Source: Candidatus Enterousia sp. (GTDB taxonomy: Bacteria > Pseudomonadota > Alphaproteobacteria > Rs-D84). From it: 64,000 bases of DNA. A program made the translations under genes and the position numbers. Location of the stretch: the NCBI GenBank assembly GCA_045613445.1, contig JAZLAZ010000020.1:10433-74432 (forward strand), given 5' to 3'. The notes below the pieces were generated by a model. The model was not told where the DNA came from and made no database searches. It worked only from the letters and a program-made list of their open reading frames with translations. Shown here in pieces: positions 1 to 64,000 of the stretch (position 1 is the stretch's first letter; each line of letters starts with the position of its first letter).

Positions 1-1
1 T

Positions 2-1336
2 GGTGCTGCTGGGGAAGGAATGATGATAAGTGGCAGTGTGCCAATGCCTGCATCAAACCGTGCAACATTGTCACTTGTTGCTGGTACATCGACAACCATA
101 GATTTTAGCAAATATTTTAATAATTGTAATGATTTGACTATATCTGCCACATCAAGTAATCCATCTGTTGTAGATGTACAGGTTGATGGTACAATATTAA
201 AAATAACAGGTAAGCAAAAAACGACAAGTGCAGAAACTGTTGATGTAACAGTTAATTGTGGTGGTACGGAAACTAAATACATATACAGTGTATCGGTAAA
301 TGAAGCAGTTACAGAAGCTGTTACAGATGTAACAATAAAGACTACCCCAGTGGGGATAGATTTTGGTTCAGAAACAATTAATTTGGGGAATTATACATGT
401 GCGTCGGACATTATTGTGGATGCAACGTCAAGTGATGAAAGTGTTGTTACCGTAATAAAAAATGGTAATAACATATCATTAGAATATAAGAATCCGGGTA
501 CCGCACAGGTTACAGTACAGATTAAGTGTGGTAAAAATGTCTTGGATACACATAAATATAACATAACAGTTCCGAAAGAGGGCGAAGAAGTAGAGGTTAA
601 AATAATAAGCGGTAACCAAAAAGGAATAACGTTTACATCGACAAAAACATCACCGCAGAACAAAGATATTTTAAATAAAAGTATTAAAAGTGGATCAGAA
701 GAAAAGAAAGTGAATAATACAACATATACAGTAACTTCATCGTCGGAAAAAGAGGAAGGACCGTGTAATCCTATAACTAAGTCTTTTAATGATGCTGTTT
801 TGTACTATTATGGTTATAAAAAGCCAAGAATTGGGCTGTACAGTAGTGTGTCCAGTGATGGAACAAATGATAATTTAGTCAAGTTAGATACTACTTATTA
901 TAAAGTAGCTTATGCCAGTGGTGGCGGTTCTAACAATATCAGACAAATTATATATAGTTGTCCTGAGAGTCCTAGAACCTACTTTTATCCTGTTTATAAT
1001 ATGGATAAGTATGGAAATATTGAATTGACGGCTGAGCATTTTGAAAGAAGTTTTTGTATTGATAGTTGTCCTGGTGGCCAAGGTGCTTGGTTTGAATATG
1101 AGCCTGTGGATAGTGGTGGCGGCAACAAAACATTTCTAATGTATTCAAGATATGCATGTTATTTTAATGAAGGACATGCATTGGATATATGTCAGCATTA
1201 TTGTGAAAAAAATGGTATACCAGATAGTGATAATTATAGTATCAAATCTTGTACAACAGACGTTGTTGCGATTAAAGATAGTCAGTGTATGTGTAATCAA
1301 AATGTAGATGGTGCGTGGACACATAAAATGTTATAA
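2..1336 (+). CDS. Secreted surface protein, probably 5'-partial: bacterial Ig-like (Big_2-type) repeats plus Cys-rich C-terminal domain
   Basis: The frame is open from the window edge to the first ATG at 20. Repeats 'SSNPSVVDVQVDGTILKITGK' and 'SSDESVVTVIKNGNNISLEYKNPGTAQVTVQ' resemble Big_2 domains. The last ~200 aa hold many Cys (CPESP, CIDSCPGG, CQHYCEKN, CMCNQN). Confidence 0.55.
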   Translation, partial: GAAGEGMMISGSVPMPASNRATLSLVAGTSTTIDFSKYFNNCNDLTISATSSNPSVVDVQVDGTILKITGKQKTTSAETVDVTVNCGGTETKYIYSVSVNEAVTEAVTDVTIKTTPVGIDFGSETINLGNYTCASDIIVDATSSDESVVTVIKNGNNISLEYKNPGTAQVTVQIKCGKNVLDTHKYNITVPKEGEEVEVKIISGNQKGITFTSTKTSPQNKDILNKSIKSGSEEKKVNNTTYTVTSSSEKEEGPCNPITKSFNDAVLYYYGYKKPRIGLYSSVSSDGTNDNLVKLDTTYYKVAYASGGGSNNIRQIIYSCPESPRTYFYPVYNMDKYGNIELTAEHFERSFCIDSCPGGQGAWFEYEPVDSGGGNKTFLMYSRYACYFNEGHALDICQHYCEKNGIPDSDNYSIKSCTTDVVAIKDSQCMCNQNVDGAWTHKML

Positions 1337-1354
1337 ACGAGCAATTGATTTTTG

Positions 1355-1383
1355 TTGACTTTTGCAGGGTGTTGATATAAAAT
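1355..1383 (+). promoter_or_regulatory. Sigma70-like promoter upstream of rpoA (TTGACT-N17-TAAAAT)
   Basis: TTGACT at 1355-1360, a 17-nt spacer, then TAAAAT at 1378-1383. A GCAGGG/CCCTGC hairpin overlaps the spacer and -10. Confidence 0.45.
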
Positions 1384-1451
1384 CTGCCCTGCGTACACGT
1401 TTGTATGCGGCCATTTGGCGAAAATAATAAACTAAGCTAAAAGGGAAAAAT

Positions 1452-2480
1452 ATGATTGAAAAAAACTGGATGACTTTGATCAAGCCAAAAAAATTGACAG
1501 TCAAAGTTGATGAACATAATCCTAATATCGCAACACTTATCGCTGAACCATTGGAAAAAGGGTTCGGTTTGACATTGGGTACCGCATTGCGTCGTGTATT
1601 GTTGTCTTCATTGCAAGGTTGTGCACCAATTTATATCAAAATCGATGGCGTTCAACATGAATTTTCCAGTATTTCTGGTGTTCGTGAAGATGTTACAGAT
1701 ATCATCTTGAACCTGAAAGGTGTTTATTTCAAAGCCTTGACCGAAGGGCAACATAAAGCATATTTGAAAGTTAAAGGACCAGCAGTTGTTACAGCAGGTA
1801 TGATTGAAACATCTGGTGGTGTCGAAGTTATGAACAAAGATGCAGAAATTTGCACATTGGACAAAGGCGCATCATTGGATATGGAAATCACATTGGCAAC
1901 AGGTCGTGGCTATGTTCCTGCATCGCAACACGCAGATGGTTTGCCATTGGGTGTAATGCCTGTTGATTCTATCTTTTCACCAATATTGAATGTTGCAAGT
2001 GCTGTTTCTGAAACACGTGTTGGACAATCAACAGACTTTGATAAATTGGAATTGACAGTTAAAACAAACGGTGCAGTATCACCAGAAGATGCAATTGCAT
2101 ATGCTGCACGCATCTTGACTGATCAGTTGGTTGTATTTATCAATTTTGAAGATCCAGCACAAATTGGTTCTGTAAATGACGAAGAATCTGCAAAAGATGC
2201 ATTGCCATTTGATCCAAAATTGTTAAAACATGTTGATGAACTGGAATTGTCTGTTCGTGCAAACAATTGTTTGAAGAACGACAAAATCAATTGGTTGGGT
2301 GAATTGGTTCAAAAGACCGAAGCTGATATGTTAAAAACACCAAACTTTGGCCGCAAGTCTTTGAACGAAATCAAAATTCAATTGGAAGCAATGGGATTGG
2401 GACTGGGTATGGAAGTACCAGGTTGGCCACCAGAAAATATTGCTGAATTGGCAAAAAAATACGAAGACCCATACAAATAA
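1452..2480 (+). CDS. rpoA: DNA-directed RNA polymerase subunit alpha
   Basis: 342-aa ORF. The N-terminal '[26 protein letters not shown]' and C-terminal '[14 protein letters not shown]...[11 protein letters not shown]' segments are hallmark RpoA NTD and CTD. rplQ lies downstream. Confidence 0.97.
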
Positions 2481-2493
2481 ATTAAAAAATATG

Positions 2494-2576
2494 GATTCTT
2501 GTTGCGTTTGTCGGTTTTCATGTAGGTCAACTACACTTCAAACCGTCAAACGCTTCCAATAATCTCATCTTTTTTA
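2494..2576 (+). terminator. Long imperfect hairpin (about 20 bp of stem with a nested TGTAG/CTACA apical hairpin) followed by a T-run; terminator or attenuator between rpoA and rplQ
   Basis: The 5' arm GATTCTTGTTGCGTTTGTCGGTTT (from 2494) pairs with AAACCGTCAAACGCTTCCAATAATC (to 2564). TTTTTT lies at 2570-2575. Confidence 0.5.
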
Positions 2577-2742
2577 ATTTCTTGTGCTATAGCAAGGGAT
2601 GTATATAAATTTCTTGCAATTTGTGGGGATTTATATAAAATAAAGCAGAATTTTAATCCCATAATACTGAATTTTTCGGGTTATGGTGTCTCAAAAAAAT
2701 CCCGCTCGATAGGAGTAGGGCAGAAAACAAAAGGAGTAATCG

Positions 2743-3180
2743 ATGAGACATATGAAAGCAGGTCGTACATTCAATCGCGACACAAATGCACGCAAGGCCT
2801 TGTTTATTGGTTTGGCGAAAAACTTGATTGAAAAAGAACAGATTAAAACAACTTTGCCAAAGGCAAAAGATTTGCGCAGTGTCGTTGAAAAACTGATTAC
2901 TCGCGCCAAGGTTGATACTGTTGCAAACCGTCGTTTGACAGCATCTGAATTGGGTAATTCTTCTGCTGCAACTGTTAAAAAGTTGTTTGATGTATTGGGT
3001 AAACGTTATGCAAACCGCCCAGGTGGTTATACACGCGTTTTGAAGGCTGGTTTCCGTTATGGTGATGCAGCACCAATGGCAATTATCGAATTGGTTGATC
3101 GTGATGTAAATGCAAAAAAAGCATCTGCACCGGTTGAAAATTCAGAAACTGTTGCCGAAGACACAGCAAAAGCAGAATAA
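2743..3180 (+). CDS. rplQ: 50S ribosomal protein L17
   Basis: 145 aa with the N-terminus '[21 protein letters not shown]' and '[10 protein letters not shown]', both typical of L17. It has the canonical position after rpoA. Confidence 0.95.
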
Positions 3181-3199
3181 TCTATTGAAAATAGATTCA

Positions 3200-3232
3200 A
3201 AAAAAAGACCCGTATGTGCGGGTCTTTTTATT
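3200..3232 (+). terminator. Rho-independent terminator after rplQ
   Basis: AGACCCG-TATGTG-CGGGTCT stem-loop followed by TTTTTATTT. Confidence 0.8.
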
Positions 3233-3305
3233 TGTGATTGTTGAAAAACTGCTTTTATTATTTATGTCAATGTGATAAAATTAAATAAATTGGAAGGGAT
3301 ATTTT

Positions 3306-6300
3306 ATGAAAAAGGTACTATTTTTATCATTGGCATTGGTTTCTGTATTGTTTGATTCTTCTGCGTTTGCAGCGGCGGCGCGTCGCGGTCGTGCAACATC
3401 GGGAACAACAGGGACGGCGGCGACTGCATCTGCGCCAAAGACAACTGCTGCACGTGCTGCGACTAATTCTCGGACTGCGCCACGCACTGGGGCGACATCT
3501 GGGACAGCTGGACGTACGACTGCTGCGCGCAGTGCAACACCTACAACGGCCAAGGCACCAACCGTGGCTGCGCGCGCAGCAACAACGCAAAAGGTTGTTG
3601 GTACTGGGACCAAGGTTGCAGGGGCTGCAAAAAATATAGTGGTCAATGAAGAATGTCAGGCAAAGTATGAAGGTTGTATGGATTCTTTCTGTATGCTGGA
3701 TAACGAAAGTGGTGGCAGATGTATTTGTAGTGATAAAAATGCAGAATTGGATGCGATTTTTGCAGAAATTGAAAAGTTGGACGAACAATCGTATCAAATG
3801 GCAACGCTGGGGGTTGAAAAACTGGAAATGGGTGCGGATGCAGATGCGGCAATCGCAGCAGCAAGCAGTGTTGTGAATTCAATAAAAAACGGTGATACAG
3901 CGGATGGGAAAAAGAAGGCTAGGAAAGCGCTTGATTTAAGTATGTGGGATGCGACGGCAGATTTTGCAGAGGAAGAAGATATTTTTGCAGTTGCGTCTGA
4001 TCCAAATTCATTAGATGGCAAAGAAGGCGATGCGTTGCATGTGGCTGCTGCTGCATTATGTAAAGCACAAATTCCAGAATGTGCCAATGATATCAATATG
4101 CTACAGATGATGTATGGTCAACGCATTAAATCTGACTGTGCAGCATATGAAAATGTTTTGAAACAAAAGAAAACACAAAGTGCACAAAAGTTACAGGCTG
4201 CGGAACGTGCATTGCGTGAAACTGCATTGGAACAGTATCAAAATGCAAATAAATATGACTTGGGACAGTGTACAATAAAATTCAAAGAATGTATGCAGAC
4301 AACAGCAGGTTGTGGCAGTGATTTTTCAAATTGTGCGTCTGTTTCTGCGTTTGATTCAACAAATACCAGACGAAGTACATCAAAAAAGACTAAAAATTAT
4401 CAAATTGCTGGTGCTGTGTCTAATATTGAAATTTCTGCATCGACATATGATGCATTGATGGCCAAGAAACCATTATGTGAAACTGTCACAAAACAGTGCG
4501 CCAAGGTTGCAAGTCAGGTATGGGATACTTTCTTAAAAGAAGTCGCACCACAGTTAAAATCTGCCGAAATCATCGCAGAAGATAATGCCAGACAGGATTG
4601 TATCGGTAATATATCGTCATGTTTTCAAAAAGCATGTAAAGATACAATTGATCCAAAAGATCCAGATGGGTCATATGATATGTGCTTGTCAAGACCAGAA
4701 GCTATGCTGAATCTGTGTAAGGTTCCATTGAATGCATGTGGAATTGATGCCAGTTCTGCGTCCGCAGCGCAAAAATCTGATATATGGGATTTTGTAACAG
4801 CCAGACTTGCTGCAATGCGTGTGGATTCTTGTACAACAGAAGTTAAAGAATGTCTGCAGGCAGAAGATAGATGTGGCAAAGATTATTCAAATTGTATCGG
4901 ATTGGATACAGATGCGATAATAAGAATGTGTCCATATGATAAGTTGGTTGGTTGTCAAAAGGTTTATGGCGAAGAAGAAATCCGTGGTGATGCTGTATAC
5001 GAAGAATTGGCAAGAATAGCACAGGGGATTATGCTAAATATTGATAATGAAATGATTGCACAGTGTCAAAAGGCTGTTGATAATGCAATGATAAAAGTTT
5101 GTGGTGATACACAAAGTTGTACATCTTTGACAGTTGATGAAAATATTGGTGCAAGATCTTTAGAATATAAGATTTGTGAATATACCGCGGATGAAAATGG
5201 TATGTTGGATATAAATTATAATTTGTGTCGCACAGATGTTTCACAGATTCAAGATAGTGAATTGGGACGTTATTCATCTGCTCCGATAACTGTGGATAAT
5301 CCCGATACTGCAAATGACGAGGTCTTAGATTCTGTATATGCAAATAAGGGGGGTGAGATTACACCATTTGCAGGTGTGCTTGATGGAACAATATACTGGG
5401 AAAGTGTGAACTTTGATTCAGAAACAGGTAAATTGACAACATCCGATGAATATTTAAGTAAAGCAGAATATCAAAATATGACACAGAAGCAAAAAGATCG
5501 TGTTGCGTCTGAATTGAATGTTTTACAGCGCAATATTGATATGGCGATTCAATCAATTGAATCTGATCCAACAGTTCAATATTGTATGAGTGGTCGTACC
5601 GTGCCAGGAGTGCAAATAAAAGAAGAAGTTCAAAAGATTGGACGTGGCAAGGATGCTGCAAGATACCCAGAACTTACCAAGCAGATGCGTATGATTATTG
5701 CAAATCAGGCATTAAAAATAGCAAAAGATAATTACTATAAAAAATACGATGAATTAAACAATAAAATATTATCTGATTATGCAAAGATAGGTGAACGTAT
5801 TGCCGAAATCCAAGGTAAAAATTCCGAAGATGCACGTCGTGAATTGGCACGAATTGCGTGTGTTGAATTTGCAGAATCAGCCAGTTTGCCAAAAAGTGCT
5901 GAACCACCAAAGAATGCATTTGGTAAAATTGTATCTATGGTTGCAATTGCTGGTGCAGCGATAGGAATACCTTTTACTGGTGGTTTGTCTGGAGCTGCTT
6001 TGTTGGCTGCGACTATTGCGCCTGCGGCGGGTGCTGTTGCAATATCAGGCATTGGGCTTCTTGGTAATGCAGGTTCAAAATCTGCAAATGGTGATGATGT
6101 AATAAATCAAACACAGCTGACAGGTTCCAAGGCGTTGAATAACTGGAATTATAAGGAAACGATTACTTCAACATTTACATGGGATACATTACAGTGTCAA
6201 AAATGTGTAAGAACACAGACATGTAAAACAACCAAGAATCCAGTGTTTGGTAACAAATATTGTAAAGATTGGAATGATGCAGTTGAAACCTGTACTGAAA

Positions 6301-6311
6301 CTCAATTCTAA
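3306..6311 (+). CDS. Large secreted cysteine-rich protein, family member P1 (signal peptide, Ala/Arg/Thr tract, Cys modules, glycine zipper, CxxC tail)
   Basis: Signal peptide MKKVLFLSLALVSVLFDSSAFA. 'CQAKYEGCMDSFCMLDNESGGRCICS' starts at nt 3654. Modules are CTIKFKECMQTTAGCGSDFSNC and CTTEVKECLQAEDRCGKDYSNC. A Gly/Ala hydrophobic segment covers aa 872-924 (nt 5919-6077), and the tail is CQKCVRTQTCKT. Collinear with the ORF at 58670. Confidence 0.85.
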   Translation: MKKVLFLSLALVSVLFDSSAFAAAARRGRATSGTTGTAATASAPKTTAARAATNSRTAPRTGATSGTAGRTTAARSATPTTAKAPTVAARAATTQKVVGTGTKVAGAAKNIVVNEECQAKYEGCMDSFCMLDNESGGRCICSDKNAELDAIFAEIEKLDEQSYQMATLGVEKLEMGADADAAIAAASSVVNSIKNGDTADGKKKARKALDLSMWDATADFAEEEDIFAVASDPNSLDGKEGDALHVAAAALCKAQIPECANDINMLQMMYGQRIKSDCAAYENVLKQKKTQSAQKLQAAERALRETALEQYQNANKYDLGQCTIKFKECMQTTAGCGSDFSNCASVSAFDSTNTRRSTSKKTKNYQIAGAVSNIEISASTYDALMAKKPLCETVTKQCAKVASQVWDTFLKEVAPQLKSAEIIAEDNARQDCIGNISSCFQKACKDTIDPKDPDGSYDMCLSRPEAMLNLCKVPLNACGIDASSASAAQKSDIWDFVTARLAAMRVDSCTTEVKECLQAEDRCGKDYSNCIGLDTDAIIRMCPYDKLVGCQKVYGEEEIRGDAVYEELARIAQGIMLNIDNEMIAQCQKAVDNAMIKVCGDTQSCTSLTVDENIGARSLEYKICEYTADENGMLDINYNLCRTDVSQIQDSELGRYSSAPITVDNPDTANDEVLDSVYANKGGEITPFAGVLDGTIYWESVNFDSETGKLTTSDEYLSKAEYQNMTQKQKDRVASELNVLQRNIDMAIQSIESDPTVQYCMSGRTVPGVQIKEEVQKIGRGKDAARYPELTKQMRMIIANQALKIAKDNYYKKYDELNNKILSDYAKIGERIAEIQGKNSEDARRELARIACVEFAESASLPKSAEPPKNAFGKIVSMVAIAGAAIGIPFTGGLSGAALLAATIAPAAGAVAISGIGLLGNAGSKSANGDDVINQTQLTGSKALNNWNYKETITSTFTWDTLQCQKCVRTQTCKTTKNPVFGNKYCKDWNDAVETCTETQF

Positions 6312-6316
6312 GATAA

Positions 6317-6346
6317 TAAAAACCCGCTACAGCGGGTTTTTATTTT
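6317..6346 (+). terminator. Rho-independent terminator after P1
   Basis: AAAAACCCGC-TACA-GCGGGTTTTTATTTT. Confidence 0.8.
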
Positions 6347-6382
6347 GCAGGACAGAATAAATTAAAAAAAGTATATTTTTAC

Positions 6383-6411
6383 TTGATTTTTGGGGTGGGG
6401 TGGGGTATTAT
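6383..6411 (+). promoter_or_regulatory. Sigma70-like promoter of rpsB-tsf (TTGATT-N17-TATTAT) with a G-run spacer
   Basis: TTGATT at 6383-6388, spacer TTTGGGGTGGGGTGGGG (17 nt), TATTAT at 6406-6411. rpsB starts about 110 nt downstream. Confidence 0.5.
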
Positions 6412-6523
6412 ACGGGCACGCACGTCGTGCGAAGAACACAACCATTCTGCAATATTTGTGTCCAGATAATATTCTGGTCTGACCGCAGATGGCGAGGATA
6501 ACAACACAAAAAAGGATAAAATC

Positions 6524-7375
6524 ATGGCATTGCCAACTTTTACAATGAAACAGTTGATGGAAGCAGGTGTTCACTTTGGTCACCACACACGTCGCTGGAA
6601 TCCATTGATGACACCATATGTTTATGGCGTTAAAGATAAAATTCATATCATCAATTTGAACAAAACTGCACCACTGTTACACCGTTCTTTGGTCGCATTG
6701 GAAGCAATCGCTGCCGCAGGTGGTAAGGTTCTGTTCGTTGCTACAAAACATCAAGCAAAAGATATCGTAAAAGATGCTGCGGAACGTTGTGGTCAATTCT
6801 ATGTTAATAACCGCTGGTTGGGTGGTATGTTGACTAACTGGACAACAGTTTCTCAGTCTATCCGTCGCTTGAAGAAAATGGAAGCTGATATTGAAAACGC
6901 TGAAAAATTGGGCCTGACAAAGAAAGAAGTCGGTGTAATGACCAAAGAAGTTGAAAAACTGCGTGGTATTTTCGGCGGTATTATGGAAATGCATGGCACA
7001 CCACAGGCAATCGTTATTATTGACGTGCCACGTGAAATGAATGCTGTTCGCGAAGCAAAGAACTTGGATATCCCAACAATTGCAATTTGCGATACAAATG
7101 CAAATCCAGAAATGGTTGATTACCCAGTTCCAGGTAATGATGATGCTGCGCGCGCAACACAATTGTACTGCGACTTGTTCGTAGATGCGATTTTGTCTGG
7201 TATCGAAAAACGCTTAGGCGGTGCGGCTGGCAAAAAAATTGCATCTGAAAATATGGCAGATGCAGCCGATGAACTGGAAGATGAAATCAAAGAAAAAGAA
7301 GCCAGAGTTAAATCAAAAACAACTGCTGCACGCGCAGAACGCCGCAGCAAATTGGCTGAAAAAGCAGATAAATAA
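6524..7375 (+). CDS. rpsB: 30S ribosomal protein S2
   Basis: 'HFGHHTRRWNP' and 'NNRWLGGMLTNW' are S2 signatures. Followed by tsf. Confidence 0.97.
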   Translation: MALPTFTMKQLMEAGVHFGHHTRRWNPLMTPYVYGVKDKIHIINLNKTAPLLHRSLVALEAIAAAGGKVLFVATKHQAKDIVKDAAERCGQFYVNNRWLGGMLTNWTTVSQSIRRLKKMEADIENAEKLGLTKKEVGVMTKEVEKLRGIFGGIMEMHGTPQAIVIIDVPREMNAVREAKNLDIPTIAICDTNANPEMVDYPVPGNDDAARATQLYCDLFVDAILSGIEKRLGGAAGKKIASENMADAADELEDEIKEKEARVKSKTTAARAERRSKLAEKADK

Positions 7376-7400
7376 TATCTGATTTTATCAAAATATAATC

Positions 7401-7425
7401 GTGCAGGGGGAATTTGCCCCTGCAC
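7401..7425 (+). promoter_or_regulatory. Intercistronic stem-loop between rpsB and tsf (possible attenuator or processing site)
   Basis: GTGCAGGGG-GAATTTG-CCCCTGCAC is a 9-bp perfect stem. No immediately adjacent T-run. Confidence 0.35.
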
Positions 7426-7461
7426 AAAAGAATTCTTTTAACAAAGATGGGAGAAAATACA

Positions 7462-8331
7462 ATGGCAGAAATTACAGCAAAATTGATTCAAGAATTGCGT
7501 GAAAAAACATCCGCTGGTATGATGGATTGCAAGAAAGCCTTGATGGAAAATGATGGCGATATCCAAGCTGCTGCTGATTGGTTGCGCCAAAAAGGTATCG
7601 TAAAAGCTGCTTCAAAAGCAGGCCGTGTTGCTGCATCTGGTTTGGTAACTGTTGTAAAATGTGACAATATGGGTTGTGTTGTTGAATTAAATGCAGAAAC
7701 AGACTTTGTTGCTAAAAATGAAAAATTCCAAAAGTTGGTCGCAGATGTTGCAGCAAAAGCAGCGGAATTGCAGGGCGATTTTGATGCAACAATGGAAGCT
7801 GTCAAAGATGATATTGCTGCAACCATTTCTACAATTGGTGAAAATATGAATTTGCGTCGTATTGCAAAAGTAAATGGTGATAAAATCTTTACTTATATTC
7901 ACAATGCGTTGGTTCCAGGTATGGGGCAGATTGGTGTTGCTGTTGCAATCGACGGTACAGATGAAAAAATTGATGAAATTGGTTCAAAAGTTGCAATGCA
8001 TATCGCTGCAAATAAACCAGAATTTATGACAGTTGCAGATGTTGATCCTGTTGCTGTTGAACGCGAAAAGAAAGTGTTCGTTGAATCTGGTGCAACAGCT
8101 GGTAAACCAGAAAATATCGTTGAAAAAATGATCGAAGGTCGTATTAAAAAATGGTATGGCGAAAGCGTTCTGGAAGAACAACCATTTGTTATGGATCCAT
8201 CAAAAACAGTTAAAGAAGTCGTCGCAGAAGCTGGCGGTAAATTAGCTGGTTTTGCATTCTTTGTTTTGGGCGAAGGTATCCAAAAACGTGAAGATAACTT
8301 GGCAGACGAAGTTGCAAAAATGTTGGGTTAG
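7462..8331 (+). CDS. tsf: Elongation factor Ts
   Basis: 'MAEITAKLIQELREKTSAGMMDCKKAL' is the EF-Ts N-terminus. Start moved from the track's 7414 to ATG 7462, which has GGGAGA just upstream. Confidence 0.95.
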   Translation: MAEITAKLIQELREKTSAGMMDCKKALMENDGDIQAAADWLRQKGIVKAASKAGRVAASGLVTVVKCDNMGCVVELNAETDFVAKNEKFQKLVADVAAKAAELQGDFDATMEAVKDDIAATISTIGENMNLRRIAKVNGDKIFTYIHNALVPGMGQIGVAVAIDGTDEKIDEIGSKVAMHIAANKPEFMTVADVDPVAVEREKKVFVESGATAGKPENIVEKMIEGRIKKWYGESVLEEQPFVMDPSKTVKEVVAEAGGKLAGFAFFVLGEGIQKREDNLADEVAKMLG

Positions 8332-8345
8332 TAACATTTTGTATT

Positions 8346-8378
8346 AAAAAAGACCGTCGGATAGACGGTCTTTTTTTA
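8346..8378 (+). terminator. Rho-independent terminator after tsf
   Basis: AAAAAAGACCGTC-GGATA-GACGGTCTTTTTTT. Confidence 0.85.
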
Positions 8379-8422
8379 TTCTTTTGTTTGACAAAATAGA
8401 TTGGTGGTGTATATTTTTGTGT

Positions 8423-9235
8423 ATGAATTGTATAGAAGAAGCTTTTTTAACATATTTTTATGAAAAGGGCGCTTTGGGTTGCTTGACTGATAACTTTGGT
8501 CGTTTTTCTCCATCGTATACTATTTCTAATGAACATCTAAGTGAAGCGATGGAAATATTAAAGCCGTCTGGCAAATCTGTTTTGACAGTAGCTGCCAGTG
8601 GTGACCAAGCTTTTTTTTACAAAATCAATGGCGCATCACATATTGATACATTTGATATTTCGTATTGTGCACAGGTTATGATGAATATAAAAACAGCGGC
8701 CGTGCAAACATTAGATTATACTGGTTATAAAGAGTTTATAAAATCAATCAAGTCTGCTAATACAGATATTATGTGTGTGCCTAAATTTCCAAAGATATCT
8801 GTTGCGTTGTCACAGGATGCCAAACGATTTTTAAATGCTGTGCGCGGGCAAAAATATCGTTTGGGTATTGGGACTAATTTTAATCCGATGACGGCGGCGC
8901 AATATAAAAAACTGCGTGCAGGTGTAAATGCGCCGTTTAATTTTATTTGGTCTGATGTAATGAGTTTGTCGGGGCATTTAACGCAGAAGTATGACCAGAT
9001 GTATATGTCTAATATTTTTCAGTATAATTGTGATAAAGATAAAAATGTTAAACTGATTCAAGATTTGTTGCCGTTCTTAAATGACGGCGGTGAAATAATG
9101 TTGTGTGTAACACCTTTCTTTAGAAGTTTTGAATTAGATGTTATGCGTAATGTGGCCAAGGACTTGGAAAAGTTTGTGCAGATACGTTTAGAGGCAACCA
9201 GACATCAACAATATGCGATTGTAAAGAAATTATAA
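8423..9235 (+). CDS. Hypothetical protein, possibly SAM-dependent methyltransferase-fold / DUF3419 (BtaA)-like
   Basis: 'VLTVAASGDQAFFYKINGASHIDTFDISYCAQVMMNIKTAA' resembles the nucleotide-binding start of DUF3419/class I MTase folds. This is recalled from memory, not searched. Start set at ATG 8423. Confidence 0.35.
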   Translation: MNCIEEAFLTYFYEKGALGCLTDNFGRFSPSYTISNEHLSEAMEILKPSGKSVLTVAASGDQAFFYKINGASHIDTFDISYCAQVMMNIKTAAVQTLDYTGYKEFIKSIKSANTDIMCVPKFPKISVALSQDAKRFLNAVRGQKYRLGIGTNFNPMTAAQYKKLRAGVNAPFNFIWSDVMSLSGHLTQKYDQMYMSNIFQYNCDKDKNVKLIQDLLPFLNDGGEIMLCVTPFFRSFELDVMRNVAKDLEKFVQIRLEATRHQQYAIVKKL

Positions 9236-10162
9236 TGCTTCTATATCGGTTATAATTTGGATGCCGTCTGATTCCCACTGTGGAATCAATGTTTCTATGT
9301 CCATAATGTTTGTTTCTGCTAAATATAATACAGGTGTAACATTATGTTGGGATGCAATTGTTTTTATAGTTGTTATTGGTGATGGTTTTGTCTTGCCGGT
9401 TGCGAACCAGTTTTCGTTATCAACGACCCAAAAGTCAGAATCATCGTGTGTTGCGATTGCGTGTGTTTTTGTAACGATGATGTCATCAATTATTTCGAAT
9501 TCTATGTTTTTGTTGTTTAAGTATTCTGTTATATATGATTTGGTTGTTTCTGGTTCGTTTGTGTCAAAATTAAAATCTGTAAATGTTGGTATGGTTTCTG
9601 AATCTGTTTGTGATTCTGGTTCAATGTCGAAATCAGTTGGTAATGGTAATGTTGTATCAGAAATATCACTGTTGTTATCTGTGTTTTGTGTGTTCAGTGG
9701 TTTTATCTTTATGTCTAATGGGTGATTTTTTGCGCGTATAAATGCAGCACGAATTTCTGGTGGAATATTCTCATTCTGTTCTGTTGTTTCGTCTTTTGTT
9801 TCGGACTTTGTTTCTGTGATGGGGTCAATAACAGGTGTTTCTGTCTTTTTTGACTTTATACAATCAGGTAGTTTTGGCAACGGAATTGTTATCAGTGGTT
9901 TTTTATTGCGAATGATCAACAGGCTGGTTGATATGTAAATTAGTGGTGCTGCAAATATTATTGTGCCAAAAACAAATCCGATAAATCCATGTAATCGGGA
10001 ATGTGTCAGGCGATGCCATTGTGATGTGTTGAAAATAGAAAAACCAAACATGTTGTACAATATTGCCCATAAAACAAATATGTAACATATTGTCCATATT
10101 ATGAAATATTTGTGTTCGGTTAAAGTTTTTAGTATTTTATTCATCAAAATTATTATAGACAA
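9230..10162 (-). CDS. Hypothetical membrane protein with an acidic Thr/Asp/Glu-rich linker
   Basis: There are 2-3 N-terminal hydrophobic helices (FIIWTICYIFVLWAILY, GFIGFVFGTIIFAAPLIYISTSLLII), an acidic low-complexity middle and a globular C-terminus. No recognisable motif. Confidence 0.5.
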   Translation of the reverse strand: MSIIILMNKILKTLTEHKYFIIWTICYIFVLWAILYNMFGFSIFNTSQWHRLTHSRLHGFIGFVFGTIIFAAPLIYISTSLLIIRNKKPLITIPLPKLPDCIKSKKTETPVIDPITETKSETKDETTEQNENIPPEIRAAFIRAKNHPLDIKIKPLNTQNTDNNSDISDTTLPLPTDFDIEPESQTDSETIPTFTDFNFDTNEPETTKSYITEYLNNKNIEFEIIDDIIVTKTHAIATHDDSDFWVVDNENWFATGKTKPSPITTIKTIASQHNVTPVLYLAETNIMDIETLIPQWESDGIQIITDIEAL

Positions 10163-10268
10163 CAGTTTTGTTTTGTCAATCTTAAATACGGTAAAAAAAT
10201 TATGTAAAAAAGTCTTTTTTTATAATGCATTTTATGTCATAATAAAAGAGATAATAGGAGAGGCCTTT

Positions 10269-12431
10269 ATGTCTAGGATTTTGAAAGTGTGTGGATTATC
10301 TGTTTTGTCAGCAGCGGTTTGTTTGTTGAATGTTGCTGCAAATGCGGCAACAGGACGCGCAGCATATGAAAATGTGCGCACTGGTTCGTTCACAGGGAAT
10401 GCAACATCAACTGCTCGTATGCCCAGTATGCCGACTTTGCCATTGATTGCAGTTGGTAATATTTCGACAGATGTGCCATCAAACCCAACCGATGGCGAAC
10501 CTTCACATGATGATGGGAATAATGGCGATGAAAATGGTAATCCGCCGGGACCGGATTTGCCTCCGACGGTTACTGTGCATGAATGTCCAGATGGTGGCGT
10601 CAAGAATTCTTCGTATACAGTTGATAATTGTATGCGTGATGTTTTGGCGTGTATCAATAATGGCGCGTTACCAAATGGATTAAATGATATGTTTAATTCT
10701 GATTTGCGTGCGTCAATTATCAATGGAATGGGGTTGTGCTATAACCAGGTTGATAAATGCATAACAGATGTCAGAAGAAATTGTAGCCGTGTATATAGTT
10801 CACGTGCAGATGTTTGGATTGACTTTAATTCACGCAAGGTTCAACCAGAATATTACAGCTTTGTATTGCGTAAAACTGGTTTAACACCGCGTCAGGCTGA
10901 AAATACATGTCTGTTATTAGATAAAAATGTTTATGGTAAATCGTTTGCTGCTGTTGGTGGTGAAACAAAGGTTACTGGTGAATATGACCAAAAAATTGGC
11001 GCATATAACCAACAGTTAAATAATTCGTTGGTAAAAGATAATCCAATGGGGCCGTATGAAAATAGACATGGTTATGTTGATTCACAACGTGGATATTATG
11101 CGCGTTGGGATGCGACCGCAGCAGAATGTTTAATCCGTGTCGCTGCGTATAATAAGGATAAACAAATTTCAAATAGTTGGTTGTTCGGCACAATTGGTGA
11201 TGATAGGCCTGCAGAAGTGTGGAAAGCTGCTGGTGACTCGTTCACATGTAACAAAGACTTGTTTGGTTTTTCTTTATTAAAAGATACAGAAACTGTTGCA
11301 TTGATTGGTGTTGGTGGTGGTACTGTTTTGGGTGCTGGTATTGGTGCTGCGGCGGGTGCAGGTGTCGCAAATAAAAATGCTAAGGCAGGTGAAGGTTGTG
11401 ACAATAAGGTGTTTCGTAATGATATGTTAAAGACTTTGCAACAATCCACAAATATGGAAGTTTTAAGTCGATTCTTGTCAGAGAGTATTAATAAAGCAAG
11501 TTCTGAAATGTCGAAACAGGTTTGTGAAGAAATTTTGAGATTACCAGATATATACGATGACTATGATATGTTAGTTTCTTTGTGTGAAAAAGGTAATGTA
11601 CAGAATTTGGATGTGTATTCTGTTGTTTGTGAAGGGGGTAAAGTCGAAGATTGTTTGCGTCAGCAGATAACAGAGCTTGGCAAGATTGAGTCTTCAGAAA
11701 TTGATGCGACGTTGTCACAATTGAAACCATGTGTTACAACCATTGATGCGGCCAAAGGGCAGTATGTGATTAAGGGCGACGGTACATGTGGTGAAATTAT
11801 GGCAGATGCTGGGTTTGAAAAAAAGCAAATGGGCGATTGTATGTTTAAAAATCCAGATAAACAGGCACAAAAATCAAATCGCGAAGATGTTCTTTGTTTT
11901 AGTGAAGGCGAATGTGTTGATCATATCAAGGCGCGTGAAAGTTTGAATATAATGGCAACTGTTTTGCCAACAATACAGTTAGAAATGCCAAAAACAGAAT
12001 CTCGTGGTGCAACAATTGGTAAGGGTGCTGCGATTGGTGCGGCCGTTGGTGCTGGTGCTGGTGGTTTGGCAACTGCGATTACTGCGTTGGTTGAACATGA
12101 TAATATCAACTGTCGTGTTGGTGATGGTTTGACTCAAGTAGGATTGAACAAATCGTATTCAATAGATGGTTTGAAAGATTTGTATGTAAAATGGAAATTA
12201 AATCTGCCAGATACACAGGTTATTGGTGGTGGTACGACTGTGAAAGACAAATCATCATGGGAAGATGCGTGTAAGACATATGTGTCCGAAGAAGCGTGTG
12301 AATCAGCAGAGTTCTATTACAAGAATGCAGTTGGTGCATTGGAATGGGTATATTCTGCATGTGAATATGATTCAGCTGGTGAGACATGTGACCCAAATGC
12401 AACATTATTGAAATCGTATGATGTTAAATAA
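10269..12431 (+). CDS. Secreted cysteine-rich protein with two glycine-zipper segments (divergent family member P2)
   Basis: ATG 10269 is preceded by AGGAGAGG. Signal peptide MSRILKVCGLSVLSAAVCLLNVAANA. Cx6C pairs are CMRDVLAC and CYNQVDKCITDVRRNC. Zippers are VALIGVGGGTVLGAGIGAAAGAGVA and GATIGKGAAIGAAVGAGAGGLATAI. Confidence 0.75.
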   Translation: MSRILKVCGLSVLSAAVCLLNVAANAATGRAAYENVRTGSFTGNATSTARMPSMPTLPLIAVGNISTDVPSNPTDGEPSHDDGNNGDENGNPPGPDLPPTVTVHECPDGGVKNSSYTVDNCMRDVLACINNGALPNGLNDMFNSDLRASIINGMGLCYNQVDKCITDVRRNCSRVYSSRADVWIDFNSRKVQPEYYSFVLRKTGLTPRQAENTCLLLDKNVYGKSFAAVGGETKVTGEYDQKIGAYNQQLNNSLVKDNPMGPYENRHGYVDSQRGYYARWDATAAECLIRVAAYNKDKQISNSWLFGTIGDDRPAEVWKAAGDSFTCNKDLFGFSLLKDTETVALIGVGGGTVLGAGIGAAAGAGVANKNAKAGEGCDNKVFRNDMLKTLQQSTNMEVLSRFLSESINKASSEMSKQVCEEILRLPDIYDDYDMLVSLCEKGNVQNLDVYSVVCEGGKVEDCLRQQITELGKIESSEIDATLSQLKPCVTTIDAAKGQYVIKGDGTCGEIMADAGFEKKQMGDCMFKNPDKQAQKSNREDVLCFSEGECVDHIKARESLNIMATVLPTIQLEMPKTESRGATIGKGAAIGAAVGAGAGGLATAITALVEHDNINCRVGDGLTQVGLNKSYSIDGLKDLYVKWKLNLPDTQVIGGGTTVKDKSSWEDACKTYVSEEACESAEFYYKNAVGALEWVYSACEYDSAGETCDPNATLLKSYDVK

Positions 12432-12458
12432 AAAATTCCCCCAGATGGGGGATTTTTT
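12431..12458 (+). terminator. Rho-independent terminator after P2
   Basis: AAAAAATTCCCCC-AGAT-GGGGGATTTTTT. Confidence 0.85.
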
Positions 12459-12495
12459 ATTGGTTTTTTTTTATATATTTGATATTTTCTAGATC

Positions 12496-13122
12496 ATGAA
12501 AAAAGATATTCCTGATTTTAATTTAGAAGTATTATCTGGATGTGATATTGTTGCAGGTGTAGATGAGGCAGGGCGTGGGCCATTGTGTGGACCGGTGGTG
12601 GCTGCTGCTGTGATATTCCCAGATCGGGATATTCACATTCCAATTGTTATTCGTGATTCAAAACAAATGTCTGCGCATCAACGCGCGGATGCGTATGAAT
12701 GGATTGTCAATAATACTGTGTGGGCTGTGGCAGAATGTAGTCCAACAGAAATTGATGAAATGAATATTTTGTGGGCTTCGATGTGTGCTATGAAACGTGC
12801 AGTTGATAAATTACAAATAAAACCACATTGTTGTTTAATTGATGGTAATCGTGTGCCAGATGGTATAAATGGACAATCTGTGGTCAAGGGTGATGCAAAG
12901 TCTTTATCAATTGCTGCAGCATCTATTATTGCAAAAGAAACACGTGATAAAATTATGCGTGATTTATCAAAAGAATTTCCGCAATATGGATGGGATAAAA
13001 ATGCGGGGTATCCAACAAAATCTCATTTACAGGCAATCGAAATATATGGTATAAATCAACATTATAGAAAAAGTTTTGGACCGGTTAAAGAAAGGATGAA
13101 AAATGAAAGTTCGCACGATTGA
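12496..13122 (+). CDS. rnhB: Ribonuclease HII
   Basis: 'VAGVDEAGRGPLCGPVVAAAV' is the catalytic motif. 208 aa. Confidence 0.93.
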   Translation: MKKDIPDFNLEVLSGCDIVAGVDEAGRGPLCGPVVAAAVIFPDRDIHIPIVIRDSKQMSAHQRADAYEWIVNNTVWAVAECSPTEIDEMNILWASMCAMKRAVDKLQIKPHCCLIDGNRVPDGINGQSVVKGDAKSLSIAAASIIAKETRDKIMRDLSKEFPQYGWDKNAGYPTKSHLQAIEIYGINQHYRKSFGPVKERMKNESSHD

Positions 13123-14272
13123 AAATGTAGAAGTTTGTGGAAAATTTGTATTGTTGCGTGATGACTTTAATGTACAAATAGTTGATGGAAAAATCACAGA
13201 CGCATTTCGTATTGAACAAAGTATGCCTACAATAAATGCATTGCGTGATGCAGGGGCTAAAATCGCAATTGTTGCACATCGTGGACGACCAAAGGGGCAG
13301 AGAAATTTGGAATACACATTACAACCAATTGCGGACTTTATGAATATTCCGTTGATTCCTGATTGTTTGGATAAAGAATTTATGAACTATATGCAAAATG
13401 GTGATGTTGTATTGTTGGAAAATGTTCGTTTTTACGATGGTGAAGAAAAAAACGATCCTGTATTTTCTGCAGAATTGGCACGTGGTTTTGACCTGTTTAT
13501 AAATGATGCGTTTGCAGTTTCGCATCGTGCACACGCAAGTACTGTGGGTGTTGCTGAAATTCTGCCATCGTATGCAGGTAAATTGTTGGCAAATGAAATT
13601 GAGCATTTAACTGATGTTATGGAAAATCCAAAACGCCCATTGTTGTCCATTGTTGCAGGAAGTAAGGTTTCAACAAAGATAGGTGTTTTGAAGGCATTGG
13701 CAAAATTATCAGATACAATGATTATTGGTGGTGCATTGGGGACAACATTTAATTATGCAATGGGAGGGCAGGTTGGAAATTCGTTGTATGAAGCAGATCA
13801 AAAAGATACTGCATTGGAAATACTGAAATATGCCAAAGAAAATAATTGTGATATCTTGTTGCCATTAGACAAGGGTGTTGCCAAGGAATTCGCACGTGAT
13901 GCACAAAGATTTAACAAAGATTTTACACAAATTGAACCAGATGATGTAATTATTGATGCAGGTGTTGCGACAACAGAACGTGATACAAATGCGATTCGTT
14001 CTGCGCGAACTGTTATTTGGAATGGTACTGTTGGTATGGCTGAATGGATGCCAACTTGGTCATATGGTTCATTTGCATTGGCAAATACGATTGCAGAACA
14101 AACACGTGCAGGAAAATTGGATAGTATTATTGGTGGTGGTGATACAGTTGCTGCGTTGGAAGCTTGTGGTGTCAAGGATGATATTACATATGTTTCTACG
14201 GGTGGTGGGGCGTTTTTGGAATTTATCGAAGGTCGTGTTTTGCCAGGTATTGCAATACTGGAATATAAATAA
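13103..14272 (+). CDS. pgk: Phosphoglycerate kinase
   Basis: 'IAIVAHRGRPKG', 'LLENVRFYDGEEKND' and 'STGGGAFLEFIEG' are Pgk motifs. Overlaps rnhB by 20 nt. Confidence 0.96.
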   Translation: MKVRTIENVEVCGKFVLLRDDFNVQIVDGKITDAFRIEQSMPTINALRDAGAKIAIVAHRGRPKGQRNLEYTLQPIADFMNIPLIPDCLDKEFMNYMQNGDVVLLENVRFYDGEEKNDPVFSAELARGFDLFINDAFAVSHRAHASTVGVAEILPSYAGKLLANEIEHLTDVMENPKRPLLSIVAGSKVSTKIGVLKALAKLSDTMIIGGALGTTFNYAMGGQVGNSLYEADQKDTALEILKYAKENNCDILLPLDKGVAKEFARDAQRFNKDFTQIEPDDVIIDAGVATTERDTNAIRSARTVIWNGTVGMAEWMPTWSYGSFALANTIAEQTRAGKLDSIIGGGDTVAALEACGVKDDITYVSTGGGAFLEFIEGRVLPGIAILEYK

Positions 14273-14298
14273 AAATCCCCAAACGGGGATTTTTTATT
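14212..14298 (+). repeat. 87-bp direct repeat, copy 1 (last 19 codons of pgk, stop codon and terminator)
   Basis: Matches 15851-15937 at 84 of 87 positions by manual alignment. Confidence 0.9.
14271..14296. terminator. Bidirectional terminator (AAAAATCCCC-AAAC-GGGGATTTTTT) between pgk and the inserted gene
   Basis: Perfect stem flanked by an A-run and a T-run, between convergent genes. Confidence 0.85.
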
Positions 14299-15791
14299 CA
14301 TCTTGAATATTGTTGTTGTGGAACCGAATTGTTGTTTGTTATGCGCGTCAGTGACATTTTCTGAACAGATACATCATCGTATTGCTTTTGTAGTGACAAG
14401 TCAATGCGATCATATACATTTTTTGGTGCAAAATTAGATTTGTTCATAATGTCTGTATATGAAATTTTGTGTGGTAGTGTCAATGTCATAATTGGCACGT
14501 TTATATGATTGTTGATAATTTTTTGACATTGATTATCTGCATTTATTTGCAGTTCTTTTAATAGTTTTAATATTTTGGGTGGAATAGTATTGTTTTTTGA
14601 TTTAGAAAATTTTATCTTTTCCATAAACTCCATAATTTCTTTGCGTGTTTCGGTGTTCATATATACATTCGCAAAGTATGGATCGAATAATTCAATTTCA
14701 GGATGTGTAAGTAATAATTTATTTAATTTGATTTCTTGTTCTGGTGTTAGTTTGTTTGTTCGGGCGATAGTTTGTATTTCAATGGCATCAATGTAGTCAA
14801 TGTATATGCTGTGAATAGTGCTATTCCCATAAATACGTTTTTTTAGATTTAGTGGATTTAACATATATGTTAGATAAGCTTGGTTGTAAATTTTGGCCAG
14901 TGTTATTCGTGTAAAAATGTTGTCGTATTGATTTATTACAAAATCATGTGGTTTTTTTATGCTGATTTCTGTGTCCAGTACAGAATTTGCTGTGATGCGT
15001 GAATTGTATTTTTCAACCAAGGGAACTAATGTGTTCATGGAGGTAAGATACAATTCTTTGTTATTTGTTTGTTCATTATATTCGCGAATTATTTTTGCAG
15101 TTGTTAAAAATATGTCAGAATATAATTTTACAAGTTTTGGATTATTTTGATGCTGAATAACAAATTCAATAATATTTACAATACATTTTTTGTATTCTTG
15201 GTTTTTTCCAATTTGTGTTATGTCACTGGTGGCAACATGTAGCGCCTTGGTCATAATAAGTTCTGGATTTTTTAATCGGTTAAAATATTTCCCATCAATA
15301 ATAAATCTGAATGCGTCATATTCTGGCATGTCAGATGCGCGTTTGTTTGCAGCCGTTATAATAATGTCTGATTTGTTAGTAATGTTTAATTTATTTTGTA
15401 ATTCAGGTGTAATACTGTTTGCTAAATAATTCGCATGATGCATAGATAGACGCATTTGTTCATACATTTTATCTGGGTGATCTATTTTATTTAATAAATC
15501 AATCAACTGATTGATGTTGTACTTTTCTGGGGTCGCGTTATATGTTTTTATAATATGATCGTGCACTGTTTTGATTTCTGATTCAGAAATAGAATCATTT
15601 ACAGCGCGACGGATAGAATCTGCCTGAGCATCGAAAAAATCGATGGTACTTTTGGGAATTTGAGTAATTTTGCTAAAATCGGTGATTTGTTTTTGTTGTG
15701 GTATAGAATCTGTTGTGTTGGTATCTGTGGCACGTGCTGATGGTGATAGACCCAGAAAGGTTAGCGGTAATAAAAACTTTTTGATATTCAT
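14298..15791 (-). CDS. Hypothetical secreted protein (Asn/Lys/Ile-rich), cargo of the pgk-flanked insertion
   Basis: Start set at ATG 15791, giving the signal peptide MNIKKFLLPLTFLGLSPSARA. No recognisable domains. Confidence 0.6.
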   Translation of the reverse strand: MNIKKFLLPLTFLGLSPSARATDTNTTDSIPQQKQITDFSKITQIPKSTIDFFDAQADSIRRAVNDSISESEIKTVHDHIIKTYNATPEKYNINQLIDLLNKIDHPDKMYEQMRLSMHHANYLANSITPELQNKLNITNKSDIIITAANKRASDMPEYDAFRFIIDGKYFNRLKNPELIMTKALHVATSDITQIGKNQEYKKCIVNIIEFVIQHQNNPKLVKLYSDIFLTTAKIIREYNEQTNNKELYLTSMNTLVPLVEKYNSRITANSVLDTEISIKKPHDFVINQYDNIFTRITLAKIYNQAYLTYMLNPLNLKKRIYGNSTIHSIYIDYIDAIEIQTIARTNKLTPEQEIKLNKLLLTHPEIELFDPYFANVYMNTETRKEIMEFMEKIKFSKSKNNTIPPKILKLLKELQINADNQCQKIINNHINVPIMTLTLPHKISYTDIMNKSNFAPKNVYDRIDLSLQKQYDDVSVQKMSLTRITNNNSVPQQQYSR

Positions 15792-15850
15792 AATGGCTAT
15801 TGTAACACATAAAATGTGTTTTGTCAAACATGTTCCTTGTTGTTTAGGAT
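14299..15850. mobile_element. Inserted segment bounded by the 87-bp pgk-3' direct repeats; carries one AT-rich gene
   Basis: It lies exactly between repeat copies 14212-14298 and 15851-15937. By eye it is more AT-rich and Asn/Lys/Ile-rich than its flanks. No recombinase gene inside. Confidence 0.55.
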
Positions 15851-15851
15851 G

Positions 15852-15911
15852 TTTTTTGAATTTATCGAAGGTCGTGTTTTATCAGGTATTGCAATACTGG
15901 AATATAAATAA
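15852..15911 (+). pseudogene. Orphan 3'-terminal fragment of pgk (19 codons plus stop)
   Basis: It translates to FFEFIEGRVLSGIAILEYK*, against FLEFIEGRVLPGIAILEYK* at the true pgk end. There is no upstream pgk body. Confidence 0.8.
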
Positions 15912-15936
15912 AAATCCCCAAACGGGGATTTTTTAT
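15910..15936. terminator. Bidirectional terminator (duplicate of the pgk terminator) serving the minus-strand gene 15933-16310
   Basis: AAAAATCCCC-AAAC-GGGGATTTTTT. Confidence 0.8.
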
Positions 15937-16310
15937 TTTGTTTTATTGTATTGGCATCTTCTGCATATGTTTAATCCGTGCAACATTGCAGCATGTTCGC
16001 TGACATGTGTGCCAGGGGTGTGCATGTCACCAATCTTGACCCAGAATTGTTTTTTAGGATCGCATGTAATACGACACTTTTCCGCGCAGCCATTACAATG
16101 AATGTCTGATTTTAATTCAAATGTTTTCTTGCCAGATGTCTGGGTGTCATAGTGTGTACACAATTTACACAGATTTAATCCGAAATCATATGTGTTGTCA
16201 TTTACAGAACAGTGCACCTGTGTTTCACCAATAACAAGATAACCAAATGACAATGCATAGATGTCACAATTTTGATTGCAACCATTACAATGTGCGCCAA
16301 GTTTATACAT
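15933..16310 (-). CDS. Small cysteine-rich cytoplasmic protein, putative metal-binding (possibly DUF3795-like)
   Basis: 125 aa with CNGCNQNC, CKLC, CNGCAEKCRITC and CRRC clusters and no signal peptide. The family call is from memory only. Confidence 0.4.
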   Translation of the reverse strand: MYKLGAHCNGCNQNCDIYALSFGYLVIGETQVHCSVNDNTYDFGLNLCKLCTHYDTQTSGKKTFELKSDIHCNGCAEKCRITCDPKKQFWVKIGDMHTPGTHVSEHAAMLHGLNICRRCQYNKTK

Positions 16311-16355
16311 GCTATATCCCTTTTGTTTTCAGGGAATATAGCATGTCGTAGCTAG

Positions 16356-17432
16356 TTAGTCAATCTTTACAGAAAATATTGTTTGTTGCTTTTCTGTATC
16401 CAATGGATGGTATTGAAATTGGACTGTTGCAAAATCTATGTTCTTCATATCAATACTGCGAATCGTTCGATTGTACATTGTGTGGTAATAGATAATCTTG
16501 TTTTTAAGGTCTGTTGCAATCGTCCATTGTGTTGCTGCAGGCATATCTGTTGGGGATTTCCCAACCGCGTATTCGACACCAGATGGAATATCAACGTTGT
16601 TCAAGATGTGAAATGCTTGTTCAACCGATTTTTCGCCTGTGTCTTGTTCCAGTGCAAATGTTTTTAAGAATGCTGCGCGAACAAATCGTGATGGTGGGGT
16701 AAAGTCGCCGGGTAATCCGCGCAGACCAGAACCAGAACCAAATGCGTGTAATGTAATTGGACCAAATTGTGTGGGGCCGGCAGTGCCTGGATGCAGATTT
16801 ACATAATTATTCAAATTTGTCATATGCCATGGAAATCCTGGAGAATTAGTCAGAACACCAATTTCGTTTTCATAAAAGTTTGGGCGGCCGTCAACTATTT
16901 CTAAGACAACTTGGCGACCATTTGGTTCTGTTATGCGCCAGTGTACAGTTGATGCGGTTGGATCAATGTTTATGATGCGAACATCGTTGATTGCGGCTTT
17001 GACCTGGTCAATGGTTGAAAATCGTGACAATATCCATGAAACAACTTGGAAATCTGCCAGTGATATATCTTTGCTTTTTTCATTGTATTCTTGGTATTCG
17101 CCATAGTTCGGGAAATAGAACAGGGCAGCCGATAAACCCGCTTCATTTGTGCCATCAACAACAAATTCTGGCTGTTCAACAGCGATTCCGGCATAACCAT
17201 ACAATGATATAAAGTTTAAACCGTCCATTGTTCCGTCTGGTAACAGTGATTGATTATGATGACCGCGTGGGACGATGGTGTACAGATTGTTCATTTCGGA
17301 TCCCGACCAATCAACAGTGCGTGCGACAACAGTTGCGTTGTCTTTTGATTTTAATGTTATGCCGGTGCATGCGCTGGCATTTTGTATTAGTGCGATACAG
17401 ATGCTTAGTGTTGCGATAAATAAATTTTTCAT
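16356..17432 (-). CDS. Exported choloylglycine hydrolase family protein (bile salt hydrolase / penicillin V acylase-type Ntn hydrolase)
   Basis: The signal peptide MKNLFIATLSICIALIQNASA is followed directly by the nucleophile Cys in 'CTGITLKSKDNATVVARTVDW'. A perfect AAGGAGG SD lies upstream of ATG 17432. Confidence 0.8.
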   Translation of the reverse strand: MKNLFIATLSICIALIQNASACTGITLKSKDNATVVARTVDWSGSEMNNLYTIVPRGHHNQSLLPDGTMDGLNFISLYGYAGIAVEQPEFVVDGTNEAGLSAALFYFPNYGEYQEYNEKSKDISLADFQVVSWILSRFSTIDQVKAAINDVRIINIDPTASTVHWRITEPNGRQVVLEIVDGRPNFYENEIGVLTNSPGFPWHMTNLNNYVNLHPGTAGPTQFGPITLHAFGSGSGLRGLPGDFTPPSRFVRAAFLKTFALEQDTGEKSVEQAFHILNNVDIPSGVEYAVGKSPTDMPAATQWTIATDLKNKIIYYHTMYNRTIRSIDMKNIDFATVQFQYHPLDTEKQQTIFSVKID

Positions 17433-17499
17433 AGTTGTGTCCTCCTTGATATAAATTATCTATATTTTTAAGGAGTTTGCACTAGGGATGTATTGCTAA

Positions 17500-18036
17500 T
17501 TACATTGACAGTAATGGTTGCCAGATTTTTAGTATCTCGTTATAGTCTGCGTACATTTCAAGAAATTCAATCGTAGAATATATTATTTCTAGTTGTTTTT
17601 GTGACCATTTGTATTTGTCGTTATAACGCAGTTTTTTTTCAAACCATTGTGATACGGTTAAATCATTTGGGTCTTTGTGCGTTAGGTATCTTTGTTCAAA
17701 GTTAGCACTGAACCAATCACATATCATTTCAATCAATGTTATGTTGCTGATTTCTGATGCGTTTGAATAGTAGTTTATATGGTGTGGTTGTGTGGCATGA
17801 TGTTCATCACTCATCGTTCTGAATAGTTCGCAATATTTTTCGGGAATATTATATTCAGGATGATAACTAGCATAATTTATATACGAGTATGCAATCATCA
17901 TTGGGCCAGAATTTTTATCGTTATCATGTTCTGGGAAATGGTAACCTAAGAGTCCTGCATGATAATTCAGGCAATTGATATGTGCCTGGGTTCGGATAAA
18001 ATGAAATTTGTTGATAGTTTCGATTGGGATCTGCAT
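17500..18036 (-). CDS. Hypothetical protein with His-rich motifs (HDNDK, DEHHATQPHHINYY), possibly DUF5662-like
   Basis: Start set at ATG 18036, because the longer ORF to 18120 would overlap the tRNA gene. The His/Asp pattern resembles a phage-associated family as I recall it. Weak. Confidence 0.4.
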   Translation of the reverse strand: MQIPIETINKFHFIRTQAHINCLNYHAGLLGYHFPEHDNDKNSGPMMIAYSYINYASYHPEYNIPEKYCELFRTMSDEHHATQPHHINYYSNASEISNITLIEMICDWFSANFEQRYLTHKDPNDLTVSQWFEKKLRYNDKYKWSQKQLEIIYSTIEFLEMYADYNEILKIWQPLLSM

Positions 18037-18112
18037 GGAATATATTATATCATAAGCATTAAAATATTTTAATTGCAAAATGAAAATAAGAAGCGTATAA
18101 TATGCGTCGCAT

Positions 18113-18186
18113 TGGGGCATAGTTTAATGGTAGAACTCCGGACTCTGACTCCGTCAGTGTTGGTTCGAATCCAGCTGCCCCAACCA
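18113..18186 (+). tRNA. tRNA-Gln (anticodon CUG)
   Basis: Manual cloverleaf: acceptor TGGGGCA/TGCCCCA, D-arm GTTT-AATGGTA-GAAC, anticodon arm CCGGA-CTCTGAC-TCCGT (U33, CUG, A37), T-arm GTTGG-TTCGAAT-CCAGC, encoded ACCA. One C:U mismatch at the top of the anticodon stem. Confidence 0.85.
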
Positions 18187-18191
18187 AAATT

Positions 18192-18220
18192 CAAACGCCC
18201 CGTGTGGGCGTTTTAATTTT
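18192..18220 (+). terminator. Terminator after tRNA-Gln
   Basis: ACGCCC-CGTGT-GGGCGT followed by TTTTAATTTTT. Confidence 0.7.
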
Positions 18221-18226
18221 TGGTTA

Positions 18227-18324
18227 TGGGGTAATGAGATGAGAACCAACAGTTCGAGCCGTAGGCGAAAGGGGCCCATAGAGCGAAAGCGAATATGGGA
18301 ATTACAATCCAGCTGCCCCAACCA
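18227..18324 (+). other. tRNA-like element or decayed tRNA-Gln copy whose ends can form the tRNA-Gln acceptor stem
   Basis: 5' TGGGGTA (18227-18233) pairs with 3' TGCCCCA (18314-18320), followed by ACCA. The 80-nt interior does not fold as a cloverleaf and contains GAAA-loop mini-hairpins. Confidence 0.3.
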
Positions 18325-18325
18325 A
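18306..18325 (+). repeat. Perfect 20-bp direct copy of the tRNA-Gln 3' end (att-like)
   Basis: AATCCAGCTGCCCCAACCAA at 18168-18187 and again at 18306-18325. Flanking bases are also similar. Confidence 0.9.
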
Positions 18326-18329
18326 GATA

Positions 18330-18448
18330 GACAAACCCGTCGATAAAGGCGGGTTTTTGTTTGGTTTCTAATGTTTCCAGTGAGTTCGAAAGTTAAATTT
18401 TGAAAAATGGCAAAAAAAATTATCATTTTCGAACTTTTGTGGTATAAT
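18330..18448 (+). repeat. Module A, copy 1 (hairpin, operator-like inverted repeat and promoter)
   Basis: Aligns with 19851-19967 at roughly 85-90% by eye, with a 2-nt indel. The first 65 nt differ at only 2 positions. Confidence 0.85.
18420..18448 (+). promoter_or_regulatory. Cassette promoter 1: TTATCA-N17-(TGG)TATAAT with the TTTCGAACT half-operator in the spacer
   Basis: The -35 is at 18420-18425 and the extended -10 TGGTATAAT ends at 18448. AGTTCGAAA (18383-18391) is the exact inverted partner of TTTCGAACT (18427-18435). Confidence 0.6.
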
Positions 18449-18455
18449 ATTTTGT

Positions 18456-19568
18456 ATGAAAACAGAGAGTTATAATAAAGCCATAGATAAAGTTCATGCA
18501 CTTGTTGGTGAATCTGTAACTAAACAGATACCTACATTGGATCATGTTATGGATGTTGAGCATATGTCCGAATCAGATAAAATCTGGTATGAAGCATATA
18601 AAAAATATGGGAATCGTAATCATACATGGCAAGATTTTAAAGATATGTTTTATGGTGATATGCAAACCATGCAAAAAACGGTTGTAAACTGGAAAACTTG
18701 GGATGAAATAAATGATTTATTATCCCAATCCGATGTTTTAAGAACAGAAGTGCGAAAATTACTAGGAAAATACGATATACGTTCTATTAGCGAAGAAAAA
18801 ATAGAAGAATATGCACGTATAAAAAAAGAACACCCCGATTTAGTAGCGATTTATGAAAAATATCTGGCTGTTGATGATTTAACACATGCAAATTATTCTA
18901 CATTTAATCCACAAGTTGCGAAACTGGAAAAAGAATTTGAAATAAAATCAAAAGCTATAAACCCTGATGATAAAAAATCAAAAATAGATTTAATTGTAGA
19001 ATATATAAAAAAAATGGACGAATATGTTGATTTAAAAAACGGTGATTTTGTGCTTGGCGAACGTATAGAAATGTACAGAAAAATTATATTGAAAGATTCA
19101 ACAATTTTAATGATGATACAAAATTTTGATAATTTATCTGGTGCAGAAAAGGTTGATTTGGCGCGTATGATTTTAAATAAAAGTGCAAAAATTACAGGCA
19201 CACCAACAGGAAGAGTGATCCACGATGATGCTACTGATGGACCACATGTATTAAGAGAAAATCAAGGCGCTGGATACAATAAAAAAGGTGAAAGATTTTT
19301 ATTTCGTGGGGATGTGTCTAATTTTTCTAAATTATGGAACTTTTTGAAAACACTGGCACATGAAGATGCGCACAGAATTGATTATTATAATGCAGAATAT
19401 GGTATGATTGGGACTCAACTTATGCAATTTGTAGAAAATAATTATCTGAATAATTCAGATATTGATGAAGAATTATATCGTAAATTTGCTACCGAGCAAA
19501 GTTCTTACTATCTTGATAAAACAATCGGGTCTGCATTGAAATACGAAATAGAACACCAAAATTCATAA
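18456..19568 (+). CDS. Hypothetical protein with an HExxH zinc-metallopeptidase-like motif (cassette 1 cargo)
   Basis: 370 aa, no signal peptide, 'LAHEDAHRIDYYN' near the C-terminus. Otherwise unrecognised. Confidence 0.55.
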   Translation: MKTESYNKAIDKVHALVGESVTKQIPTLDHVMDVEHMSESDKIWYEAYKKYGNRNHTWQDFKDMFYGDMQTMQKTVVNWKTWDEINDLLSQSDVLRTEVRKLLGKYDIRSISEEKIEEYARIKKEHPDLVAIYEKYLAVDDLTHANYSTFNPQVAKLEKEFEIKSKAINPDDKKSKIDLIVEYIKKMDEYVDLKNGDFVLGERIEMYRKIILKDSTILMMIQNFDNLSGAEKVDLARMILNKSAKITGTPTGRVIHDDATDGPHVLRENQGAGYNKKGERFLFRGDVSNFSKLWNFLKTLAHEDAHRIDYYNAEYGMIGTQLMQFVENNYLNNSDIDEELYRKFATEQSSYYLDKTIGSALKYEIEHQNS

Positions 19569-19604
19569 ATCAAGTAAGAAATAGTTTATCTTTAATTTCA
19601 TAAA

Positions 19605-19660
19605 TCTCTTTTCCAATCTTTACCAATTCGGTTCGCGAATTGCATGACATGCACAACCAA
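19605..19660 (+). repeat. Module B, copy 1 (3'-UTR hairpin CAATTCG-GTTCG-CGAATTG, then ...ACAACCAAGATA)
   Basis: Aligns with 20710-20765 at about 80% by eye. Contains a 7-bp perfect palindromic stem. Confidence 0.75.
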
Positions 19661-19667
19661 GATAAGA

Positions 19668-19697
19668 TAAAAATGTCCCTATGGGGCATTTTTATTT
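19668..19697 (+). terminator. Terminator of cassette 1
   Basis: ATGTCCC-TAT-GGGGCAT followed by TTTTTATTTT. Confidence 0.7.
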
Positions 19698-19850
19698 TAT
19701 TCGGGGTGGCTGGATCGGTCAGAGTGTCAACGGCACGCACGACCAATACGAGAATAGACAATTAAAAAAATCTTCAAAAATCGACCAAGGGAGATTTTTT
19801 TGATTTTTATTATTGTATATCGAGGCACCCAGCTGCGACCGATCAAGATT

Positions 19851-19967
19851 GACAAACACGTCGATAAAGGCGGGTTTTTGTTTGGTTTCTAATGTTTCCA
19901 GCGAGTTCGAAAGTTGAGTTTTAGAAAACATCAAAAAATTGTCATTTTCGAACTTTTGTGGTATAAT
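19851..19967 (+). repeat. Module A, copy 2
   Basis: See copy 1. Preceded at 19828-19850 by CCCAGCTGCGACCGATCAAGATT, a degenerate version of the tRNA-Gln 3' end. Confidence 0.85.
19939..19967 (+). promoter_or_regulatory. Cassette promoter 2: TTGTCA-N17-(TGG)TATAAT
   Basis: The -35 is at 19939-19944 and TATAAT at 19962-19967. It has the same TTTCGAACT spacer element and upstream AGTTCGAAA partner. Confidence 0.6.
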
Positions 19968-19994
19968 TCTGTAGAAAAAAATAAAGGTCATAAC

Positions 19995-20576
19995 ATGGAA
20001 AAATTCTTTGAAATATTTAAGAAAAATCAAAAAACAGAAAGATTAGAACTTCGTATTTTGGAACCAACAATTGAAAATGCGAAGTTGGTATGGGATATTG
20101 TTAAATCACAAAATCCAGACGATTTCAAATATGTATGGTTCACAGCTACACATAATTCTCATATGACAGAATCTTTGGAAGAAACTTTACAAAGAATTAA
20201 ATTAGATTATGAATCTAAAACAGGTTGTGCATATTATATATTCCATAACGGTAATTTTGTTGGTTATCAAAGAATTCATTATGTTGAATCTTCAAGAACC
20301 TTGCAATGTGCAGCAGTTTGGTTTGTTAAATCTGCATGGGGTAATGGTTTTAATCAAGAAGTTCATAGGAAATTAGAATCTATGGCATTTGACGAATTGG
20401 GTGCAAATCGTATATGTCGTCAAATCATGCCAGCCAATATTCGTTCAAAAAAATCTATTGAAGCTGGTGGGTATCACCTTGATGGTATAGACAGACAAGC
20501 AGAAATGCAACCTGATGGCAGTTTTACTGACAGGTGTTTATATTCTAAATTGCTAAGCGAATATAAACAAAAATAA
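19995..20576 (+). CDS. GNAT-family N-acetyltransferase (RimJ/RimL-like), cassette 2 cargo
   Basis: 'TERLELRILEPTIENAKLVWDIV' N-terminus and 'FVGYQRIHY...VKSAWGNGFNQE' core, about 190 aa. Start set at ATG 19995. Confidence 0.6.
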   Translation: MEKFFEIFKKNQKTERLELRILEPTIENAKLVWDIVKSQNPDDFKYVWFTATHNSHMTESLEETLQRIKLDYESKTGCAYYIFHNGNFVGYQRIHYVESSRTLQCAAVWFVKSAWGNGFNQEVHRKLESMAFDELGANRICRQIMPANIRSKKSIEAGGYHLDGIDRQAEMQPDGSFTDRCLYSKLLSEYKQK

Positions 20577-20709
20577 AAAGGATTTTGGTTTTGATGTATC
20601 TGATGAAAATATATCTGATATATTAAATGCAATTCCAAATTGGAACGAACCAAATATAAACGGTGGTATTACAAATAAAATTTGGGCAGAAAACAAAAAT
20701 AATTTTCAA

Positions 20710-20765
20710 TCTCTCGTCCAATCTCCGCCAATTCGGCTCGCGAATTGCATGACGAGTACAACCAA
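20710..20765 (+). repeat. Module B, copy 2
   Basis: CCAATTCGGCTCGCGAATTGCATGACGAGTACAACCAA, against CCAATTCGGTTCGCGAATTGCATGACATGCACAACCAA in copy 1. Confidence 0.75.
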
Positions 20766-20766
20766 T

Positions 20767-20794
20767 ATAAAAACGCCCAAATGGGCGTTTTTTT
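20767..20794. terminator. Bidirectional terminator shared by cassette 2 and ssb
   Basis: AAAAACGCCC-AAAT-GGGCGTTTTTTT. Confidence 0.8.
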
Positions 20795-21245
20795 AAAATG
20801 GAATATCATCACCGATTTCAGAAACGGATATTTCTTCGCGTGGTTGTGGTGCAGATGGTGTTGATGAGCTGTATTCACCACCGTCAATTGTTTTTGCACC
20901 AGACAGAATAACCATTTGGCCTGCGAACTGATTTAATACAACTTCGGTTGTAAATACGTCTGCACCGGATTGGTTTTGCCATTTGCGTGTGCGCAGGGAG
21001 CCTTCTAAATACAATTTTGTGCCTTTTTGCAACATACGTTCTGCAACTTCGACCAAGTTCGAATTAAAGATTACAACACGATGCCATTCTGTTTGTTCTT
21101 TCTGTTCGCCTGTGCTACGATCGCGCCAACGTTCAGATGTTGCCAATGAAAAGCTGACAACTTTTTGACCGCTGCCCATTGTGCGAACCTGAGGTTCTTG
21201 ACCAATATTTCCAACCAAGATTACTTTATTTATACTGCCTGCCAT
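20793..21245 (-). CDS. ssb: Single-stranded DNA-binding protein
   Basis: '[19 protein letters not shown]' is the OB-fold start, with an acidic 'DDIPF' tail. 150 aa. Confidence 0.95.
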
Positions 21246-21317
21246 AATCGCTTCCTTTGTTTTTTGTTTTTAGTATGATTTATTTGAGCAATTATGGCAG
21301 AAAAATGCAAGGATTTT

Positions 21318-23150
21318 TTAGAAACTGATTTTTGACTTTGCCAAGATATAAAATTCATCTGTGCCGTATGGATTGTCAACAAAACCCATTGTTACTGATT
21401 TGTATGTAGCTGAATATTCAATTGCTGGGCGTGTTGCCATGCCAATCGCATAATCTGAAAAAACATAGCTGCCGTTTGCACTGCGACCTGATAATGTATG
21501 TAAATACATTTGACCGCCAACAATTGTGTCTGGTGTGCCAACAGATAACTTGAAATCATTATACTGTAATGCAATGTTTGCAGATGCAGTGAATATATTT
21601 GAAAAACCTGATATGATTGATTCTGCAGATGTCTTTGGTGTCATTGAACCAAATGTTGTGCGATATGATAATGTTATATCACCAAATGTAATTGCGTCAC
21701 TGAAACCAACAAAGCTTAAAATATCATTTGATTTTGTTTGTAAAATACCACTGGCATTCATCATGTCTGTTTGTTTAAAGCCAATTTCAATGTTGCCTAT
21801 CTTTACATTATTTATGTCATGGTTTGTCAGACGTTCAAAACCGATACCACGATTTTTAACTGTGATATTATCATTCAAGTTTGTTTCAAATGCGCGACCA
21901 AAACTGTCAACAAAAGATAATTTGATGTTTTGTGATTTTAACTGATTGCCAATTGTGCTGCTGATGCGGGAATGTTGCATTGCGATATTTGTGCTGTCTG
22001 ATACTGGAATTGTTGTTGCACCAACAGGGCGGGTTGCACGTTCCATATCCAGCAAACCATGACCATATATCGCGTCAACCCCAGTGTCACCTAAATCACG
22101 TGCGGTTGTGAATAACAAGTTTGTTATTTCAGATGATTTCATGTATGGAAATGCTTCACGAATTACTGAAATCGCAGCTGATACGATTGGGGCTGCAAAA
22201 CTGGTGCCATTCAAGTTTTTGTTTGATGCGCTGGATTTCAAATCTGTACCAGGTGCTGTGATGCAATAATTCATTGTGACACCACATGCATTGCTGAAAG
22301 TGGCCAATGATTGTGTGTCACTGTCCCATGCAACAACATTTACAAAATGACCTTTTAATTCTGGAATGACACGTGGCATTGCAGATAATGAACTGGATTG
22401 AAAGTTATATTCATTGCCAGCCGCCCAAACAAAAATCGCATCGTTTTGTGTTGCAGCATTTGATAACGCATCGATAAAATGTTTATCTGTCATGTATTCT
22501 ATTTGGTTGCGAGAATATACTTCGTTTGCAAAAGAATCTGTTGCAGACCAACTGAAATTGTATATGTTCGCATCAGATGCAGATGAAATAATGTCACCAA
22601 TTTCATAAAATGACTTAAAGTTGCCAGAAGTGTCGACAACTTCGTATATTGCAATATTTGCATCTGGGGCAATCTGGTCAGATGCAATGTGGGCAACGCC
22701 ACTGCCATGAGTTGTGTTTATGCCAGAATCAAATACAGCAATTGTAGAATTTTTGCCTGTAAATCCGCGTGCCAATGAATATCCTAAACGAATATCATCG
22801 TACTGTTTTGTATTGCGTGTATATGAATTTTGATTTGTTACACTGGCAAAACGTGCATAGTCGATATCATTGCCAACTTCGTCATATGATGCGCGTGTTG
22901 GTATGCTTGGTGTGTTGTCGGAATTGTTGCTGGATGTGCCTAATAATGCAATCGCACCGCCAATCAATGCGATGCTGCCACCAGCAACTGTTGCGCTGGT
23001 CGCAAAAGAAAATGTTTTTTCGTTTGAGCATTTTTCTGGGTTTGAAATACGGTACATGTCATTGACACACTGGTTTGTGCGTGCCACAGCAGGTGCAACA
23101 ACAAGTGCACAACTGATAAATGCCGACAAAAATGTTCTGTATGAACTCAT
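21318..23150 (-). CDS. Subtilisin-like (S8) serine protease autotransporter
   Basis: Signal peptide MSSYRTFLSAFISCALVVAPAVA (ATG 23150, GGAG upstream). Catalytic D ('IAVFDSGI'), H ('THGSGVAHI') and S ('GTSFAAPIVSAA'). The C-terminal beta-domain ends in '...AKSKISF'. Confidence 0.8.
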   Translation of the reverse strand: MSSYRTFLSAFISCALVVAPAVARTNQCVNDMYRISNPEKCSNEKTFSFATSATVAGGSIALIGGAIALLGTSSNNSDNTPSIPTRASYDEVGNDIDYARFASVTNQNSYTRNTKQYDDIRLGYSLARGFTGKNSTIAVFDSGINTTHGSGVAHIASDQIAPDANIAIYEVVDTSGNFKSFYEIGDIISSASDANIYNFSWSATDSFANEVYSRNQIEYMTDKHFIDALSNAATQNDAIFVWAAGNEYNFQSSSLSAMPRVIPELKGHFVNVVAWDSDTQSLATFSNACGVTMNYCITAPGTDLKSSASNKNLNGTSFAAPIVSAAISVIREAFPYMKSSEITNLLFTTARDLGDTGVDAIYGHGLLDMERATRPVGATTIPVSDSTNIAMQHSRISSTIGNQLKSQNIKLSFVDSFGRAFETNLNDNITVKNRGIGFERLTNHDINNVKIGNIEIGFKQTDMMNASGILQTKSNDILSFVGFSDAITFGDITLSYRTTFGSMTPKTSAESIISGFSNIFTASANIALQYNDFKLSVGTPDTIVGGQMYLHTLSGRSANGSYVFSDYAIGMATRPAIEYSATYKSVTMGFVDNPYGTDEFYILAKSKISF

Positions 23151-23303
23151 CTGTTTTCTCCATCGCTGGCAGGTATCACACCCACACATATTTAATATAG
23201 TACAAATATACTGTTTTGTCAAGGTTGTGCGTAAAAGTTCCTAGACAAAAGGGTGACGTCTTGTGATATACTGAATACACAGAAAATAACCAAGGGGGTA
23301 ATT

Positions 23304-23702
23304 ATGAAAAAAATATCAATATCTGTATTTAGTGTTTTGATGTCTATTGGCTGTGCGTTTGCGAATTTTAGTGGACCTGATAATATGGCAGTAGATACAC
23401 AACATGTAAACCCAAAGGGTGGATTTGTTGGCGGTAAAGAAACAATCGTTACAGTTAAACAGGTATCTGAAATGCGAGATGATGTGCCTGTAATTGTTCA
23501 GGGACATATTTTGCAACGCGTTGGCGATGAAAAATATTTGTTTGAAGATAATACTGGTTCAATGACAGTGGAAATAGATGATGATGACTGGCGTGGTCAA
23601 ACAATTACACCAGCAGATACGGTGAAACTGTATGGTGAAGTTGATAGGGGGATTTTCAAAACAGAAATCGATATAGATTATGTTGAAAAAAATATAAGAT
23701 AA
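23304..23702 (+). CDS. Periplasmic OB-fold (BOF) protein, YgiW/YdeI family
   Basis: Signal peptide MKKISISVFSVLMSIGCAFA. 'VIVQGHILQRVGDEKYLFEDNTGSMTVEIDDDDW...VKLYGEVD' matches the YgiW pattern. Confidence 0.75.
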   Translation: MKKISISVFSVLMSIGCAFANFSGPDNMAVDTQHVNPKGGFVGGKETIVTVKQVSEMRDDVPVIVQGHILQRVGDEKYLFEDNTGSMTVEIDDDDWRGQTITPADTVKLYGEVDRGIFKTEIDIDYVEKNIR

Positions 23703-23727
23703 AGCCCCGTTTGGGGTTTTATTTTTT
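23701..23727. terminator. Bidirectional terminator between the BOF gene and the small membrane protein gene
   Basis: AAAGCCCC-GTTT-GGGGTTTTATTTTTTT. Confidence 0.7.
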
Positions 23728-23925
23728 TGTGGCCCAAAACAGTGACCATACCCATGCGATTATTGACCAACCAAAAACCCAACTGCCCAATCGAACGGCG
23801 TGCATGTCTGGTTTGCCCTTGCCATTTTGACGGGCAATCCACGCAGGTGCTAATATAACAATAATCAGCAACAGTACGCATAATGCGTACCTGGTAAATA
23901 GTAAAATTTCAGTTATTCCAATCAT
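23719..23925 (-). CDS. Small two-helix membrane protein, superinfection-immunity (Imm)-like
   Basis: 68 aa. 'LAPAWIARQNGKGKPDMHAVRLGSWVFGWSIIAWVWSLFWA' resembles the Imm family pattern, from memory. Confidence 0.45.
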   Translation of the reverse strand: MIGITEILLFTRYALCVLLLIIVILAPAWIARQNGKGKPDMHAVRLGSWVFGWSIIAWVWSLFWATKK

Positions 23926-23960
23926 TTTTTATAAAAAAGGGGGCGTTTGCACGTCCCCCC
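23925..23960 (-). terminator. Terminator of eno (minus strand)
   Basis: Read on the minus strand: GGGGGGACG-TGCAAA-CGCCCCC followed by TTTTTTAT. Confidence 0.75.
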
Positions 23961-23980
23961 TAACATTCTTTATGGCTGGA

Positions 23981-25243
23981 TTATATACCATACTTTGCGT
24001 TCTTGTCCAGTTCTTCTTCGATGCGAATCAACTGATTGTATTTTGCCATACGATCTGTGCGTGACATTGAACCAGTTTTTATTTGCCCAGCGTTTGTAGC
24101 AACCGATAAATCTGCAATTGTTGTATCTTCGGTTTCACCGCTGCGATGTGAAATTATAACACCGTAATTTGCATCTTGGGCCATTTTGATTGCGTGCAAT
24201 GTTTCGGTCAAAGTGCCAATTTGATTTACTTTGATTAAAATTGCATTTGCAATATTATTTGCAATCCCACGTTCCAAACGCGTAGGATTTGTTACAAATA
24301 AATCATCACCGACCAGTTGACATTTTTTACCAATTCTTTCTGTCAATTTTTTCCAACCGTCCCAGTCTTCTTCGGCCAGTGCATCTTCGATTGAAATAAT
24401 CGGATATTCTGTTATCAGTTTTTCATAAAATGCAATCATTTCATCTGAATTTAACTGTTGACCTTCAAAATTATAGATGCCGTTTGAATAAAATTCAGAT
24501 GATGCAACATCTAATCCAATTGAAACTTGTTCGCCAGGGATATATCCAGCAGAAGTTATTGCAGATATGATTGTGTCTAATGCATCGTGACAGCAATTGA
24601 AGTTGGGAGCAAAACCACCTTCGTCACCAACATTGGTAGAATTTCCGCTTTTCTTTAATATTGATTTTAAGTGATGGAATATTTCAGAACCCATGCGAAT
24701 TGCATCTATTTCGGATTTTGCGCCATTTGGAATAATCATAAATTCTTGGACGTCCAGACCATTATCTGCATGTGCGCCACCGTTGATAATGTTCATCATT
24801 GGACGTGGTAAAACGCATGGATTGTCGTTTCCATATATATTTGCAATGTATTTATACAAAGGTGTTTTTTTTGCGTTTGCAGCAGCATGTGCAATTGCCA
24901 TAGATACAGATAAAATTGCGTTTGCGCCCAGTCTTTCTTTGTTTGATGTGCCATCTAATGCCAACATTTTATTGTCGATTTCTGATTGTTGGGTCGCGTT
25001 CATGCCAATCAAAGCAGGTGCGATAATTTCATTTACATGTTTTACAGCGGTTGCGACACCTTTGCCCATGTATGTATCATCGCCGTCACGCAATTCCAAG
25101 GCTTCGAATGTGCCTGTGGATGCACCAGATGGAACGGCTGCGCGCCCAAATGCACCATTGGATAATTCAATATCGCATTCAATGGTTGGATTTCCGCGAC
25201 TGTCCATGATTTGACGTGCATGTATTTTTTTTATTGAAAACAT
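23981..25243 (-). CDS. eno: Enolase
   Basis: '[12 protein letters not shown]', 'GDDLFVTN' and '[15 protein letters not shown]'. 420 aa. Confidence 0.97.
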
Positions 25244-25353
25244 ACTTTTTACTCCCTTGTTTTATCATGTTATTTTGAAAATCGTCTTGCCTTGTGGGGG
25301 CTAAATGTGGCATAATTATAAGCATATTTATGACAGGAAGAAAAGAAGAAAAA

Positions 25354-28300
25354 ATGTTCAAAAAGATAATTTCTTTGTTGTGCTGTGTTGTGCCGGTGGC
25401 AGCAGTGGCAGATATTGTTGATGTCTCAGAAACAGATGTGACAACAGGTGGTGTTATTTCTACGGATTTACCGTTGTGGAAAGATGCTGTGGCTGCGGGG
25501 GATACTGTGCGTATAAATTACGGTAATCAGATAAGTGATGTTGATATTGCTGCCGATAATACCACAGGGGTTGTTTTTTCAGACAGTTTGATTGTTGGGT
25601 ATAATGGTGAATCTGGTTTTAGTACGTTTGGAAATTTGTATATAATGGATAATGCAAATACGGATTCTGTGTTCAAAATTTCAACTGGGCGTCAGGTTTC
25701 TGTTGGAACTTTGATACAGGTATTAGATTCTTGGAATTTAGAAATAACAGGCAGTGTAAATTCATCTGGTGTGACAGTGGCAGATGTTATCGCAGGTGGT
25801 ATAAGTGTCGAAAATAATGCAGGGTTGCAGTTTTCTGGTTTGAATGCAGTTACAGTAAATGGTGGTGTGACTGTGGCAGATGGTGCGTTGCTGCAAATCA
25901 ATAATGTTGGTGCTGTTGCCATGGGTGGGCTAAATGCAAATGGAACAGTAAATATCACTACTGTTAAACTTGGTCAAAATGGTGGTGCAACCAGTGGTGA
26001 TTTAACCATGGATGGTGCGAAATTTGCAAGTGGTGCAACTGTAAATGTTGCGGGCGATATAACTGTTTCTGGGACATTGCAAAATGATTCTGAAGACGCA
26101 GAAGTTTCAATTGTAACAGGTGGGGGTATTGTTGTTGGTAATTTGGAAAATTCTGGTCGGTTGATGACAATCAGTAATGCTGCACTGACTGTCAATGGAA
26201 CAATGAAAAATGACAATGTTGATGGTAAATTAGTTTTGGAAAATTTACAATCATGGCAGGTTTTGGGAACTGGTGAAAATGGGTATTCTTTTATCAATTC
26301 GGGGGATTTTATAGGTGCTGTATCTGGGTTGACTAAATTGGCGCATGGTTGGAATATTACAGGTATGGATGCGTCAAATATTTTTTCGTTGACCACAGGT
26401 CAAATTGATTTAGGTGGTAATAATGCGATATTAAATGTTTTGAATGATTTTGAATTGAATGTAACAAATGGTAATTTTGTCGCTACGACGATTTCAAATG
26501 AAACAAATAATGCGCACTTGGGTATTTCTGTGTCTGGGGCTTTGACAGCAGGATATGTTTTGGATAATGCAGTTGTATCTGGAACCGAAAATTCAATGCA
26601 GTTGGATGCGTCGCAGATTGTTTTGAATGGACAAAAAATTGATGATGTAAATACCGCAATCAATGTGTTGTCTGGGGCATCAACTATGCTTTCGGCGTCA
26701 GATTCACTGACTGTGAATGCGTTGGTTTCAAATCAAGGAAAATTGACTTTGAACAGTGCAAGTGTGGTATTGGGGACTGTTTCAAACAGTGGTAGTTCTG
26801 CAAATTTGAAGATTGGTTCCTTGTTAAATGATTCTGGCAGTGTTGTAATAGCAGGTAATATTACAAATGATGACGGAAATGTGCTGGTGAATTCCAAGAG
26901 TATACAAATTGCGGGTGATGTTATAAATAAAAGTGGAATTTTTGAAGTCTTGGGTTCTGATGCAAATGGGTCGGCAATGTCGATTGGTGGTATAAATCTG
27001 TCTGGTGGTGTTGTCAATATAAATGCCAGTGCAGGAAGTTTAGCAATACAAAATGATATTGAGGTTGATGGTGGTACATTGAATTTTGCTAATTCTGTTA
27101 AAAATGTGACTGTTGGTGGTGATTTAACTGTTGATGGAGATGTCGTTTTGGGTGGGACAGATAATATTGCAAATAATATGAATTTAGCATCCAGTTCTGT
27201 TGTGTTAAATGCCACGGGTGATATAACCATGAATAATCTAGACGCATCAAAGTCTGGATATTCAGCACAGTTTATATCTAATGATATTCAAATTAAAGAA
27301 GATGTAAATGTGGCCAGTGGCAGTGTGATTATATTTGGTAATACTAATGTAAATGCGACATCAGGATTGGAAATCGATGGCTTGATGACGGTTGAAGCGT
27401 CTGGGGGTGTTAAAATTTATTCCAAGACAACGGGTGTAAATGCATTGAATAACAGTGGGTTGATAACTGCATATGGAAATGCAATTGTTGCAACCGGTGG
27501 TAATCTGGATATTACAGGTTCTGTCAGATTTGATGCAAATGCAACTATGGGTGCAGGATTATCATTGATGAATAATTCGTTGTTTACATTACAGACCACG
27601 GGGCAGGGGGCAAATATAGCATTGGGATCTGTTGATGTCGCTGGTGGTAAAAGTTTATATTTGGATTCTGAAAAGGGTGGTGTAAATATTGTTAGTGGTG
27701 CAACTAATTCTGGGACATTGCAAATTGATGCATCTGGTTTAATTGATGTTGATGGAAATATAACAAATTTGGGAACGCTAAATTTAACAGCCGGTGCTGT
27801 TCAAGTTGCAAATATTGAAAATGGTACGAATGGTACCGTGAAATTGGTATCAACAGGTGATGTTGACATCGTGGGGATTTCAAACAGTGGTACATTTAAT
27901 GTCGCATATGATAATTTTGGATCTGCGGTTGATATGTTGAATGTTACAAATACAATTCAAAATTCAGAAGGTGTGATGAATTTGTATGCAGAACAAATTA
28001 GTGCATCTGATGTGTCCGTGCTGGGGGGTAAATTAAATCTGTACGATGTTACAAATATTGCTGTTGGTAATAGTATATATGTCGATGGTGATATTTATCA
28101 TGGTGACACAGGTGGTAATTTGAATTTAGTTGATGTTGCAAAAGTTGATGCAAAAACATTGACAGTAAACGGCAATTTGATTGCAGATAGTACTGATGTT
28201 GCGTATGAAATAACTGATTATGTTAGTGTAATTGGCGATATAAGTGTTTTGTCGGATGCGGTTGTGAATTTTGATGTTACAAATGGTTTTGCGGTCAATG

Positions 28301-30513
28301 ATTTGTTTAATAGTGGCGATGTTACAATTGTTGCAGAAGGTGGTATTGAAGCAACTGGTGCAATTGAAAATAATGCAGGTATATTAGATTTAGATTCTAA
28401 ATCATCAGATATTACAGCAGGGGCAGTGACCGTAAATGGTGGCGGTGTGGTTTTATCTGGTAATGGTATAACAACATCAGGTATGTTCAAGGCTAATGGT
28501 ATATTGGGGCAGGGGACAAGTTCTGCGTCTGTTGTTATCAATGAAAATGATTATGTAATGAATTTGGGGAATTTGTATGTAGATGGTATTTCGCAAAATG
28601 GAAAACTGATAATCAATTCCAGTGATATTGATGTTATGGGAAATATTGATGCATCTGATTTGTATTTCGTGGCCAGTGATGCAAATAATTTTATGAATGT
28701 TTATATCGATGGAGATGTTTCTGGAAATGTTGATTTCGTTGGTTTAGAAACAATGCATATAACAGGTAATTATTTGTTTAACAATAACAGCTTGATTGAT
28801 GTTGCTGTTTTACCTTATGCGTCTGGTGCAGGTTCTGTTGATATCAATTATTGGGCAACTATCAGTTTGCAAGATGATGACAGTTTTGGTCGTATTATAA
28901 ATCCAGAAGGTGCAAATGTATCAGCATTGATTACTGTTGACGGAAATTTTACTTCTGATTTAGATGTGACGGGTTTGGGCGATTTGAATGCACCAGTGTT
29001 ACAGGATTCTCAGATTGGTTTGCAGCTGTTTGATATGGTTGATACTGGTGATGCAATTTGGTTGCTGTATGCAGAACAAGGTGTATATGATTTAGATATA
29101 AAAATTCGTAACTTGAATGTAAAATTCTGTAATGAAGATGCATCGATTTGTGTGCCATATTATAATGATTTAGATAAATCGAATCCTGATTTGCCGGCGT
29201 ATGTATCTGTGCGTGATACAAACAGCGATGGTTTGGCAGATAGTTTGTATGTTGTATTTGATAATCGATTCGGTGGACCTGTGGAAGTCTTTGGAATTCA
29301 GCCTATTGTTGAACGCGAAACCAATCATACAGATGGTCAATATTTTGCAGCGGGGGCATTGGATCAGATGATTGCAGGGCAATTGGAAAATAATAAGTTC
29401 TTTAACAGAACACCAATAGAAGTTATTCCTGTGTTATTCCAAGATACAAATTTATCAACTGTTGCAAATGAATTATATTTGCGTATGGAAGATTATGTTA
29501 CAAATCGTGACGGTACTGCATTGACCAAATTTAGCGGTCTGTTTGAAAATTATGAACTGGAACAAGTGGCAGGAATTATGTCATTAAATGAACATACGTC
29601 ATTCCGTTCGTTCGAAGATAGAATGTTTGATGAATTTATTTGGAATCGTAATCGCAACTTGAAAAAGTCATGGCTGGATGTTGATTATGGTATGTTCTTT
29701 CAAGAAAATATTGATGGGCATCATGCAGACGGTGATAGATTTAGTATTGCAGGTGGATTTGATTGGCAAGAATCAGATACTTTGATTCTGGGATTGTTGG
29801 CTCGTGTGTCGCATTCTTCATCTGCATTGAATCAAGATATTGACCTAAGTTATGGAAATGTATCTCAGTTCGGGTTTATTGATACAAATGTGTCTGATAC
29901 TAATATTGGGTTGGGCGGGTACTTGATGAAGACATTGGGTGAAAAATATCGTATTTATGGAAATATGTTTATGGATGCGCATATATTTGATGTTCAACGC
30001 GAACAAACATTTGTTGATACGATTGAAGGTCATGGTAATGCGTTTAGCGTTATGTCAGAAGTCGGGTTGATGCATGATATCTTGAATCAATATATTGTTG
30101 GCAATGTTTATGCGCGTGTTGGATATAACTTTGGATTAGATATCAAGGAACAAGCCGCTGGTTCTGATTATATGCGTATGAAATCAGATGGATATTTGCT
30201 TTTAACCCCAGGTTATTCATTGATGGCACAAAAAAGAATATATCCGTCTGTGTGGTTCCAGATTCGTCCATATGCATCTGTTGGTATTGAATATGATGTT
30301 TTGGGTATGTCAGATTCTGCAGAATATAAATTTGTGACTGCGAACAAGTATTCACAATATGGTATTGAAATCGATCCGTTATGGGCGAATATTGGTGGTG
30401 GGGTTGAAATGTTGTCTGCGCGCGGTATTCAATTTGGTTTGGATTATCGTTATCAGTATAATACAAATATGCAATTACATAATATCAAGGTTTCTGGTTC
30501 ATACAGATTTTAG
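25354..30513 (+). CDS. Giant autotransporter (1719 aa) with a beta-helical Gly/Asn/Val-rich passenger
   Basis: Signal peptide MFKKIISLLCCVVPVAAVA (ATG 25354). More than 1300 aa of degenerate G-x-[VIL]-x-[VIL]-N repeats. The C-terminal beta-barrel ends in 'HNIKVSGSYRF'. Confidence 0.8.
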   Translation: MFKKIISLLCCVVPVAAVADIVDVSETDVTTGGVISTDLPLWKDAVAAGDTVRINYGNQISDVDIAADNTTGVVFSDSLIVGYNGESGFSTFGNLYIMDNANTDSVFKISTGRQVSVGTLIQVLDSWNLEITGSVNSSGVTVADVIAGGISVENNAGLQFSGLNAVTVNGGVTVADGALLQINNVGAVAMGGLNANGTVNITTVKLGQNGGATSGDLTMDGAKFASGATVNVAGDITVSGTLQNDSEDAEVSIVTGGGIVVGNLENSGRLMTISNAALTVNGTMKNDNVDGKLVLENLQSWQVLGTGENGYSFINSGDFIGAVSGLTKLAHGWNITGMDASNIFSLTTGQIDLGGNNAILNVLNDFELNVTNGNFVATTISNETNNAHLGISVSGALTAGYVLDNAVVSGTENSMQLDASQIVLNGQKIDDVNTAINVLSGASTMLSASDSLTVNALVSNQGKLTLNSASVVLGTVSNSGSSANLKIGSLLNDSGSVVIAGNITNDDGNVLVNSKSIQIAGDVINKSGIFEVLGSDANGSAMSIGGINLSGGVVNINASAGSLAIQNDIEVDGGTLNFANSVKNVTVGGDLTVDGDVVLGGTDNIANNMNLASSSVVLNATGDITMNNLDASKSGYSAQFISNDIQIKEDVNVASGSVIIFGNTNVNATSGLEIDGLMTVEASGGVKIYSKTTGVNALNNSGLITAYGNAIVATGGNLDITGSVRFDANATMGAGLSLMNNSLFTLQTTGQGANIALGSVDVAGGKSLYLDSEKGGVNIVSGATNSGTLQIDASGLIDVDGNITNLGTLNLTAGAVQVANIENGTNGTVKLVSTGDVDIVGISNSGTFNVAYDNFGSAVDMLNVTNTIQNSEGVMNLYAEQISASDVSVLGGKLNLYDVTNIAVGNSIYVDGDIYHGDTGGNLNLVDVAKVDAKTLTVNGNLIADSTDVAYEITDYVSVIGDISVLSDAVVNFDVTNGFAVNDLFNSGDVTIVAEGGIEATGAIENNAGILDLDSKSSDITAGAVTVNGGGVVLSGNGITTSGMFKANGILGQGTSSASVVINENDYVMNLGNLYVDGISQNGKLIINSSDIDVMGNIDASDLYFVASDANNFMNVYIDGDVSGNVDFVGLETMHITGNYLFNNNSLIDVAVLPYASGAGSVDINYWATISLQDDDSFGRIINPEGANVSALITVDGNFTSDLDVTGLGDLNAPVLQDSQIGLQLFDMVDTGDAIWLLYAEQGVYDLDIKIRNLNVKFCNEDASICVPYYNDLDKSNPDLPAYVSVRDTNSDGLADSLYVVFDNRFGGPVEVFGIQPIVERETNHTDGQYFAAGALDQMIAGQLENNKFFNRTPIEVIPVLFQDTNLSTVANELYLRMEDYVTNRDGTALTKFSGLFENYELEQVAGIMSLNEHTSFRSFEDRMFDEFIWNRNRNLKKSWLDVDYGMFFQENIDGHHADGDRFSIAGGFDWQESDTLILGLLARVSHSSSALNQDIDLSYGNVSQFGFIDTNVSDTNIGLGGYLMKTLGEKYRIYGNMFMDAHIFDVQREQTFVDTIEGHGNAFSVMSEVGLMHDILNQYIVGNVYARVGYNFGLDIKEQAAGSDYMRMKSDGYLLLTPGYSLMAQKRIYPSVWFQIRPYASVGIEYDVLGMSDSAEYKFVTANKYSQYGIEIDPLWANIGGGVEMLSARGIQFGLDYRYQYNTNMQLHNIKVSGSYRF

Positions 30514-30541
30514 AAAAGTGTCCCAATTGGGACATTTTTTC
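30514..30541 (+). terminator. Terminator after the giant autotransporter
   Basis: TGTCCC-AATT-GGGACA followed by TTTTTT. Confidence 0.8.
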
Positions 30542-30544
30542 TTG

Positions 30545-30573
30545 TTGATTTTTAATATGTGAAAATTTATTAT
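30545..30573 (+). promoter_or_regulatory. Sigma70-like promoter TTGATT-N17-TATTAT (same hexamers as the rpsB promoter)
   Basis: TTGATT at 30545-30550, a 17-nt spacer, TATTAT at 30568-30573. Confidence 0.5.
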
Positions 30574-30579
30574 ATTTTT

Positions 30580-30696
30580 GAGTCCAAAGGGATTTGGGTT
30601 CGGGACCGTAAGAAAGTCCGTAAATCAGTTGGTGTGTATTTATGATATATACCAAATCCGCAGGGTATGATGTGCGGCACAAGATGTGCCTTTTTA
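30580..30696 (+). ncRNA. Candidate ~117-nt sRNA or terminator-containing 5' leader of the Pmp-like gene; class unknown
   Basis: Bounded by the promoter above and the intrinsic terminator at 30676-30698. Internal hairpins are CCAAA-GGGA-TTTGG, GGAC-CGTAAGAAA-GTCC and GGTGTGTAT-TTATG-ATATATACC. No ORF. Confidence 0.4.
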
Positions 30697-30698
30697 TT
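30676..30698 (+). terminator. Intrinsic terminator or attenuator inside the 420-nt intergenic region
   Basis: GGCACA-AGA-TGTGCC followed by TTTTTATT. Confidence 0.65.
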
Positions 30699-30707
30699 AT
30701 ACCACAT

Positions 30708-30802
30708 CCCCGCTTGGTCGGGGGGCCACCAGTTATACAACAGGCGTTGTCCAAAGACTGGCGGGGTCATTCTGATTTATGATTTTCTTAACCCACCCGA
30801 CC
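30708..30802. other. GC-enriched nested-helix element with mutually exclusive pairings (strand unresolved)
   Basis: P1 is GGTCGGG (30716-22) with CCCGACC (30796-802). P2 is CCACCAGT (30726-33) with ACTGGCGG (30757-64). P3 is ACAAC-AGGC-GTTGT (30737-50). The alternative hairpin CCCCG-CTTGGT-CGGGG (30708-23) competes with P1. Confidence 0.35.
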
Positions 30803-30933
30803 GTCAAATTTCTTTGGCGGTATATTTTTATATAAAAAAATAACATTATAGGAATATTTTGTTATTGATAATGTGAAAATATGTGCTAGGAATAATATAG
30901 CTCTATTCAAGGGTTGTTATAAAAGGAGAAAAT

Positions 30934-33900
30934 ATGTCCAATACAAAACATTTGGCAGACCTGATGAAAGTCTGCAGTATCTTGCCAGTTTTTGCAGTTA
31001 TGCCGGCAATGGCTGACTTGCCAAAAGTATCTGGTAATGCATGGGTTTTTGGTGATTTGCAATTAGATAGCAAAGCAGATAAATCTGTAATTGGTGGTCG
31101 TGTGCATGTTGTAAACGGTGAACGTGGCAATGATTTGCCAAACTATAATGTGGTTGGTCGTTCTATTAAATTGACTGGTGACAAAGATGCTAAAATGAAT
31201 GTTTATGTGGGACCTGTAAATATGGTTTTACGTGAATTGGCAACCGATGAAAAATTCGTATATAATTGGCAAAAACCAAGTAAAACTGGTGAAACTAATT
31301 GGCAAGGTGAAGATTTAGCCAGTGGTGAAATTTCATATGAAGATGTTGATATTGCCGCACAAAATGGTATTGTGTGGGGCGATTCTGTAATGGATGTTTT
31401 GGAAAAAACTGGATGGCCAGTGGCAGATAATTATCCAAATATGGCAGCGGGTATTAGTTTGTTTGCGAATCGTGATGCAAATGTGGTTGCAGGTAGTTTG
31501 GAAGTAGAGAATACGAATCTGACATTGGATGGTTCAAAGCTGGTTGCTCAAAATGCTAAAGTCTCGAATTCTGATATACATGTTGTGAATTCTGTTGTTC
31601 CAAATGAGTTTTTAGGTGGTGGCCGTAATGCATCAGATGGTAAAACTGTAATAGAAACAAAAGATCTTGTTTTCCAAGATAATACTCGTATCGTGGTTGA
31701 TGCAGGTGCAGAATTAAATTTATCTGATGCGGGAAATGTTATCATAAGAAATAATACTTATGCAGATGATCATGGAAATGGTGGGGCGATTTACAATCAG
31801 GGTACGATGACATTTCGCGCAACGGATTTTACTGGAAACTCTTCCTTGGTTGATGGTGGTGCGATTTATAATAATGGTGGTACACTGAATATCAATGGTG
31901 GTAACTTTGAAAACAATCGCGCAAGTCAAAATGGTTGGGATGACGAGGGCTATGCAGGTGCAATCTTTGATAAAGGCGAATTAAAAATCGTTGGAACAGA
32001 AACAGATAAAGTTTCGTTCGAACAAAATGTCGGGTATTCTGGTGGTGCAATATATGGTTCAAAAAACACATCCAAGGGTATGACAATTACAAATGCAGAA
32101 TTTGAAGACAACCATGCAGTGGCTGATGCTGGTGCGTTGGGTATCTTTAACGACGCAAAGTCTGTTTTAACAAATGTTGATTTCGAAGATAATACTGTTG
32201 CTGTCAAATATGGCAAAGATGTTATTAAATTAGAAGATATTACAGAAGCAGACGGTGGTGGTGCAATTCAATTGGGGCAATTGGCCAGTGCAACATTGAA
32301 TAATGTTCATTTTGAACATAATATCTCTGGTGTTCGTGGTGGCGCAATATCTGCGCGTCATTTTGGTGACGAAGTATTAGAAATCAATAATTCTGATTTT
32401 GAACATAATATTTCATATACTCAGGGTGGGGCAATTGCAAATGGATTTGCTGGTAAGGTTGTATCTAACTCGGTTGATTATATGTCGAATATTGCATATG
32501 AATCCGGTGGCGCGATATACAATGGTTCTGTGCCTAATTTCGGTGGCGCAGCAGTTGCAAAACCATCAACTGGTGACGGTATACTTGAATTTGCTGGTGT
32601 GAATCGATTTGAAAACAATCATGCCGGTCAAAACGGTGGCGCAATATTTAACGGTGAAAAAGGTACTGTTATATTTAATGGTACAAATACATTTGTAAAT
32701 AACACTGTTGGTGAAAAATATGGTGCAAATGATATTCATAACTTGGGCAGTGTAACTGTTGCATCTGGTACAACAAAATTGTCTGGTGGTGTAACTGGTA
32801 ACGGTACATTCACAATTGATAATGGTGCAGAATTGTATATCGGTTCTTCGACCATATCCCAAGGCAGTATCGTTATCAATGGTGATGTGTATGCTGATGT
32901 TCTGACAGACGGTTCATCAAAATATATTGACCGCGCAGACAAAGAAGAAAATGTACGCGAAAACAATACAGGTACATATGCAAAACTGTACGGTAATGTT
33001 TCTGGTAATGGTTCAATCAATCTGAATATCGGAACAGTTGGAACATACAAAATGTTCAATAAAGCAATTGATGACGAATTGGCTGATAATATCACTGCAG
33101 GTAAAGCGTATGATATTGATGTTATCAATGGTACAGATGTAAAAGTTACATTGAAATCTGTTGAAACATTGGCAGAAGATTCTGGTTTGTCACAAAAGGC
33201 CGCTGGTGCAATCAGCAGCTTGGCATCATCTTCTAATAGAAATATCCAGATGGTATCATTGGCCGCACAAAAGTTGCTGAATTCTGGTGATGTAGATGCT
33301 GTTGCAAAAATTGAACAAGAAACAGCAAAATTGAACCCAGAAGATAAACCGGTGACACAGTCTGTTGCGACTTCATTGAATAACCAAGTCTTGTCGCTGA
33401 CAGCTGGTCGTATGTCTGGTGGTGCGCCTGTGATTGGTCGTTCTGGTGGTGATGAATCTGTTGCAACAAATGGATTCTGGGCCCAGGGACTGTATAATAA
33501 ATCAAAATCTGGCAGCGCGTTTGACGGCACAACTCGTGGATTCGCGTTGGGGGCAGATACATTGATTGATAATAAGTATACTTTGGGTGCTGGGTTTGCA
33601 TACAATAATACAGATATGTCTTCTGGCACACGTGATACAGAAATAGACAGTAAAACACTGTTTGTTTATGGTCAGTATAAACCAAGCAACTGGTTCGCAA
33701 ACGCAACATTGGCATACACAATGTCTGAATATACAGAAGATACTGATCCGTTCGGTATCGCTGTCGAAAGCACATATGATGTCGATGTCTATGGCGCACA
33801 GTTGATGGCAGGTTATGATTTCGCAACTGGTATTACGCCAGAAATGGGATTGCGTTATCTGCATATCGCACAAGATGAATATAGTAATGGTGTAAATACA

Positions 33901-34236
33901 ATTGCTGCATCAGATACTGATTTCTTGACAGCGGTTGCTGGATTGAAATATGCGTTCTATGTTGAAACAGAAAATATGTTAAAGTTCCGCCCAGAATTGC
34001 GTGCTGCATTGACATATGATGTTATCAATGATGGTTCACATACAACTGTTATGTTGCCAAGTGTTGGTGCGTCATATAATGTTGATGGCCAAGCATTGAA
34101 CAAATTGGGTGGTGAATTTGGCATTGGTTTGACAGCTGAATACAAAGGCTTGGAATTCAGTCTGATGTACGATTTGGATGTACATGAAGATTATACTTCA
34201 CAAACAGGTATGATTAAATTCCGCAGTCAGTTCTAA
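30934..34236 (+). CDS. Polymorphic-membrane-protein (Pmp)-like autotransporter with GGAI / FxxN repeats
   Basis: At least 8 GGAI(Y/F/Q/S/A) motifs are paired with F(E/T)xN: 'GGAIYNQGTMTFRATDFTGN', 'GGAIYNNGGTLNINGGNFENN', 'VHFEHNISGVRGGAISA', 'SDFEHNISYTQGGAIANG', 'RFENNHAGQNGGAIFNG'. The C-terminal beta-domain ends in 'MIKFRSQF'. Confidence 0.8.
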   Translation: MSNTKHLADLMKVCSILPVFAVMPAMADLPKVSGNAWVFGDLQLDSKADKSVIGGRVHVVNGERGNDLPNYNVVGRSIKLTGDKDAKMNVYVGPVNMVLRELATDEKFVYNWQKPSKTGETNWQGEDLASGEISYEDVDIAAQNGIVWGDSVMDVLEKTGWPVADNYPNMAAGISLFANRDANVVAGSLEVENTNLTLDGSKLVAQNAKVSNSDIHVVNSVVPNEFLGGGRNASDGKTVIETKDLVFQDNTRIVVDAGAELNLSDAGNVIIRNNTYADDHGNGGAIYNQGTMTFRATDFTGNSSLVDGGAIYNNGGTLNINGGNFENNRASQNGWDDEGYAGAIFDKGELKIVGTETDKVSFEQNVGYSGGAIYGSKNTSKGMTITNAEFEDNHAVADAGALGIFNDAKSVLTNVDFEDNTVAVKYGKDVIKLEDITEADGGGAIQLGQLASATLNNVHFEHNISGVRGGAISARHFGDEVLEINNSDFEHNISYTQGGAIANGFAGKVVSNSVDYMSNIAYESGGAIYNGSVPNFGGAAVAKPSTGDGILEFAGVNRFENNHAGQNGGAIFNGEKGTVIFNGTNTFVNNTVGEKYGANDIHNLGSVTVASGTTKLSGGVTGNGTFTIDNGAELYIGSSTISQGSIVINGDVYADVLTDGSSKYIDRADKEENVRENNTGTYAKLYGNVSGNGSINLNIGTVGTYKMFNKAIDDELADNITAGKAYDIDVINGTDVKVTLKSVETLAEDSGLSQKAAGAISSLASSSNRNIQMVSLAAQKLLNSGDVDAVAKIEQETAKLNPEDKPVTQSVATSLNNQVLSLTAGRMSGGAPVIGRSGGDESVATNGFWAQGLYNKSKSGSAFDGTTRGFALGADTLIDNKYTLGAGFAYNNTDMSSGTRDTEIDSKTLFVYGQYKPSNWFANATLAYTMSEYTEDTDPFGIAVESTYDVDVYGAQLMAGYDFATGITPEMGLRYLHIAQDEYSNGVNTIAASDTDFLTAVAGLKYAFYVETENMLKFRPELRAALTYDVINDGSHTTVMLPSVGASYNVDGQALNKLGGEFGIGLTAEYKGLEFSLMYDLDVHEDYTSQTGMIKFRSQF

Positions 34237-34241
34237 GACAG

Positions 34242-34269
34242 AAAAATCCCCCAATCGGGGGATTTTTTA
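34242..34269. terminator. Bidirectional terminator (AAAAATCCCCC-AATC-GGGGGATTTTTT)
   Basis: Between the convergent Pmp-like gene and ccrM. Confidence 0.85.
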
Positions 34270-34273
34270 TTCG

Positions 34274-35374
34274 TTATGCAGCTTGTTTCATATGTGTTTT
34301 TATGTTGCGTATATATTTGCGCAGTTCATCAATTGGAACCAATGTACCGTCTTGTTTCTGTGCAGACCAATAATCCCAGCCATTAAAGCTGACACTGCGT
34401 TGCATTTTTGCAGCCATAACATGAATTGATGCTTTGCCATATAATTGATGTGTCAATTGACCGTCTTGTGTTATCATAACGCGTTCGCCACGCGGACTGA
34501 CCAGTGTCTGGCCCATATACAGTAAACCTGCATCGATCAATTCTTTGAATGCAACACGGATCTCTTCGCGTTTTGGTTTTGTAACTTCTATATCGGTTAA
34601 ATCGATTGGTTTTATGTTCGCAATGCGTTCACGAGCCGCAGAAACATATGTATTATCTTGTTCAATACCGATAAATTGACGGCCCAGTTCAATGGCAGCA
34701 GCGGCAGTTGTGCCAGAACCCATAAATGGATCAAGTATTATGTCGCCGGGTTTTGTCGATGCCAGTATTACACGGTGTAATAAATCTAGTGGTTTTTGTG
34801 TGTTATGTAAACTTTTGCCGTTGATATCTTTGACGCGTTCTTCGCCCAAGCATATGTTTAAGTCCCAATCAGAACGCATTTGTTTACCACCATTTAATTT
34901 TTTCATTGTTTCATAATTAAATGTATATTTGCCGGTCTTGGTCGGTGTCGCCCATATCAGTGTTTCGTGTGCGTTGGTAAATCGTGTGCCACGAAAGTTT
35001 GGCATTGGATTAGTTTTGACCCAAACAATGTCGTTCAAAATCCAAAAACCCATATCTTGTAATATTGCGCCAACGCGGAATATGTTATGGTAACTGCCGA
35101 TTGTCCACATCGCACCATTTGGTTTTAATATGCGTTTGCATTCGGATAACCATTGACGTGTAAATTCATCATACTGTTCTGATGATTCAAAAGAATCCCA
35201 AGAGTCACGCACAGCACGCGCGGCTGTTTGATCTTCGGGACGATATAATGTTTTTGATCCCAGTTGCAGGTTGTACGGTGGATCGGCAAACACTGCATCA
35301 ACAGATGCGTCTGGGATGCCACGCATTACTTCGATACAGTCACCTAATAAAATTTGATTCAGGTATTTTTCCAT
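34274..35374 (-). CDS. ccrM: CcrM-like N6-adenine DNA methyltransferase (beta class), orphan
   Basis: 'DAVFADPPYN' (motif IV) precedes 'DPFMGSGTTAAAAIELGRQFIGIE' (motif I), with a ~70-aa C-terminal extension as in CcrM. ATG 35374 has GGAGAG upstream. No adjacent endonuclease. Confidence 0.85.
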   Translation of the reverse strand: MEKYLNQILLGDCIEVMRGIPDASVDAVFADPPYNLQLGSKTLYRPEDQTAARAVRDSWDSFESSEQYDEFTRQWLSECKRILKPNGAMWTIGSYHNIFRVGAILQDMGFWILNDIVWVKTNPMPNFRGTRFTNAHETLIWATPTKTGKYTFNYETMKKLNGGKQMRSDWDLNICLGEERVKDINGKSLHNTQKPLDLLHRVILASTKPGDIILDPFMGSGTTAAAAIELGRQFIGIEQDNTYVSAARERIANIKPIDLTDIEVTKPKREEIRVAFKELIDAGLLYMGQTLVSPRGERVMITQDGQLTHQLYGKASIHVMAAKMQRSVSFNGWDYWSAQKQDGTLVPIDELRKYIRNIKTHMKQAA

Positions 35375-35543
35375 CTCTCCGCTTTCCCCTGTGATGTTTA
35401 TTTTATCATATTTTATGGTGTAAAAATTTGCACCTTGGTCAGAAAAAGTGAAATAAAGCACTTGATTTTTATAAAAAAGCGATTTTTTTGTTGGCTAAAT
35501 TATAACTTGCCAACGCTGGATTTGATTGCTAATCTATATCAAT

Positions 35544-36044
35544 ATGAGATGTCCATATTGTAATTCTACTGACAGTCGTGTGACAGATTCGCGTCCAGAT
35601 ACCGAAGACGCGATTATTCGTCGTCGTCGTGTGTGTGAACAATGTGGGGCAAAATTCACAACAGTTGAACGCATCCAAATGCGTGATTTAATGGTTCGTA
35701 AAAATAGTGGAAAGTTAGAAGCTTTTGATCGTGAAAAATTGCGCCGCAGTATTAAATTAGCATGTCGTAATCGTGATGTCGGTGATGAACAAATTGAAAA
35801 GTTGGTTACATCAATTCATCGTCGATTAGAAACAGAAACACCAGATGATACTGTTACCAGTGTACAAGTTGGTCAGATGGTGTCGGATTCTTTGTTGAAT
35901 TTAGATCCGATTGCGTTTGTACGCTTTGTTTCCGTTTATCGTAAGTTTTCACGCATATCGGATTTTAAGAAAATTATCGACAAAATACCAGAAGATGACG
36001 ATAACGCAATTGTATGCAAGTTGCCAAAAAATTCGCTGTTCTGA
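35544..36044 (+). CDS. nrdR: Transcriptional repressor NrdR
   Basis: 'MRCPYCNSTDSRVTDSR...RRRRVCEQCGAKFTTVE' zinc ribbon plus an ATP-cone. Confidence 0.95.
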   Translation: MRCPYCNSTDSRVTDSRPDTEDAIIRRRRVCEQCGAKFTTVERIQMRDLMVRKNSGKLEAFDREKLRRSIKLACRNRDVGDEQIEKLVTSIHRRLETETPDDTVTSVQVGQMVSDSLLNLDPIAFVRFVSVYRKFSRISDFKKIIDKIPEDDDNAIVCKLPKNSLF

Positions 36045-36048
36045 TAAA

Positions 36049-37773
36049 ATGAAGAAAATTTTTGCTCTTTTTATTGCTCTGTTTGTTCCGCAAAGTTTGT
36101 GGGCGTTGCAGTTGCCACAAATTTTTACTGATGTTGATGCCAGTCTGTATCGACAGATATTTGTTTTGCAGGATAAGGAAAAAATAAATACTGCGATAAA
36201 TGTCCAAAGTCAGATTGCAGATAATTTGTTGATGAATGAGGTGTTATATCAGCGATATATTTCAGATACATATCATACACGTGGTCGTGAAATTGCATCG
36301 TGGATGGAACAGTACTATAATATGCCTGGGGCCAAGCGTATGGAAAAATTGGCCAAGATAAAACAAACAACTGTTCGCAAGGCTGTTGTTCCAAATGTAA
36401 TCAGTGGTTCTGAATCAATTGATACTGCGCAATCCGAAACATGGACAGAAAAAAAGTATGCTGGAAATGCAGAAAAAAAGATAAATGAATTTAAGCGCGC
36501 AATTCGTAGTGGGTCAACCAAGGTTGCGCGTCAGATTCTGGAAGACAAATTATTCAAAAAGAAACTGACAGAATCTGATTATGGACGTTTGGCAGGTAGA
36601 TTGTCTTATTTGTATTACACCAATGGCGAAATGGAATTAGCAAAAAAGTGGGGTTTTATTGCATCTGATGCAAAATCAGAATATGGTTTGTGGTCAATGG
36701 GGTTGTTGTATTTCAAAGAAGAAAACTATATTGAATCACAAAAGTATTTCAGCCGAATTTTAGATTTGCCACAAATCAATAATGCCCGTAAGACCGAAGC
36801 TGCTTTTTGGGCAGGACGTGCTGCAGATTTCAAGGGCGATCGTGAAAACGCAAAGCGTTATTGGCGTATTGCTGCAACATATCCGATGGCTTTTTATGGC
36901 GCATTGTCGGCGGTAATGTTGGGACAACAGCCACATTATGAATTCTTTGAAAACGAAGCTACAGAAGAAGATGTAGCAGAACTGATGAATACAAAATATG
37001 GAAAAATGGCATTGGCTTTGTTGCAGGTCGGACGCAAGGATAGAGCCGAAGAATACTTGAAGTATTTAATTACACCAAAGGCGTCTGACAGAACATTGCA
37101 TGCGATAAATTCAATTGCATCTGAATATGGCTTGCCACGGGTTTCAATTCAATCTGCCAGTGTCATTAAAGATAGGGGTATTTTGGAAATCGATGATGAT
37201 ATTATTTATTCTGCCCAGTATCCATTACCTGATTGGGAACCAATGGGTGGTTGGTCAATTGATAGGGCATTATTGTTGGCAATTACAAAACAAGAAAGTA
37301 ATTTCAGAACAACTGCAAAATCAGGGGCAGGGGCAAATGGCGTAATGCAAATTATGCCAAGTACTGCGAAAAAAATTGCACGTGCAAACAAGGTCGATTT
37401 ATCCCAAATGGATATGTCAAATCCAGAACATAATATGTATCTGGGACAACAGTATATTGTTGATTTGTTACAGCATCAAAGTATTGAAAACAATATTATA
37501 AAAATGTTGGCCGCATATAATGCAGGTATGGGTACAATGGTAAAGTTTGAAAAATCTTTTTATACATATGATCCATTGTTATATATTGAAAGCTTTCCTG
37601 CATATGAAACACGCAGTTATATAAAACGCGTTATGTCTAATCTGTGGTTGTATCGTGCCAGATTGAATCAGCCGCTGACATCAATGAAAGAATTAGCACA
37701 TGGAAATTGGCCGTTGTATAACAGCGAAGATGCGTATGTACAACAGCAAATCAGACAACGTATGATGATATAA
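36049..37773 (+). CDS. Soluble lytic murein transglycosylase (Slt family)
   Basis: Signal peptide MKKIFALFIALFVPQSLWA. 'LLLAITKQESNFRTTAKSGAGANGVMQIMPSTA' is the SLT catalytic domain, with a helical-repeat N-terminal region. Confidence 0.85.
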   Translation: MKKIFALFIALFVPQSLWALQLPQIFTDVDASLYRQIFVLQDKEKINTAINVQSQIADNLLMNEVLYQRYISDTYHTRGREIASWMEQYYNMPGAKRMEKLAKIKQTTVRKAVVPNVISGSESIDTAQSETWTEKKYAGNAEKKINEFKRAIRSGSTKVARQILEDKLFKKKLTESDYGRLAGRLSYLYYTNGEMELAKKWGFIASDAKSEYGLWSMGLLYFKEENYIESQKYFSRILDLPQINNARKTEAAFWAGRAADFKGDRENAKRYWRIAATYPMAFYGALSAVMLGQQPHYEFFENEATEEDVAELMNTKYGKMALALLQVGRKDRAEEYLKYLITPKASDRTLHAINSIASEYGLPRVSIQSASVIKDRGILEIDDDIIYSAQYPLPDWEPMGGWSIDRALLLAITKQESNFRTTAKSGAGANGVMQIMPSTAKKIARANKVDLSQMDMSNPEHNMYLGQQYIVDLLQHQSIENNIIKMLAAYNAGMGTMVKFEKSFYTYDPLLYIESFPAYETRSYIKRVMSNLWLYRARLNQPLTSMKELAHGNWPLYNSEDAYVQQQIRQRMMI

Positions 37774-37804
37774 AAATCCCCCCATTTTTGGGGGGCTTTT
37801 TATT
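37772..37804. terminator. Bidirectional terminator (AAAAATCCCCCC-ATTTTT-GGGGGGCTTTTT)
   Basis: Between convergent slt and grpE. Confidence 0.85.
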
Positions 37805-38306
37805 TTGCGACGATTACCATTGCGGTTCGTAAAACTGTGTCACCAAACATGTAACCAGATTGCATTTCATCAACGATTATATTTGATGCGTGTTCGGGTG
37901 ATTCAATAACTTGAATCGCATTATGATGCATTGGGTTTAATGTCTGACCAATTGATTCTATTTTTGTTATACCAATGTCTTGAAATGCGGATTCCAAGGC
38001 CAGTGCCATTGATTTAATACCTGCATCATCAGGTGTGTGTTTTAATGCCGCGTTTACTGCATCCATCACAGGTAAAATCTTTTGTGCAACAGACATTGCA
38101 CGATTTCTGGCACGTGATTCTGCATCCAATGCACTGCGACGACGGGTGTTTTCAAGTTCCGCCGCCAAACGCAAATATTTATCATTCATATCTGCCAATT
38201 GCGCAGTCAATTTTTCTATCTCTGGTTTTGCAACATTTTCAGTCGTTATGTTTGTGGCATCATCTATTGATACTTCTTCTATTTTTACTTCTTTGTCATC
38301 TGTCAT
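37800..38306 (-). CDS. grpE: Nucleotide exchange factor GrpE
   Basis: 'DKYLRLAAELENTRRR' and 'FDPMHH-like NPMHHNAIQV'. 168 aa. Confidence 0.92.
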   Translation of the reverse strand: MTDDKEVKIEEVSIDDATNITTENVAKPEIEKLTAQLADMNDKYLRLAAELENTRRRSALDAESRARNRAMSVAQKILPVMDAVNAALKHTPDDAGIKSMALALESAFQDIGITKIESIGQTLNPMHHNAIQVIESPEHASNIIVDEMQSGYMFGDTVLRTAMVIVAK

Positions 38307-38338
38307 ATTTTTAACCTATGTTTTGCAATACTATAAAA

Positions 38339-39043
38339 TTATTTTACACTGGTTATTATAGGTATGAAATCATCGCTTTTCAAGGATGCGCCGCCAACCA
38401 ATACCCCATCAACATGTGGTATCGACATTATTTCTGCGGCGTTACTGCCTTTGACTGATGCGCCGTATAAAATTGGTGTGCCGCCCAGTCCCATGTCAGT
38501 CAATATTTTGGCAATAAATTCATGGGCAGATACTATTTCTTCGCGTGTTGGGGTGATACCTGCGCCAATCGCCCAACGCGGTTCATATGCAATGATAATA
38601 TCTGATTGTACATCAGATGGTACAGATTCACGCAGACCGCTTTCAATAATTTCTAGCGTTTTGCCAGCCTGCTTTTCTTCCATTGTTTCACCAATGCAAA
38701 TAATAGGTGTTAAACCATTTGCCAATGCTAATTCTACCTTGACGCGAACAGTAGTGTTTGTATCCCCATGATACTGGCGGCATTCGCTGTGGCCAATAAT
38801 TGTATATTTTGCACCGGTGTTAGCCACCATTGATGCAGATACTTCGCCTGTGTATGCGCCGTGTGTGTGCGCGCTGATGTCTTGGGATGCCAATGCAATT
38901 GATCCAGATTCTGTACACAGCATTGTATATGGAACGCATAAAATCACCGTATTGTTCGTGTCAATTGATGACAGGTCTGATATCATTTGTTTTAATGTAC
39001 TGTATGTGCCGTTCATTTTCCAGTTGCCAGCAATAATTTTCAT
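38339..39043 (-). CDS. tpiA: Triosephosphate isomerase
   Basis: 'IAGNWKMNG', 'IGHSECR', 'ICIGE' and 'YEPRWAIGAG'. Start trimmed to ATG 39043. Confidence 0.95.
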   Translation of the reverse strand: MKIIAGNWKMNGTYSTLKQMISDLSSIDTNNTVILCVPYTMLCTESGSIALASQDISAHTHGAYTGEVSASMVANTGAKYTIIGHSECRQYHGDTNTTVRVKVELALANGLTPIICIGETMEEKQAGKTLEIIESGLRESVPSDVQSDIIIAYEPRWAIGAGITPTREEIVSAHEFIAKILTDMGLGGTPILYGASVKGSNAAEIMSIPHVDGVLVGGASLKSDDFIPIITSVK

Positions 39044-39111
39044 TGAAAAATTCCTTTTTTTCGTTGCTTTTATATGTTTCGTTTTGCTATGGTATCGCAA
39101 AAGGGGAACAA

Positions 39112-40527
39112 ATGCTAGAATATTTAAGAAACGCATCAGAAAAACCAGTCGCAAAAATTTTAATCAGTATATTGGCCTTCTCATTTGTGGGATGGGGGGT
39201 TGCAGAATGGATTTTTGGCGGATCGGTTGGTGATAATACATTGATAAATGTCGGAAGTGCTGAAATTTCTGCACAACAGTTCAGTTCTGAAAAGTCGCGC
39301 GAATTGGCACAAATGACGCGTGATGAACAACGCGCTGTGTATGCGGATGAACAATCGCAGGCTGAATTTGCACAACAGGTTTTGACTAAACTTGCAACAC
39401 GACAGATGGCACAAAATCGTGCAAACGATTTGAATCTGGTTGTCAGTGATAAACGAATCGCACAAGAAATTCGTGATATGCCAGAATTTCAGGTAAATGG
39501 TGCGTTTTCAACATTTGAATTTGATAATGTTTTGAATAATTCTGGTTACACAGAAGCGGAATTTGCGAATGCGTTGCGCGGTCAGGTTGCTAGATCTATG
39601 GTGTTGGGGGCTGTGTCAGAACCTGTGGCGGTGCCAGAATTTGCTGTGTTGGCGGCATATAATGCCAGATATGGAAAACGCGATATCGAATATACAACTG
39701 TAAAGTATTCTGATTTTGATGTTGCAGAACCAAATGATAAACAGTTACAAGAATTTTATAAACAAAATCCACAAACTGTGCCAGAAACCAGATCTGTTTC
39801 ATACGTGTTTGTCGAGACAGATATGAGTCAGCCTGATAAATATGATGAAGGTTATGCGACTGCTGTAAAAATCGAAGATGATATTATCGCAGGTGATGCG
39901 ATGGTCGATGCAGCAAAAAAGCATAATGCAAAGTTTGTGAAATTAAAATCGTTTAGTCGTGATAAACGTCCTGTGGACAAATTGCTTACAGATGCAATGA
40001 TTGATAAAATCTTTGATATGGATGCCGGTCTGGAAAGCGAAATGATTGAAACAAAAGACGGATTTTTATTCATTCGTGTTGATGTAATAGATTCTGCGCA
40101 TACAGCAAGTTTTGCGTCGGTAAAAAAATCATTGATAAATGATTGGAAAAAAGCAGAACAGAAAAAACAGGCATATGTTCGTGCAAATGAAATGTTGCTT
40201 GCTTTGAATAACAAAGGCGGTAAATTGGCGGATAAAAAATCTGTGACAGTATCGCGTGCAGATGGTGCGCCAGCAGAATTGTTGGTATCTGTATTTCGTA
40301 ATAAAGTTGGACAAAATTCAATTGAAAATGGTACGGATGCTTTCTATGTGTTGCGTGTAAAATCTGCAACTGCACCAAAAGTTGATAAAGAAAAAATGGA
40401 TAGTTTGCGTAAAGAATTGGAGCATTTGTCTGTAACAGGATTGCAAGAAGATTATAATTCTTTCTTGATGCGTGAATATCCAGTAAAGATAAATGACAAG
40501 GTTTATAACCGTGTGTTTGGAAAATAA
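39112..40527 (+). CDS. PpiD-like periplasmic chaperone (SurA_N-type, membrane-anchored)
   Basis: 'MLEYLRNASEKPVAKILISILAFSFVGWG' is a PpiD-type anchor, with a long helical/chaperone region. Divergent from tpiA. The parvulin core is not clearly seen. Confidence 0.6.
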   Translation: MLEYLRNASEKPVAKILISILAFSFVGWGVAEWIFGGSVGDNTLINVGSAEISAQQFSSEKSRELAQMTRDEQRAVYADEQSQAEFAQQVLTKLATRQMAQNRANDLNLVVSDKRIAQEIRDMPEFQVNGAFSTFEFDNVLNNSGYTEAEFANALRGQVARSMVLGAVSEPVAVPEFAVLAAYNARYGKRDIEYTTVKYSDFDVAEPNDKQLQEFYKQNPQTVPETRSVSYVFVETDMSQPDKYDEGYATAVKIEDDIIAGDAMVDAAKKHNAKFVKLKSFSRDKRPVDKLLTDAMIDKIFDMDAGLESEMIETKDGFLFIRVDVIDSAHTASFASVKKSLINDWKKAEQKKQAYVRANEMLLALNNKGGKLADKKSVTVSRADGAPAELLVSVFRNKVGQNSIENGTDAFYVLRVKSATAPKVDKEKMDSLRKELEHLSVTGLQEDYNSFLMREYPVKINDKVYNRVFGK

Positions 40528-40554
40528 AAAAATCCCCAATTTGGGGATTTTTTT
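40526..40554. terminator. Bidirectional terminator (AAAAAAATCCCC-AATT-TGGGGATTTTTTT)
   Basis: Between the convergent ppiD-like gene and virB11. Confidence 0.85.
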
Positions 40555-41512
40555 AGACTACTTCGGTTACTGCACGTAATGAACCATCACGCGATAATTG
40601 AACAACGCGAATTTTCTTTTTCATTTCGGCAATTAAATCTGTGCGATTGTATGCAGGTTGTGTGTGTAAAATTCTGTCAGCAAATGCAGCATATGCAGCA
40701 TCAGCACTTTCTGCGTGAATTGTTGTATAAAAATGATCGTGCCCAGTACCCAACATTTCCCACAGCACAGATGCGTTATCTGTTGAAATTTCACCGCCAA
40801 TAATCACATCTGGGGTCATGCGTACAACCAAATCCAGTAAACGGGCATAGTTAAAATTATTTGTTTGTTCTGTGCGCGATAATACAAAGTGAACACGATT
40901 CGCCTGGGGCACACGAATTTCACGTGCGTCTTCGACAGTAATAACACGACTGTTTTGGTCAATCAGTGTCAGCATGTGATTCAAAAATGTTGTTTTCCCT
41001 GTTGATGTTGCGCCACTGATTAAAATTGGACTGCCGTCATTTATTGCAGACATCAATCTGTCATATGGATCGTCTGGACGAACGCTTTCACGTGGTTTTA
41101 CTTTTAATAATTGTTCCCCACGACGCAGGTGATAGTTTTCAAAACTGGTATCATGTGTGCCACCACCACGGATGTTTAATGCCACGCCACCAGTAATATC
41201 GCGTTCGTCATATTGAACATTGGGGCCAGCAATCGCAGTGAAACGATGATTGCCCGGTAATGTTGCATAAACCACAGGCATACCATGTATCGGATCAAAT
41301 GGACGTTCGTAAATATTTGCAACAGTATGAATTAAATCAATCAAGTATTGTTTGCTTAAAACTTCTGATTGATATGATACCCATGAAACGCGTGCACCAT
41401 GCAGACGCATCCATACTTCGCCAGCATGATTTATGGCTATTTCTTCTACGAACGATGGTTTGTAGAATTCTTCCAGTGGCTTTAATAAAGATTCCAGAAC
41501 AATATTTGACAT
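40553..41512 (-). CDS. virB11: VirB11-family type IV secretion ATPase (orphan in this window)
   Basis: 'FVEEIAINHAGEVWMRLHG' N-domain, Walker A 'ISGATSTGKTTFLN', 'RVITVEDAREI' and a His-box 'GTGHDHFYTTIHA'. About 320 aa. Confidence 0.7.
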   Translation of the reverse strand: MSNIVLESLLKPLEEFYKPSFVEEIAINHAGEVWMRLHGARVSWVSYQSEVLSKQYLIDLIHTVANIYERPFDPIHGMPVVYATLPGNHRFTAIAGPNVQYDERDITGGVALNIRGGGTHDTSFENYHLRRGEQLLKVKPRESVRPDDPYDRLMSAINDGSPILISGATSTGKTTFLNHMLTLIDQNSRVITVEDAREIRVPQANRVHFVLSRTEQTNNFNYARLLDLVVRMTPDVIIGGEISTDNASVLWEMLGTGHDHFYTTIHAESADAAYAAFADRILHTQPAYNRTDLIAEMKKKIRVVQLSRDGSLRAVTEVV

Positions 41513-41593
41513 CAATATGATTTTATCATAAATCGTGACTTGAATCAAAACGCTTTATTTGATAAAATTAAAAAAAAGTAAGAGAGAAATATT

Positions 41594-42151
41594 ATGAAAA
41601 AAATATCTTTATTATCAGTGTTGTGCGCATTGACATTGTGTGCATGTACAACTGGAACGACATATAACGAACAGGATTTTGCCCAGGGTGGGCCAGATGC
41701 ACCGTTGTATAACGAAAGAACCAGTGAATTTATGCAGGCTGATAATCAGTATTCAAATATTGATTCTTTTAAGCCAAAAACAGATGCAGAAAAAGAACAG
41801 ATCAGTAATCGCTGGGAAACATCACGCAAGGAAACAAGATGGCAAGAATACAAAGGGGCAATGGTGCGTGTTGAAATATTGTTGGGTAATACCGATTTAC
41901 GTGAAATGCGTCTGCGTTTGATGCAAAATGCAGATGGTATGGATATTGATGGTGATACACGTTCTGTTTTGGCGGCTGTTGCAGATTATGAAATGAAGCG
42001 CGTATGTGGTCGCAATGCGGACAGTATTGTTATGGTGTTTGATAAACCATCTTTTGATGTGATGCGTCCAACACCGTACTTTGATTACAGAATCGAGGCC
42101 GAAGGAACGACAATGCGTGAATATGGTTTCAGATGTGTATATAACAAATAG
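41594..42151 (+). CDS. Hypothetical lipoprotein
   Basis: [18 protein letters not shown] has a lipobox-like end. No recognisable domain. Confidence 0.55.
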
Positions 42152-42173
42152 TATAAACAACAAAGAGGGAAGT

Positions 42174-42503
42174 ATGAAAAAAATTATATCAGTTATGGGG
42201 GTATTATCGATGATTGGTTTAACAGCATGTGACGCTGCACAAACTGCGAAAAATGGTGATACAGTTGTAATCAATTTTGCAGGATTTTTAGATGGTGTTC
42301 AATTCCCGGGTGGTACTGCCGAAGCGTATCCATTGACATTGGGTAGTGGTGCATTTGTTCCAGGGTTTGAAGAACAATTGGTTGGTATGGCAGAAGGGGA
42401 AGAACGTGATATAAATATCACATTCCCAGAACAATATGTCGAAGGTTTAGCAGGCAAGGCCGTTGTGTTCAAGGTGAAGATAGTCGATATCTTGGAAAAA
42501 TAA
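42174..42503 (+). CDS. Small FKBP-type peptidyl-prolyl isomerase lipoprotein (trigger-factor-like PPIase domain only)
   Basis: [19 protein letters not shown] lipobox. '[45 protein letters not shown]' matches an FKBP_C/trigger-factor PPIase. Confidence 0.75.
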
Positions 42504-42531
42504 AAAAAATCCCCGTTTGGGGATTTTTTTT
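42503..42531. terminator. Bidirectional terminator (AAAAAAAATCCCC-GTTT-GGGGATTTTTTTT)
   Basis: Between the FKBP gene and the end of the Cys-rich operon. Confidence 0.85.
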
Positions 42532-42548
42532 ACTGAATATTTTATTTT

Positions 42549-44465
42549 TTATGCATCACATTTACCAGATTTGATAGATATGTCAACGCGGCGACATTTT
42601 GCGCGTTCTGCTGGTGTGCTATATTTGTCTGTTGGGGTGCATTCTGATTCTCCCTTGCTGATGATTCTGTAACCTGATTCTGGCAATTTGCCGTTTGATG
42701 TCCCGATCAGTACCCTGGCAACAGTTTGGGCGCGTTCTTTTGATAGTTTGTTATTGAAATCTGTTTTGCCTGTCCAGTCTGCGTGACCTGTGAATGTCAG
42801 ACATATATCTGAAAACAGACTTGAAGTTGCGTTTGGATATTGTTCAGCAATTTTCTCCCAGATGCTTGCAATCAGTTTTTCTTTGTTCGGATCAGTGATT
42901 GTGGATTGATTACTGTCAAAGAATGCGTCTGATGATATTGAAATAGTTGCGATTTCTTCTACTGCTTCTTCTTCCTCTTCTTCTGGGGGTGGCGGATTAT
43001 AAACTTTGCTTTTTATTAGTGTTGTATCAAGCGGGGTTGTGTCAACAGTCAAAGGTGTGATAGATGTCTTTTCGCATTTGCCGTTCTGTAATTGATATCC
43101 AAGCCTACATTTACATTCTGAAGCCACAGGCCTTGCGTTTTCAATACATTTACAAGTTTTATCATCAATCAGTCCAGTTAGTTTGCATTTACAATCGTTG
43201 CTGTTGGCGTCATATGTTGCAACATCGTCGTCGCATTTACATGTTGTATCATCATAGAAACGTTTCAATGGACATATGCATTGTGTGCCATTGGATGATT
43301 TTGTTGCATGGTTGATGCATGAACAGTCTGATGGATTTAATAAAGAATTGTTGGCTAAATTACATTTTTTTTGTATGCATACATCATTGACAAGTTCTTG
43401 GTTGGATTCACATGGAACACATGCACCGTCAGTGTATTGATGATTTTGTTTTTTGCAGTTACAATTTGGATGTGTTCCTGTGGCGTCATCGGGGCATTGT
43501 GGTGATGGCAAATTGTCTATTTCTGTTTGGACTTCTTGGAATGCCTGTTTTAATTTTGCGTATTTTGCATTTATTTTATCGGAATTTTCCTGTGGCCCTT
43601 TGGCGTTTATGGATAGGTTTGCAAGTAAACTGCCTGCTGCACCAACGCCTGCTGTAATTGCGCCTGTTTTCAGTTTTTTTGCGGTTTCTTCGCGTTGTGC
43701 TGCCCACATTTTTGCGTCTTTGCCGTCTGGATTTGACAGTGCGCGGGACAATGATGCATATGTCCCAGATGTAATGCCAGTTCCAACATCGTCATATAAA
43801 CCAGATGTCGCGCTGTCTAAAATAGTTTCTGATTCAATGCCTGGTTTTACCCCCAGTGCGTTTTTACGTGTTTTTAAATCGTTTGCCAATGCGACATATT
43901 CGCTGTACAGGTCAATCAGTTCATTGCCCCCAGGCAAGTCGACAGATGTTTTTCCACCAGAAACACGATTGTCACCGTATTCACATGTGAATGTTGCAAG
44001 GTATGCAGTCATTGCCTGTTCTGCATTGTTGTCCGCAGACTGTTCAGATAATGCAGATGCCAGTTGCATACCCCCAATACCGGTTGCACCAATACCGGCA
44101 GCACCTATCAATTTATTTGCAGTTGATTGTTCTTTGTTGCGCATTGCGTCTGCGTTTTCGCGCAATTCAGATATCTGTTGGTTCTGAGCTTCGTCAAGGG
44201 TCTGGGGTGTTTTACCTTTTTGGTTTTGTTGCGTGTTTGTTATTGAATGTTCTGCCAACATTTTATTACGCATTTCTTGTAATTTATTATATTCTTTATT
44301 TTTTAATTTATCTTTGTATTCATCTAAAATAGATTGTGATTGTGTTTCAAAAATTTCCCATGCCTGTTCAATTGTTGATGCATTTGTAAATGGATTGTTT
44401 TCAGCTGCTGCAAATGCAGGTAATGTTAAAATTGTCAGTAAAGATATTACATATAATGTTTTCAT
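42549..44465 (-). CDS. Secreted Cys-repeat protein with a C-terminal OmpA-like peptidoglycan-binding domain (P3; last gene of the four-gene operon)
   Basis: Signal peptide MKTLYVISLLTILTLPAFA. Glycine zippers LIGAAGIGATGIGGM and GAITAGVGAAGSLLA. About 10 CxC/Cx2C repeats (CNCKK, CSCINH, CICPLK, CKCDDD, CKCKL, CKCIEN, CKCRLGYQLQNGKCEK). Poly-Glu. 'FTGHADWTGKTDFNNKLSKERAQTVARVL...CRRVDISI' is OmpA_C. Confidence 0.8.
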   Translation of the reverse strand: MKTLYVISLLTILTLPAFAAAENNPFTNASTIEQAWEIFETQSQSILDEYKDKLKNKEYNKLQEMRNKMLAEHSITNTQQNQKGKTPQTLDEAQNQQISELRENADAMRNKEQSTANKLIGAAGIGATGIGGMQLASALSEQSADNNAEQAMTAYLATFTCEYGDNRVSGGKTSVDLPGGNELIDLYSEYVALANDLKTRKNALGVKPGIESETILDSATSGLYDDVGTGITSGTYASLSRALSNPDGKDAKMWAAQREETAKKLKTGAITAGVGAAGSLLANLSINAKGPQENSDKINAKYAKLKQAFQEVQTEIDNLPSPQCPDDATGTHPNCNCKKQNHQYTDGACVPCESNQELVNDVCIQKKCNLANNSLLNPSDCSCINHATKSSNGTQCICPLKRFYDDTTCKCDDDVATYDANSNDCKCKLTGLIDDKTCKCIENARPVASECKCRLGYQLQNGKCEKTSITPLTVDTTPLDTTLIKSKVYNPPPPEEEEEEAVEEIATISISSDAFFDSNQSTITDPNKEKLIASIWEKIAEQYPNATSSLFSDICLTFTGHADWTGKTDFNNKLSKERAQTVARVLIGTSNGKLPESGYRIISKGESECTPTDKYSTPAERAKCRRVDISIKSGKCDA

Positions 44466-45859
44466 TATTGTTCGTTGTTCAATGTTTTTAATTTTTCATC
44501 CAACAAGGATTTTAATTGTTCTAATTTTTTTGTTGCTTGGTTCAGGTTTTCGGTACTGGCAACACAACCATCATTTTCATCCCAGAAATAGTTATTTCTG
44601 CAGTCGCATTTATTTTGTTTTTCTTGCCATTTGCCATTACCGTCTTTTTCACATAATTTTTTTGATGTTTCAAAGTTTGGTTCTATGCATTTTGTATAAT
44701 ATACCAGTGGTATATTCTGTCGTGTGCATCGATGTTTGTATGTGTCGGGTTGTGTGCCATTTTTACAAATGGCTATTTGCCAATTGCCTTGGACGCATAT
44801 GGCAGCCTCTGCGTTTGGGTGTTGATTTAAGAATTGTTGTTTGTCTTGCTTACATGCGTCTTCATCGCCACATGTATCGGTGTCTGTTGGTTGTATTGTT
44901 GTTTGGTCGATACATTTGCCGGTGTCATTGACTGTTTGGCTGTCTTGGCATTTAACAGATTTTTTTGATACACATTTGTTTTGTGTACTGTCTAAGAAAT
45001 GCGTGTCTTTGCATGTTTCTATTTTACATACTTTTTTATCGCCCTGACATTCATAATATGCCGCACTTGCGTTCAGGGCAGTGCATTTTTTTTCATCCCT
45101 TTGTAATTCGATACATTTATGATTTGATAATTTATACCCACATTTGCATGATTTTGCATGACAAACAACATCATTGCCCACCTTGACATACTTGGCGGTT
45201 TTTGCATTTTCTGATGTACAATTATCACCAACCTTTAGTTCGCATCCTGTATAGTACACAACGGTTTCGCCATTGCGTATACATGTGGCACGATTCTGTG
45301 GTTTATAGGGTTCAACACAGCCTGTGACATGAAGAACATTATTGATACAAACCGCACCAGAAATTTTGTTTTGATTTGTTTTCAGGAAATCAAATGTTGC
45401 TGTTTTAGAACACTTGTCATCTGGGCCGCATGTATCAGTTACAGTTGATTCAACTGTTGCTACTTTTTCTGCTTCTGTTACTGTGGATACGACCGCATCG
45501 TTTGTTGCAGGTGGCAGTTGCCACGCAGGAATTTCATTTTGTGTGGCACGACTTGCGGCTGCAAAGTTAAAACTTGATTTTGAATTGTTGTTATATAAGA
45601 GGTTGCAATATTCTGTGGCAGCAGCATCAAGTTCTTGTTGTGATATGCCTGATTTCAGTCCGTTTGTACATCCTAACATACCCGAATATTTTGTTGTTTC
45701 ATCCCCGTTTATTGTTACCTTGGAACAGTGTAGTTCGCCACCACCGTTGCAGAATCTTGATGTGGGGCTTTCTGGTAAATTGTCCAGAATTTTCGCGCCA
45801 AGTGCGGGCAGGGCGGATAATACAGATGTTATAAAAATGCCGATAATTCTGCGATTCAT
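44465..45859 (-). CDS. Secreted Cys-rich protein with an internal ~65-aa duplication (P4)
   Basis: Signal peptide MNRRIIGIFITSVLSALPALGA. Repeats are DTCGPDDKC...VVYYTGCE (nt 45239-45439) and DTCGDEDAC...LVYYTKCIE (nt 44684-44881). 'CKCGYKLSNHKCIE'. The stop overlaps the P3 start (TAATG). Confidence 0.75.
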   Translation of the reverse strand: MNRRIIGIFITSVLSALPALGAKILDNLPESPTSRFCNGGGELHCSKVTINGDETTKYSGMLGCTNGLKSGISQQELDAAATEYCNLLYNNNSKSSFNFAAASRATQNEIPAWQLPPATNDAVVSTVTEAEKVATVESTVTDTCGPDDKCSKTATFDFLKTNQNKISGAVCINNVLHVTGCVEPYKPQNRATCIRNGETVVYYTGCELKVGDNCTSENAKTAKYVKVGNDVVCHAKSCKCGYKLSNHKCIELQRDEKKCTALNASAAYYECQGDKKVCKIETCKDTHFLDSTQNKCVSKKSVKCQDSQTVNDTGKCIDQTTIQPTDTDTCGDEDACKQDKQQFLNQHPNAEAAICVQGNWQIAICKNGTQPDTYKHRCTRQNIPLVYYTKCIEPNFETSKKLCEKDGNGKWQEKQNKCDCRNNYFWDENDGCVASTENLNQATKKLEQLKSLLDEKLKTLNNEQ

Positions 45860-45925
45860 GGATACGCTAAACTCTCTCTGTTACAGATAATTCTATCATT
45901 TTATAAGCGTTCAGACAAGGTGTTT

Positions 45926-47188
45926 TTAGTTGTCTGATTCATTGCGACGCGCGTTTCTGTTTGTTTCGCGCGCTGCTTGTTTGTTTGCGCGATCTATTTT
46001 CTTTTGATCGTCAATACAGCCACTTTCTTCGTCAAATGATTTTGTACCTTTGCATTTGCAGTTGTTTATTGCTTTTTGCCATGTGCCACCGGTGGTTGTG
46101 CATAATTCTTCGCCCAGGGCGCGCTCTGCCTTGGCGCGGTCGGTTGCACGATCAATCGCACCGGATGTTAGTGCGCCAGCCGCCATACCGACGCCTGCAC
46201 CCAATGCTGCAGATGATGCAGATGTTTGGGCGCGTGTTAAACGAAATGCGTTTTCCATAAATGTTGTAATGTCAACACCAAACCAGTTTTGTGTGCAATC
46301 AAATGTTGAACCGGCATATGCTTTCTTAGATGCGTATAATGTGTTGTCTTCACCAGCATAGAAATTTACAGTATAAACACAATCTAGCGATCGTTCGTCA
46401 AACATTGCGCCCAATCGATTACATGTGTCGCGCATGGCGTCACGTAATTCGTATAAACGCTGTTCATCGCGTGCGATGGCTTTTTCTGCGTTGCCACGCA
46501 GGTTGCCGAATACCTCCATCGCGCGGGATGACAAACCGCTGTCTTGCTGTTTGCAATTTGTTGCAATCTTTGCGCATTTTTGTATCGCTTTGTCACCAGC
46601 GGATTTGCCAAGGCAGTTTGTGAATTTTTGACCACATTCTGTTATTATGCAGTTATTGTATTCGTTCCCACAGTCAATAACAGATGTGTATTGTGACAAT
46701 TTGGCGTTCATGTCACGGTCAGCCTTGATTTCAGTGCTGAATAATCTGTATTCTTCGCCAGTGCATTGTGTGTCGCGACGACATAAGTCCATTTTGTTGC
46801 CCCATGCGGTGTCTGTGTCGCCAGAACATTGACCAAAGTCGTTCCCGCATTTCGATTTTATGCATGCGCGCAATTTTTGGTCACAATCATTTATGCCAGA
46901 TTTCTGGGTGGACTTAGTCTTTTGTGCCGCTGTCTCGCGGGCGGATTGTGCATTTAATGCAGCACGCTGTTTGCGAATTTTGTCTGCCAATGCATCGTCG
47001 TTTGCTGTGTTTGCAGCAGAATTTGTTGCGCCCAATACTTCATCAAACTGAGAAGTTTTCATTTCTATATTATATTCAGATGATGCCGCATGTGCGTTTG
47101 TGCACAGTAATGCACATACTGTAACCAGACCGCCAAGAAACAACGATGTTATTGTTTGTTTATTAAATTTTGATGAATTTTTTATCAT
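45926..47188 (-). CDS. Secreted Cys-rich protein with a glycine zipper (P5)
   Basis: Signal peptide ...LVTVCALLCTNAHA. Modules CDQKLRACIKSKCGNDFGQC and CGNEYNNCIITECGQKFTNC. Zipper AALGAGVGMAAGALTSGAI. Tail CTTTGGTWQKAINNCKCKGTKSFDEESGC. Confidence 0.75.
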   Translation of the reverse strand: MIKNSSKFNKQTITSLFLGGLVTVCALLCTNAHAASSEYNIEMKTSQFDEVLGATNSAANTANDDALADKIRKQRAALNAQSARETAAQKTKSTQKSGINDCDQKLRACIKSKCGNDFGQCSGDTDTAWGNKMDLCRRDTQCTGEEYRLFSTEIKADRDMNAKLSQYTSVIDCGNEYNNCIITECGQKFTNCLGKSAGDKAIQKCAKIATNCKQQDSGLSSRAMEVFGNLRGNAEKAIARDEQRLYELRDAMRDTCNRLGAMFDERSLDCVYTVNFYAGEDNTLYASKKAYAGSTFDCTQNWFGVDITTFMENAFRLTRAQTSASSAALGAGVGMAAGALTSGAIDRATDRAKAERALGEELCTTTGGTWQKAINNCKCKGTKSFDEESGCIDDQKKIDRANKQAARETNRNARRNESDN

Positions 47189-47208
47189 TTCTTCTTAGGC
47201 TTCTTTGG

Positions 47209-48066
47209 TTATCGTAATGTGTTGCATGCGATCTTGTGGAATTGGCATAACAGACCAGCAGAAACAAGTTCTGTGTTGTTTTCGCATTGATCTGGCATAT
47301 TGTTTGTGCATACTGTTTCGACGCATTTGTCGTATTCAGAATTGTTTTCACAACCTGTGCGTGTGTCAGATAATTTTGTCGCACGGGAATTTTGATATGC
47401 AGTGATAATTTGTGTCAAAATATTGTCTGTGTTTTTTATCGCATTGTCACGTTCAGACAGTAATGTAATGCGTATATCAGACATGAATTCGTCGCATCCA
47501 GTTGATTGAACGCCACATGCAGAAAAGAATTTGTCAAAGTTTGTATTTTCTTCACAATTTCTGTAATCGGCGTTGCATGCTTTTTCTGCAATTACGCAGG
47601 CTGTAATTTCTGATTCACATTCTGATTTTGTGTGTGTTTTTTTTGCATTTGCCTGTAATTTTGTCATTTGGGCAGATATACCAGCTGCAGTACAAGACTG
47701 TTCAATCAAATTATCGTATGTAGCAGTTACATCATCAGGTGTACAACCTGCAACCTTGGCAATGCATTGTTTTGTAGCCCAAACATATCTTTCGCCAGGA
47801 TCGTTTGGCGCTTTCTTTAATTCGTTCGCAGAAATATTATATTTTGCGGATGTGCCTGTTGATACAGAACGCATATTATTTTTTTGCGGTGCGCCAGCCC
47901 CAGATGTGCCACAGTACTGACAGCGCGCAGCCGGATTTGACGATATATTTATCGCACATACAGAATCCAAACATCTGGTCAGATTTGCGCGTGAACAGGT
48001 CGTCGCAGCATCTGCAATGTGACAGGTTAGTATAACAATTGGTAAAAATAGTAGATGTGCTTTCAT
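47209..48066 (-). CDS. Secreted Cys-rich protein (P6; first gene of the operon)
   Basis: Signal peptide MKAHLLFLPIVILTCHIADA. 'CSRANLTRCLDSVCAINISSNPAARCQYC' is a knot variant. Module CESEITACVIAEKACNADYRNC. Confidence 0.75.
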   Translation of the reverse strand: MKAHLLFLPIVILTCHIADAATTCSRANLTRCLDSVCAINISSNPAARCQYCGTSGAGAPQKNNMRSVSTGTSAKYNISANELKKAPNDPGERYVWATKQCIAKVAGCTPDDVTATYDNLIEQSCTAAGISAQMTKLQANAKKTHTKSECESEITACVIAEKACNADYRNCEENTNFDKFFSACGVQSTGCDEFMSDIRITLLSERDNAIKNTDNILTQIITAYQNSRATKLSDTRTGCENNSEYDKCVETVCTNNMPDQCENNTELVSAGLLCQFHKIACNTLR

Positions 48067-48137
48067 ATTCTCTCTGGTCTGGTTGATTATAACATATTAT
48101 ATGTATTGCGTGCAAAGAAAAAATATTAAAATAACAC

Positions 48138-48166
48138 TTGACAAAATAATATTGTTTGTCTATAAT
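48138..48166 (+). promoter_or_regulatory. Consensus sigma70 promoter TTGACA-N17-TATAAT
   Basis: TTGACA at 48138-48143, a 17-nt spacer, TATAAT at 48161-48166. It lies 32 nt upstream of ATG 48198. Confidence 0.65.
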
Positions 48167-48197
48167 ATACTGTGTAATTAAACAAAAGGATTAAAAT

Positions 48198-48668
48198 ATG
48201 GCTTCTAGTTCGAATACTTTAAGAGATATTGCATTGTCAATAAGTGCGGCTTCTTTGGTGACGGTTGCGATTTTGTTCGGTGTAACACAATGTTCTGGTG
48301 ATAAAAAATCAGAAAAAGTTGTTGATAAAAAAACACCAAAAATCGAAGTTGTAAATAACAATAAAGTTGTTGCCAATGGTAATGCAAATGTAAAGAGCAA
48401 CAGCAGAGTCGTCGTTGGTGATGCGATTGTCGTTGAAAATAATAATGAAGTTGTTGTAGAAAAAGATTGTGGTTGCAACAAGGTTAAGGTTGTAAAAGAA
48501 CAGCCAAAACCAGTACAAAAGAAAAAGCCTGTGCAGCCAAAACCAGCACCAGTTGTTGTGCGTGATACGGTATATGTGCCTGTGCAGGTGAAACAAGATA
48601 CTGTACAGCAGGCTCAGAAATTGAAATGTTCTATTGTTGGTTTTGAAATTAGTACACGTGTACGTTAA
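48198..48668 (+). CDS. Hypothetical membrane-anchored Lys/Val/Pro-rich protein
   Basis: Single N-terminal hydrophobic helix IALSISAASLVTVAILFGV, then low-complexity KVV / KPVQPKP repeats. Confidence 0.5.
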   Translation: MASSSNTLRDIALSISAASLVTVAILFGVTQCSGDKKSEKVVDKKTPKIEVVNNNKVVANGNANVKSNSRVVVGDAIVVENNNEVVVEKDCGCNKVKVVKEQPKPVQKKKPVQPKPAPVVVRDTVYVPVQVKQDTVQQAQKLKCSIVGFEISTRVR

Positions 48669-48697
48669 TTGAGCTAAGTTTTGTGTGTTGAAAAGTA

Positions 48698-48727
48698 AGC
48701 CTGTCATATATTGATGGGCTTTTTTTA
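48698..48727 (+). terminator. Rho-independent terminator
   Basis: AGCCTGTCA-TATAT-TGATGGGCT (9 bp including 2 G:U) followed by TTTTTTT. Confidence 0.65.
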
Positions 48728-48793
48728 TGTTTTTATACTAGACAGATAAATTATTCTTGTGATAAGATATTATTTGTATAAAAGAGTGTAGGA

Positions 48794-51700
48794 ATGAAAT
48801 TCATAAGAATTTTGCTGTTTTCATTGTTTTTTGTGCCTGTGGCATCGTTTGCGTCGTCAAGTGAGTTTATGATGGCTGCACAGTTATTAGCGGCCGCAAA
48901 AAATGCAGATATTCAACAAGTGCAAAGTTTGGTTAATGCTGGGGCAGATGTGAATTTTGTTGATTCTACGGGCTTATCGATTGTTTGTACTGCACTGATG
49001 AATAATGATGTGCGTGCTGCACAAATCTTACAGATGTATGGTGCTGATGCGTCCAGATGTGATTCTCAGATAAAAAAGTTTAATAATAGAACAAAACCAA
49101 AACCGTCAGGTGGATTGTTTAGCGGACTGTCGTCTGCCCAAAGTCTTACTTTAACGGCGGCGGGGGCCGCCGTTGTTGTAGGAGGGTTGTTTTTGCTGAC
49201 CGATGTATTTGATCCAGGTAATGACAACGAATCGTCTGGTAATGGTGGCAATCGTCCAAATAATAATCCAAATAATAATGGTGGTGCTGTTGGGGGTGGT
49301 AATTTGGCGTTGTCTGTGCCATACAGTCCTGCATATTTGGCGCCAGACGGTAAAATTACAACAGATGATGCCGTGTATCAGGCAAACTTAAAGTTGTGGG
49401 ACCCAAGTGGTAATAATGTTCGTACATGGGATTTTAATTATTTCAGACCAACTGTACAGACGGCTAATAATTACTTGGTTGATGGTATTGATGTTCCTGT
49501 GCAAAATTATTTGCTGATGATGCATGGGTATTCTGCGTTCGCAAATGATTATCTGGGACAGGAAATATTCCGTGATACAACAACGCATAATCCAGTGCCT
49601 GTGTCAAACAAGACAGGTGGTGGAAAACCCGTTGCTGTGGCATTGGTTACTGCAAATGGTTTGAATCCAACCGGTTCTGCAACGCGTGGTGATGGTATTT
49701 TGTATGCCGCAACCGCAGCTGCAGATTCTGTAACAGCACTGGTGGATAAGTATATAAATTATGGTAATCCGAATAAAGTATCTGGTGTTTTGGGAACAGA
49801 AATTTCGGGATTTGATTTGTCTGGTTCTGGTACTGCAATGAATCCTTTTGCCAGTGCATATCAAAATTCGCTGGGTAAAATCGTTGCCGGGTGGTATGGC
49901 ACGACAAATGATTTAACAGATGCTGATGTGCGTGGTTATGGTGATTTCTTTGGTTTTGTGCCAAATGGACGGCTGGGAATATATCGAACCGGTAATGGTA
50001 AACAGTGGGGCGATGTTGACACACCAACCAGTGGTGCTGTTGTTGGAACTGTTACAGACGCAGATGCGAATTTAGCATTGAATTCCGGTGATACGATTGT
50101 GCTAAATGGTGTTACATATAATTTGAAGTTGGCATTGGATGAAACAACACTGACCAACCCAACTGTTACAATTGGCGATACAACATATAAACTAGATGAA
50201 AATAGTAAAATGCTGATAGGGCAATGTGTTGGAACAGATTGTTCTGATATCGCAATTTATCAAGGACTGGATAATTTTTACTATGTAAATACGACTGGTG
50301 GGGATACTGTGGATTCTGTTTATGTGCTGAATAATAATAATCTGTATGTGCAAAAAGAATTACAGGATGCGGATTTTGCAACTTTCCAGGCGTTAAATAA
50401 AGCATGGGCATCTGGGGCAGGTGTGGTGGCAAATGTCAATCTGATTGATGCATCGCGTAACAGTAACTATAAAACAATTGCGGATATGCCTGCGTATATA
50501 GCAACCAGTTCACAGGCAGACGATCAAGATTTTATTGGTCTGATAAATTCTGTGTACGAAGGTAACAATGCAGATGTAAAAACACAGGGGGCATATGCAA
50601 ATGAAATGTTCTATAATTACAGTGCGTCGTCCCCAATTATGGTGATGCCTGCGGGTGAATTTGTATGGAATAATGGTTCTGTATTGGATGCGACATTTGA
50701 AAATTATGCGCCTGTGTTGTATGGAAATAATGTTGCAGATAATTTTATGACAGTTGTTGCAGTGCAACATTCGTCAGATAACGGCACATCCAGTGCAAAT
50801 TCTATTGGTGCATATGGTAATGGAACGGGGGCTGATTATGGGCCGTTATATTTGTCAATGTATTCCAAAGATGATGTGCTGTATTCTTCGCGTAAATGTG
50901 GTGTGGCAGGAACAGGTGTCGGAACAATTGATCCATGGTGTTTCGCAGCAGCAGGGGCAACAGCAGAAATGGCAACAGCATCTGCAGCAGGTGCGGTGGC
51001 TTCGTTGCAGGGGGCTTTTGATTACATGTCTAATTCACAGGTTTATCAATTGTTGGCATTGACCGCAGATGGGTATTTGCTGGGGACAGATGCATCTGGG
51101 GTTGCGTTTAATCAGGAAACATTGGCGACATATTTAAAAACAATGTATGCATTGCCACCAGAATATTATGCAGACAGCTTGACACCAGATAAATATTTAG
51201 AAGCGTTTGCAGAAACATATGGTTATGGTTTAATCAATCTGGAACGCGCGATGACACCGGGCAAGTCAATATATTTCTTTGATGGAAACGAAATTGTTTC
51301 CGCAGATGGTAATGCGTATTGGCGTGCCGCATCAAATACAGTATTCAGACCATCAGCTGCATTAAATTTATCTGGGGTATCAATCAGTGCACCGTTCTTT
51401 GATGTGGTGGAAAGTGTTGATGGTAAAATGTCTTTGCCGCGTGTATGGGAAAATGAATTTGCGTTTGATTCGACCGATGTACACGGATTGTATATGGGCG
51501 ATGTATTGGGTGACTTAAAAACAACGCGCGATAATCAGCAAGTAATAAAAGTGGGTAATTTGAATTTTTCAATGGCTGTGTCTGAACGGGCGTATGAAGA
51601 TTATATGGGTGGATTGGACAGTTTAAGATTATCGTACAGTTCTGGTAATTTAGATTTAGGCGCGTCTTATCAACGATATTTAACAAATGGCACATCACGG

Positions 51701-52480
51701 TTCAGCGGGTTGCAAAATCCGATTATGGGATTGGTATCAAACGCAATTGTATCAGATGTTGCGTATAATATTGGTAATTTGACATTTGGTGGTCATGTCT
51801 TTTCTGGGGTGATAACGGATGAAGGTTTGTTGGAAAATGATCCGACGATTTCTGCGCAATATATGCCTGCAAAATTGGGGTTGATGGACGGTGTGGATTC
51901 TTTTGTTGCGTGGAACAATAATGATTTTCGTTTAAAAACATCGTTTGGTATCGCAAATGAAACAGATACTTTGTTGGGGGCATATACAGATGGTTTATTA
52001 AATCTGGGGGCAGGTAAGACAATGTACACAGATATAGAAGCCCAGTATAAATTAAATGCAAATATAGATGTTATTGCGCGTGCCACATTTGCCAAGACAT
52101 CGTCTGATGCAACAGGTAATTTTATCTTGGGGTTGTCTGATGTTTATTCAAATGCGTTTGCGTTTGGGGCAAATATAGGTAATTTTGAATTTAGTGTTTC
52201 GCAGCCATTGGCAATAAATAGTGGGTCGATGAAATATGCATACGCAAAATACGAAGTTGATGCAGATTCAAATCTGAATATTGTTGATACTTATATTGCA
52301 GATTTGTCGTTAAAGACAGATGTTCGTGAAACAAGATTTATGGGAACTTATCGTCATAAGTTTGGTGAATTTACAGATGGTGCGTTTGGATTCATATATC
52401 GTATAAATCCAAATCATACTGATGAATTTGGAAATGAATCTATATTTATGATGAAAATAAATCATCGTTTGGGAATATAG
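48794..52480 (+). CDS. Ankyrin-repeat-headed autotransporter with a degenerate (probably inactive) S8 subtilase-like domain
   Basis: Signal peptide MKFIRILLFSLFFVPVASFA. Ankyrin-like 'LLAAAKNADIQQVQSLVNAGADVNFVDSTGLSIVCTALMNNDVRAAQILQMYGADAS'. Collinear with the S8 autotransporter at 21318-23150, but 'GTSFAAP' becomes 'ATASAAG' and 'VFDSG' becomes 'LVTANG'. Confidence 0.65.
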   Translation: MKFIRILLFSLFFVPVASFASSSEFMMAAQLLAAAKNADIQQVQSLVNAGADVNFVDSTGLSIVCTALMNNDVRAAQILQMYGADASRCDSQIKKFNNRTKPKPSGGLFSGLSSAQSLTLTAAGAAVVVGGLFLLTDVFDPGNDNESSGNGGNRPNNNPNNNGGAVGGGNLALSVPYSPAYLAPDGKITTDDAVYQANLKLWDPSGNNVRTWDFNYFRPTVQTANNYLVDGIDVPVQNYLLMMHGYSAFANDYLGQEIFRDTTTHNPVPVSNKTGGGKPVAVALVTANGLNPTGSATRGDGILYAATAAADSVTALVDKYINYGNPNKVSGVLGTEISGFDLSGSGTAMNPFASAYQNSLGKIVAGWYGTTNDLTDADVRGYGDFFGFVPNGRLGIYRTGNGKQWGDVDTPTSGAVVGTVTDADANLALNSGDTIVLNGVTYNLKLALDETTLTNPTVTIGDTTYKLDENSKMLIGQCVGTDCSDIAIYQGLDNFYYVNTTGGDTVDSVYVLNNNNLYVQKELQDADFATFQALNKAWASGAGVVANVNLIDASRNSNYKTIADMPAYIATSSQADDQDFIGLINSVYEGNNADVKTQGAYANEMFYNYSASSPIMVMPAGEFVWNNGSVLDATFENYAPVLYGNNVADNFMTVVAVQHSSDNGTSSANSIGAYGNGTGADYGPLYLSMYSKDDVLYSSRKCGVAGTGVGTIDPWCFAAAGATAEMATASAAGAVASLQGAFDYMSNSQVYQLLALTADGYLLGTDASGVAFNQETLATYLKTMYALPPEYYADSLTPDKYLEAFAETYGYGLINLERAMTPGKSIYFFDGNEIVSADGNAYWRAASNTVFRPSAALNLSGVSISAPFFDVVESVDGKMSLPRVWENEFAFDSTDVHGLYMGDVLGDLKTTRDNQQVIKVGNLNFSMAVSERAYEDYMGGLDSLRLSYSSGNLDLGASYQRYLTNGTSRFSGLQNPIMGLVSNAIVSDVAYNIGNLTFGGHVFSGVITDEGLLENDPTISAQYMPAKLGLMDGVDSFVAWNNNDFRLKTSFGIANETDTLLGAYTDGLLNLGAGKTMYTDIEAQYKLNANIDVIARATFAKTSSDATGNFILGLSDVYSNAFAFGANIGNFEFSVSQPLAINSGSMKYAYAKYEVDADSNLNIVDTYIADLSLKTDVRETRFMGTYRHKFGEFTDGAFGFIYRINPNHTDEFGNESIFMMKINHRLGI

Positions 52481-52553
52481 TTTGTAAATTTTGTATCACT
52501 TGACAAGATTGATTTTTGTGATATTTTTCATTTGTATGTAACAGGATATAAAA

Positions 52554-53003
52554 ATGAAAAATAGTTGTAAAAAAGTTTTGCGTGTCGTTGTTGATTATGT
52601 ACAAGATTTAATCACAATGCATCAGGATAAAAATTTTTATGAAATAAAATCCAATACACCGGAAAAGGATGCACAGGCATTGTTTCATTTGTTAAATGGG
52701 CATGCGTTTTGTGACTATGCGCGTAATGGTAATAAATATTTATATTGCTTTCTTTTTGGTGACAGTGAACAAGATTTGCGTGTTGCAAAATATATCTTGC
52801 GTTCCAATGGTATAAAACCAAGATTGCATCTTAGTTATTACTATTCTGAACCAGTATTGGCATTTCGTGCTCGTATTTTTGATATTGAAAACAATGACAA
52901 GGCAAATGTTTTTAAAGAAAATTTAATAAAATTGCGAACTGAATTTAATATAGATAAAAATGCAGTTAGGCATTTGGAGCAAATCAAACAAAAGGTTATG
53001 TAA
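52554..53003 (+). CDS. Hypothetical cytoplasmic protein
   Basis: 149-aa ORF with a terminator downstream and no recognisable motif. Confidence 0.45.
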   Translation: MKNSCKKVLRVVVDYVQDLITMHQDKNFYEIKSNTPEKDAQALFHLLNGHAFCDYARNGNKYLYCFLFGDSEQDLRVAKYILRSNGIKPRLHLSYYYSEPVLAFRARIFDIENNDKANVFKENLIKLRTEFNIDKNAVRHLEQIKQKVM

Positions 53004-53034
53004 AAAAATCCCAAAGCTGGGATTTTTATTTTTT
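53002..53034. terminator. Bidirectional terminator (AAAAAAATCCC-AAAGC-TGGGATTTTTATTTTTT)
   Basis: Between convergent genes. Overlaps the last codons of the 53026-53730 ORF. Confidence 0.7.
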
Positions 53035-53730
53035 GAAATATTGCGATTTTTGGGCCTGAGAGATTGATTCCATTTTATCAAACATTCGTTCTGCATCTGT
53101 TGTAGTGGTTGGCCCCAAATGTGTGTTTTTGGAATATGTTGCACCATTTAATATGATTATGCGTTCCGGCTGTAATTTGTTATTGACGCAGTCTATATAG
53201 TATGTGCTGTTGTCATAGTATTTACCGAAACATTTTCCATTTTCAACGGCGGCATAACTGTTTTTCTTTAATGTTTCACATGTTGGTTGTGTGCCATGTA
53301 AAATGTCACCGTTTGGCAGTGTTTCATCAGAATAATCCAATACACCTTCACACCAAACCTTTACATAATCGCCTTTGACCATTACTTCGTTCCCTGACTT
53401 ATTAGTTTTGCGTCGGCCAAAGCAATCGCCATTTTCTGATAATAATTCTGTGTCATAATCTGTTTTAATAATATTTTTGTTGTTCATATCTTTTTTGCTG
53501 ACTAAAAGAGGAACAGCAGTATTTTCAACCAAGGCGTCTGGGCAAATATATTTCATGCCACGACATTTGGAATATGTATCCCACATTTCTGTATCAAATC
53601 CATTTCCCATAGTGGTGTAACATTTTGTTGTGTCGATGCGACAAATTGTTATTTGTTCCCACCATGGCAATGATATTGCCTGGTGTGTGAAAATTATAAT
53701 GCTTGCCAAGATTATTAAAAAACTTTTCAT
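53026..53730 (-). CDS. Hypothetical secreted Cys-containing protein
   Basis: Signal peptide MKSFLIILASIIIFTHQAIS, about 12 Cys, no shared module with the P family detected by eye. Confidence 0.5.
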   Translation of the reverse strand: MKSFLIILASIIIFTHQAISLPWWEQITICRIDTTKCYTTMGNGFDTEMWDTYSKCRGMKYICPDALVENTAVPLLVSKKDMNNKNIIKTDYDTELLSENGDCFGRRKTNKSGNEVMVKGDYVKVWCEGVLDYSDETLPNGDILHGTQPTCETLKKNSYAAVENGKCFGKYYDNSTYYIDCVNNKLQPERIIILNGATYSKNTHLGPTTTTDAERMFDKMESISQAQKSQYFKK

Positions 53731-53792
53731 GCTTTTGTTTTATTGTTGTTGTTGGTTATTCTATCATATTTGTAGTTATATAACTATTGTTT

Positions 53793-56015
53793 TTATTGTC
53801 GGCAGTATCCCCATTTTGTATTTGCGGATGTTTCTGTATAAAATTCTGATAACAGTTTATCTTTATTGCCGTCTTCGTATGCGGTGCTGACCCATGTGCC
53901 ACCCAAACGTTCACATTCACGTGCCAACTGATTTCCCAAGCCATTGCGTATTTCGTCCATAACAACATTGATATCTTGTAATACGGTGTGTGGTAATGCG
54001 TCGTCGCGTTTGGATGGTCGTATGCATGCATCCGCAGCATAGTTGGCCATTTTGTAATACAGACTGCCTGTGTAATCCAATGGGCATGTAAGTTCTTCTA
54101 TATCGTTCAATGTGGTTGTGCCACCTGTGCAGTAATAACCATCGGGACATTTTATGCATTGACCGGGTGCCACATAGTAAAAACCTGGGTTACAAGATAT
54201 GTAGGTTCGTTTGCAAAGTGTTGTATATTTTGTGTTTTTTGAAGCAATGATAGATGCAGTTGCTTTTTCGCGGTTGCATGTAGGGTTTGATACATATTCT
54301 TGGGCCCCTGGATTATATACACGACAGCCATATGGATATGAATGTAATGTGTCTGTTCCAGGAACAGCGCATAATTCTTTGGCATAGTTTTGCAATGTGC
54401 TTAGACACTGTTGAGCAATTTGTTGTTCGATAATATTTCCCATTGTGTTTACCAAATCTTCTAGACCAACTGTGCCACCGCCGTACAAGTTACTACATGT
54501 GTCCATTTTTTCGCGACACATTGCTTCGGATAATTCCAAACGTGATCCCAGTAATAATGCTTCGTCTGTGTTGCTAAAATCTTTCAAAGATTTGTTTTGT
54601 TCGTCATAACATTGATTGACGACATTTAAGCATTCATCTTTGACCTGACGGATTTTATTTTGCTGGCCTTGATGAATTTCTGTGATTGCTTGGCGCAAAA
54701 ATTCATCCCACACATTGTCTGCAATGTCGCGACATGTGTCCAGTCCACGTTTGGCATAATCACGCATGTTGTTCAATCTGTCAACCAGCAGACGATTTGT
54801 TTGATTCGTCAATAAATCGCCAGATAAAGATGTCTGGGAATCCAATTGAAAAAAGTTCGCAGTATATATCGGTTCGCCAGTTTCATAATTCAAATATCGG
54901 CCTGTAACATCTAAACAGTGTACATAGTCTGTTCCACACGCGGCATTTGATGTGATGTCTTTACGGACCTGGGCGATACATTCGTGTATGGATGAAGAAT
55001 TATGGGCATTATAATTTTCCAGACGTAAATCGCCCATTGTGTACTCTGTGTCACGAATCGTTGCGTTTGCTGCAATCAATTGTTTGTCTAATGTGTTTAT
55101 CAACATTGAACAATCGTTTTCAATATACATTCCATATGCTGTTACAACCATTGTTTGGTTTGCACTATCCGGACAACTGGATGCAACCATTTCAGAACAT
55201 TGGGCGTGTACCGCATTATACAAAGATTCACCAGACAAGTTAGCGATATTTGTTCCGCCCGCCAGATTCGTTGTCGACCATATTGCATTTATGTCACCAG
55301 CGATATCAAGTGTACCCTGGGTGGATAATGATTCTTTTTTTGTTTTTGATAAAACAGCACTTATTCCAGATAGTTGCTTGGCACTGTCTGATTTGTCTTT
55401 TGTTTGTGATTGTGATGTTTCGCCCGCGGTTGCAGAAAGCATTGATTGTACTTCTTTGGCAGACTTATCAATAACAGCCAGATTTAATGATTTGAAATCT
55501 TCCAGTTGATTTGCAGCCTGTGATAATGCGCGTTCGCGTGATTGGATTTCTGTCAGACGCGATGAACAATAACATCTGCGATATGTGTCATTGGCAGTAC
55601 CACAGAATTGATCCATGCATGTAAAATATGCATCACGACATGTTGTATACCTGTCACCCATCTGGGTCGAGATATCAGAAGGTGTTATTGTCGCGCGATT
55701 GGTAATTGTTTTCGTATTGCGTATAACGGTGTTGCGTGGTGATGTATTTTTAGATTGCGTAGAACGTGCAATGTTTGATTTTGTGTTCCGTGCAGTTGTA
55801 TTTGTTATGGTGCGATTTGCACGCATAGAAACTGTATTGCGCTGTGAAGCATTGTTGCGGTTTTTAATATTTTTTTCAATAGCAGTGTTTTGGGCAGTAC
55901 GCGCAGGATTTATGCTGGATGTATTTCGTATAATTGTTTTTTTATCACGAACAGCAGCGTTGGCAACGCCAACACTGATAAGTAGCGCAACAAGAAGTAT
56001 TATTTTCTTCTTCAT
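53793..56015 (-). CDS. Large secreted cysteine-rich protein (P7)
   Basis: ATG 56015 (AAGGGG upstream). Signal peptide MKKKIILLVALLISVGVANA. An Arg/Asn/Thr tract (QRNT, ARNT, PRNT, IRNT). Knot 'CRDAYFTCMDQFCGTANDTYRRCYCS'. 'ACGTDYVHC'. Tail 'CERLGGTW...WGYCRQ'. Confidence 0.8.
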   Translation of the reverse strand: MKKKIILLVALLISVGVANAAVRDKKTIIRNTSSINPARTAQNTAIEKNIKNRNNASQRNTVSMRANRTITNTTARNTKSNIARSTQSKNTSPRNTVIRNTKTITNRATITPSDISTQMGDRYTTCRDAYFTCMDQFCGTANDTYRRCYCSSRLTEIQSRERALSQAANQLEDFKSLNLAVIDKSAKEVQSMLSATAGETSQSQTKDKSDSAKQLSGISAVLSKTKKESLSTQGTLDIAGDINAIWSTTNLAGGTNIANLSGESLYNAVHAQCSEMVASSCPDSANQTMVVTAYGMYIENDCSMLINTLDKQLIAANATIRDTEYTMGDLRLENYNAHNSSSIHECIAQVRKDITSNAACGTDYVHCLDVTGRYLNYETGEPIYTANFFQLDSQTSLSGDLLTNQTNRLLVDRLNNMRDYAKRGLDTCRDIADNVWDEFLRQAITEIHQGQQNKIRQVKDECLNVVNQCYDEQNKSLKDFSNTDEALLLGSRLELSEAMCREKMDTCSNLYGGGTVGLEDLVNTMGNIIEQQIAQQCLSTLQNYAKELCAVPGTDTLHSYPYGCRVYNPGAQEYVSNPTCNREKATASIIASKNTKYTTLCKRTYISCNPGFYYVAPGQCIKCPDGYYCTGGTTTLNDIEELTCPLDYTGSLYYKMANYAADACIRPSKRDDALPHTVLQDINVVMDEIRNGLGNQLARECERLGGTWVSTAYEDGNKDKLLSEFYTETSANTKWGYCRQ

Positions 56016-56081
56016 ACCCCTTCTTATAATATTTAGATATATTTTATCAAAATGTGGTAATTTAGACAAGAAAAATGAGAT

Positions 56082-56105
56082 AAAAAAACCGCAAATTGCG
56101 GTTTC
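56082..56105 (-). terminator. Terminator of infA (minus strand)
   Basis: Read on the minus strand: AAACCGCAATTTGCGGTTT followed by TTTTTAT. Confidence 0.7.
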
Positions 56106-56114
56106 GTATTTTTA

Positions 56115-56357
56115 TTATGCATTTTCTGCATTTGATTTATTTCGTTCAACGAATGTGATGCGTCCCTTGTCCAAATCATAGGGTGTCATTTCGACACGGA
56201 CGCGTTCGCCGACATTGACCCAAATGCGCGCCTTGCGCATTTTGCCACATACAGTCGCCAAAATTTCATGGCCGTTTTCCAATTTTACGCGAAACATAGT
56301 GTTTGGTAATTTATCTTCGACGGTTCCTGAAAAAACAATTACATCATCTTTTGCCAT
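56115..56357 (-). CDS. infA: Translation initiation factor IF-1
   Basis: '[32 protein letters not shown]...[18 protein letters not shown]' is the S1-like IF-1 fold. Confidence 0.95.
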
Positions 56358-56497
56358 AAATAATCCTTCAGATTTATTTGATTTTTCTGCGTTATATAAT
56401 ATGTTGTAATGCGAACAAAATCAAGTTGTTTTTATGTGCTTGCGAAGCAAAAGTTTATTTGATAAAATAAAACATAGTTTATGTAGGGTGGAGTCCG

Positions 56498-58645
56498 ATG
56501 AATTTAAGATTTCTTACAACGTTGTTTGTCTTGTTCCCAGGGATGGTTTTTGGCGCGGTGCGTACAGATGCTGCACGTATTGGTGTGCAACGCGTATCTG
56601 CAGCGGGGGCGCGAATGCCCAGTGGTACATCTGTAAAGGTAAAGGCTGTGGCTGATGTGGCGTCTGAAACCGAGGGTGTTGTTGTCGGTAGTGAAGATTC
56701 TGTTGTCGATGATGTTGTTTTGCCAGATGAACCAGGTGGTATAGGCAATACCAATGATGAAACGAATACTGCGAATTGTCGTGATGCATATCGGACGTGT
56801 ATGGATGAATTTTGCTTATTAGATGAATCCGAAGGTTACAGATGTGCATGTTCTTCAAATATAGAATCTTCAAAATCTTTGATTCAAGAAATTCAAAAAA
56901 TCCAAGAAGAAGCGGATAAATTATATACCGAAGGCGTTGAACGTGAAAACTTGGGGGCTAAAGCCAGACTGGTGTTCGGTGAAAGTGAGGCTGCTAAGAA
57001 AAGTTCCCGTGCATCTGGTTTAAGTTTTTCAGAATGGATAAGTGCGGATTCCGATGTTGATGAATTGGATGCTGATTATGATATTGGTGATAATTTGTAT
57101 GCAATGGCGTCTGAATATTGCGCTGTGGAATTAGAAAATTGTGGTGCCAAAGCAGAGATGGAAGAAATGCTGTATTCGCGTCAGATTGTGTCTGATTGCA
57201 AGGCGTTTAATTTGTATTTGGCAGATCAAAAAACAAATGCGTTGGCGAATAAACGTACTGCGGAATCTGCTGTGCGTCAGGCCAGACTGGCAATGTTGGA
57301 TACTACAAATAAATACAACCGTGGCGAATGTTTGTTAGCGTATCGTGCGTGCGTTGCAGATAAAGGGGGGTGTGGTACAAACTTTGAAAACTGTTTGGAT
57401 GCAGAATTACTGGCGCGTCGTGCAAATGCATGCGAAGGGGTTTTGGATCAATGTATGGCGGTCAGAAAGGATGTTTTGCAAGATTGGGAAGCCGAATCGG
57501 AATCGATATTAGCTGATGCAGAAAAGTATGCAGATAAATATCGTCGTCAGACATGTTTGGCGCAAATACAGGTTTGCTTGGAAGATGGCTGTTCGACATC
57601 AACAAACTCTGCGTGTTTAACAGATGTCAATGTTGCCGCAGGTGTTTGTCCAATTATTGATGAATGTAATGAAATTATCCCAGGATTGAAAACCGTTGTA
57701 AATGACAAGTTGGGTTATTTGCGTACTCAGTTCTGTCAGAATGATATTGACGCGTGTTTGCGCGACAGATGTGGTGAAAACTTTACGGCGCCAGAATGTG
57801 TTGGAAAAACACCAATGGAAATTGTAGAATTGTGCCCACAAAATATGTTCCCATCATGTAAAAATGAAACGCAGTATGATGTTATTGTGTCGGCTGCTGT
57901 GTTGCAGATGGATTATCAAATGATGCAGGGCTGTGTGAACTATTTCAGTGAACAGTTGGGGCGCACATGTGGAACAGATATGGCGTGTTTGGCATCTGAT
58001 TCGACCGTTGCTGCATTAACTGAAATTCCAGAAGATGAACAGGGAATGATTGATTTGCGCAAGACTGTTATTGAAAATTCAAAGGTTGCAGTTGCAGAAT
58101 TCTTTAAGCAGTTTGAACAGGATACAACGGTTGCTGCGTGTCAAGATGCAGAAAAACCAGCAGGTCGTAACAGCCTGGGGACAAGTATCTTTAATACAGC
58201 GAAACTGATTGCGGAAATTGGTGCTGAAAATCGTGCGATGCGTGAACTGGAAACCAAGATTGCAGAACTGTCACGTCAGCAAGATTTAGAGGAAGCTGAA
58301 AAGAATTGTTTGAATACTTACAAGGTTGAGACACCAAATAAATCGGACAAGAATTATAGTTATATCAGAAGTGTATCGTTTGAGCCAAGTTTGCGTAACT
58401 GTCATGTGTGCCGTATGCAACAGGTTTGTGAAACAGGCGGTGAATCCAAGGCGGCATCTGCATTAAAGGCTGCATCTGGTGGATTGACGGCGGGCGCATC
58501 TGCAGGTACAATGGTCAGCCCAGGTTGGGGGACCGCCATCGGTGGTGTTGTTGGTGCTGTCGGTATGGGTGTTATGGGTGCAATGTCTGGTGGTGAAAAA
58601 GAATTCTGTCAACAGATTGAGTCTTGTGAAGATATCAATATGTAA
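56498..58645 (+). CDS. Large secreted cysteine-rich protein (P8)
   Basis: Signal peptide MNLRFLTTLFVLFPGMVFGA. Knot 'CRDAYRTCMDEFCLLDESEGYRCACS'. Modules CLLAYRACVADKGGCGTNFENC and CQNDIDACLRDRCGENFTAPEC. 'CHVCRMQQVCET', then the zipper GLTAGASAGTMVSPGWGTAIGGVVGAVGMGVMGAMSGG, ending in 'CQQIESCEDINM'. Confidence 0.85.
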   Translation: MNLRFLTTLFVLFPGMVFGAVRTDAARIGVQRVSAAGARMPSGTSVKVKAVADVASETEGVVVGSEDSVVDDVVLPDEPGGIGNTNDETNTANCRDAYRTCMDEFCLLDESEGYRCACSSNIESSKSLIQEIQKIQEEADKLYTEGVERENLGAKARLVFGESEAAKKSSRASGLSFSEWISADSDVDELDADYDIGDNLYAMASEYCAVELENCGAKAEMEEMLYSRQIVSDCKAFNLYLADQKTNALANKRTAESAVRQARLAMLDTTNKYNRGECLLAYRACVADKGGCGTNFENCLDAELLARRANACEGVLDQCMAVRKDVLQDWEAESESILADAEKYADKYRRQTCLAQIQVCLEDGCSTSTNSACLTDVNVAAGVCPIIDECNEIIPGLKTVVNDKLGYLRTQFCQNDIDACLRDRCGENFTAPECVGKTPMEIVELCPQNMFPSCKNETQYDVIVSAAVLQMDYQMMQGCVNYFSEQLGRTCGTDMACLASDSTVAALTEIPEDEQGMIDLRKTVIENSKVAVAEFFKQFEQDTTVAACQDAEKPAGRNSLGTSIFNTAKLIAEIGAENRAMRELETKIAELSRQQDLEEAEKNCLNTYKVETPNKSDKNYSYIRSVSFEPSLRNCHVCRMQQVCETGGESKAASALKAASGGLTAGASAGTMVSPGWGTAIGGVVGAVGMGVMGAMSGGEKEFCQQIESCEDINM

Positions 58646-58669
58646 TTTAGTTAAAATTTGGAGAGAGAA

Positions 58670-61159
58670 ATGTCCACAAAGAAATTATCTGTGATTTGTT
58701 CTGTAATTGCAATGATGGCGGTTTTGCCACATTGCGATTCGTTTGCAGCAACAAAAAAAGCAAGTAAACAATCTGCAATCCAAACAGGTACCAAAGTTCG
58801 TACAAAAGTAGAAGTTAGTGGATTGTATGATCAAGAATGCTACGATGCGTATTATGGTTGTATGGATTCTTTCTGTATTTCCGATAATGAAAATGGGGGC
58901 AGTTGTACGTGTAGTGATTTGAACGCACAGTATGAAAAAGATTTGTTGGAAATAAAAGATCTGTTGGATAAAGCAGAACATATCAAAACAGTCGAAGTTG
59001 AAAAAGTACAGGCTGGTGCAAATGCAGATATTATATTTGGTAATGGTGAACGTGAATATGACGAGGATGGTAATATTGTCGATTTAGATAAGAAGGAAAA
59101 AAAGCAGAAAAGACAAGACTTGTTGTCTATGTGGGATGCTGCAATCGAAGAAGAGGAAGATGAAATCGATATTTCTGATTTAGTTGGTGCATCATTGTAT
59201 GAAGCGGCACAAGATTTATGTCATGAACAGATTCCTGTAAAATGTGAAAAGGACTTTGCTTTTTTAACACAGGTTTATAAACGTCAGATTACATCAGATT
59301 GTAAAGGTTTCCAAAATACTATCACACAAAAAAGGGCAGAAGCCGAAGCAGAACTGGCCAGTGCCGAAGCAGATGTTCGTTCTGCATTGAAAGATTCGTT
59401 GAATGCGGCGAACAAGTACGATTTGGGCACATGTATGGTTGAATTCAAAAAGTGTATGATGACGGATGATGCATGTGGTAAAGACTGGATGGGGTGTGTT
59501 TCGACAATCGCAGATGTCAATATGCAGGGGATCAACGAATCTACTGTGTTTAACAGTTCAAATATGAAAAAGTCTGCACAAAAAGCGTTGGACGCCAGTG
59601 CATATGGAATTGCTGCATCAACAATGGAAGGTTTGGATTCAAAACGTATTATTTGTGAACGTGTTCTGAATCAATGTGTTGCAGTACGTGATCAAGTGTG
59701 GCCAGCATTTATTCGTGAAGCAGCGCCAACAATAAAGGTCGCAGAATTAAATGCAGAATCAAAGATGCGCCAATCTTGTTTAACAAATATTTCAAATTGT
59801 ATTCAAAAAGCATGTAAAGACGATATCGCGGGCAAGGGTGTTGATACAATGGATGCGTGTTTGGCACGTCCAGATATGGCACGCAGTTTCTGTAAGGTTG
59901 AATTAGAACCATGTGAAAAAATGGAACCACAAATTTGGTCTTATGTAACAGATAAATTGGCGGCAATGCGTGTTGATGCATGTACCGAAGAAGTGAAAAA
60001 TTGTTTTACTGCTGAAAACCGTTGTGGCAAGAATTTTGAAAACTGTATCGGCATGGACTATGAGTATATTCATGACATTTGCCCAATTGATACATTGGTT
60101 GTTTGTAAACAGGGAAATCCAAACTTTTCTATGTCAGATTTGGATTCTATGTTGATGGGGTTGTATCTGAATGTTGATAATTCTGCATTGGATAATTGTC
60201 AGGCACTGGTTGATGCAAAAATGACCGAAGTTTGTGGTAGCTTGACGGACTGTAATCGTTTTGCATCTGATGATGTTATTGGAACAAATTCTTTGCGTTC
60301 TGTCAAAGATGGTACAACATATCGTGTAACAGGTATGATTTCATTTGGTTCAATTAAAATGGGTGATGCGACAGGTGTTAAAGATGGTGAAGCAATATTG
60401 GGACCTGGTGAAATTGGTGTCGCTGATTATATTGCACAAATAAAAGAAAAGAATGCGAATGTCAAAGATGCAGACGCTGTTATCGCAACAATCGAAGATG
60501 AATTAAACAATATATCTGGTACAATCAATCGTACAATTGCGATGATTGAACAGGACCCAGAAATTCAATATTGTGTTGCAGGTCGCAGCTTAAAGAATAT
60601 AACAGGTAACGATGAAATGACCGAAGCACGTTTCCCAAATCTTTTGAATTCAATTAAAACACAGATTGCTGTATCTGCACTGCGTCAGGCACAAAATAAC
60701 TATAACAAGAAATTTACAGAAGAAGTATCCAAGGCAACTGCGGATGCATCATTGGATGTGGCGCAGTATATGTGTCAAAAAGCAGCGCAACAGGGTGTGA
60801 CAGATATCACAACACCACAAACAGATTTAATTGAAAATTATGCAATCAGTTACGATGTTGGTACGGGACTGAATCAAAAAGATTTGACCACTGGCGGTTC
60901 CAAGATAACAGATTTGGGTGGTGTAAAGTTCAGTAATGCTGGGTATTTGGGGAATAAAGATGCTGCCACTGAATTAAATGCTGGTCAAAAGGAAACGACA
61001 GCGATATTTAGTCGTGAAACACGTATTTGTCGTATTTGTACAACGACATTTACACAGAGTTGCAAGACCAAGGGCAGCAAGTCGTGGTTCCACAATAACA
61101 GAAATGTTGAATGTGAAGCAGCAGCCCCGATTGAAAATTGTCAAGATATACAAATGTAA
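58670..61159 (+). CDS. Large secreted cysteine-rich protein (P9), closest paralog of P1
   Basis: ATG 58670 (GGAGAGAG upstream). Knot 'CYDAYYGCMDSFCISDNENGGSCTCS'. Modules CMVEFKKCMMTDDACGKDWMGC and CTEEVKNCFTAENRCGKNFENC. 'LAAMRVDAC' and 'CLTNISNCIQKACKDD' are shared with P1. Tail 'CRICTTTFTQSCKT...ENCQDIQM'. Confidence 0.85.
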   Translation: MSTKKLSVICSVIAMMAVLPHCDSFAATKKASKQSAIQTGTKVRTKVEVSGLYDQECYDAYYGCMDSFCISDNENGGSCTCSDLNAQYEKDLLEIKDLLDKAEHIKTVEVEKVQAGANADIIFGNGEREYDEDGNIVDLDKKEKKQKRQDLLSMWDAAIEEEEDEIDISDLVGASLYEAAQDLCHEQIPVKCEKDFAFLTQVYKRQITSDCKGFQNTITQKRAEAEAELASAEADVRSALKDSLNAANKYDLGTCMVEFKKCMMTDDACGKDWMGCVSTIADVNMQGINESTVFNSSNMKKSAQKALDASAYGIAASTMEGLDSKRIICERVLNQCVAVRDQVWPAFIREAAPTIKVAELNAESKMRQSCLTNISNCIQKACKDDIAGKGVDTMDACLARPDMARSFCKVELEPCEKMEPQIWSYVTDKLAAMRVDACTEEVKNCFTAENRCGKNFENCIGMDYEYIHDICPIDTLVVCKQGNPNFSMSDLDSMLMGLYLNVDNSALDNCQALVDAKMTEVCGSLTDCNRFASDDVIGTNSLRSVKDGTTYRVTGMISFGSIKMGDATGVKDGEAILGPGEIGVADYIAQIKEKNANVKDADAVIATIEDELNNISGTINRTIAMIEQDPEIQYCVAGRSLKNITGNDEMTEARFPNLLNSIKTQIAVSALRQAQNNYNKKFTEEVSKATADASLDVAQYMCQKAAQQGVTDITTPQTDLIENYAISYDVGTGLNQKDLTTGGSKITDLGGVKFSNAGYLGNKDAATELNAGQKETTAIFSRETRICRICTTTFTQSCKTKGSKSWFHNNRNVECEAAAPIENCQDIQM

Positions 61160-61161
61160 AT

Positions 61162-61189
61162 AAAAATTCCCCGTACGGGGAATTTTTTA
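61162..61189 (+). terminator. Terminator after P9 (AAAAATTCCCC-GTAC-GGGGAATTTTTT)
   Basis: Perfect stem plus T-run. Confidence 0.85.
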
Positions 61190-61225
61190 TCATATAATTG
61201 TCTTGATATGTTGGGGGAATGGTAA

Positions 61226-61255
61226 GAAAAATCGGGGATAACCCCGATTTTTTTA
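61226..61255 (-). terminator. Terminator of the acyl-CoA ligase gene (AAAAATCGGGG-ATAA-CCCCGATTTTTTT)
   Basis: Perfect stem with A/T runs on both sides. Confidence 0.8.
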
Positions 61256-62845
61256 ATTTTCTGCACGGGTAAATGCGCCGTGGTTTAACATATCGCGAAC
61301 TGCAAAGTGTTTTACCTTTTTTGCAGATGTCGATGGTAATTCTTCTTCGGTAATTGCAAAGTGTTTAACCCACTTGTACTGTGCAATCGCCAAATTTGAC
61401 TTTTTTAACAGTAACGCAACACGTTCAACCGTGACACCTGGCTTTACTTGAAATACAGCAAATGGAACGATTTTGTCTTTGATTACATATTCAAATACAG
61501 CAGCGTTCAAGATTTCATCGTTTTGCATATATAAATCTTCCAGTTCGTCTGGATAAACGTTTTTGCCACTGTCCAGAACGATAACTTGTTTCATGCGCCC
61601 CTTTACTTGCAGACGACCGTATTTGTCCAAACAGCCAATATCGCCTGTCTTGAACCAGCCGTCTTCGAATGCTTCGGCATTGGCAGTGTCATTTTCCAAA
61701 TATCCTGGCATAACCATATTGCCGCGAACCCAAATTTCACCAATTCCATGCTTATCAGGATTGTGAATTTGGATTTCGTTGCCCAGCAGTGGACCGGCAT
61801 AATACATTGAACCGTTTGCTCTGCGGAACGCAAAGTTAAAGTTCGCAGGTCCCGTGGTTTCCGTCAGACCATAACAATCACCAACAACAAATCCCATCTT
61901 TTCATAGAATTTGCGAATTGATGGTTTTAATGTTGCACCTGCAGATACCAAAACCTTGGTATTTCCACCAAATGCATCATGTACAGGCTTTGTAACTTTG
62001 TCTACGATAACCCCCAGTCCAATTGCACGCAATATTTTGCGCATCGATACAACAATGCGCATCAATGTCCATGCGTGTTTGTCTTTGGCAGTATCTACGA
62101 TTTTCTTATAAAATACTTCCCAGATACGTGGAACTGCTGGAATAACTTCTGGTTTATATTGCTTAAAGTCTTTGATGAATTCTTGTGGTTTCAGTACAGG
62201 TTGTAACAACAATTTACCTTGTAATGAAACAGGTACAATTATGTTTATAACGACACCGTATATATGATACAGCGGCAAGAAACCGTAAAATGTATAACCC
62301 GGGAGAATAACATCTTTATAGAATTGTGCGCCATCGGACAATGATAACAGATTTTCATGTGTCAGACCTACAACTTTGGGATTGCCTGTTGAACCGGATG
62401 TAAATGACAGTTGCGCAATATCACTGCGTTCTGTGTCCGCCATTACAAATTCGTTTTCATCTGTATCATCAATGTTTTCGATATCGAACATTTCACATGG
62501 TGCATCTTCGATGAAATAGTGTTTTTGTGCCATTACCAATTTACAATCAGTGCGTTTCATCATATTGATGTGTTCTGTGGTTTGTAAACCTGTATCTAAC
62601 ATCAATGCGCGTGCACCCTGGGATGTAATGGCAAAATATGTACGCAAAAAGTCAGGTGTGTTCCCAGACAATATTGCAACAGTATCGCCTTTTTTTATTT
62701 TGAAACGTTTCGCCAATAAAACGGCGCGTTGTTTTACTTTTTTTAATAATTCTGCATATGTTTCGTTCTGCCTGACAAAGAAAATACCGTCTTTGTTCCG
62801 TGAACATACATCTTGCAGCATTTCATATATGTTTTTAGCAATCAT
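61253..62845 (-). CDS. AMP-dependent synthetase/ligase (long-chain fatty acid-CoA ligase-like)
   Basis: 'LSFTSGSTGNPKVV' (AMP-binding), 'GDCYGLTETTG' and 'DGWFKTGDIG'. Start at ATG 62845 or 62893 is unresolved. Confidence 0.8.
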   Translation of the reverse strand: MIAKNIYEMLQDVCSRNKDGIFFVRQNETYAELLKKVKQRAVLLAKRFKIKKGDTVAILSGNTPDFLRTYFAITSQGARALMLDTGLQTTEHINMMKRTDCKLVMAQKHYFIEDAPCEMFDIENIDDTDENEFVMADTERSDIAQLSFTSGSTGNPKVVGLTHENLLSLSDGAQFYKDVILPGYTFYGFLPLYHIYGVVINIIVPVSLQGKLLLQPVLKPQEFIKDFKQYKPEVIPAVPRIWEVFYKKIVDTAKDKHAWTLMRIVVSMRKILRAIGLGVIVDKVTKPVHDAFGGNTKVLVSAGATLKPSIRKFYEKMGFVVGDCYGLTETTGPANFNFAFRRANGSMYYAGPLLGNEIQIHNPDKHGIGEIWVRGNMVMPGYLENDTANAEAFEDGWFKTGDIGCLDKYGRLQVKGRMKQVIVLDSGKNVYPDELEDLYMQNDEILNAAVFEYVIKDKIVPFAVFQVKPGVTVERVALLLKKSNLAIAQYKWVKHFAITEEELPSTSAKKVKHFAVRDMLNHGAFTRAEN

Positions 62846-62963
62846 AATAATGCCTTTGTTTAAGTTGTAACTATATGTACCACCGTGGTACATACAACTA
62901 TGAATATACTGACATTTAGTAAGAAAAACAACCTAAAACTATCGATTCGAAAAATGACAAAAA

Positions 62964-62979
62964 ATACAATATATAGTGT
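62964..62979. promoter_or_regulatory. NrdR-box-like palindrome (distal)
   Basis: ATACAATATATAGTGT matches the published consensus acaCwAtATaTwGtgt at 15 of 16 positions. It is flanked by the inverted repeat TCGATTCG / CGAATCGA. Confidence 0.5.
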
Positions 62980-63183
62980 CGAATCGAAAATATTTAATCA
63001 ATATTTTGTAAAAAATGCTGTTTGCGAATCGTTGAAAAGGTTTTTCTTTGATACAAAATAGGTATTGGTGCAAAAATACCGATTCTGTTTTTTCGCTGTA
63101 ATACGCAGAAATGTAATGTTCATAAAATGTAAAGAGAAAAATAAGAAAAAATATTCTTTTTCTGTATTGCGGTTAAATAAATA

Positions 63184-63199
63184 AAACTATATATTGTTA
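63184..63199. promoter_or_regulatory. NrdR box (proximal pair, upstream member)
   Basis: AAACTATATATTGTTA matches the consensus at 13 of 16 positions. Confidence 0.5.
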
Positions 63200-63216
63200 T
63201 CAAATCAACAAAACAA

Positions 63217-63232
63217 TCACTATATGTTGTGT
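63217..63232. promoter_or_regulatory. NrdR box (proximal pair, downstream member)
   Basis: TCACTATATGTTGTGT matches at 14 of 16 positions. It lies 33 bp from the previous box (about 3 helical turns) and 25 nt upstream of the nrdD ATG. Confidence 0.55.
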
Positions 63233-63256
63233 TTTTACAAGGATTGGAGTTATAAA

Positions 63257-64000
63257 ATGTCAGAAACACAAAATGAAATAAAAATTCAGATTACACCAAC
63301 ACTTACCACACATTTGGTCGCTGTTCAAAAGCGCAGTGGGGAAACAGTTCCTTTTGATGTGAAAAAGATTTATGAAGCTATTAAAAAGGCTGTGGCTGTT
63401 ACAACAGAAATTTCTGATGTTGAAGTTGTAAAAGTAACACAGGATGTGTTAAAAAGACTGGATGCAAAATTTGCAGAAAAAACACCAAATGTTGAAAATA
63501 TTCAAGAAATTGTTATTCAAACATTGATGGATTCACGCGCATACAAAACGGCTGAGGCATATATTATATATCGTCAGAAACGTACTGAAATTCGCGAATC
63601 GATGGTTGATGCTGTCGAAATCATCGATGGTTATGTCGGTGGTTCAAATTGGCGTATCAAAGAAAATGCGAATATCGGTTATTCAATTGGTGGGCTGATT
63701 TTGCGCACCAGTGAACGTGTCACAGCAGAATATTGGTTAAATCTGTATCCGCGTGCTGCAGCCGAGGCACACAAAACAGCCGCAATTCATATTCATGATT
63801 TGGGGTGGTTGACAGGTTACTGTGCCGGTTGGTCGTTGCGTGAATTGTTGTACGAAGGTTTCAATGGGGTGCCTGGATATTTGCAATGTGAGCCTGCGAA
63901 ACATATGGCTACTGCGATTTCGCATATGGTAAATTTCTTGGGGACATTGCAGAATGAATTTGCAGGTGCACAGGCGTTTTCTTCTGTCGATACATATTTA
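63257..64000 (+). CDS. nrdD: Anaerobic ribonucleoside-triphosphate reductase, 5' fragment (runs off the window)
   Basis: Not in the ORF track because it has no stop. My own translation from ATG 63257 gives the ATP-cone 'VQKRSGETVPFDVKKIYEAIKKA', then 'AAIHIHDLGWLTGYCAGWSLRELL...PAKHMATAISHMVNFLGTLQNEFAGAQAFSSVDTYL', which is typical of NrdD. Confidence 0.85.
   Translation, partial: MSETQNEIKIQITPTLTTHLVAVQKRSGETVPFDVKKIYEAIKKAVAVTTEISDVEVVKVTQDVLKRLDAKFAEKTPNVENIQEIVIQTLMDSRAYKTAEAYIIYRQKRTEIRESMVDAVEIIDGYVGGSNWRIKENANIGYSIGGLILRTSERVTAEYWLNLYPRAAAEAHKTAAIHIHDLGWLTGYCAGWSLRELLYEGFNGVPGYLQCEPAKHMATAISHMVNFLGTLQNEFAGAQAFSSVDTYL

Follow-up and report, generated by a model that had tools for sequence, protein, structure and literature searches.

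A family of large, cysteine-rich and putatively exported proteins in a conserved gene block around infA in Candidatus Enterousia-type Alphaproteobacteria

Host-associated Gram-negative bacteria export alpha-helical proteins, the Sel1-like Hcp of Helicobacter and EnhC and LpnE of Legionella, whose helices are stapled by the disulfides of regularly spaced cysteine pairs. Other described systems that the proteins reported here resemble in one respect or another are OmcA and OmcB of the disulfide cross-linked outer membrane complex of Chlamydia, the twin CX9C/CX3C (CHCH-type) hairpin proteins of the mitochondrial intermembrane space, and the glycine-zipper lipoproteins SlyB/Pcp and the Rickettsia 17-kDa antigen (PF05433, PF13488). 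Cysteines at positions i and i+7 are so placed that nested disulfides could form between antiparallel helices. Ca. Enterousia/Rs-D84 is a widespread and uncultured group of gut Alphaproteobacteria. Its genomes are reduced to under 1 Mb, most biosynthetic pathways are missing and the lifestyle is partner-dependent (PMC12306168).

We analyzed a stretch of 64,000 nucleotides (the window) from contig JAZLAZ010000020.1 of a Ca. Enterousia genome. The open reading frames P7 (53793..56015, minus strand), P8 (56498..58645, plus strand) and P9 (58670..61159, plus strand) were all found, intact, at the positions originally predicted, and exactly 24 nt separate the P8 stop from the P9 ATG, which is preceded by the Shine-Dalgarno sequence GGAGAG. 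At 715-830 aa their products are large but not giant, as they had been called. P8 (715 aa) and P9 (829 aa) each comprise a putative signal peptide, a family core, which in P9 is collinear with P1, and 36 invariant cysteines, those of P9 counted in the mature protein. P7 (740 aa counted from ATG; an alternative TTG start is possible, extending the gene to 56069) is the most divergent of the four paralogues by sequence comparison. Its putative signal peptide is followed by a disordered, basic region rich in RNT and then by the family core (aa ~120-570); the C-terminal part is Cys-rich, variable and contains a weak TNFR-like repeat. The gene infA (56115..56357, minus strand; TIGR00008 E = 1.7e-25, PF01176 E = 2e-23), encoding the 80 aa translation initiation factor IF-1, lies between P7 and P8. 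Directly 3' of P7, after a gap of 62 nt, the 234 aa ORF S234 (53026..53730, minus strand) is predicted to encode a small exported protein and is the fifth member of the conserved block. The fourth paralogue, P1 (3306..6311, plus strand; 1001 aa, 38 invariant cysteines), is dispersed, being located between rpoA and rpsB. The N-terminal sequences of the family have the appearance of Sec-type signal peptides, which suggests that these proteins are Sec-exported.

P7, P8, P9 and P1 belong to one family, as had been proposed, with BLASTP similarities far above chance: P1 matches P8 with E = 9e-44, P8 matches P9 with E = 2e-40, and P7 matches P1, P9 and P8 with E = 4e-20, 5e-18 and 5e-9, respectively. 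The collinearity claimed for P9 and P1 was also confirmed, the match spanning 758 aa at 34% identity (E = 6e-116), and the motifs LSMWDA, NKYDLG-C, C-x-NIS-C-x-QKACKD, LAAMRVD-C and CP-x-D-x-LV-x-C were all found and aligned. Similarity confined to low-complexity regions was considered as an artefact and ruled out, the P1-P9 match surviving hard SEG masking in BLAST with E = 2e-100; all four genes are intact and none is a pseudogene. By contrast, the idea of a nine-member family in the window did not hold, as a family HMM run on all window ORFs of at least 80 aa (192 ORFs) matched only P1, P7, P8 and P9. The ORFs at 10101-12431, 25294-30513, 30934-34236, 42549-44465 (with an OmpA domain) and 48794-52480 are unrelated by this HMM, which gave no match to the autotransporter-like ORFs; the beta-barrel translocator PF03797 is present in ORF 30934-34236 and was not found by Pfam in P1, P7, P8 or P9. 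S234 was also considered as a truncated family member and rejected (hhalign probability of at most 8% against the P1, P7, P8 and P9 profiles). A search of representative sequences placed about 1000 clusters at 50% identity in the whole family.

None of the four proteins had a Pfam match (E <= 0.1) above the gathering score, and no Sel1/TPR family (PF08238) was among their matches at that threshold. The C-terminus of P7 came closest, with 24 residues resembling PF23091 (TNFR/ELAPOR-like; E = 1.7e-4, 21.9 bits against a cut-off of 33.2). Searches of NCBIfam, PDB sequences and PADLOC gave no match for the family, Pfam and NCBIfam gave none for S234, and the sole PHROGs match was a low-complexity one between the Gly-rich segment of P8 and a tape-measure PHROG (E = 0.003). 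AF2 models of P9 and P1 (pLDDT 67.7 and 74.3, respectively) predict mostly long alpha-helices followed by a small C-terminal beta module. Foldseek returned no match at E <= 0.001 when both models were compared with the PDB and one with BFVD; levivirus-coat and secretin-like matches to the C-terminal beta module (probability of at most 0.8, E > 0.5) were discounted. The family thus appears to be undescribed and, on the loci examined (the best 80 P9 matches), to be restricted to the Ca. Enterousia-type lineage.

Each paralogue has 1:1 orthologues, with 44-89% identity, in about 65-80 species-level Ca. Enterousia genomes; the loci compared were those of the 80 best P9 matches (at least 58% identity). 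The order S234(-) P7(-) infA(-) / P8(+) P9(+) was identical in every one of the roughly 65 species-level loci with enough flank. Outside the block, the left flank varies (an autotransporter-like gene, ClpPX or other genes) and so does the right (MscS, BOF, OmpA or AMP-binding). Identities ranged from 44 to 71% for P7 (529-1014 aa), 46 to 88% for P8, 58 to 89% for P9 and 56 to 83% for the 120 orthologues of P1, which adjoins rpoA-rplQ in one related locus (L083) and S234 in another (L043). An S234 orthologue (40-62% identity) occupies the same position in nearly all loci reaching there (65 loci). Whether infA is always embedded at this site had been raised as a check; within this lineage, as represented by the 80 best P9-match loci, it was always inside the block, and it is 86-98% identical across related loci. 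These comparisons show the locus to be an ancestral five-gene block of Ca. Enterousia-type Alphaproteobacteria (order Rs-D84).

The dN/dS ratio between paralogues, which had been suggested as a measure, is meaningless at 21-34% identity, where synonymous sites are saturated; it was therefore taken between orthologues, and against the related locus L003 was 0.11 for P8, 0.08 for P9, 0.12 for P7 and 0.17 for S234. Against L001, P8 and P9 were 67% and 63% identical, compared with 72% for RNase HII and 74% for PGK as housekeeping proteins, with P7 at 56%, S234 at 44% and infA at 87.5%. Neighboring genes are less conserved across the loci (OmpA-domain protein 35-58%, autotransporter-like protein 39-76% identity). 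Judged by these figures, the evolutionary rate of P8 and P9 is housekeeping-like and not antigen-like.

The original prediction had read the likeness of P1 and P9 as recent duplication and dispersal, and a related reading would take the family as recent duplicates whose anchors have been shuffled, giving anchored and released isoforms for phase- or condition-specific use. The paralogues are only 21-34% identical, whereas the orthologues are 44-89% identical and perfectly syntenic, without any change of order or orientation, in about 65 species; since orthologues are far closer to each other than paralogues, the duplications predate the radiation of the genus. In addition, the ORFs are all intact and under purifying selection, an indirect look at repeats, phase-variation tracts and pseudogenes. 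Sequence comparison therefore shows P7, P8, P9 and P1 as four ancient single-copy paralogues under strong purifying selection, and the locus gives no support to a recent expansion of the gene family or to phase variation.

The C-terminal ends of the proteins also bear on this reading, as a glycine zipper is not present in all four homologues and varies in its place. The predicted layout was right in this respect: in P1 the zipper (aa 875-924, nt 5928-6077, plus strand) precedes the CxxC, in P8 (aa 658-699, 58469..58594, plus strand) it is inserted within the C-terminal cysteine module, after CxxC-x5-C and ahead of the final two cysteines, and P9 has neither a zipper nor any other hydrophobic anchor. 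Both segments are uncharged hairpins of membrane length with GxxxG-type repeats (GxxxGxxxG in P8), peaking at a Kyte-Doolittle hydropathy over 19 aa of 1.52 in P8 and 1.88 in P1, where the segment is modeled by AF2 with low confidence. The P8 segment contains GTAIGGVVG and is highly conserved in sequence among orthologues. Scanned in isolation against Pfam (E <= 10), it matched PF13488 at only E = 1 (9.7 bits against a cut-off of 25), and the P1 segment had no match, PF13488, PF05433, PF13436 and PF13441 included. The anchoring elements do therefore differ between paralogues, but the modular shuffling proposed from this is not ongoing, as the layout is fixed per paralogue within the genus: the zipper is present in all P8-like sequences and in 110 of the 120 P1 orthologues, and missing from 119 of the 120 P9 orthologues. 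Among distant representatives some P9-like sequences carry a zipper and many P1-like ones lack it, hence the element has moved over long periods of evolution. On the sequences compared, the zipper differences are ancient and paralogue-specific, and recent duplicates with shuffled anchors are scarcely credible as an explanation; anchored and released forms are possible in the sense that P1 and P8 may be tethered and P9 untethered.

Beyond the zippers, the paralogues share the character of their tails. P8 ends in C-x5-C-E-D-I-N-M (58607..58642, plus strand), with ESCEDINM or ESCEDVNM in 64 of 76 orthologues; P9 ends in a five-cysteine module, CxxC-x7-C ... C-x8-C-Q-D-I-Q-M (61028..61156, plus strand), beta in the AF2 model, and nearly all its orthologues have the xCEDIxM tail. 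The terminal motif first ascribed to both proteins is thus correct as to C-[EQ]-D-I-x-M and wrong as to its x4/5 spacing, the interval being C-x5-C in P8 and C-x8-C in P9. P1 bears the same kind of tail (C-T-E-T-Q-F), and C-x-x-[TIV]-Q-F is universal in its 120 orthologues.

Inside the block, infA and P8 diverge from a spacer (56358..56497) in which a consensus scan found promoter-like sites back to back: a putative infA promoter, TTGATT-17-TATTAT (56424-56396, minus strand), and a putative P8 promoter, TTGCGA-17-TAAAAT with a TG extension (56440-56468, plus strand), P8 being preceded in addition by the Shine-Dalgarno sequence GTAGGGTGGAG. In an alignment of 68 loci the spacer is 125-152 nt long and its elements are conserved. 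A riboswitch or leader upstream of P8 was considered and rejected: the promoters and the Shine-Dalgarno sequence account for the conservation, and the only Rfam match in the window was a tRNA. Directly 3' of infA and ahead of P7 there is an intrinsic-terminator-like hairpin with a T-run (56085..56105, minus strand), and a hairpin of this kind (<= -7 kcal/mol, T-rich tail) is found in 64 of 68 related loci with differing stem sequences. A putative promoter of P7, TTGTCT-17-TAAAAT with a TG extension (56041..56069, minus strand), comes from the consensus scan alone. The 24-nt gap between P8 and P9 holds no terminator, and terminator-like hairpins on both strands (61162..61254) end the P8-P9 unit and the convergent gene for an AMP-binding enzyme; P8 and P9 are probably co-transcribed.

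This arrangement could mean a functional link between infA and the family, for instance that the divergent promoter region they share co-regulates the synthesis of the envelope proteins with translation initiation. The spacer is short and conserved, the -35 elements, lying about 13 bp from each other, make up an inverted repeat, and infA is never split from the block despite rearranged flanks. However, back-to-back -35 boxes give an inverted repeat automatically, overlapping promoters would by themselves make breakpoints deleterious without any functional coupling, infA has its own predicted promoter and a conserved terminator, and no regulator or operator was identified. We regard such coupling as improbable and infer that infA is a separately terminated passenger, functionally outside the system, which has probably been kept in place since its promoter lies back to back with that of P8.

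The cysteines of P1, P8 and P9 are invariant or nearly so. All 38 of P1 are 100% conserved (120 sequences), those of P9 99-100% (80 sequences) and each of those of P8 at least 99% (76 sequences); the count is 36 in 73 of 76 P8 and in 79 of 80 P9 sequences, and 38 in 115 of 120 P1 sequences. All nine cysteines of S234 are 100% conserved across orthologues, 64 of 65 of which have exactly nine. In P7 the number ranges from 24 to 43, is odd in 58 of 67 orthologues and changes by twos. The spacing is common to the family (6,4,9,1 ... 6,6,6 ... 6,33,6,4), with Cx6C dominant.

From these patterns we infer that the cysteines form about 18-19 intramolecular disulfides per protein. They might instead be functional thiols or metal ligands, serving a periplasmic redox buffer or metal/Fe-S binding, as a set of 36-38 invariant cysteines per protein and the single CxxC in the C-terminal module would allow. 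To our knowledge, Cx6C on helices is no known metal-site spacing. The even parity of the counts and the paired gain of cysteines in P7 are a signature of disulfide pairing, neither a CxxCH (heme) motif nor a Tat-type signal occurs in the family sequences, Pfam and NCBIfam matched them to no metal-binding family, and one related genome has a gene for a DsbA-like CPFC oxidoreductase at 6 kb from the block. The habitat speaks for thiols and against a disulfide scaffold: the gut is anoxic and the respiratory chains that normally re-oxidise DsbB are reported absent from the lineage, which makes the Dsb re-oxidation route a problem (PMC12306168). Taken together, we hold functional thiols or metal sites to be very unlikely.

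In the explanation that we prefer, disulfides would lock a helical scaffold outside the cytoplasm, and the proteins so locked would be structural parts of the cell envelope, periplasmic or associated with the outer membrane. The glycine-zipper hairpin would tether P1 and P8, with P9 as the untethered partner of P8 made from the same transcript, and the shared C-terminal cysteine module ending in C-x-[DE]-[ITV]-x-[MF] would give them a common means of docking or assembly. Since both are odd in cysteine count and adjacent, P7 and S234 may be linked to each other by a single intermolecular disulfide. As a whole, the picture of disulfide-locked helical envelope proteins in an ancestral block, with infA as a passenger, is tentative, with somewhat less than an even chance of being right. 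A bolder version is rather unlikely: P1, P7, P8, P9 and S234 would jointly build one lineage-specific structure outside the cytoplasm, new in fold and locked by disulfides, for instance an attachment organelle or a scaffold of the envelope by which bacteria with genomes under 1 Mb could make contact with a partner cell. In it, the single unpaired cysteines of P7 and S234 would link these two covalently, and P8 and P9 would assemble through the C-terminal module.

The proteins might instead be adhesins or effectors, exposed at the surface or secreted to interact with a host or partner cell, with the C-terminal motif as a sorting or secretion signal. This would fit the proposal that the lineage lives as an obligate symbiont or parasite, and its many membrane proteins of unknown kind (PMC12306168). 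Autotransporter/Pmp-like proteins abound in the window, which also includes a VirB11-like ATPase, the Cys-rich C-terminus of P7 varies in length (529-1014 aa for the whole protein) and cysteine number, and a conserved motif at the extreme C-terminus is typical of sorting signals. Nevertheless, P8, P9 and P1 evolve slowly, with dN/dS of about 0.1, constant length and invariant cysteines, unlike typical exposed adhesins, and are more conserved than their autotransporter-like and OmpA-domain neighbors; no outer-membrane translocation domain or known sorting-signal family was found in Pfam or NCBIfam, and the block is not consistently linked to the VirB11 cluster, as its left flank varies. Surface factors of this kind are doubtful, though they deserve some weight.

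The four large paralogues take about 10 kb, roughly 1% of such a small genome, and are kept in every species examined. Their retention with every cysteine invariant points to an essential, lineage-defining envelope function. A family with no annotation, domain match or structural relative is a concrete target for studying how these bacteria build their surface or contact a partner, and the cysteine parity yields a cheap testable prediction, the putative P7-S234 disulfide.

Among the known systems, Hcp, EnhC and LpnE are similar in that the cysteine pairs of the family recur at a fixed short spacing (Cx6C) and at intervals of about 33-43 residues. Unlike them, the family has no Sel1/TPR profile match (E <= 0.1) or Foldseek match in the PDB, where neither model resembled the alpha/alpha solenoid of HcpB/HcpC at E <= 0.001; its cysteine pattern is no simple tandem repeat, and it has a C-terminal beta module and glycine-zipper segments. 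OmcA and OmcB are likewise Cys-rich exported proteins of a host-dependent bacterium, with an envelope role similar to the one proposed here, and as in Chlamydia a Pmp-type autotransporter is present in the window (Chlam_PMP repeats at 30934-34236). However, the family has no sequence or profile similarity to them (Pfam, NCBIfam), and the even cysteine counts of P1, P8 and P9 speak for disulfides within each molecule, unlike the intermolecular ones of the Omc lattice. Enterousia is also reported to retain the MreB/RodA/MrdA cell-wall machinery, noted as a difference from the chlamydial case (PMC12306168). As in the twin CX9C/CX3C hairpins, cysteines are placed at multiples of the helical turn (C-x6-C-x6-C-x6-C), but those are small single-hairpin proteins whereas the family consists of multi-module bacterial proteins of 700-1000 aa, and the likeness in pairing is suggested by spacing. 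Finally, the zippers of P1 and P8 differ from those of SlyB/Pcp and the 17-kDa antigen in having no lipobox and in being part of very large proteins, close to their C-terminal ends; they share with them an uncharged Gly/Ala-rich GxxxG segment of 40-50 residues which in both cases would have extracytoplasmic sequence on either side, as a membrane-inserted helical hairpin should.

The original prediction was correct about the placement of the genes around infA. P7 lies on the minus strand (53793-56015, 740 aa counted from the ATG), as does infA (56115-56357, 80 aa; TIGR00008, E = 1.7e-25), while P8 (56498-58645, 715 aa) and P9 (58670-61159, 829 aa, with GGAGAG before its start) lie on the plus strand, the stop of P8 being separated from the start of P9 by 24 nt. 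P1, the dispersed member of these four large Cys-rich paralogues (P family), is encoded at 3306-6311 (plus strand, 1001 aa), with rpoA on one side and rpsB/tsf on the other. All four N-termini resemble Sec-type signal peptides. The downstream neighbour of P7 is S234 (53026-53730, minus strand), the gene of an exported 9-Cys protein. Upstream of rpoA, a 438-aa ORF (20-1336, plus strand) has no Pfam or NCBIfam match; where the related locus L083 is syntenic it encodes SecY, also of 438 aa, but tblastn showed no similarity between the two.

BLASTP aligned P1 and P9 with 34% identity over 758 aa (E = 6e-116), P1 and P8 with E = 9e-44 and P8 and P9 with E = 2e-40; P7 matched the other three with E = 4e-20 to 5e-9. 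The four proteins are genuine homologues: hard low-complexity masking leaves the P1-P9 match at E = 2e-100, excluding a compositional artefact, and every motif predicted to be shared was found, in alignment. A family HMM run against the full set of 192 window ORFs of 80 aa or longer matched only these four, thus the remaining large ORFs are not relatives. Those include very large exported proteins at 25294-30513 and 48794-52480 (plus strand; no Pfam match, autotransporter-like C-terminal ends), 30934-34236 (plus strand; autotransporter beta-domain and Chlam_PMP repeats) and 21318-23222 (minus strand; a subtilase with terminal residue F). On the minus strand, 40553-48066 may be a highly diverged gene cluster for type IV secretion or a pilus: its VirB11-like ATPase gene (E = 4e-43 to TIGR02788, below cut-off) has four co-oriented ORFs upstream, three without family match (285, 420 and 464 aa) and one encoding a 638-aa Cys-rich OmpA-domain protein.

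A profile of the four paralogues, searched against 1.8 billion representatives, retrieved 1005 clusters at 50% identity with E <= 1e-3, of which 538 reach E <= 1e-30; the best 150 matches were 96 P1-like, 26 P9-like, 20 P7-like and 8 P8-like. P9 homologues number more than 1200 at 90% clustering, their sole name being "hypothetical protein [Alphaproteobacteria bacterium]". Scanning GTDB species representatives gave 467 matching stretches, the best 80 of which all come from MAGs of animal and human guts labelled Candidatus Enterousia, Alphaproteobacteria or "uncultured Rickettsiales". Enterousia, of order Rs-D84, has genomes of 0.75-1.0 Mb, and lacks amino-acid, nucleotide and lipid biosynthesis as well as respiration; an obligately symbiotic or parasitic life has been suggested for it (PMC12306168). 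At 16356-17432 (minus strand) the window encodes a member of the choloylglycine (bile-salt) hydrolase family (PF02275, E = 1e-66), which, in a genome below 1 Mb, fits a gut lifestyle.

The order S234(-) P7(-) infA(-) P8(+) P9(+) was the same, infA included, in all loci with sufficient flank (about 65 species, drawn from the best 80 of the 467 stretches). Identities of 1:1 orthologues were 44-71% for P7, 46-88% for P8, 58-89% for P9, 40-62% for S234 and 86-98% for infA, whereas the paralogues are only 21-34% identical to each other; the duplications are therefore older than the radiation of the genus, which refutes the recent duplication and dispersal that had been proposed. A static genome is not the sole cause of this conservation, because the left neighbour (autotransporter-like gene, ClpP/ClpX or other) and the right one (MscS, BOF, OmpA or AMP-binding enzyme) vary, and P1 orthologues (56-83% identity) change position, lying beside rpoA-rplQ in L083 and directly adjoining S234 in L043. 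A 776-aa protein with 28 Cys and no family match (10101-12431, plus strand) and its 310-aa neighbour (9230-10162, minus strand) have orthologues (45% and 36% identity) immediately next to P1 in L083, so a second unannotated Cys-rich family accompanies P1. Two deposited records deserve mention: CAVGNU010000011.1, labelled "Bacteroides fragilis", carries a complete Enterousia-type block and is probably mis-binned or mislabelled, and one MAG (JAZTYU01) has a P8-P9 pair on each of two contigs (P9 59% and 58% identical to that of the window), reflecting either two strains binned together or a real block duplication.

A terminator-like hairpin with T-run follows infA (56085-56105), and an equivalent one, with differing stem sequences, is present in 64 of 68 loci. 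The infA-P8 spacer (125-152 nt in the 68 loci) holds conserved promoter-like sites back-to-back and a Shine-Dalgarno sequence for P8; no terminator was found in the P8-P9 gap, and terminators are present 3' of P9. From these signals we infer three transcription units, namely infA alone, P7 (plus S234) and P8-P9. Functional coupling of infA to the P family is possible, though not indicated; infA looks rather like a passenger with a promoter overlapping the P8 promoter, in which case any breakpoint in the spacer would do harm.

Against the closest relative (L003; dS 0.55-1.3), dN/dS was 0.11 for P8, 0.08 for P9, 0.12 for P7, 0.17 for S234 and 0.015 for infA, and none of the P-family members is a pseudogene, a possibility that would have undermined the original prediction. 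P8 and P9 are 67% and 63% identical to those of L001, near RNase HII (72%) and PGK (74%), and across loci they stand far above the OmpA-domain (35-58%) and autotransporter-like (39-76%) neighbours. Such housekeeping-like conservation of P1, P8 and P9 speaks against the main rival reading, a surface role contacting a partner or host cell, which we consider rather unlikely even though the symbiont/parasite-type lifestyle and the variable C-terminus of P7 agree with it.

Mature Cys residues are 99-100% conserved in P8 (36 Cys, 76 sequences), P9 (36, 80 sequences) and P1 (38, 120 sequences), where their number is nearly constant (few exceptions) and even. The paralogues have a common spacing signature (6,4,9,1 / ~100 / 6-7,18 / 43 / 6,6,6 / ... 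/ 6,33,6,4) in which Cx6C predominates, with a weak internal C-x6-C-x6-C-x6-C repeat (hhalign E = 1.7e-4). P7 has 24-43 Cys, odd in 58 of 67 orthologues, indicating that Cys are gained in pairs; S234 has nine in 64 of 65. This parity matches the expectation from disulfide pairing, making a thiol or metal function of these Cys very unlikely, and would leave one Cys unpaired in P7 and one in S234, which suggests a single P7-S234 intermolecular disulfide, or homodimers. In L001 (18099-18923), 6 kb from the block, there is a gene for a DsbA-like protein of thioredoxin fold that is membrane-anchored and has the active site CPFC; no DsbA-like copy was found within the 64-kb window.

AF2 models of P9 (pLDDT 67.7, pTM 0.40) and P1 (pLDDT 74.3, pTM 0.51; 704 residues at pLDDT >= 70) consist chiefly of long helices and end in a compact beta module holding the last five Cys; the glycine-zipper segment is of low confidence. 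Behind the signal peptide, P1, P7 and P8 have basic, weakly conserved stretches, probably disordered. The predicted zipper positions were borne out: an uncharged glycine-rich segment precedes CxxC in P1 (aa 875-924), lies between CxxC-x5-C and the final Cys pair in P8 (aa 658-699), and is absent from P9. All P8-like sequences and 110 of 120 P1 orthologues carry it, and 119 of 120 P9 orthologues lack it. The P8/P9 end motif is likewise real (ESCED[IV]NM and xCEDIxM), except that P8 has C-x5-C and P9 has C-x8-C as the final pair, instead of C-x4/5-C; the P1 tail (CTETQF; C-x-x-[TIV]-Q-F) is of the same type. Layouts thus differ, as the idea of shuffled anchoring elements held, and the zipper is variable among more distant P1-like and P9-like proteins, so the element has moved, on a deep time scale; the timing proposed fails, since each paralogue has a fixed layout.

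Our preferred reading, held tentatively and at a little under even confidence, is that the P family forms part of the cell envelope as helical proteins locked by disulfides; P1 and P8 would be tethered to the membrane, P9, itself untethered, would partner P8, and P7 may be covalently linked to S234. These are real, undescribed, lineage-restricted proteins, in part encoded in an unusually stable gene block. A full-text search of the Enterousia / Rs-D84 literature found no description of them, and they had no match in Pfam, NCBIfam, PHROGs, PADLOC or PDB sequences, nor, at E <= 0.001, in Foldseek comparison of the P9 and P1 models with PDB or in a BFVD search. Profile similarity did not place them among the chlamydial Cys-rich envelope proteins or the glycine-zipper membrane proteins, nor did the membership tests run place them among the Hcp/Sel1-like proteins; they are nevertheless alike in principle to all three, the last being disulfide-stapled helical exported proteins.
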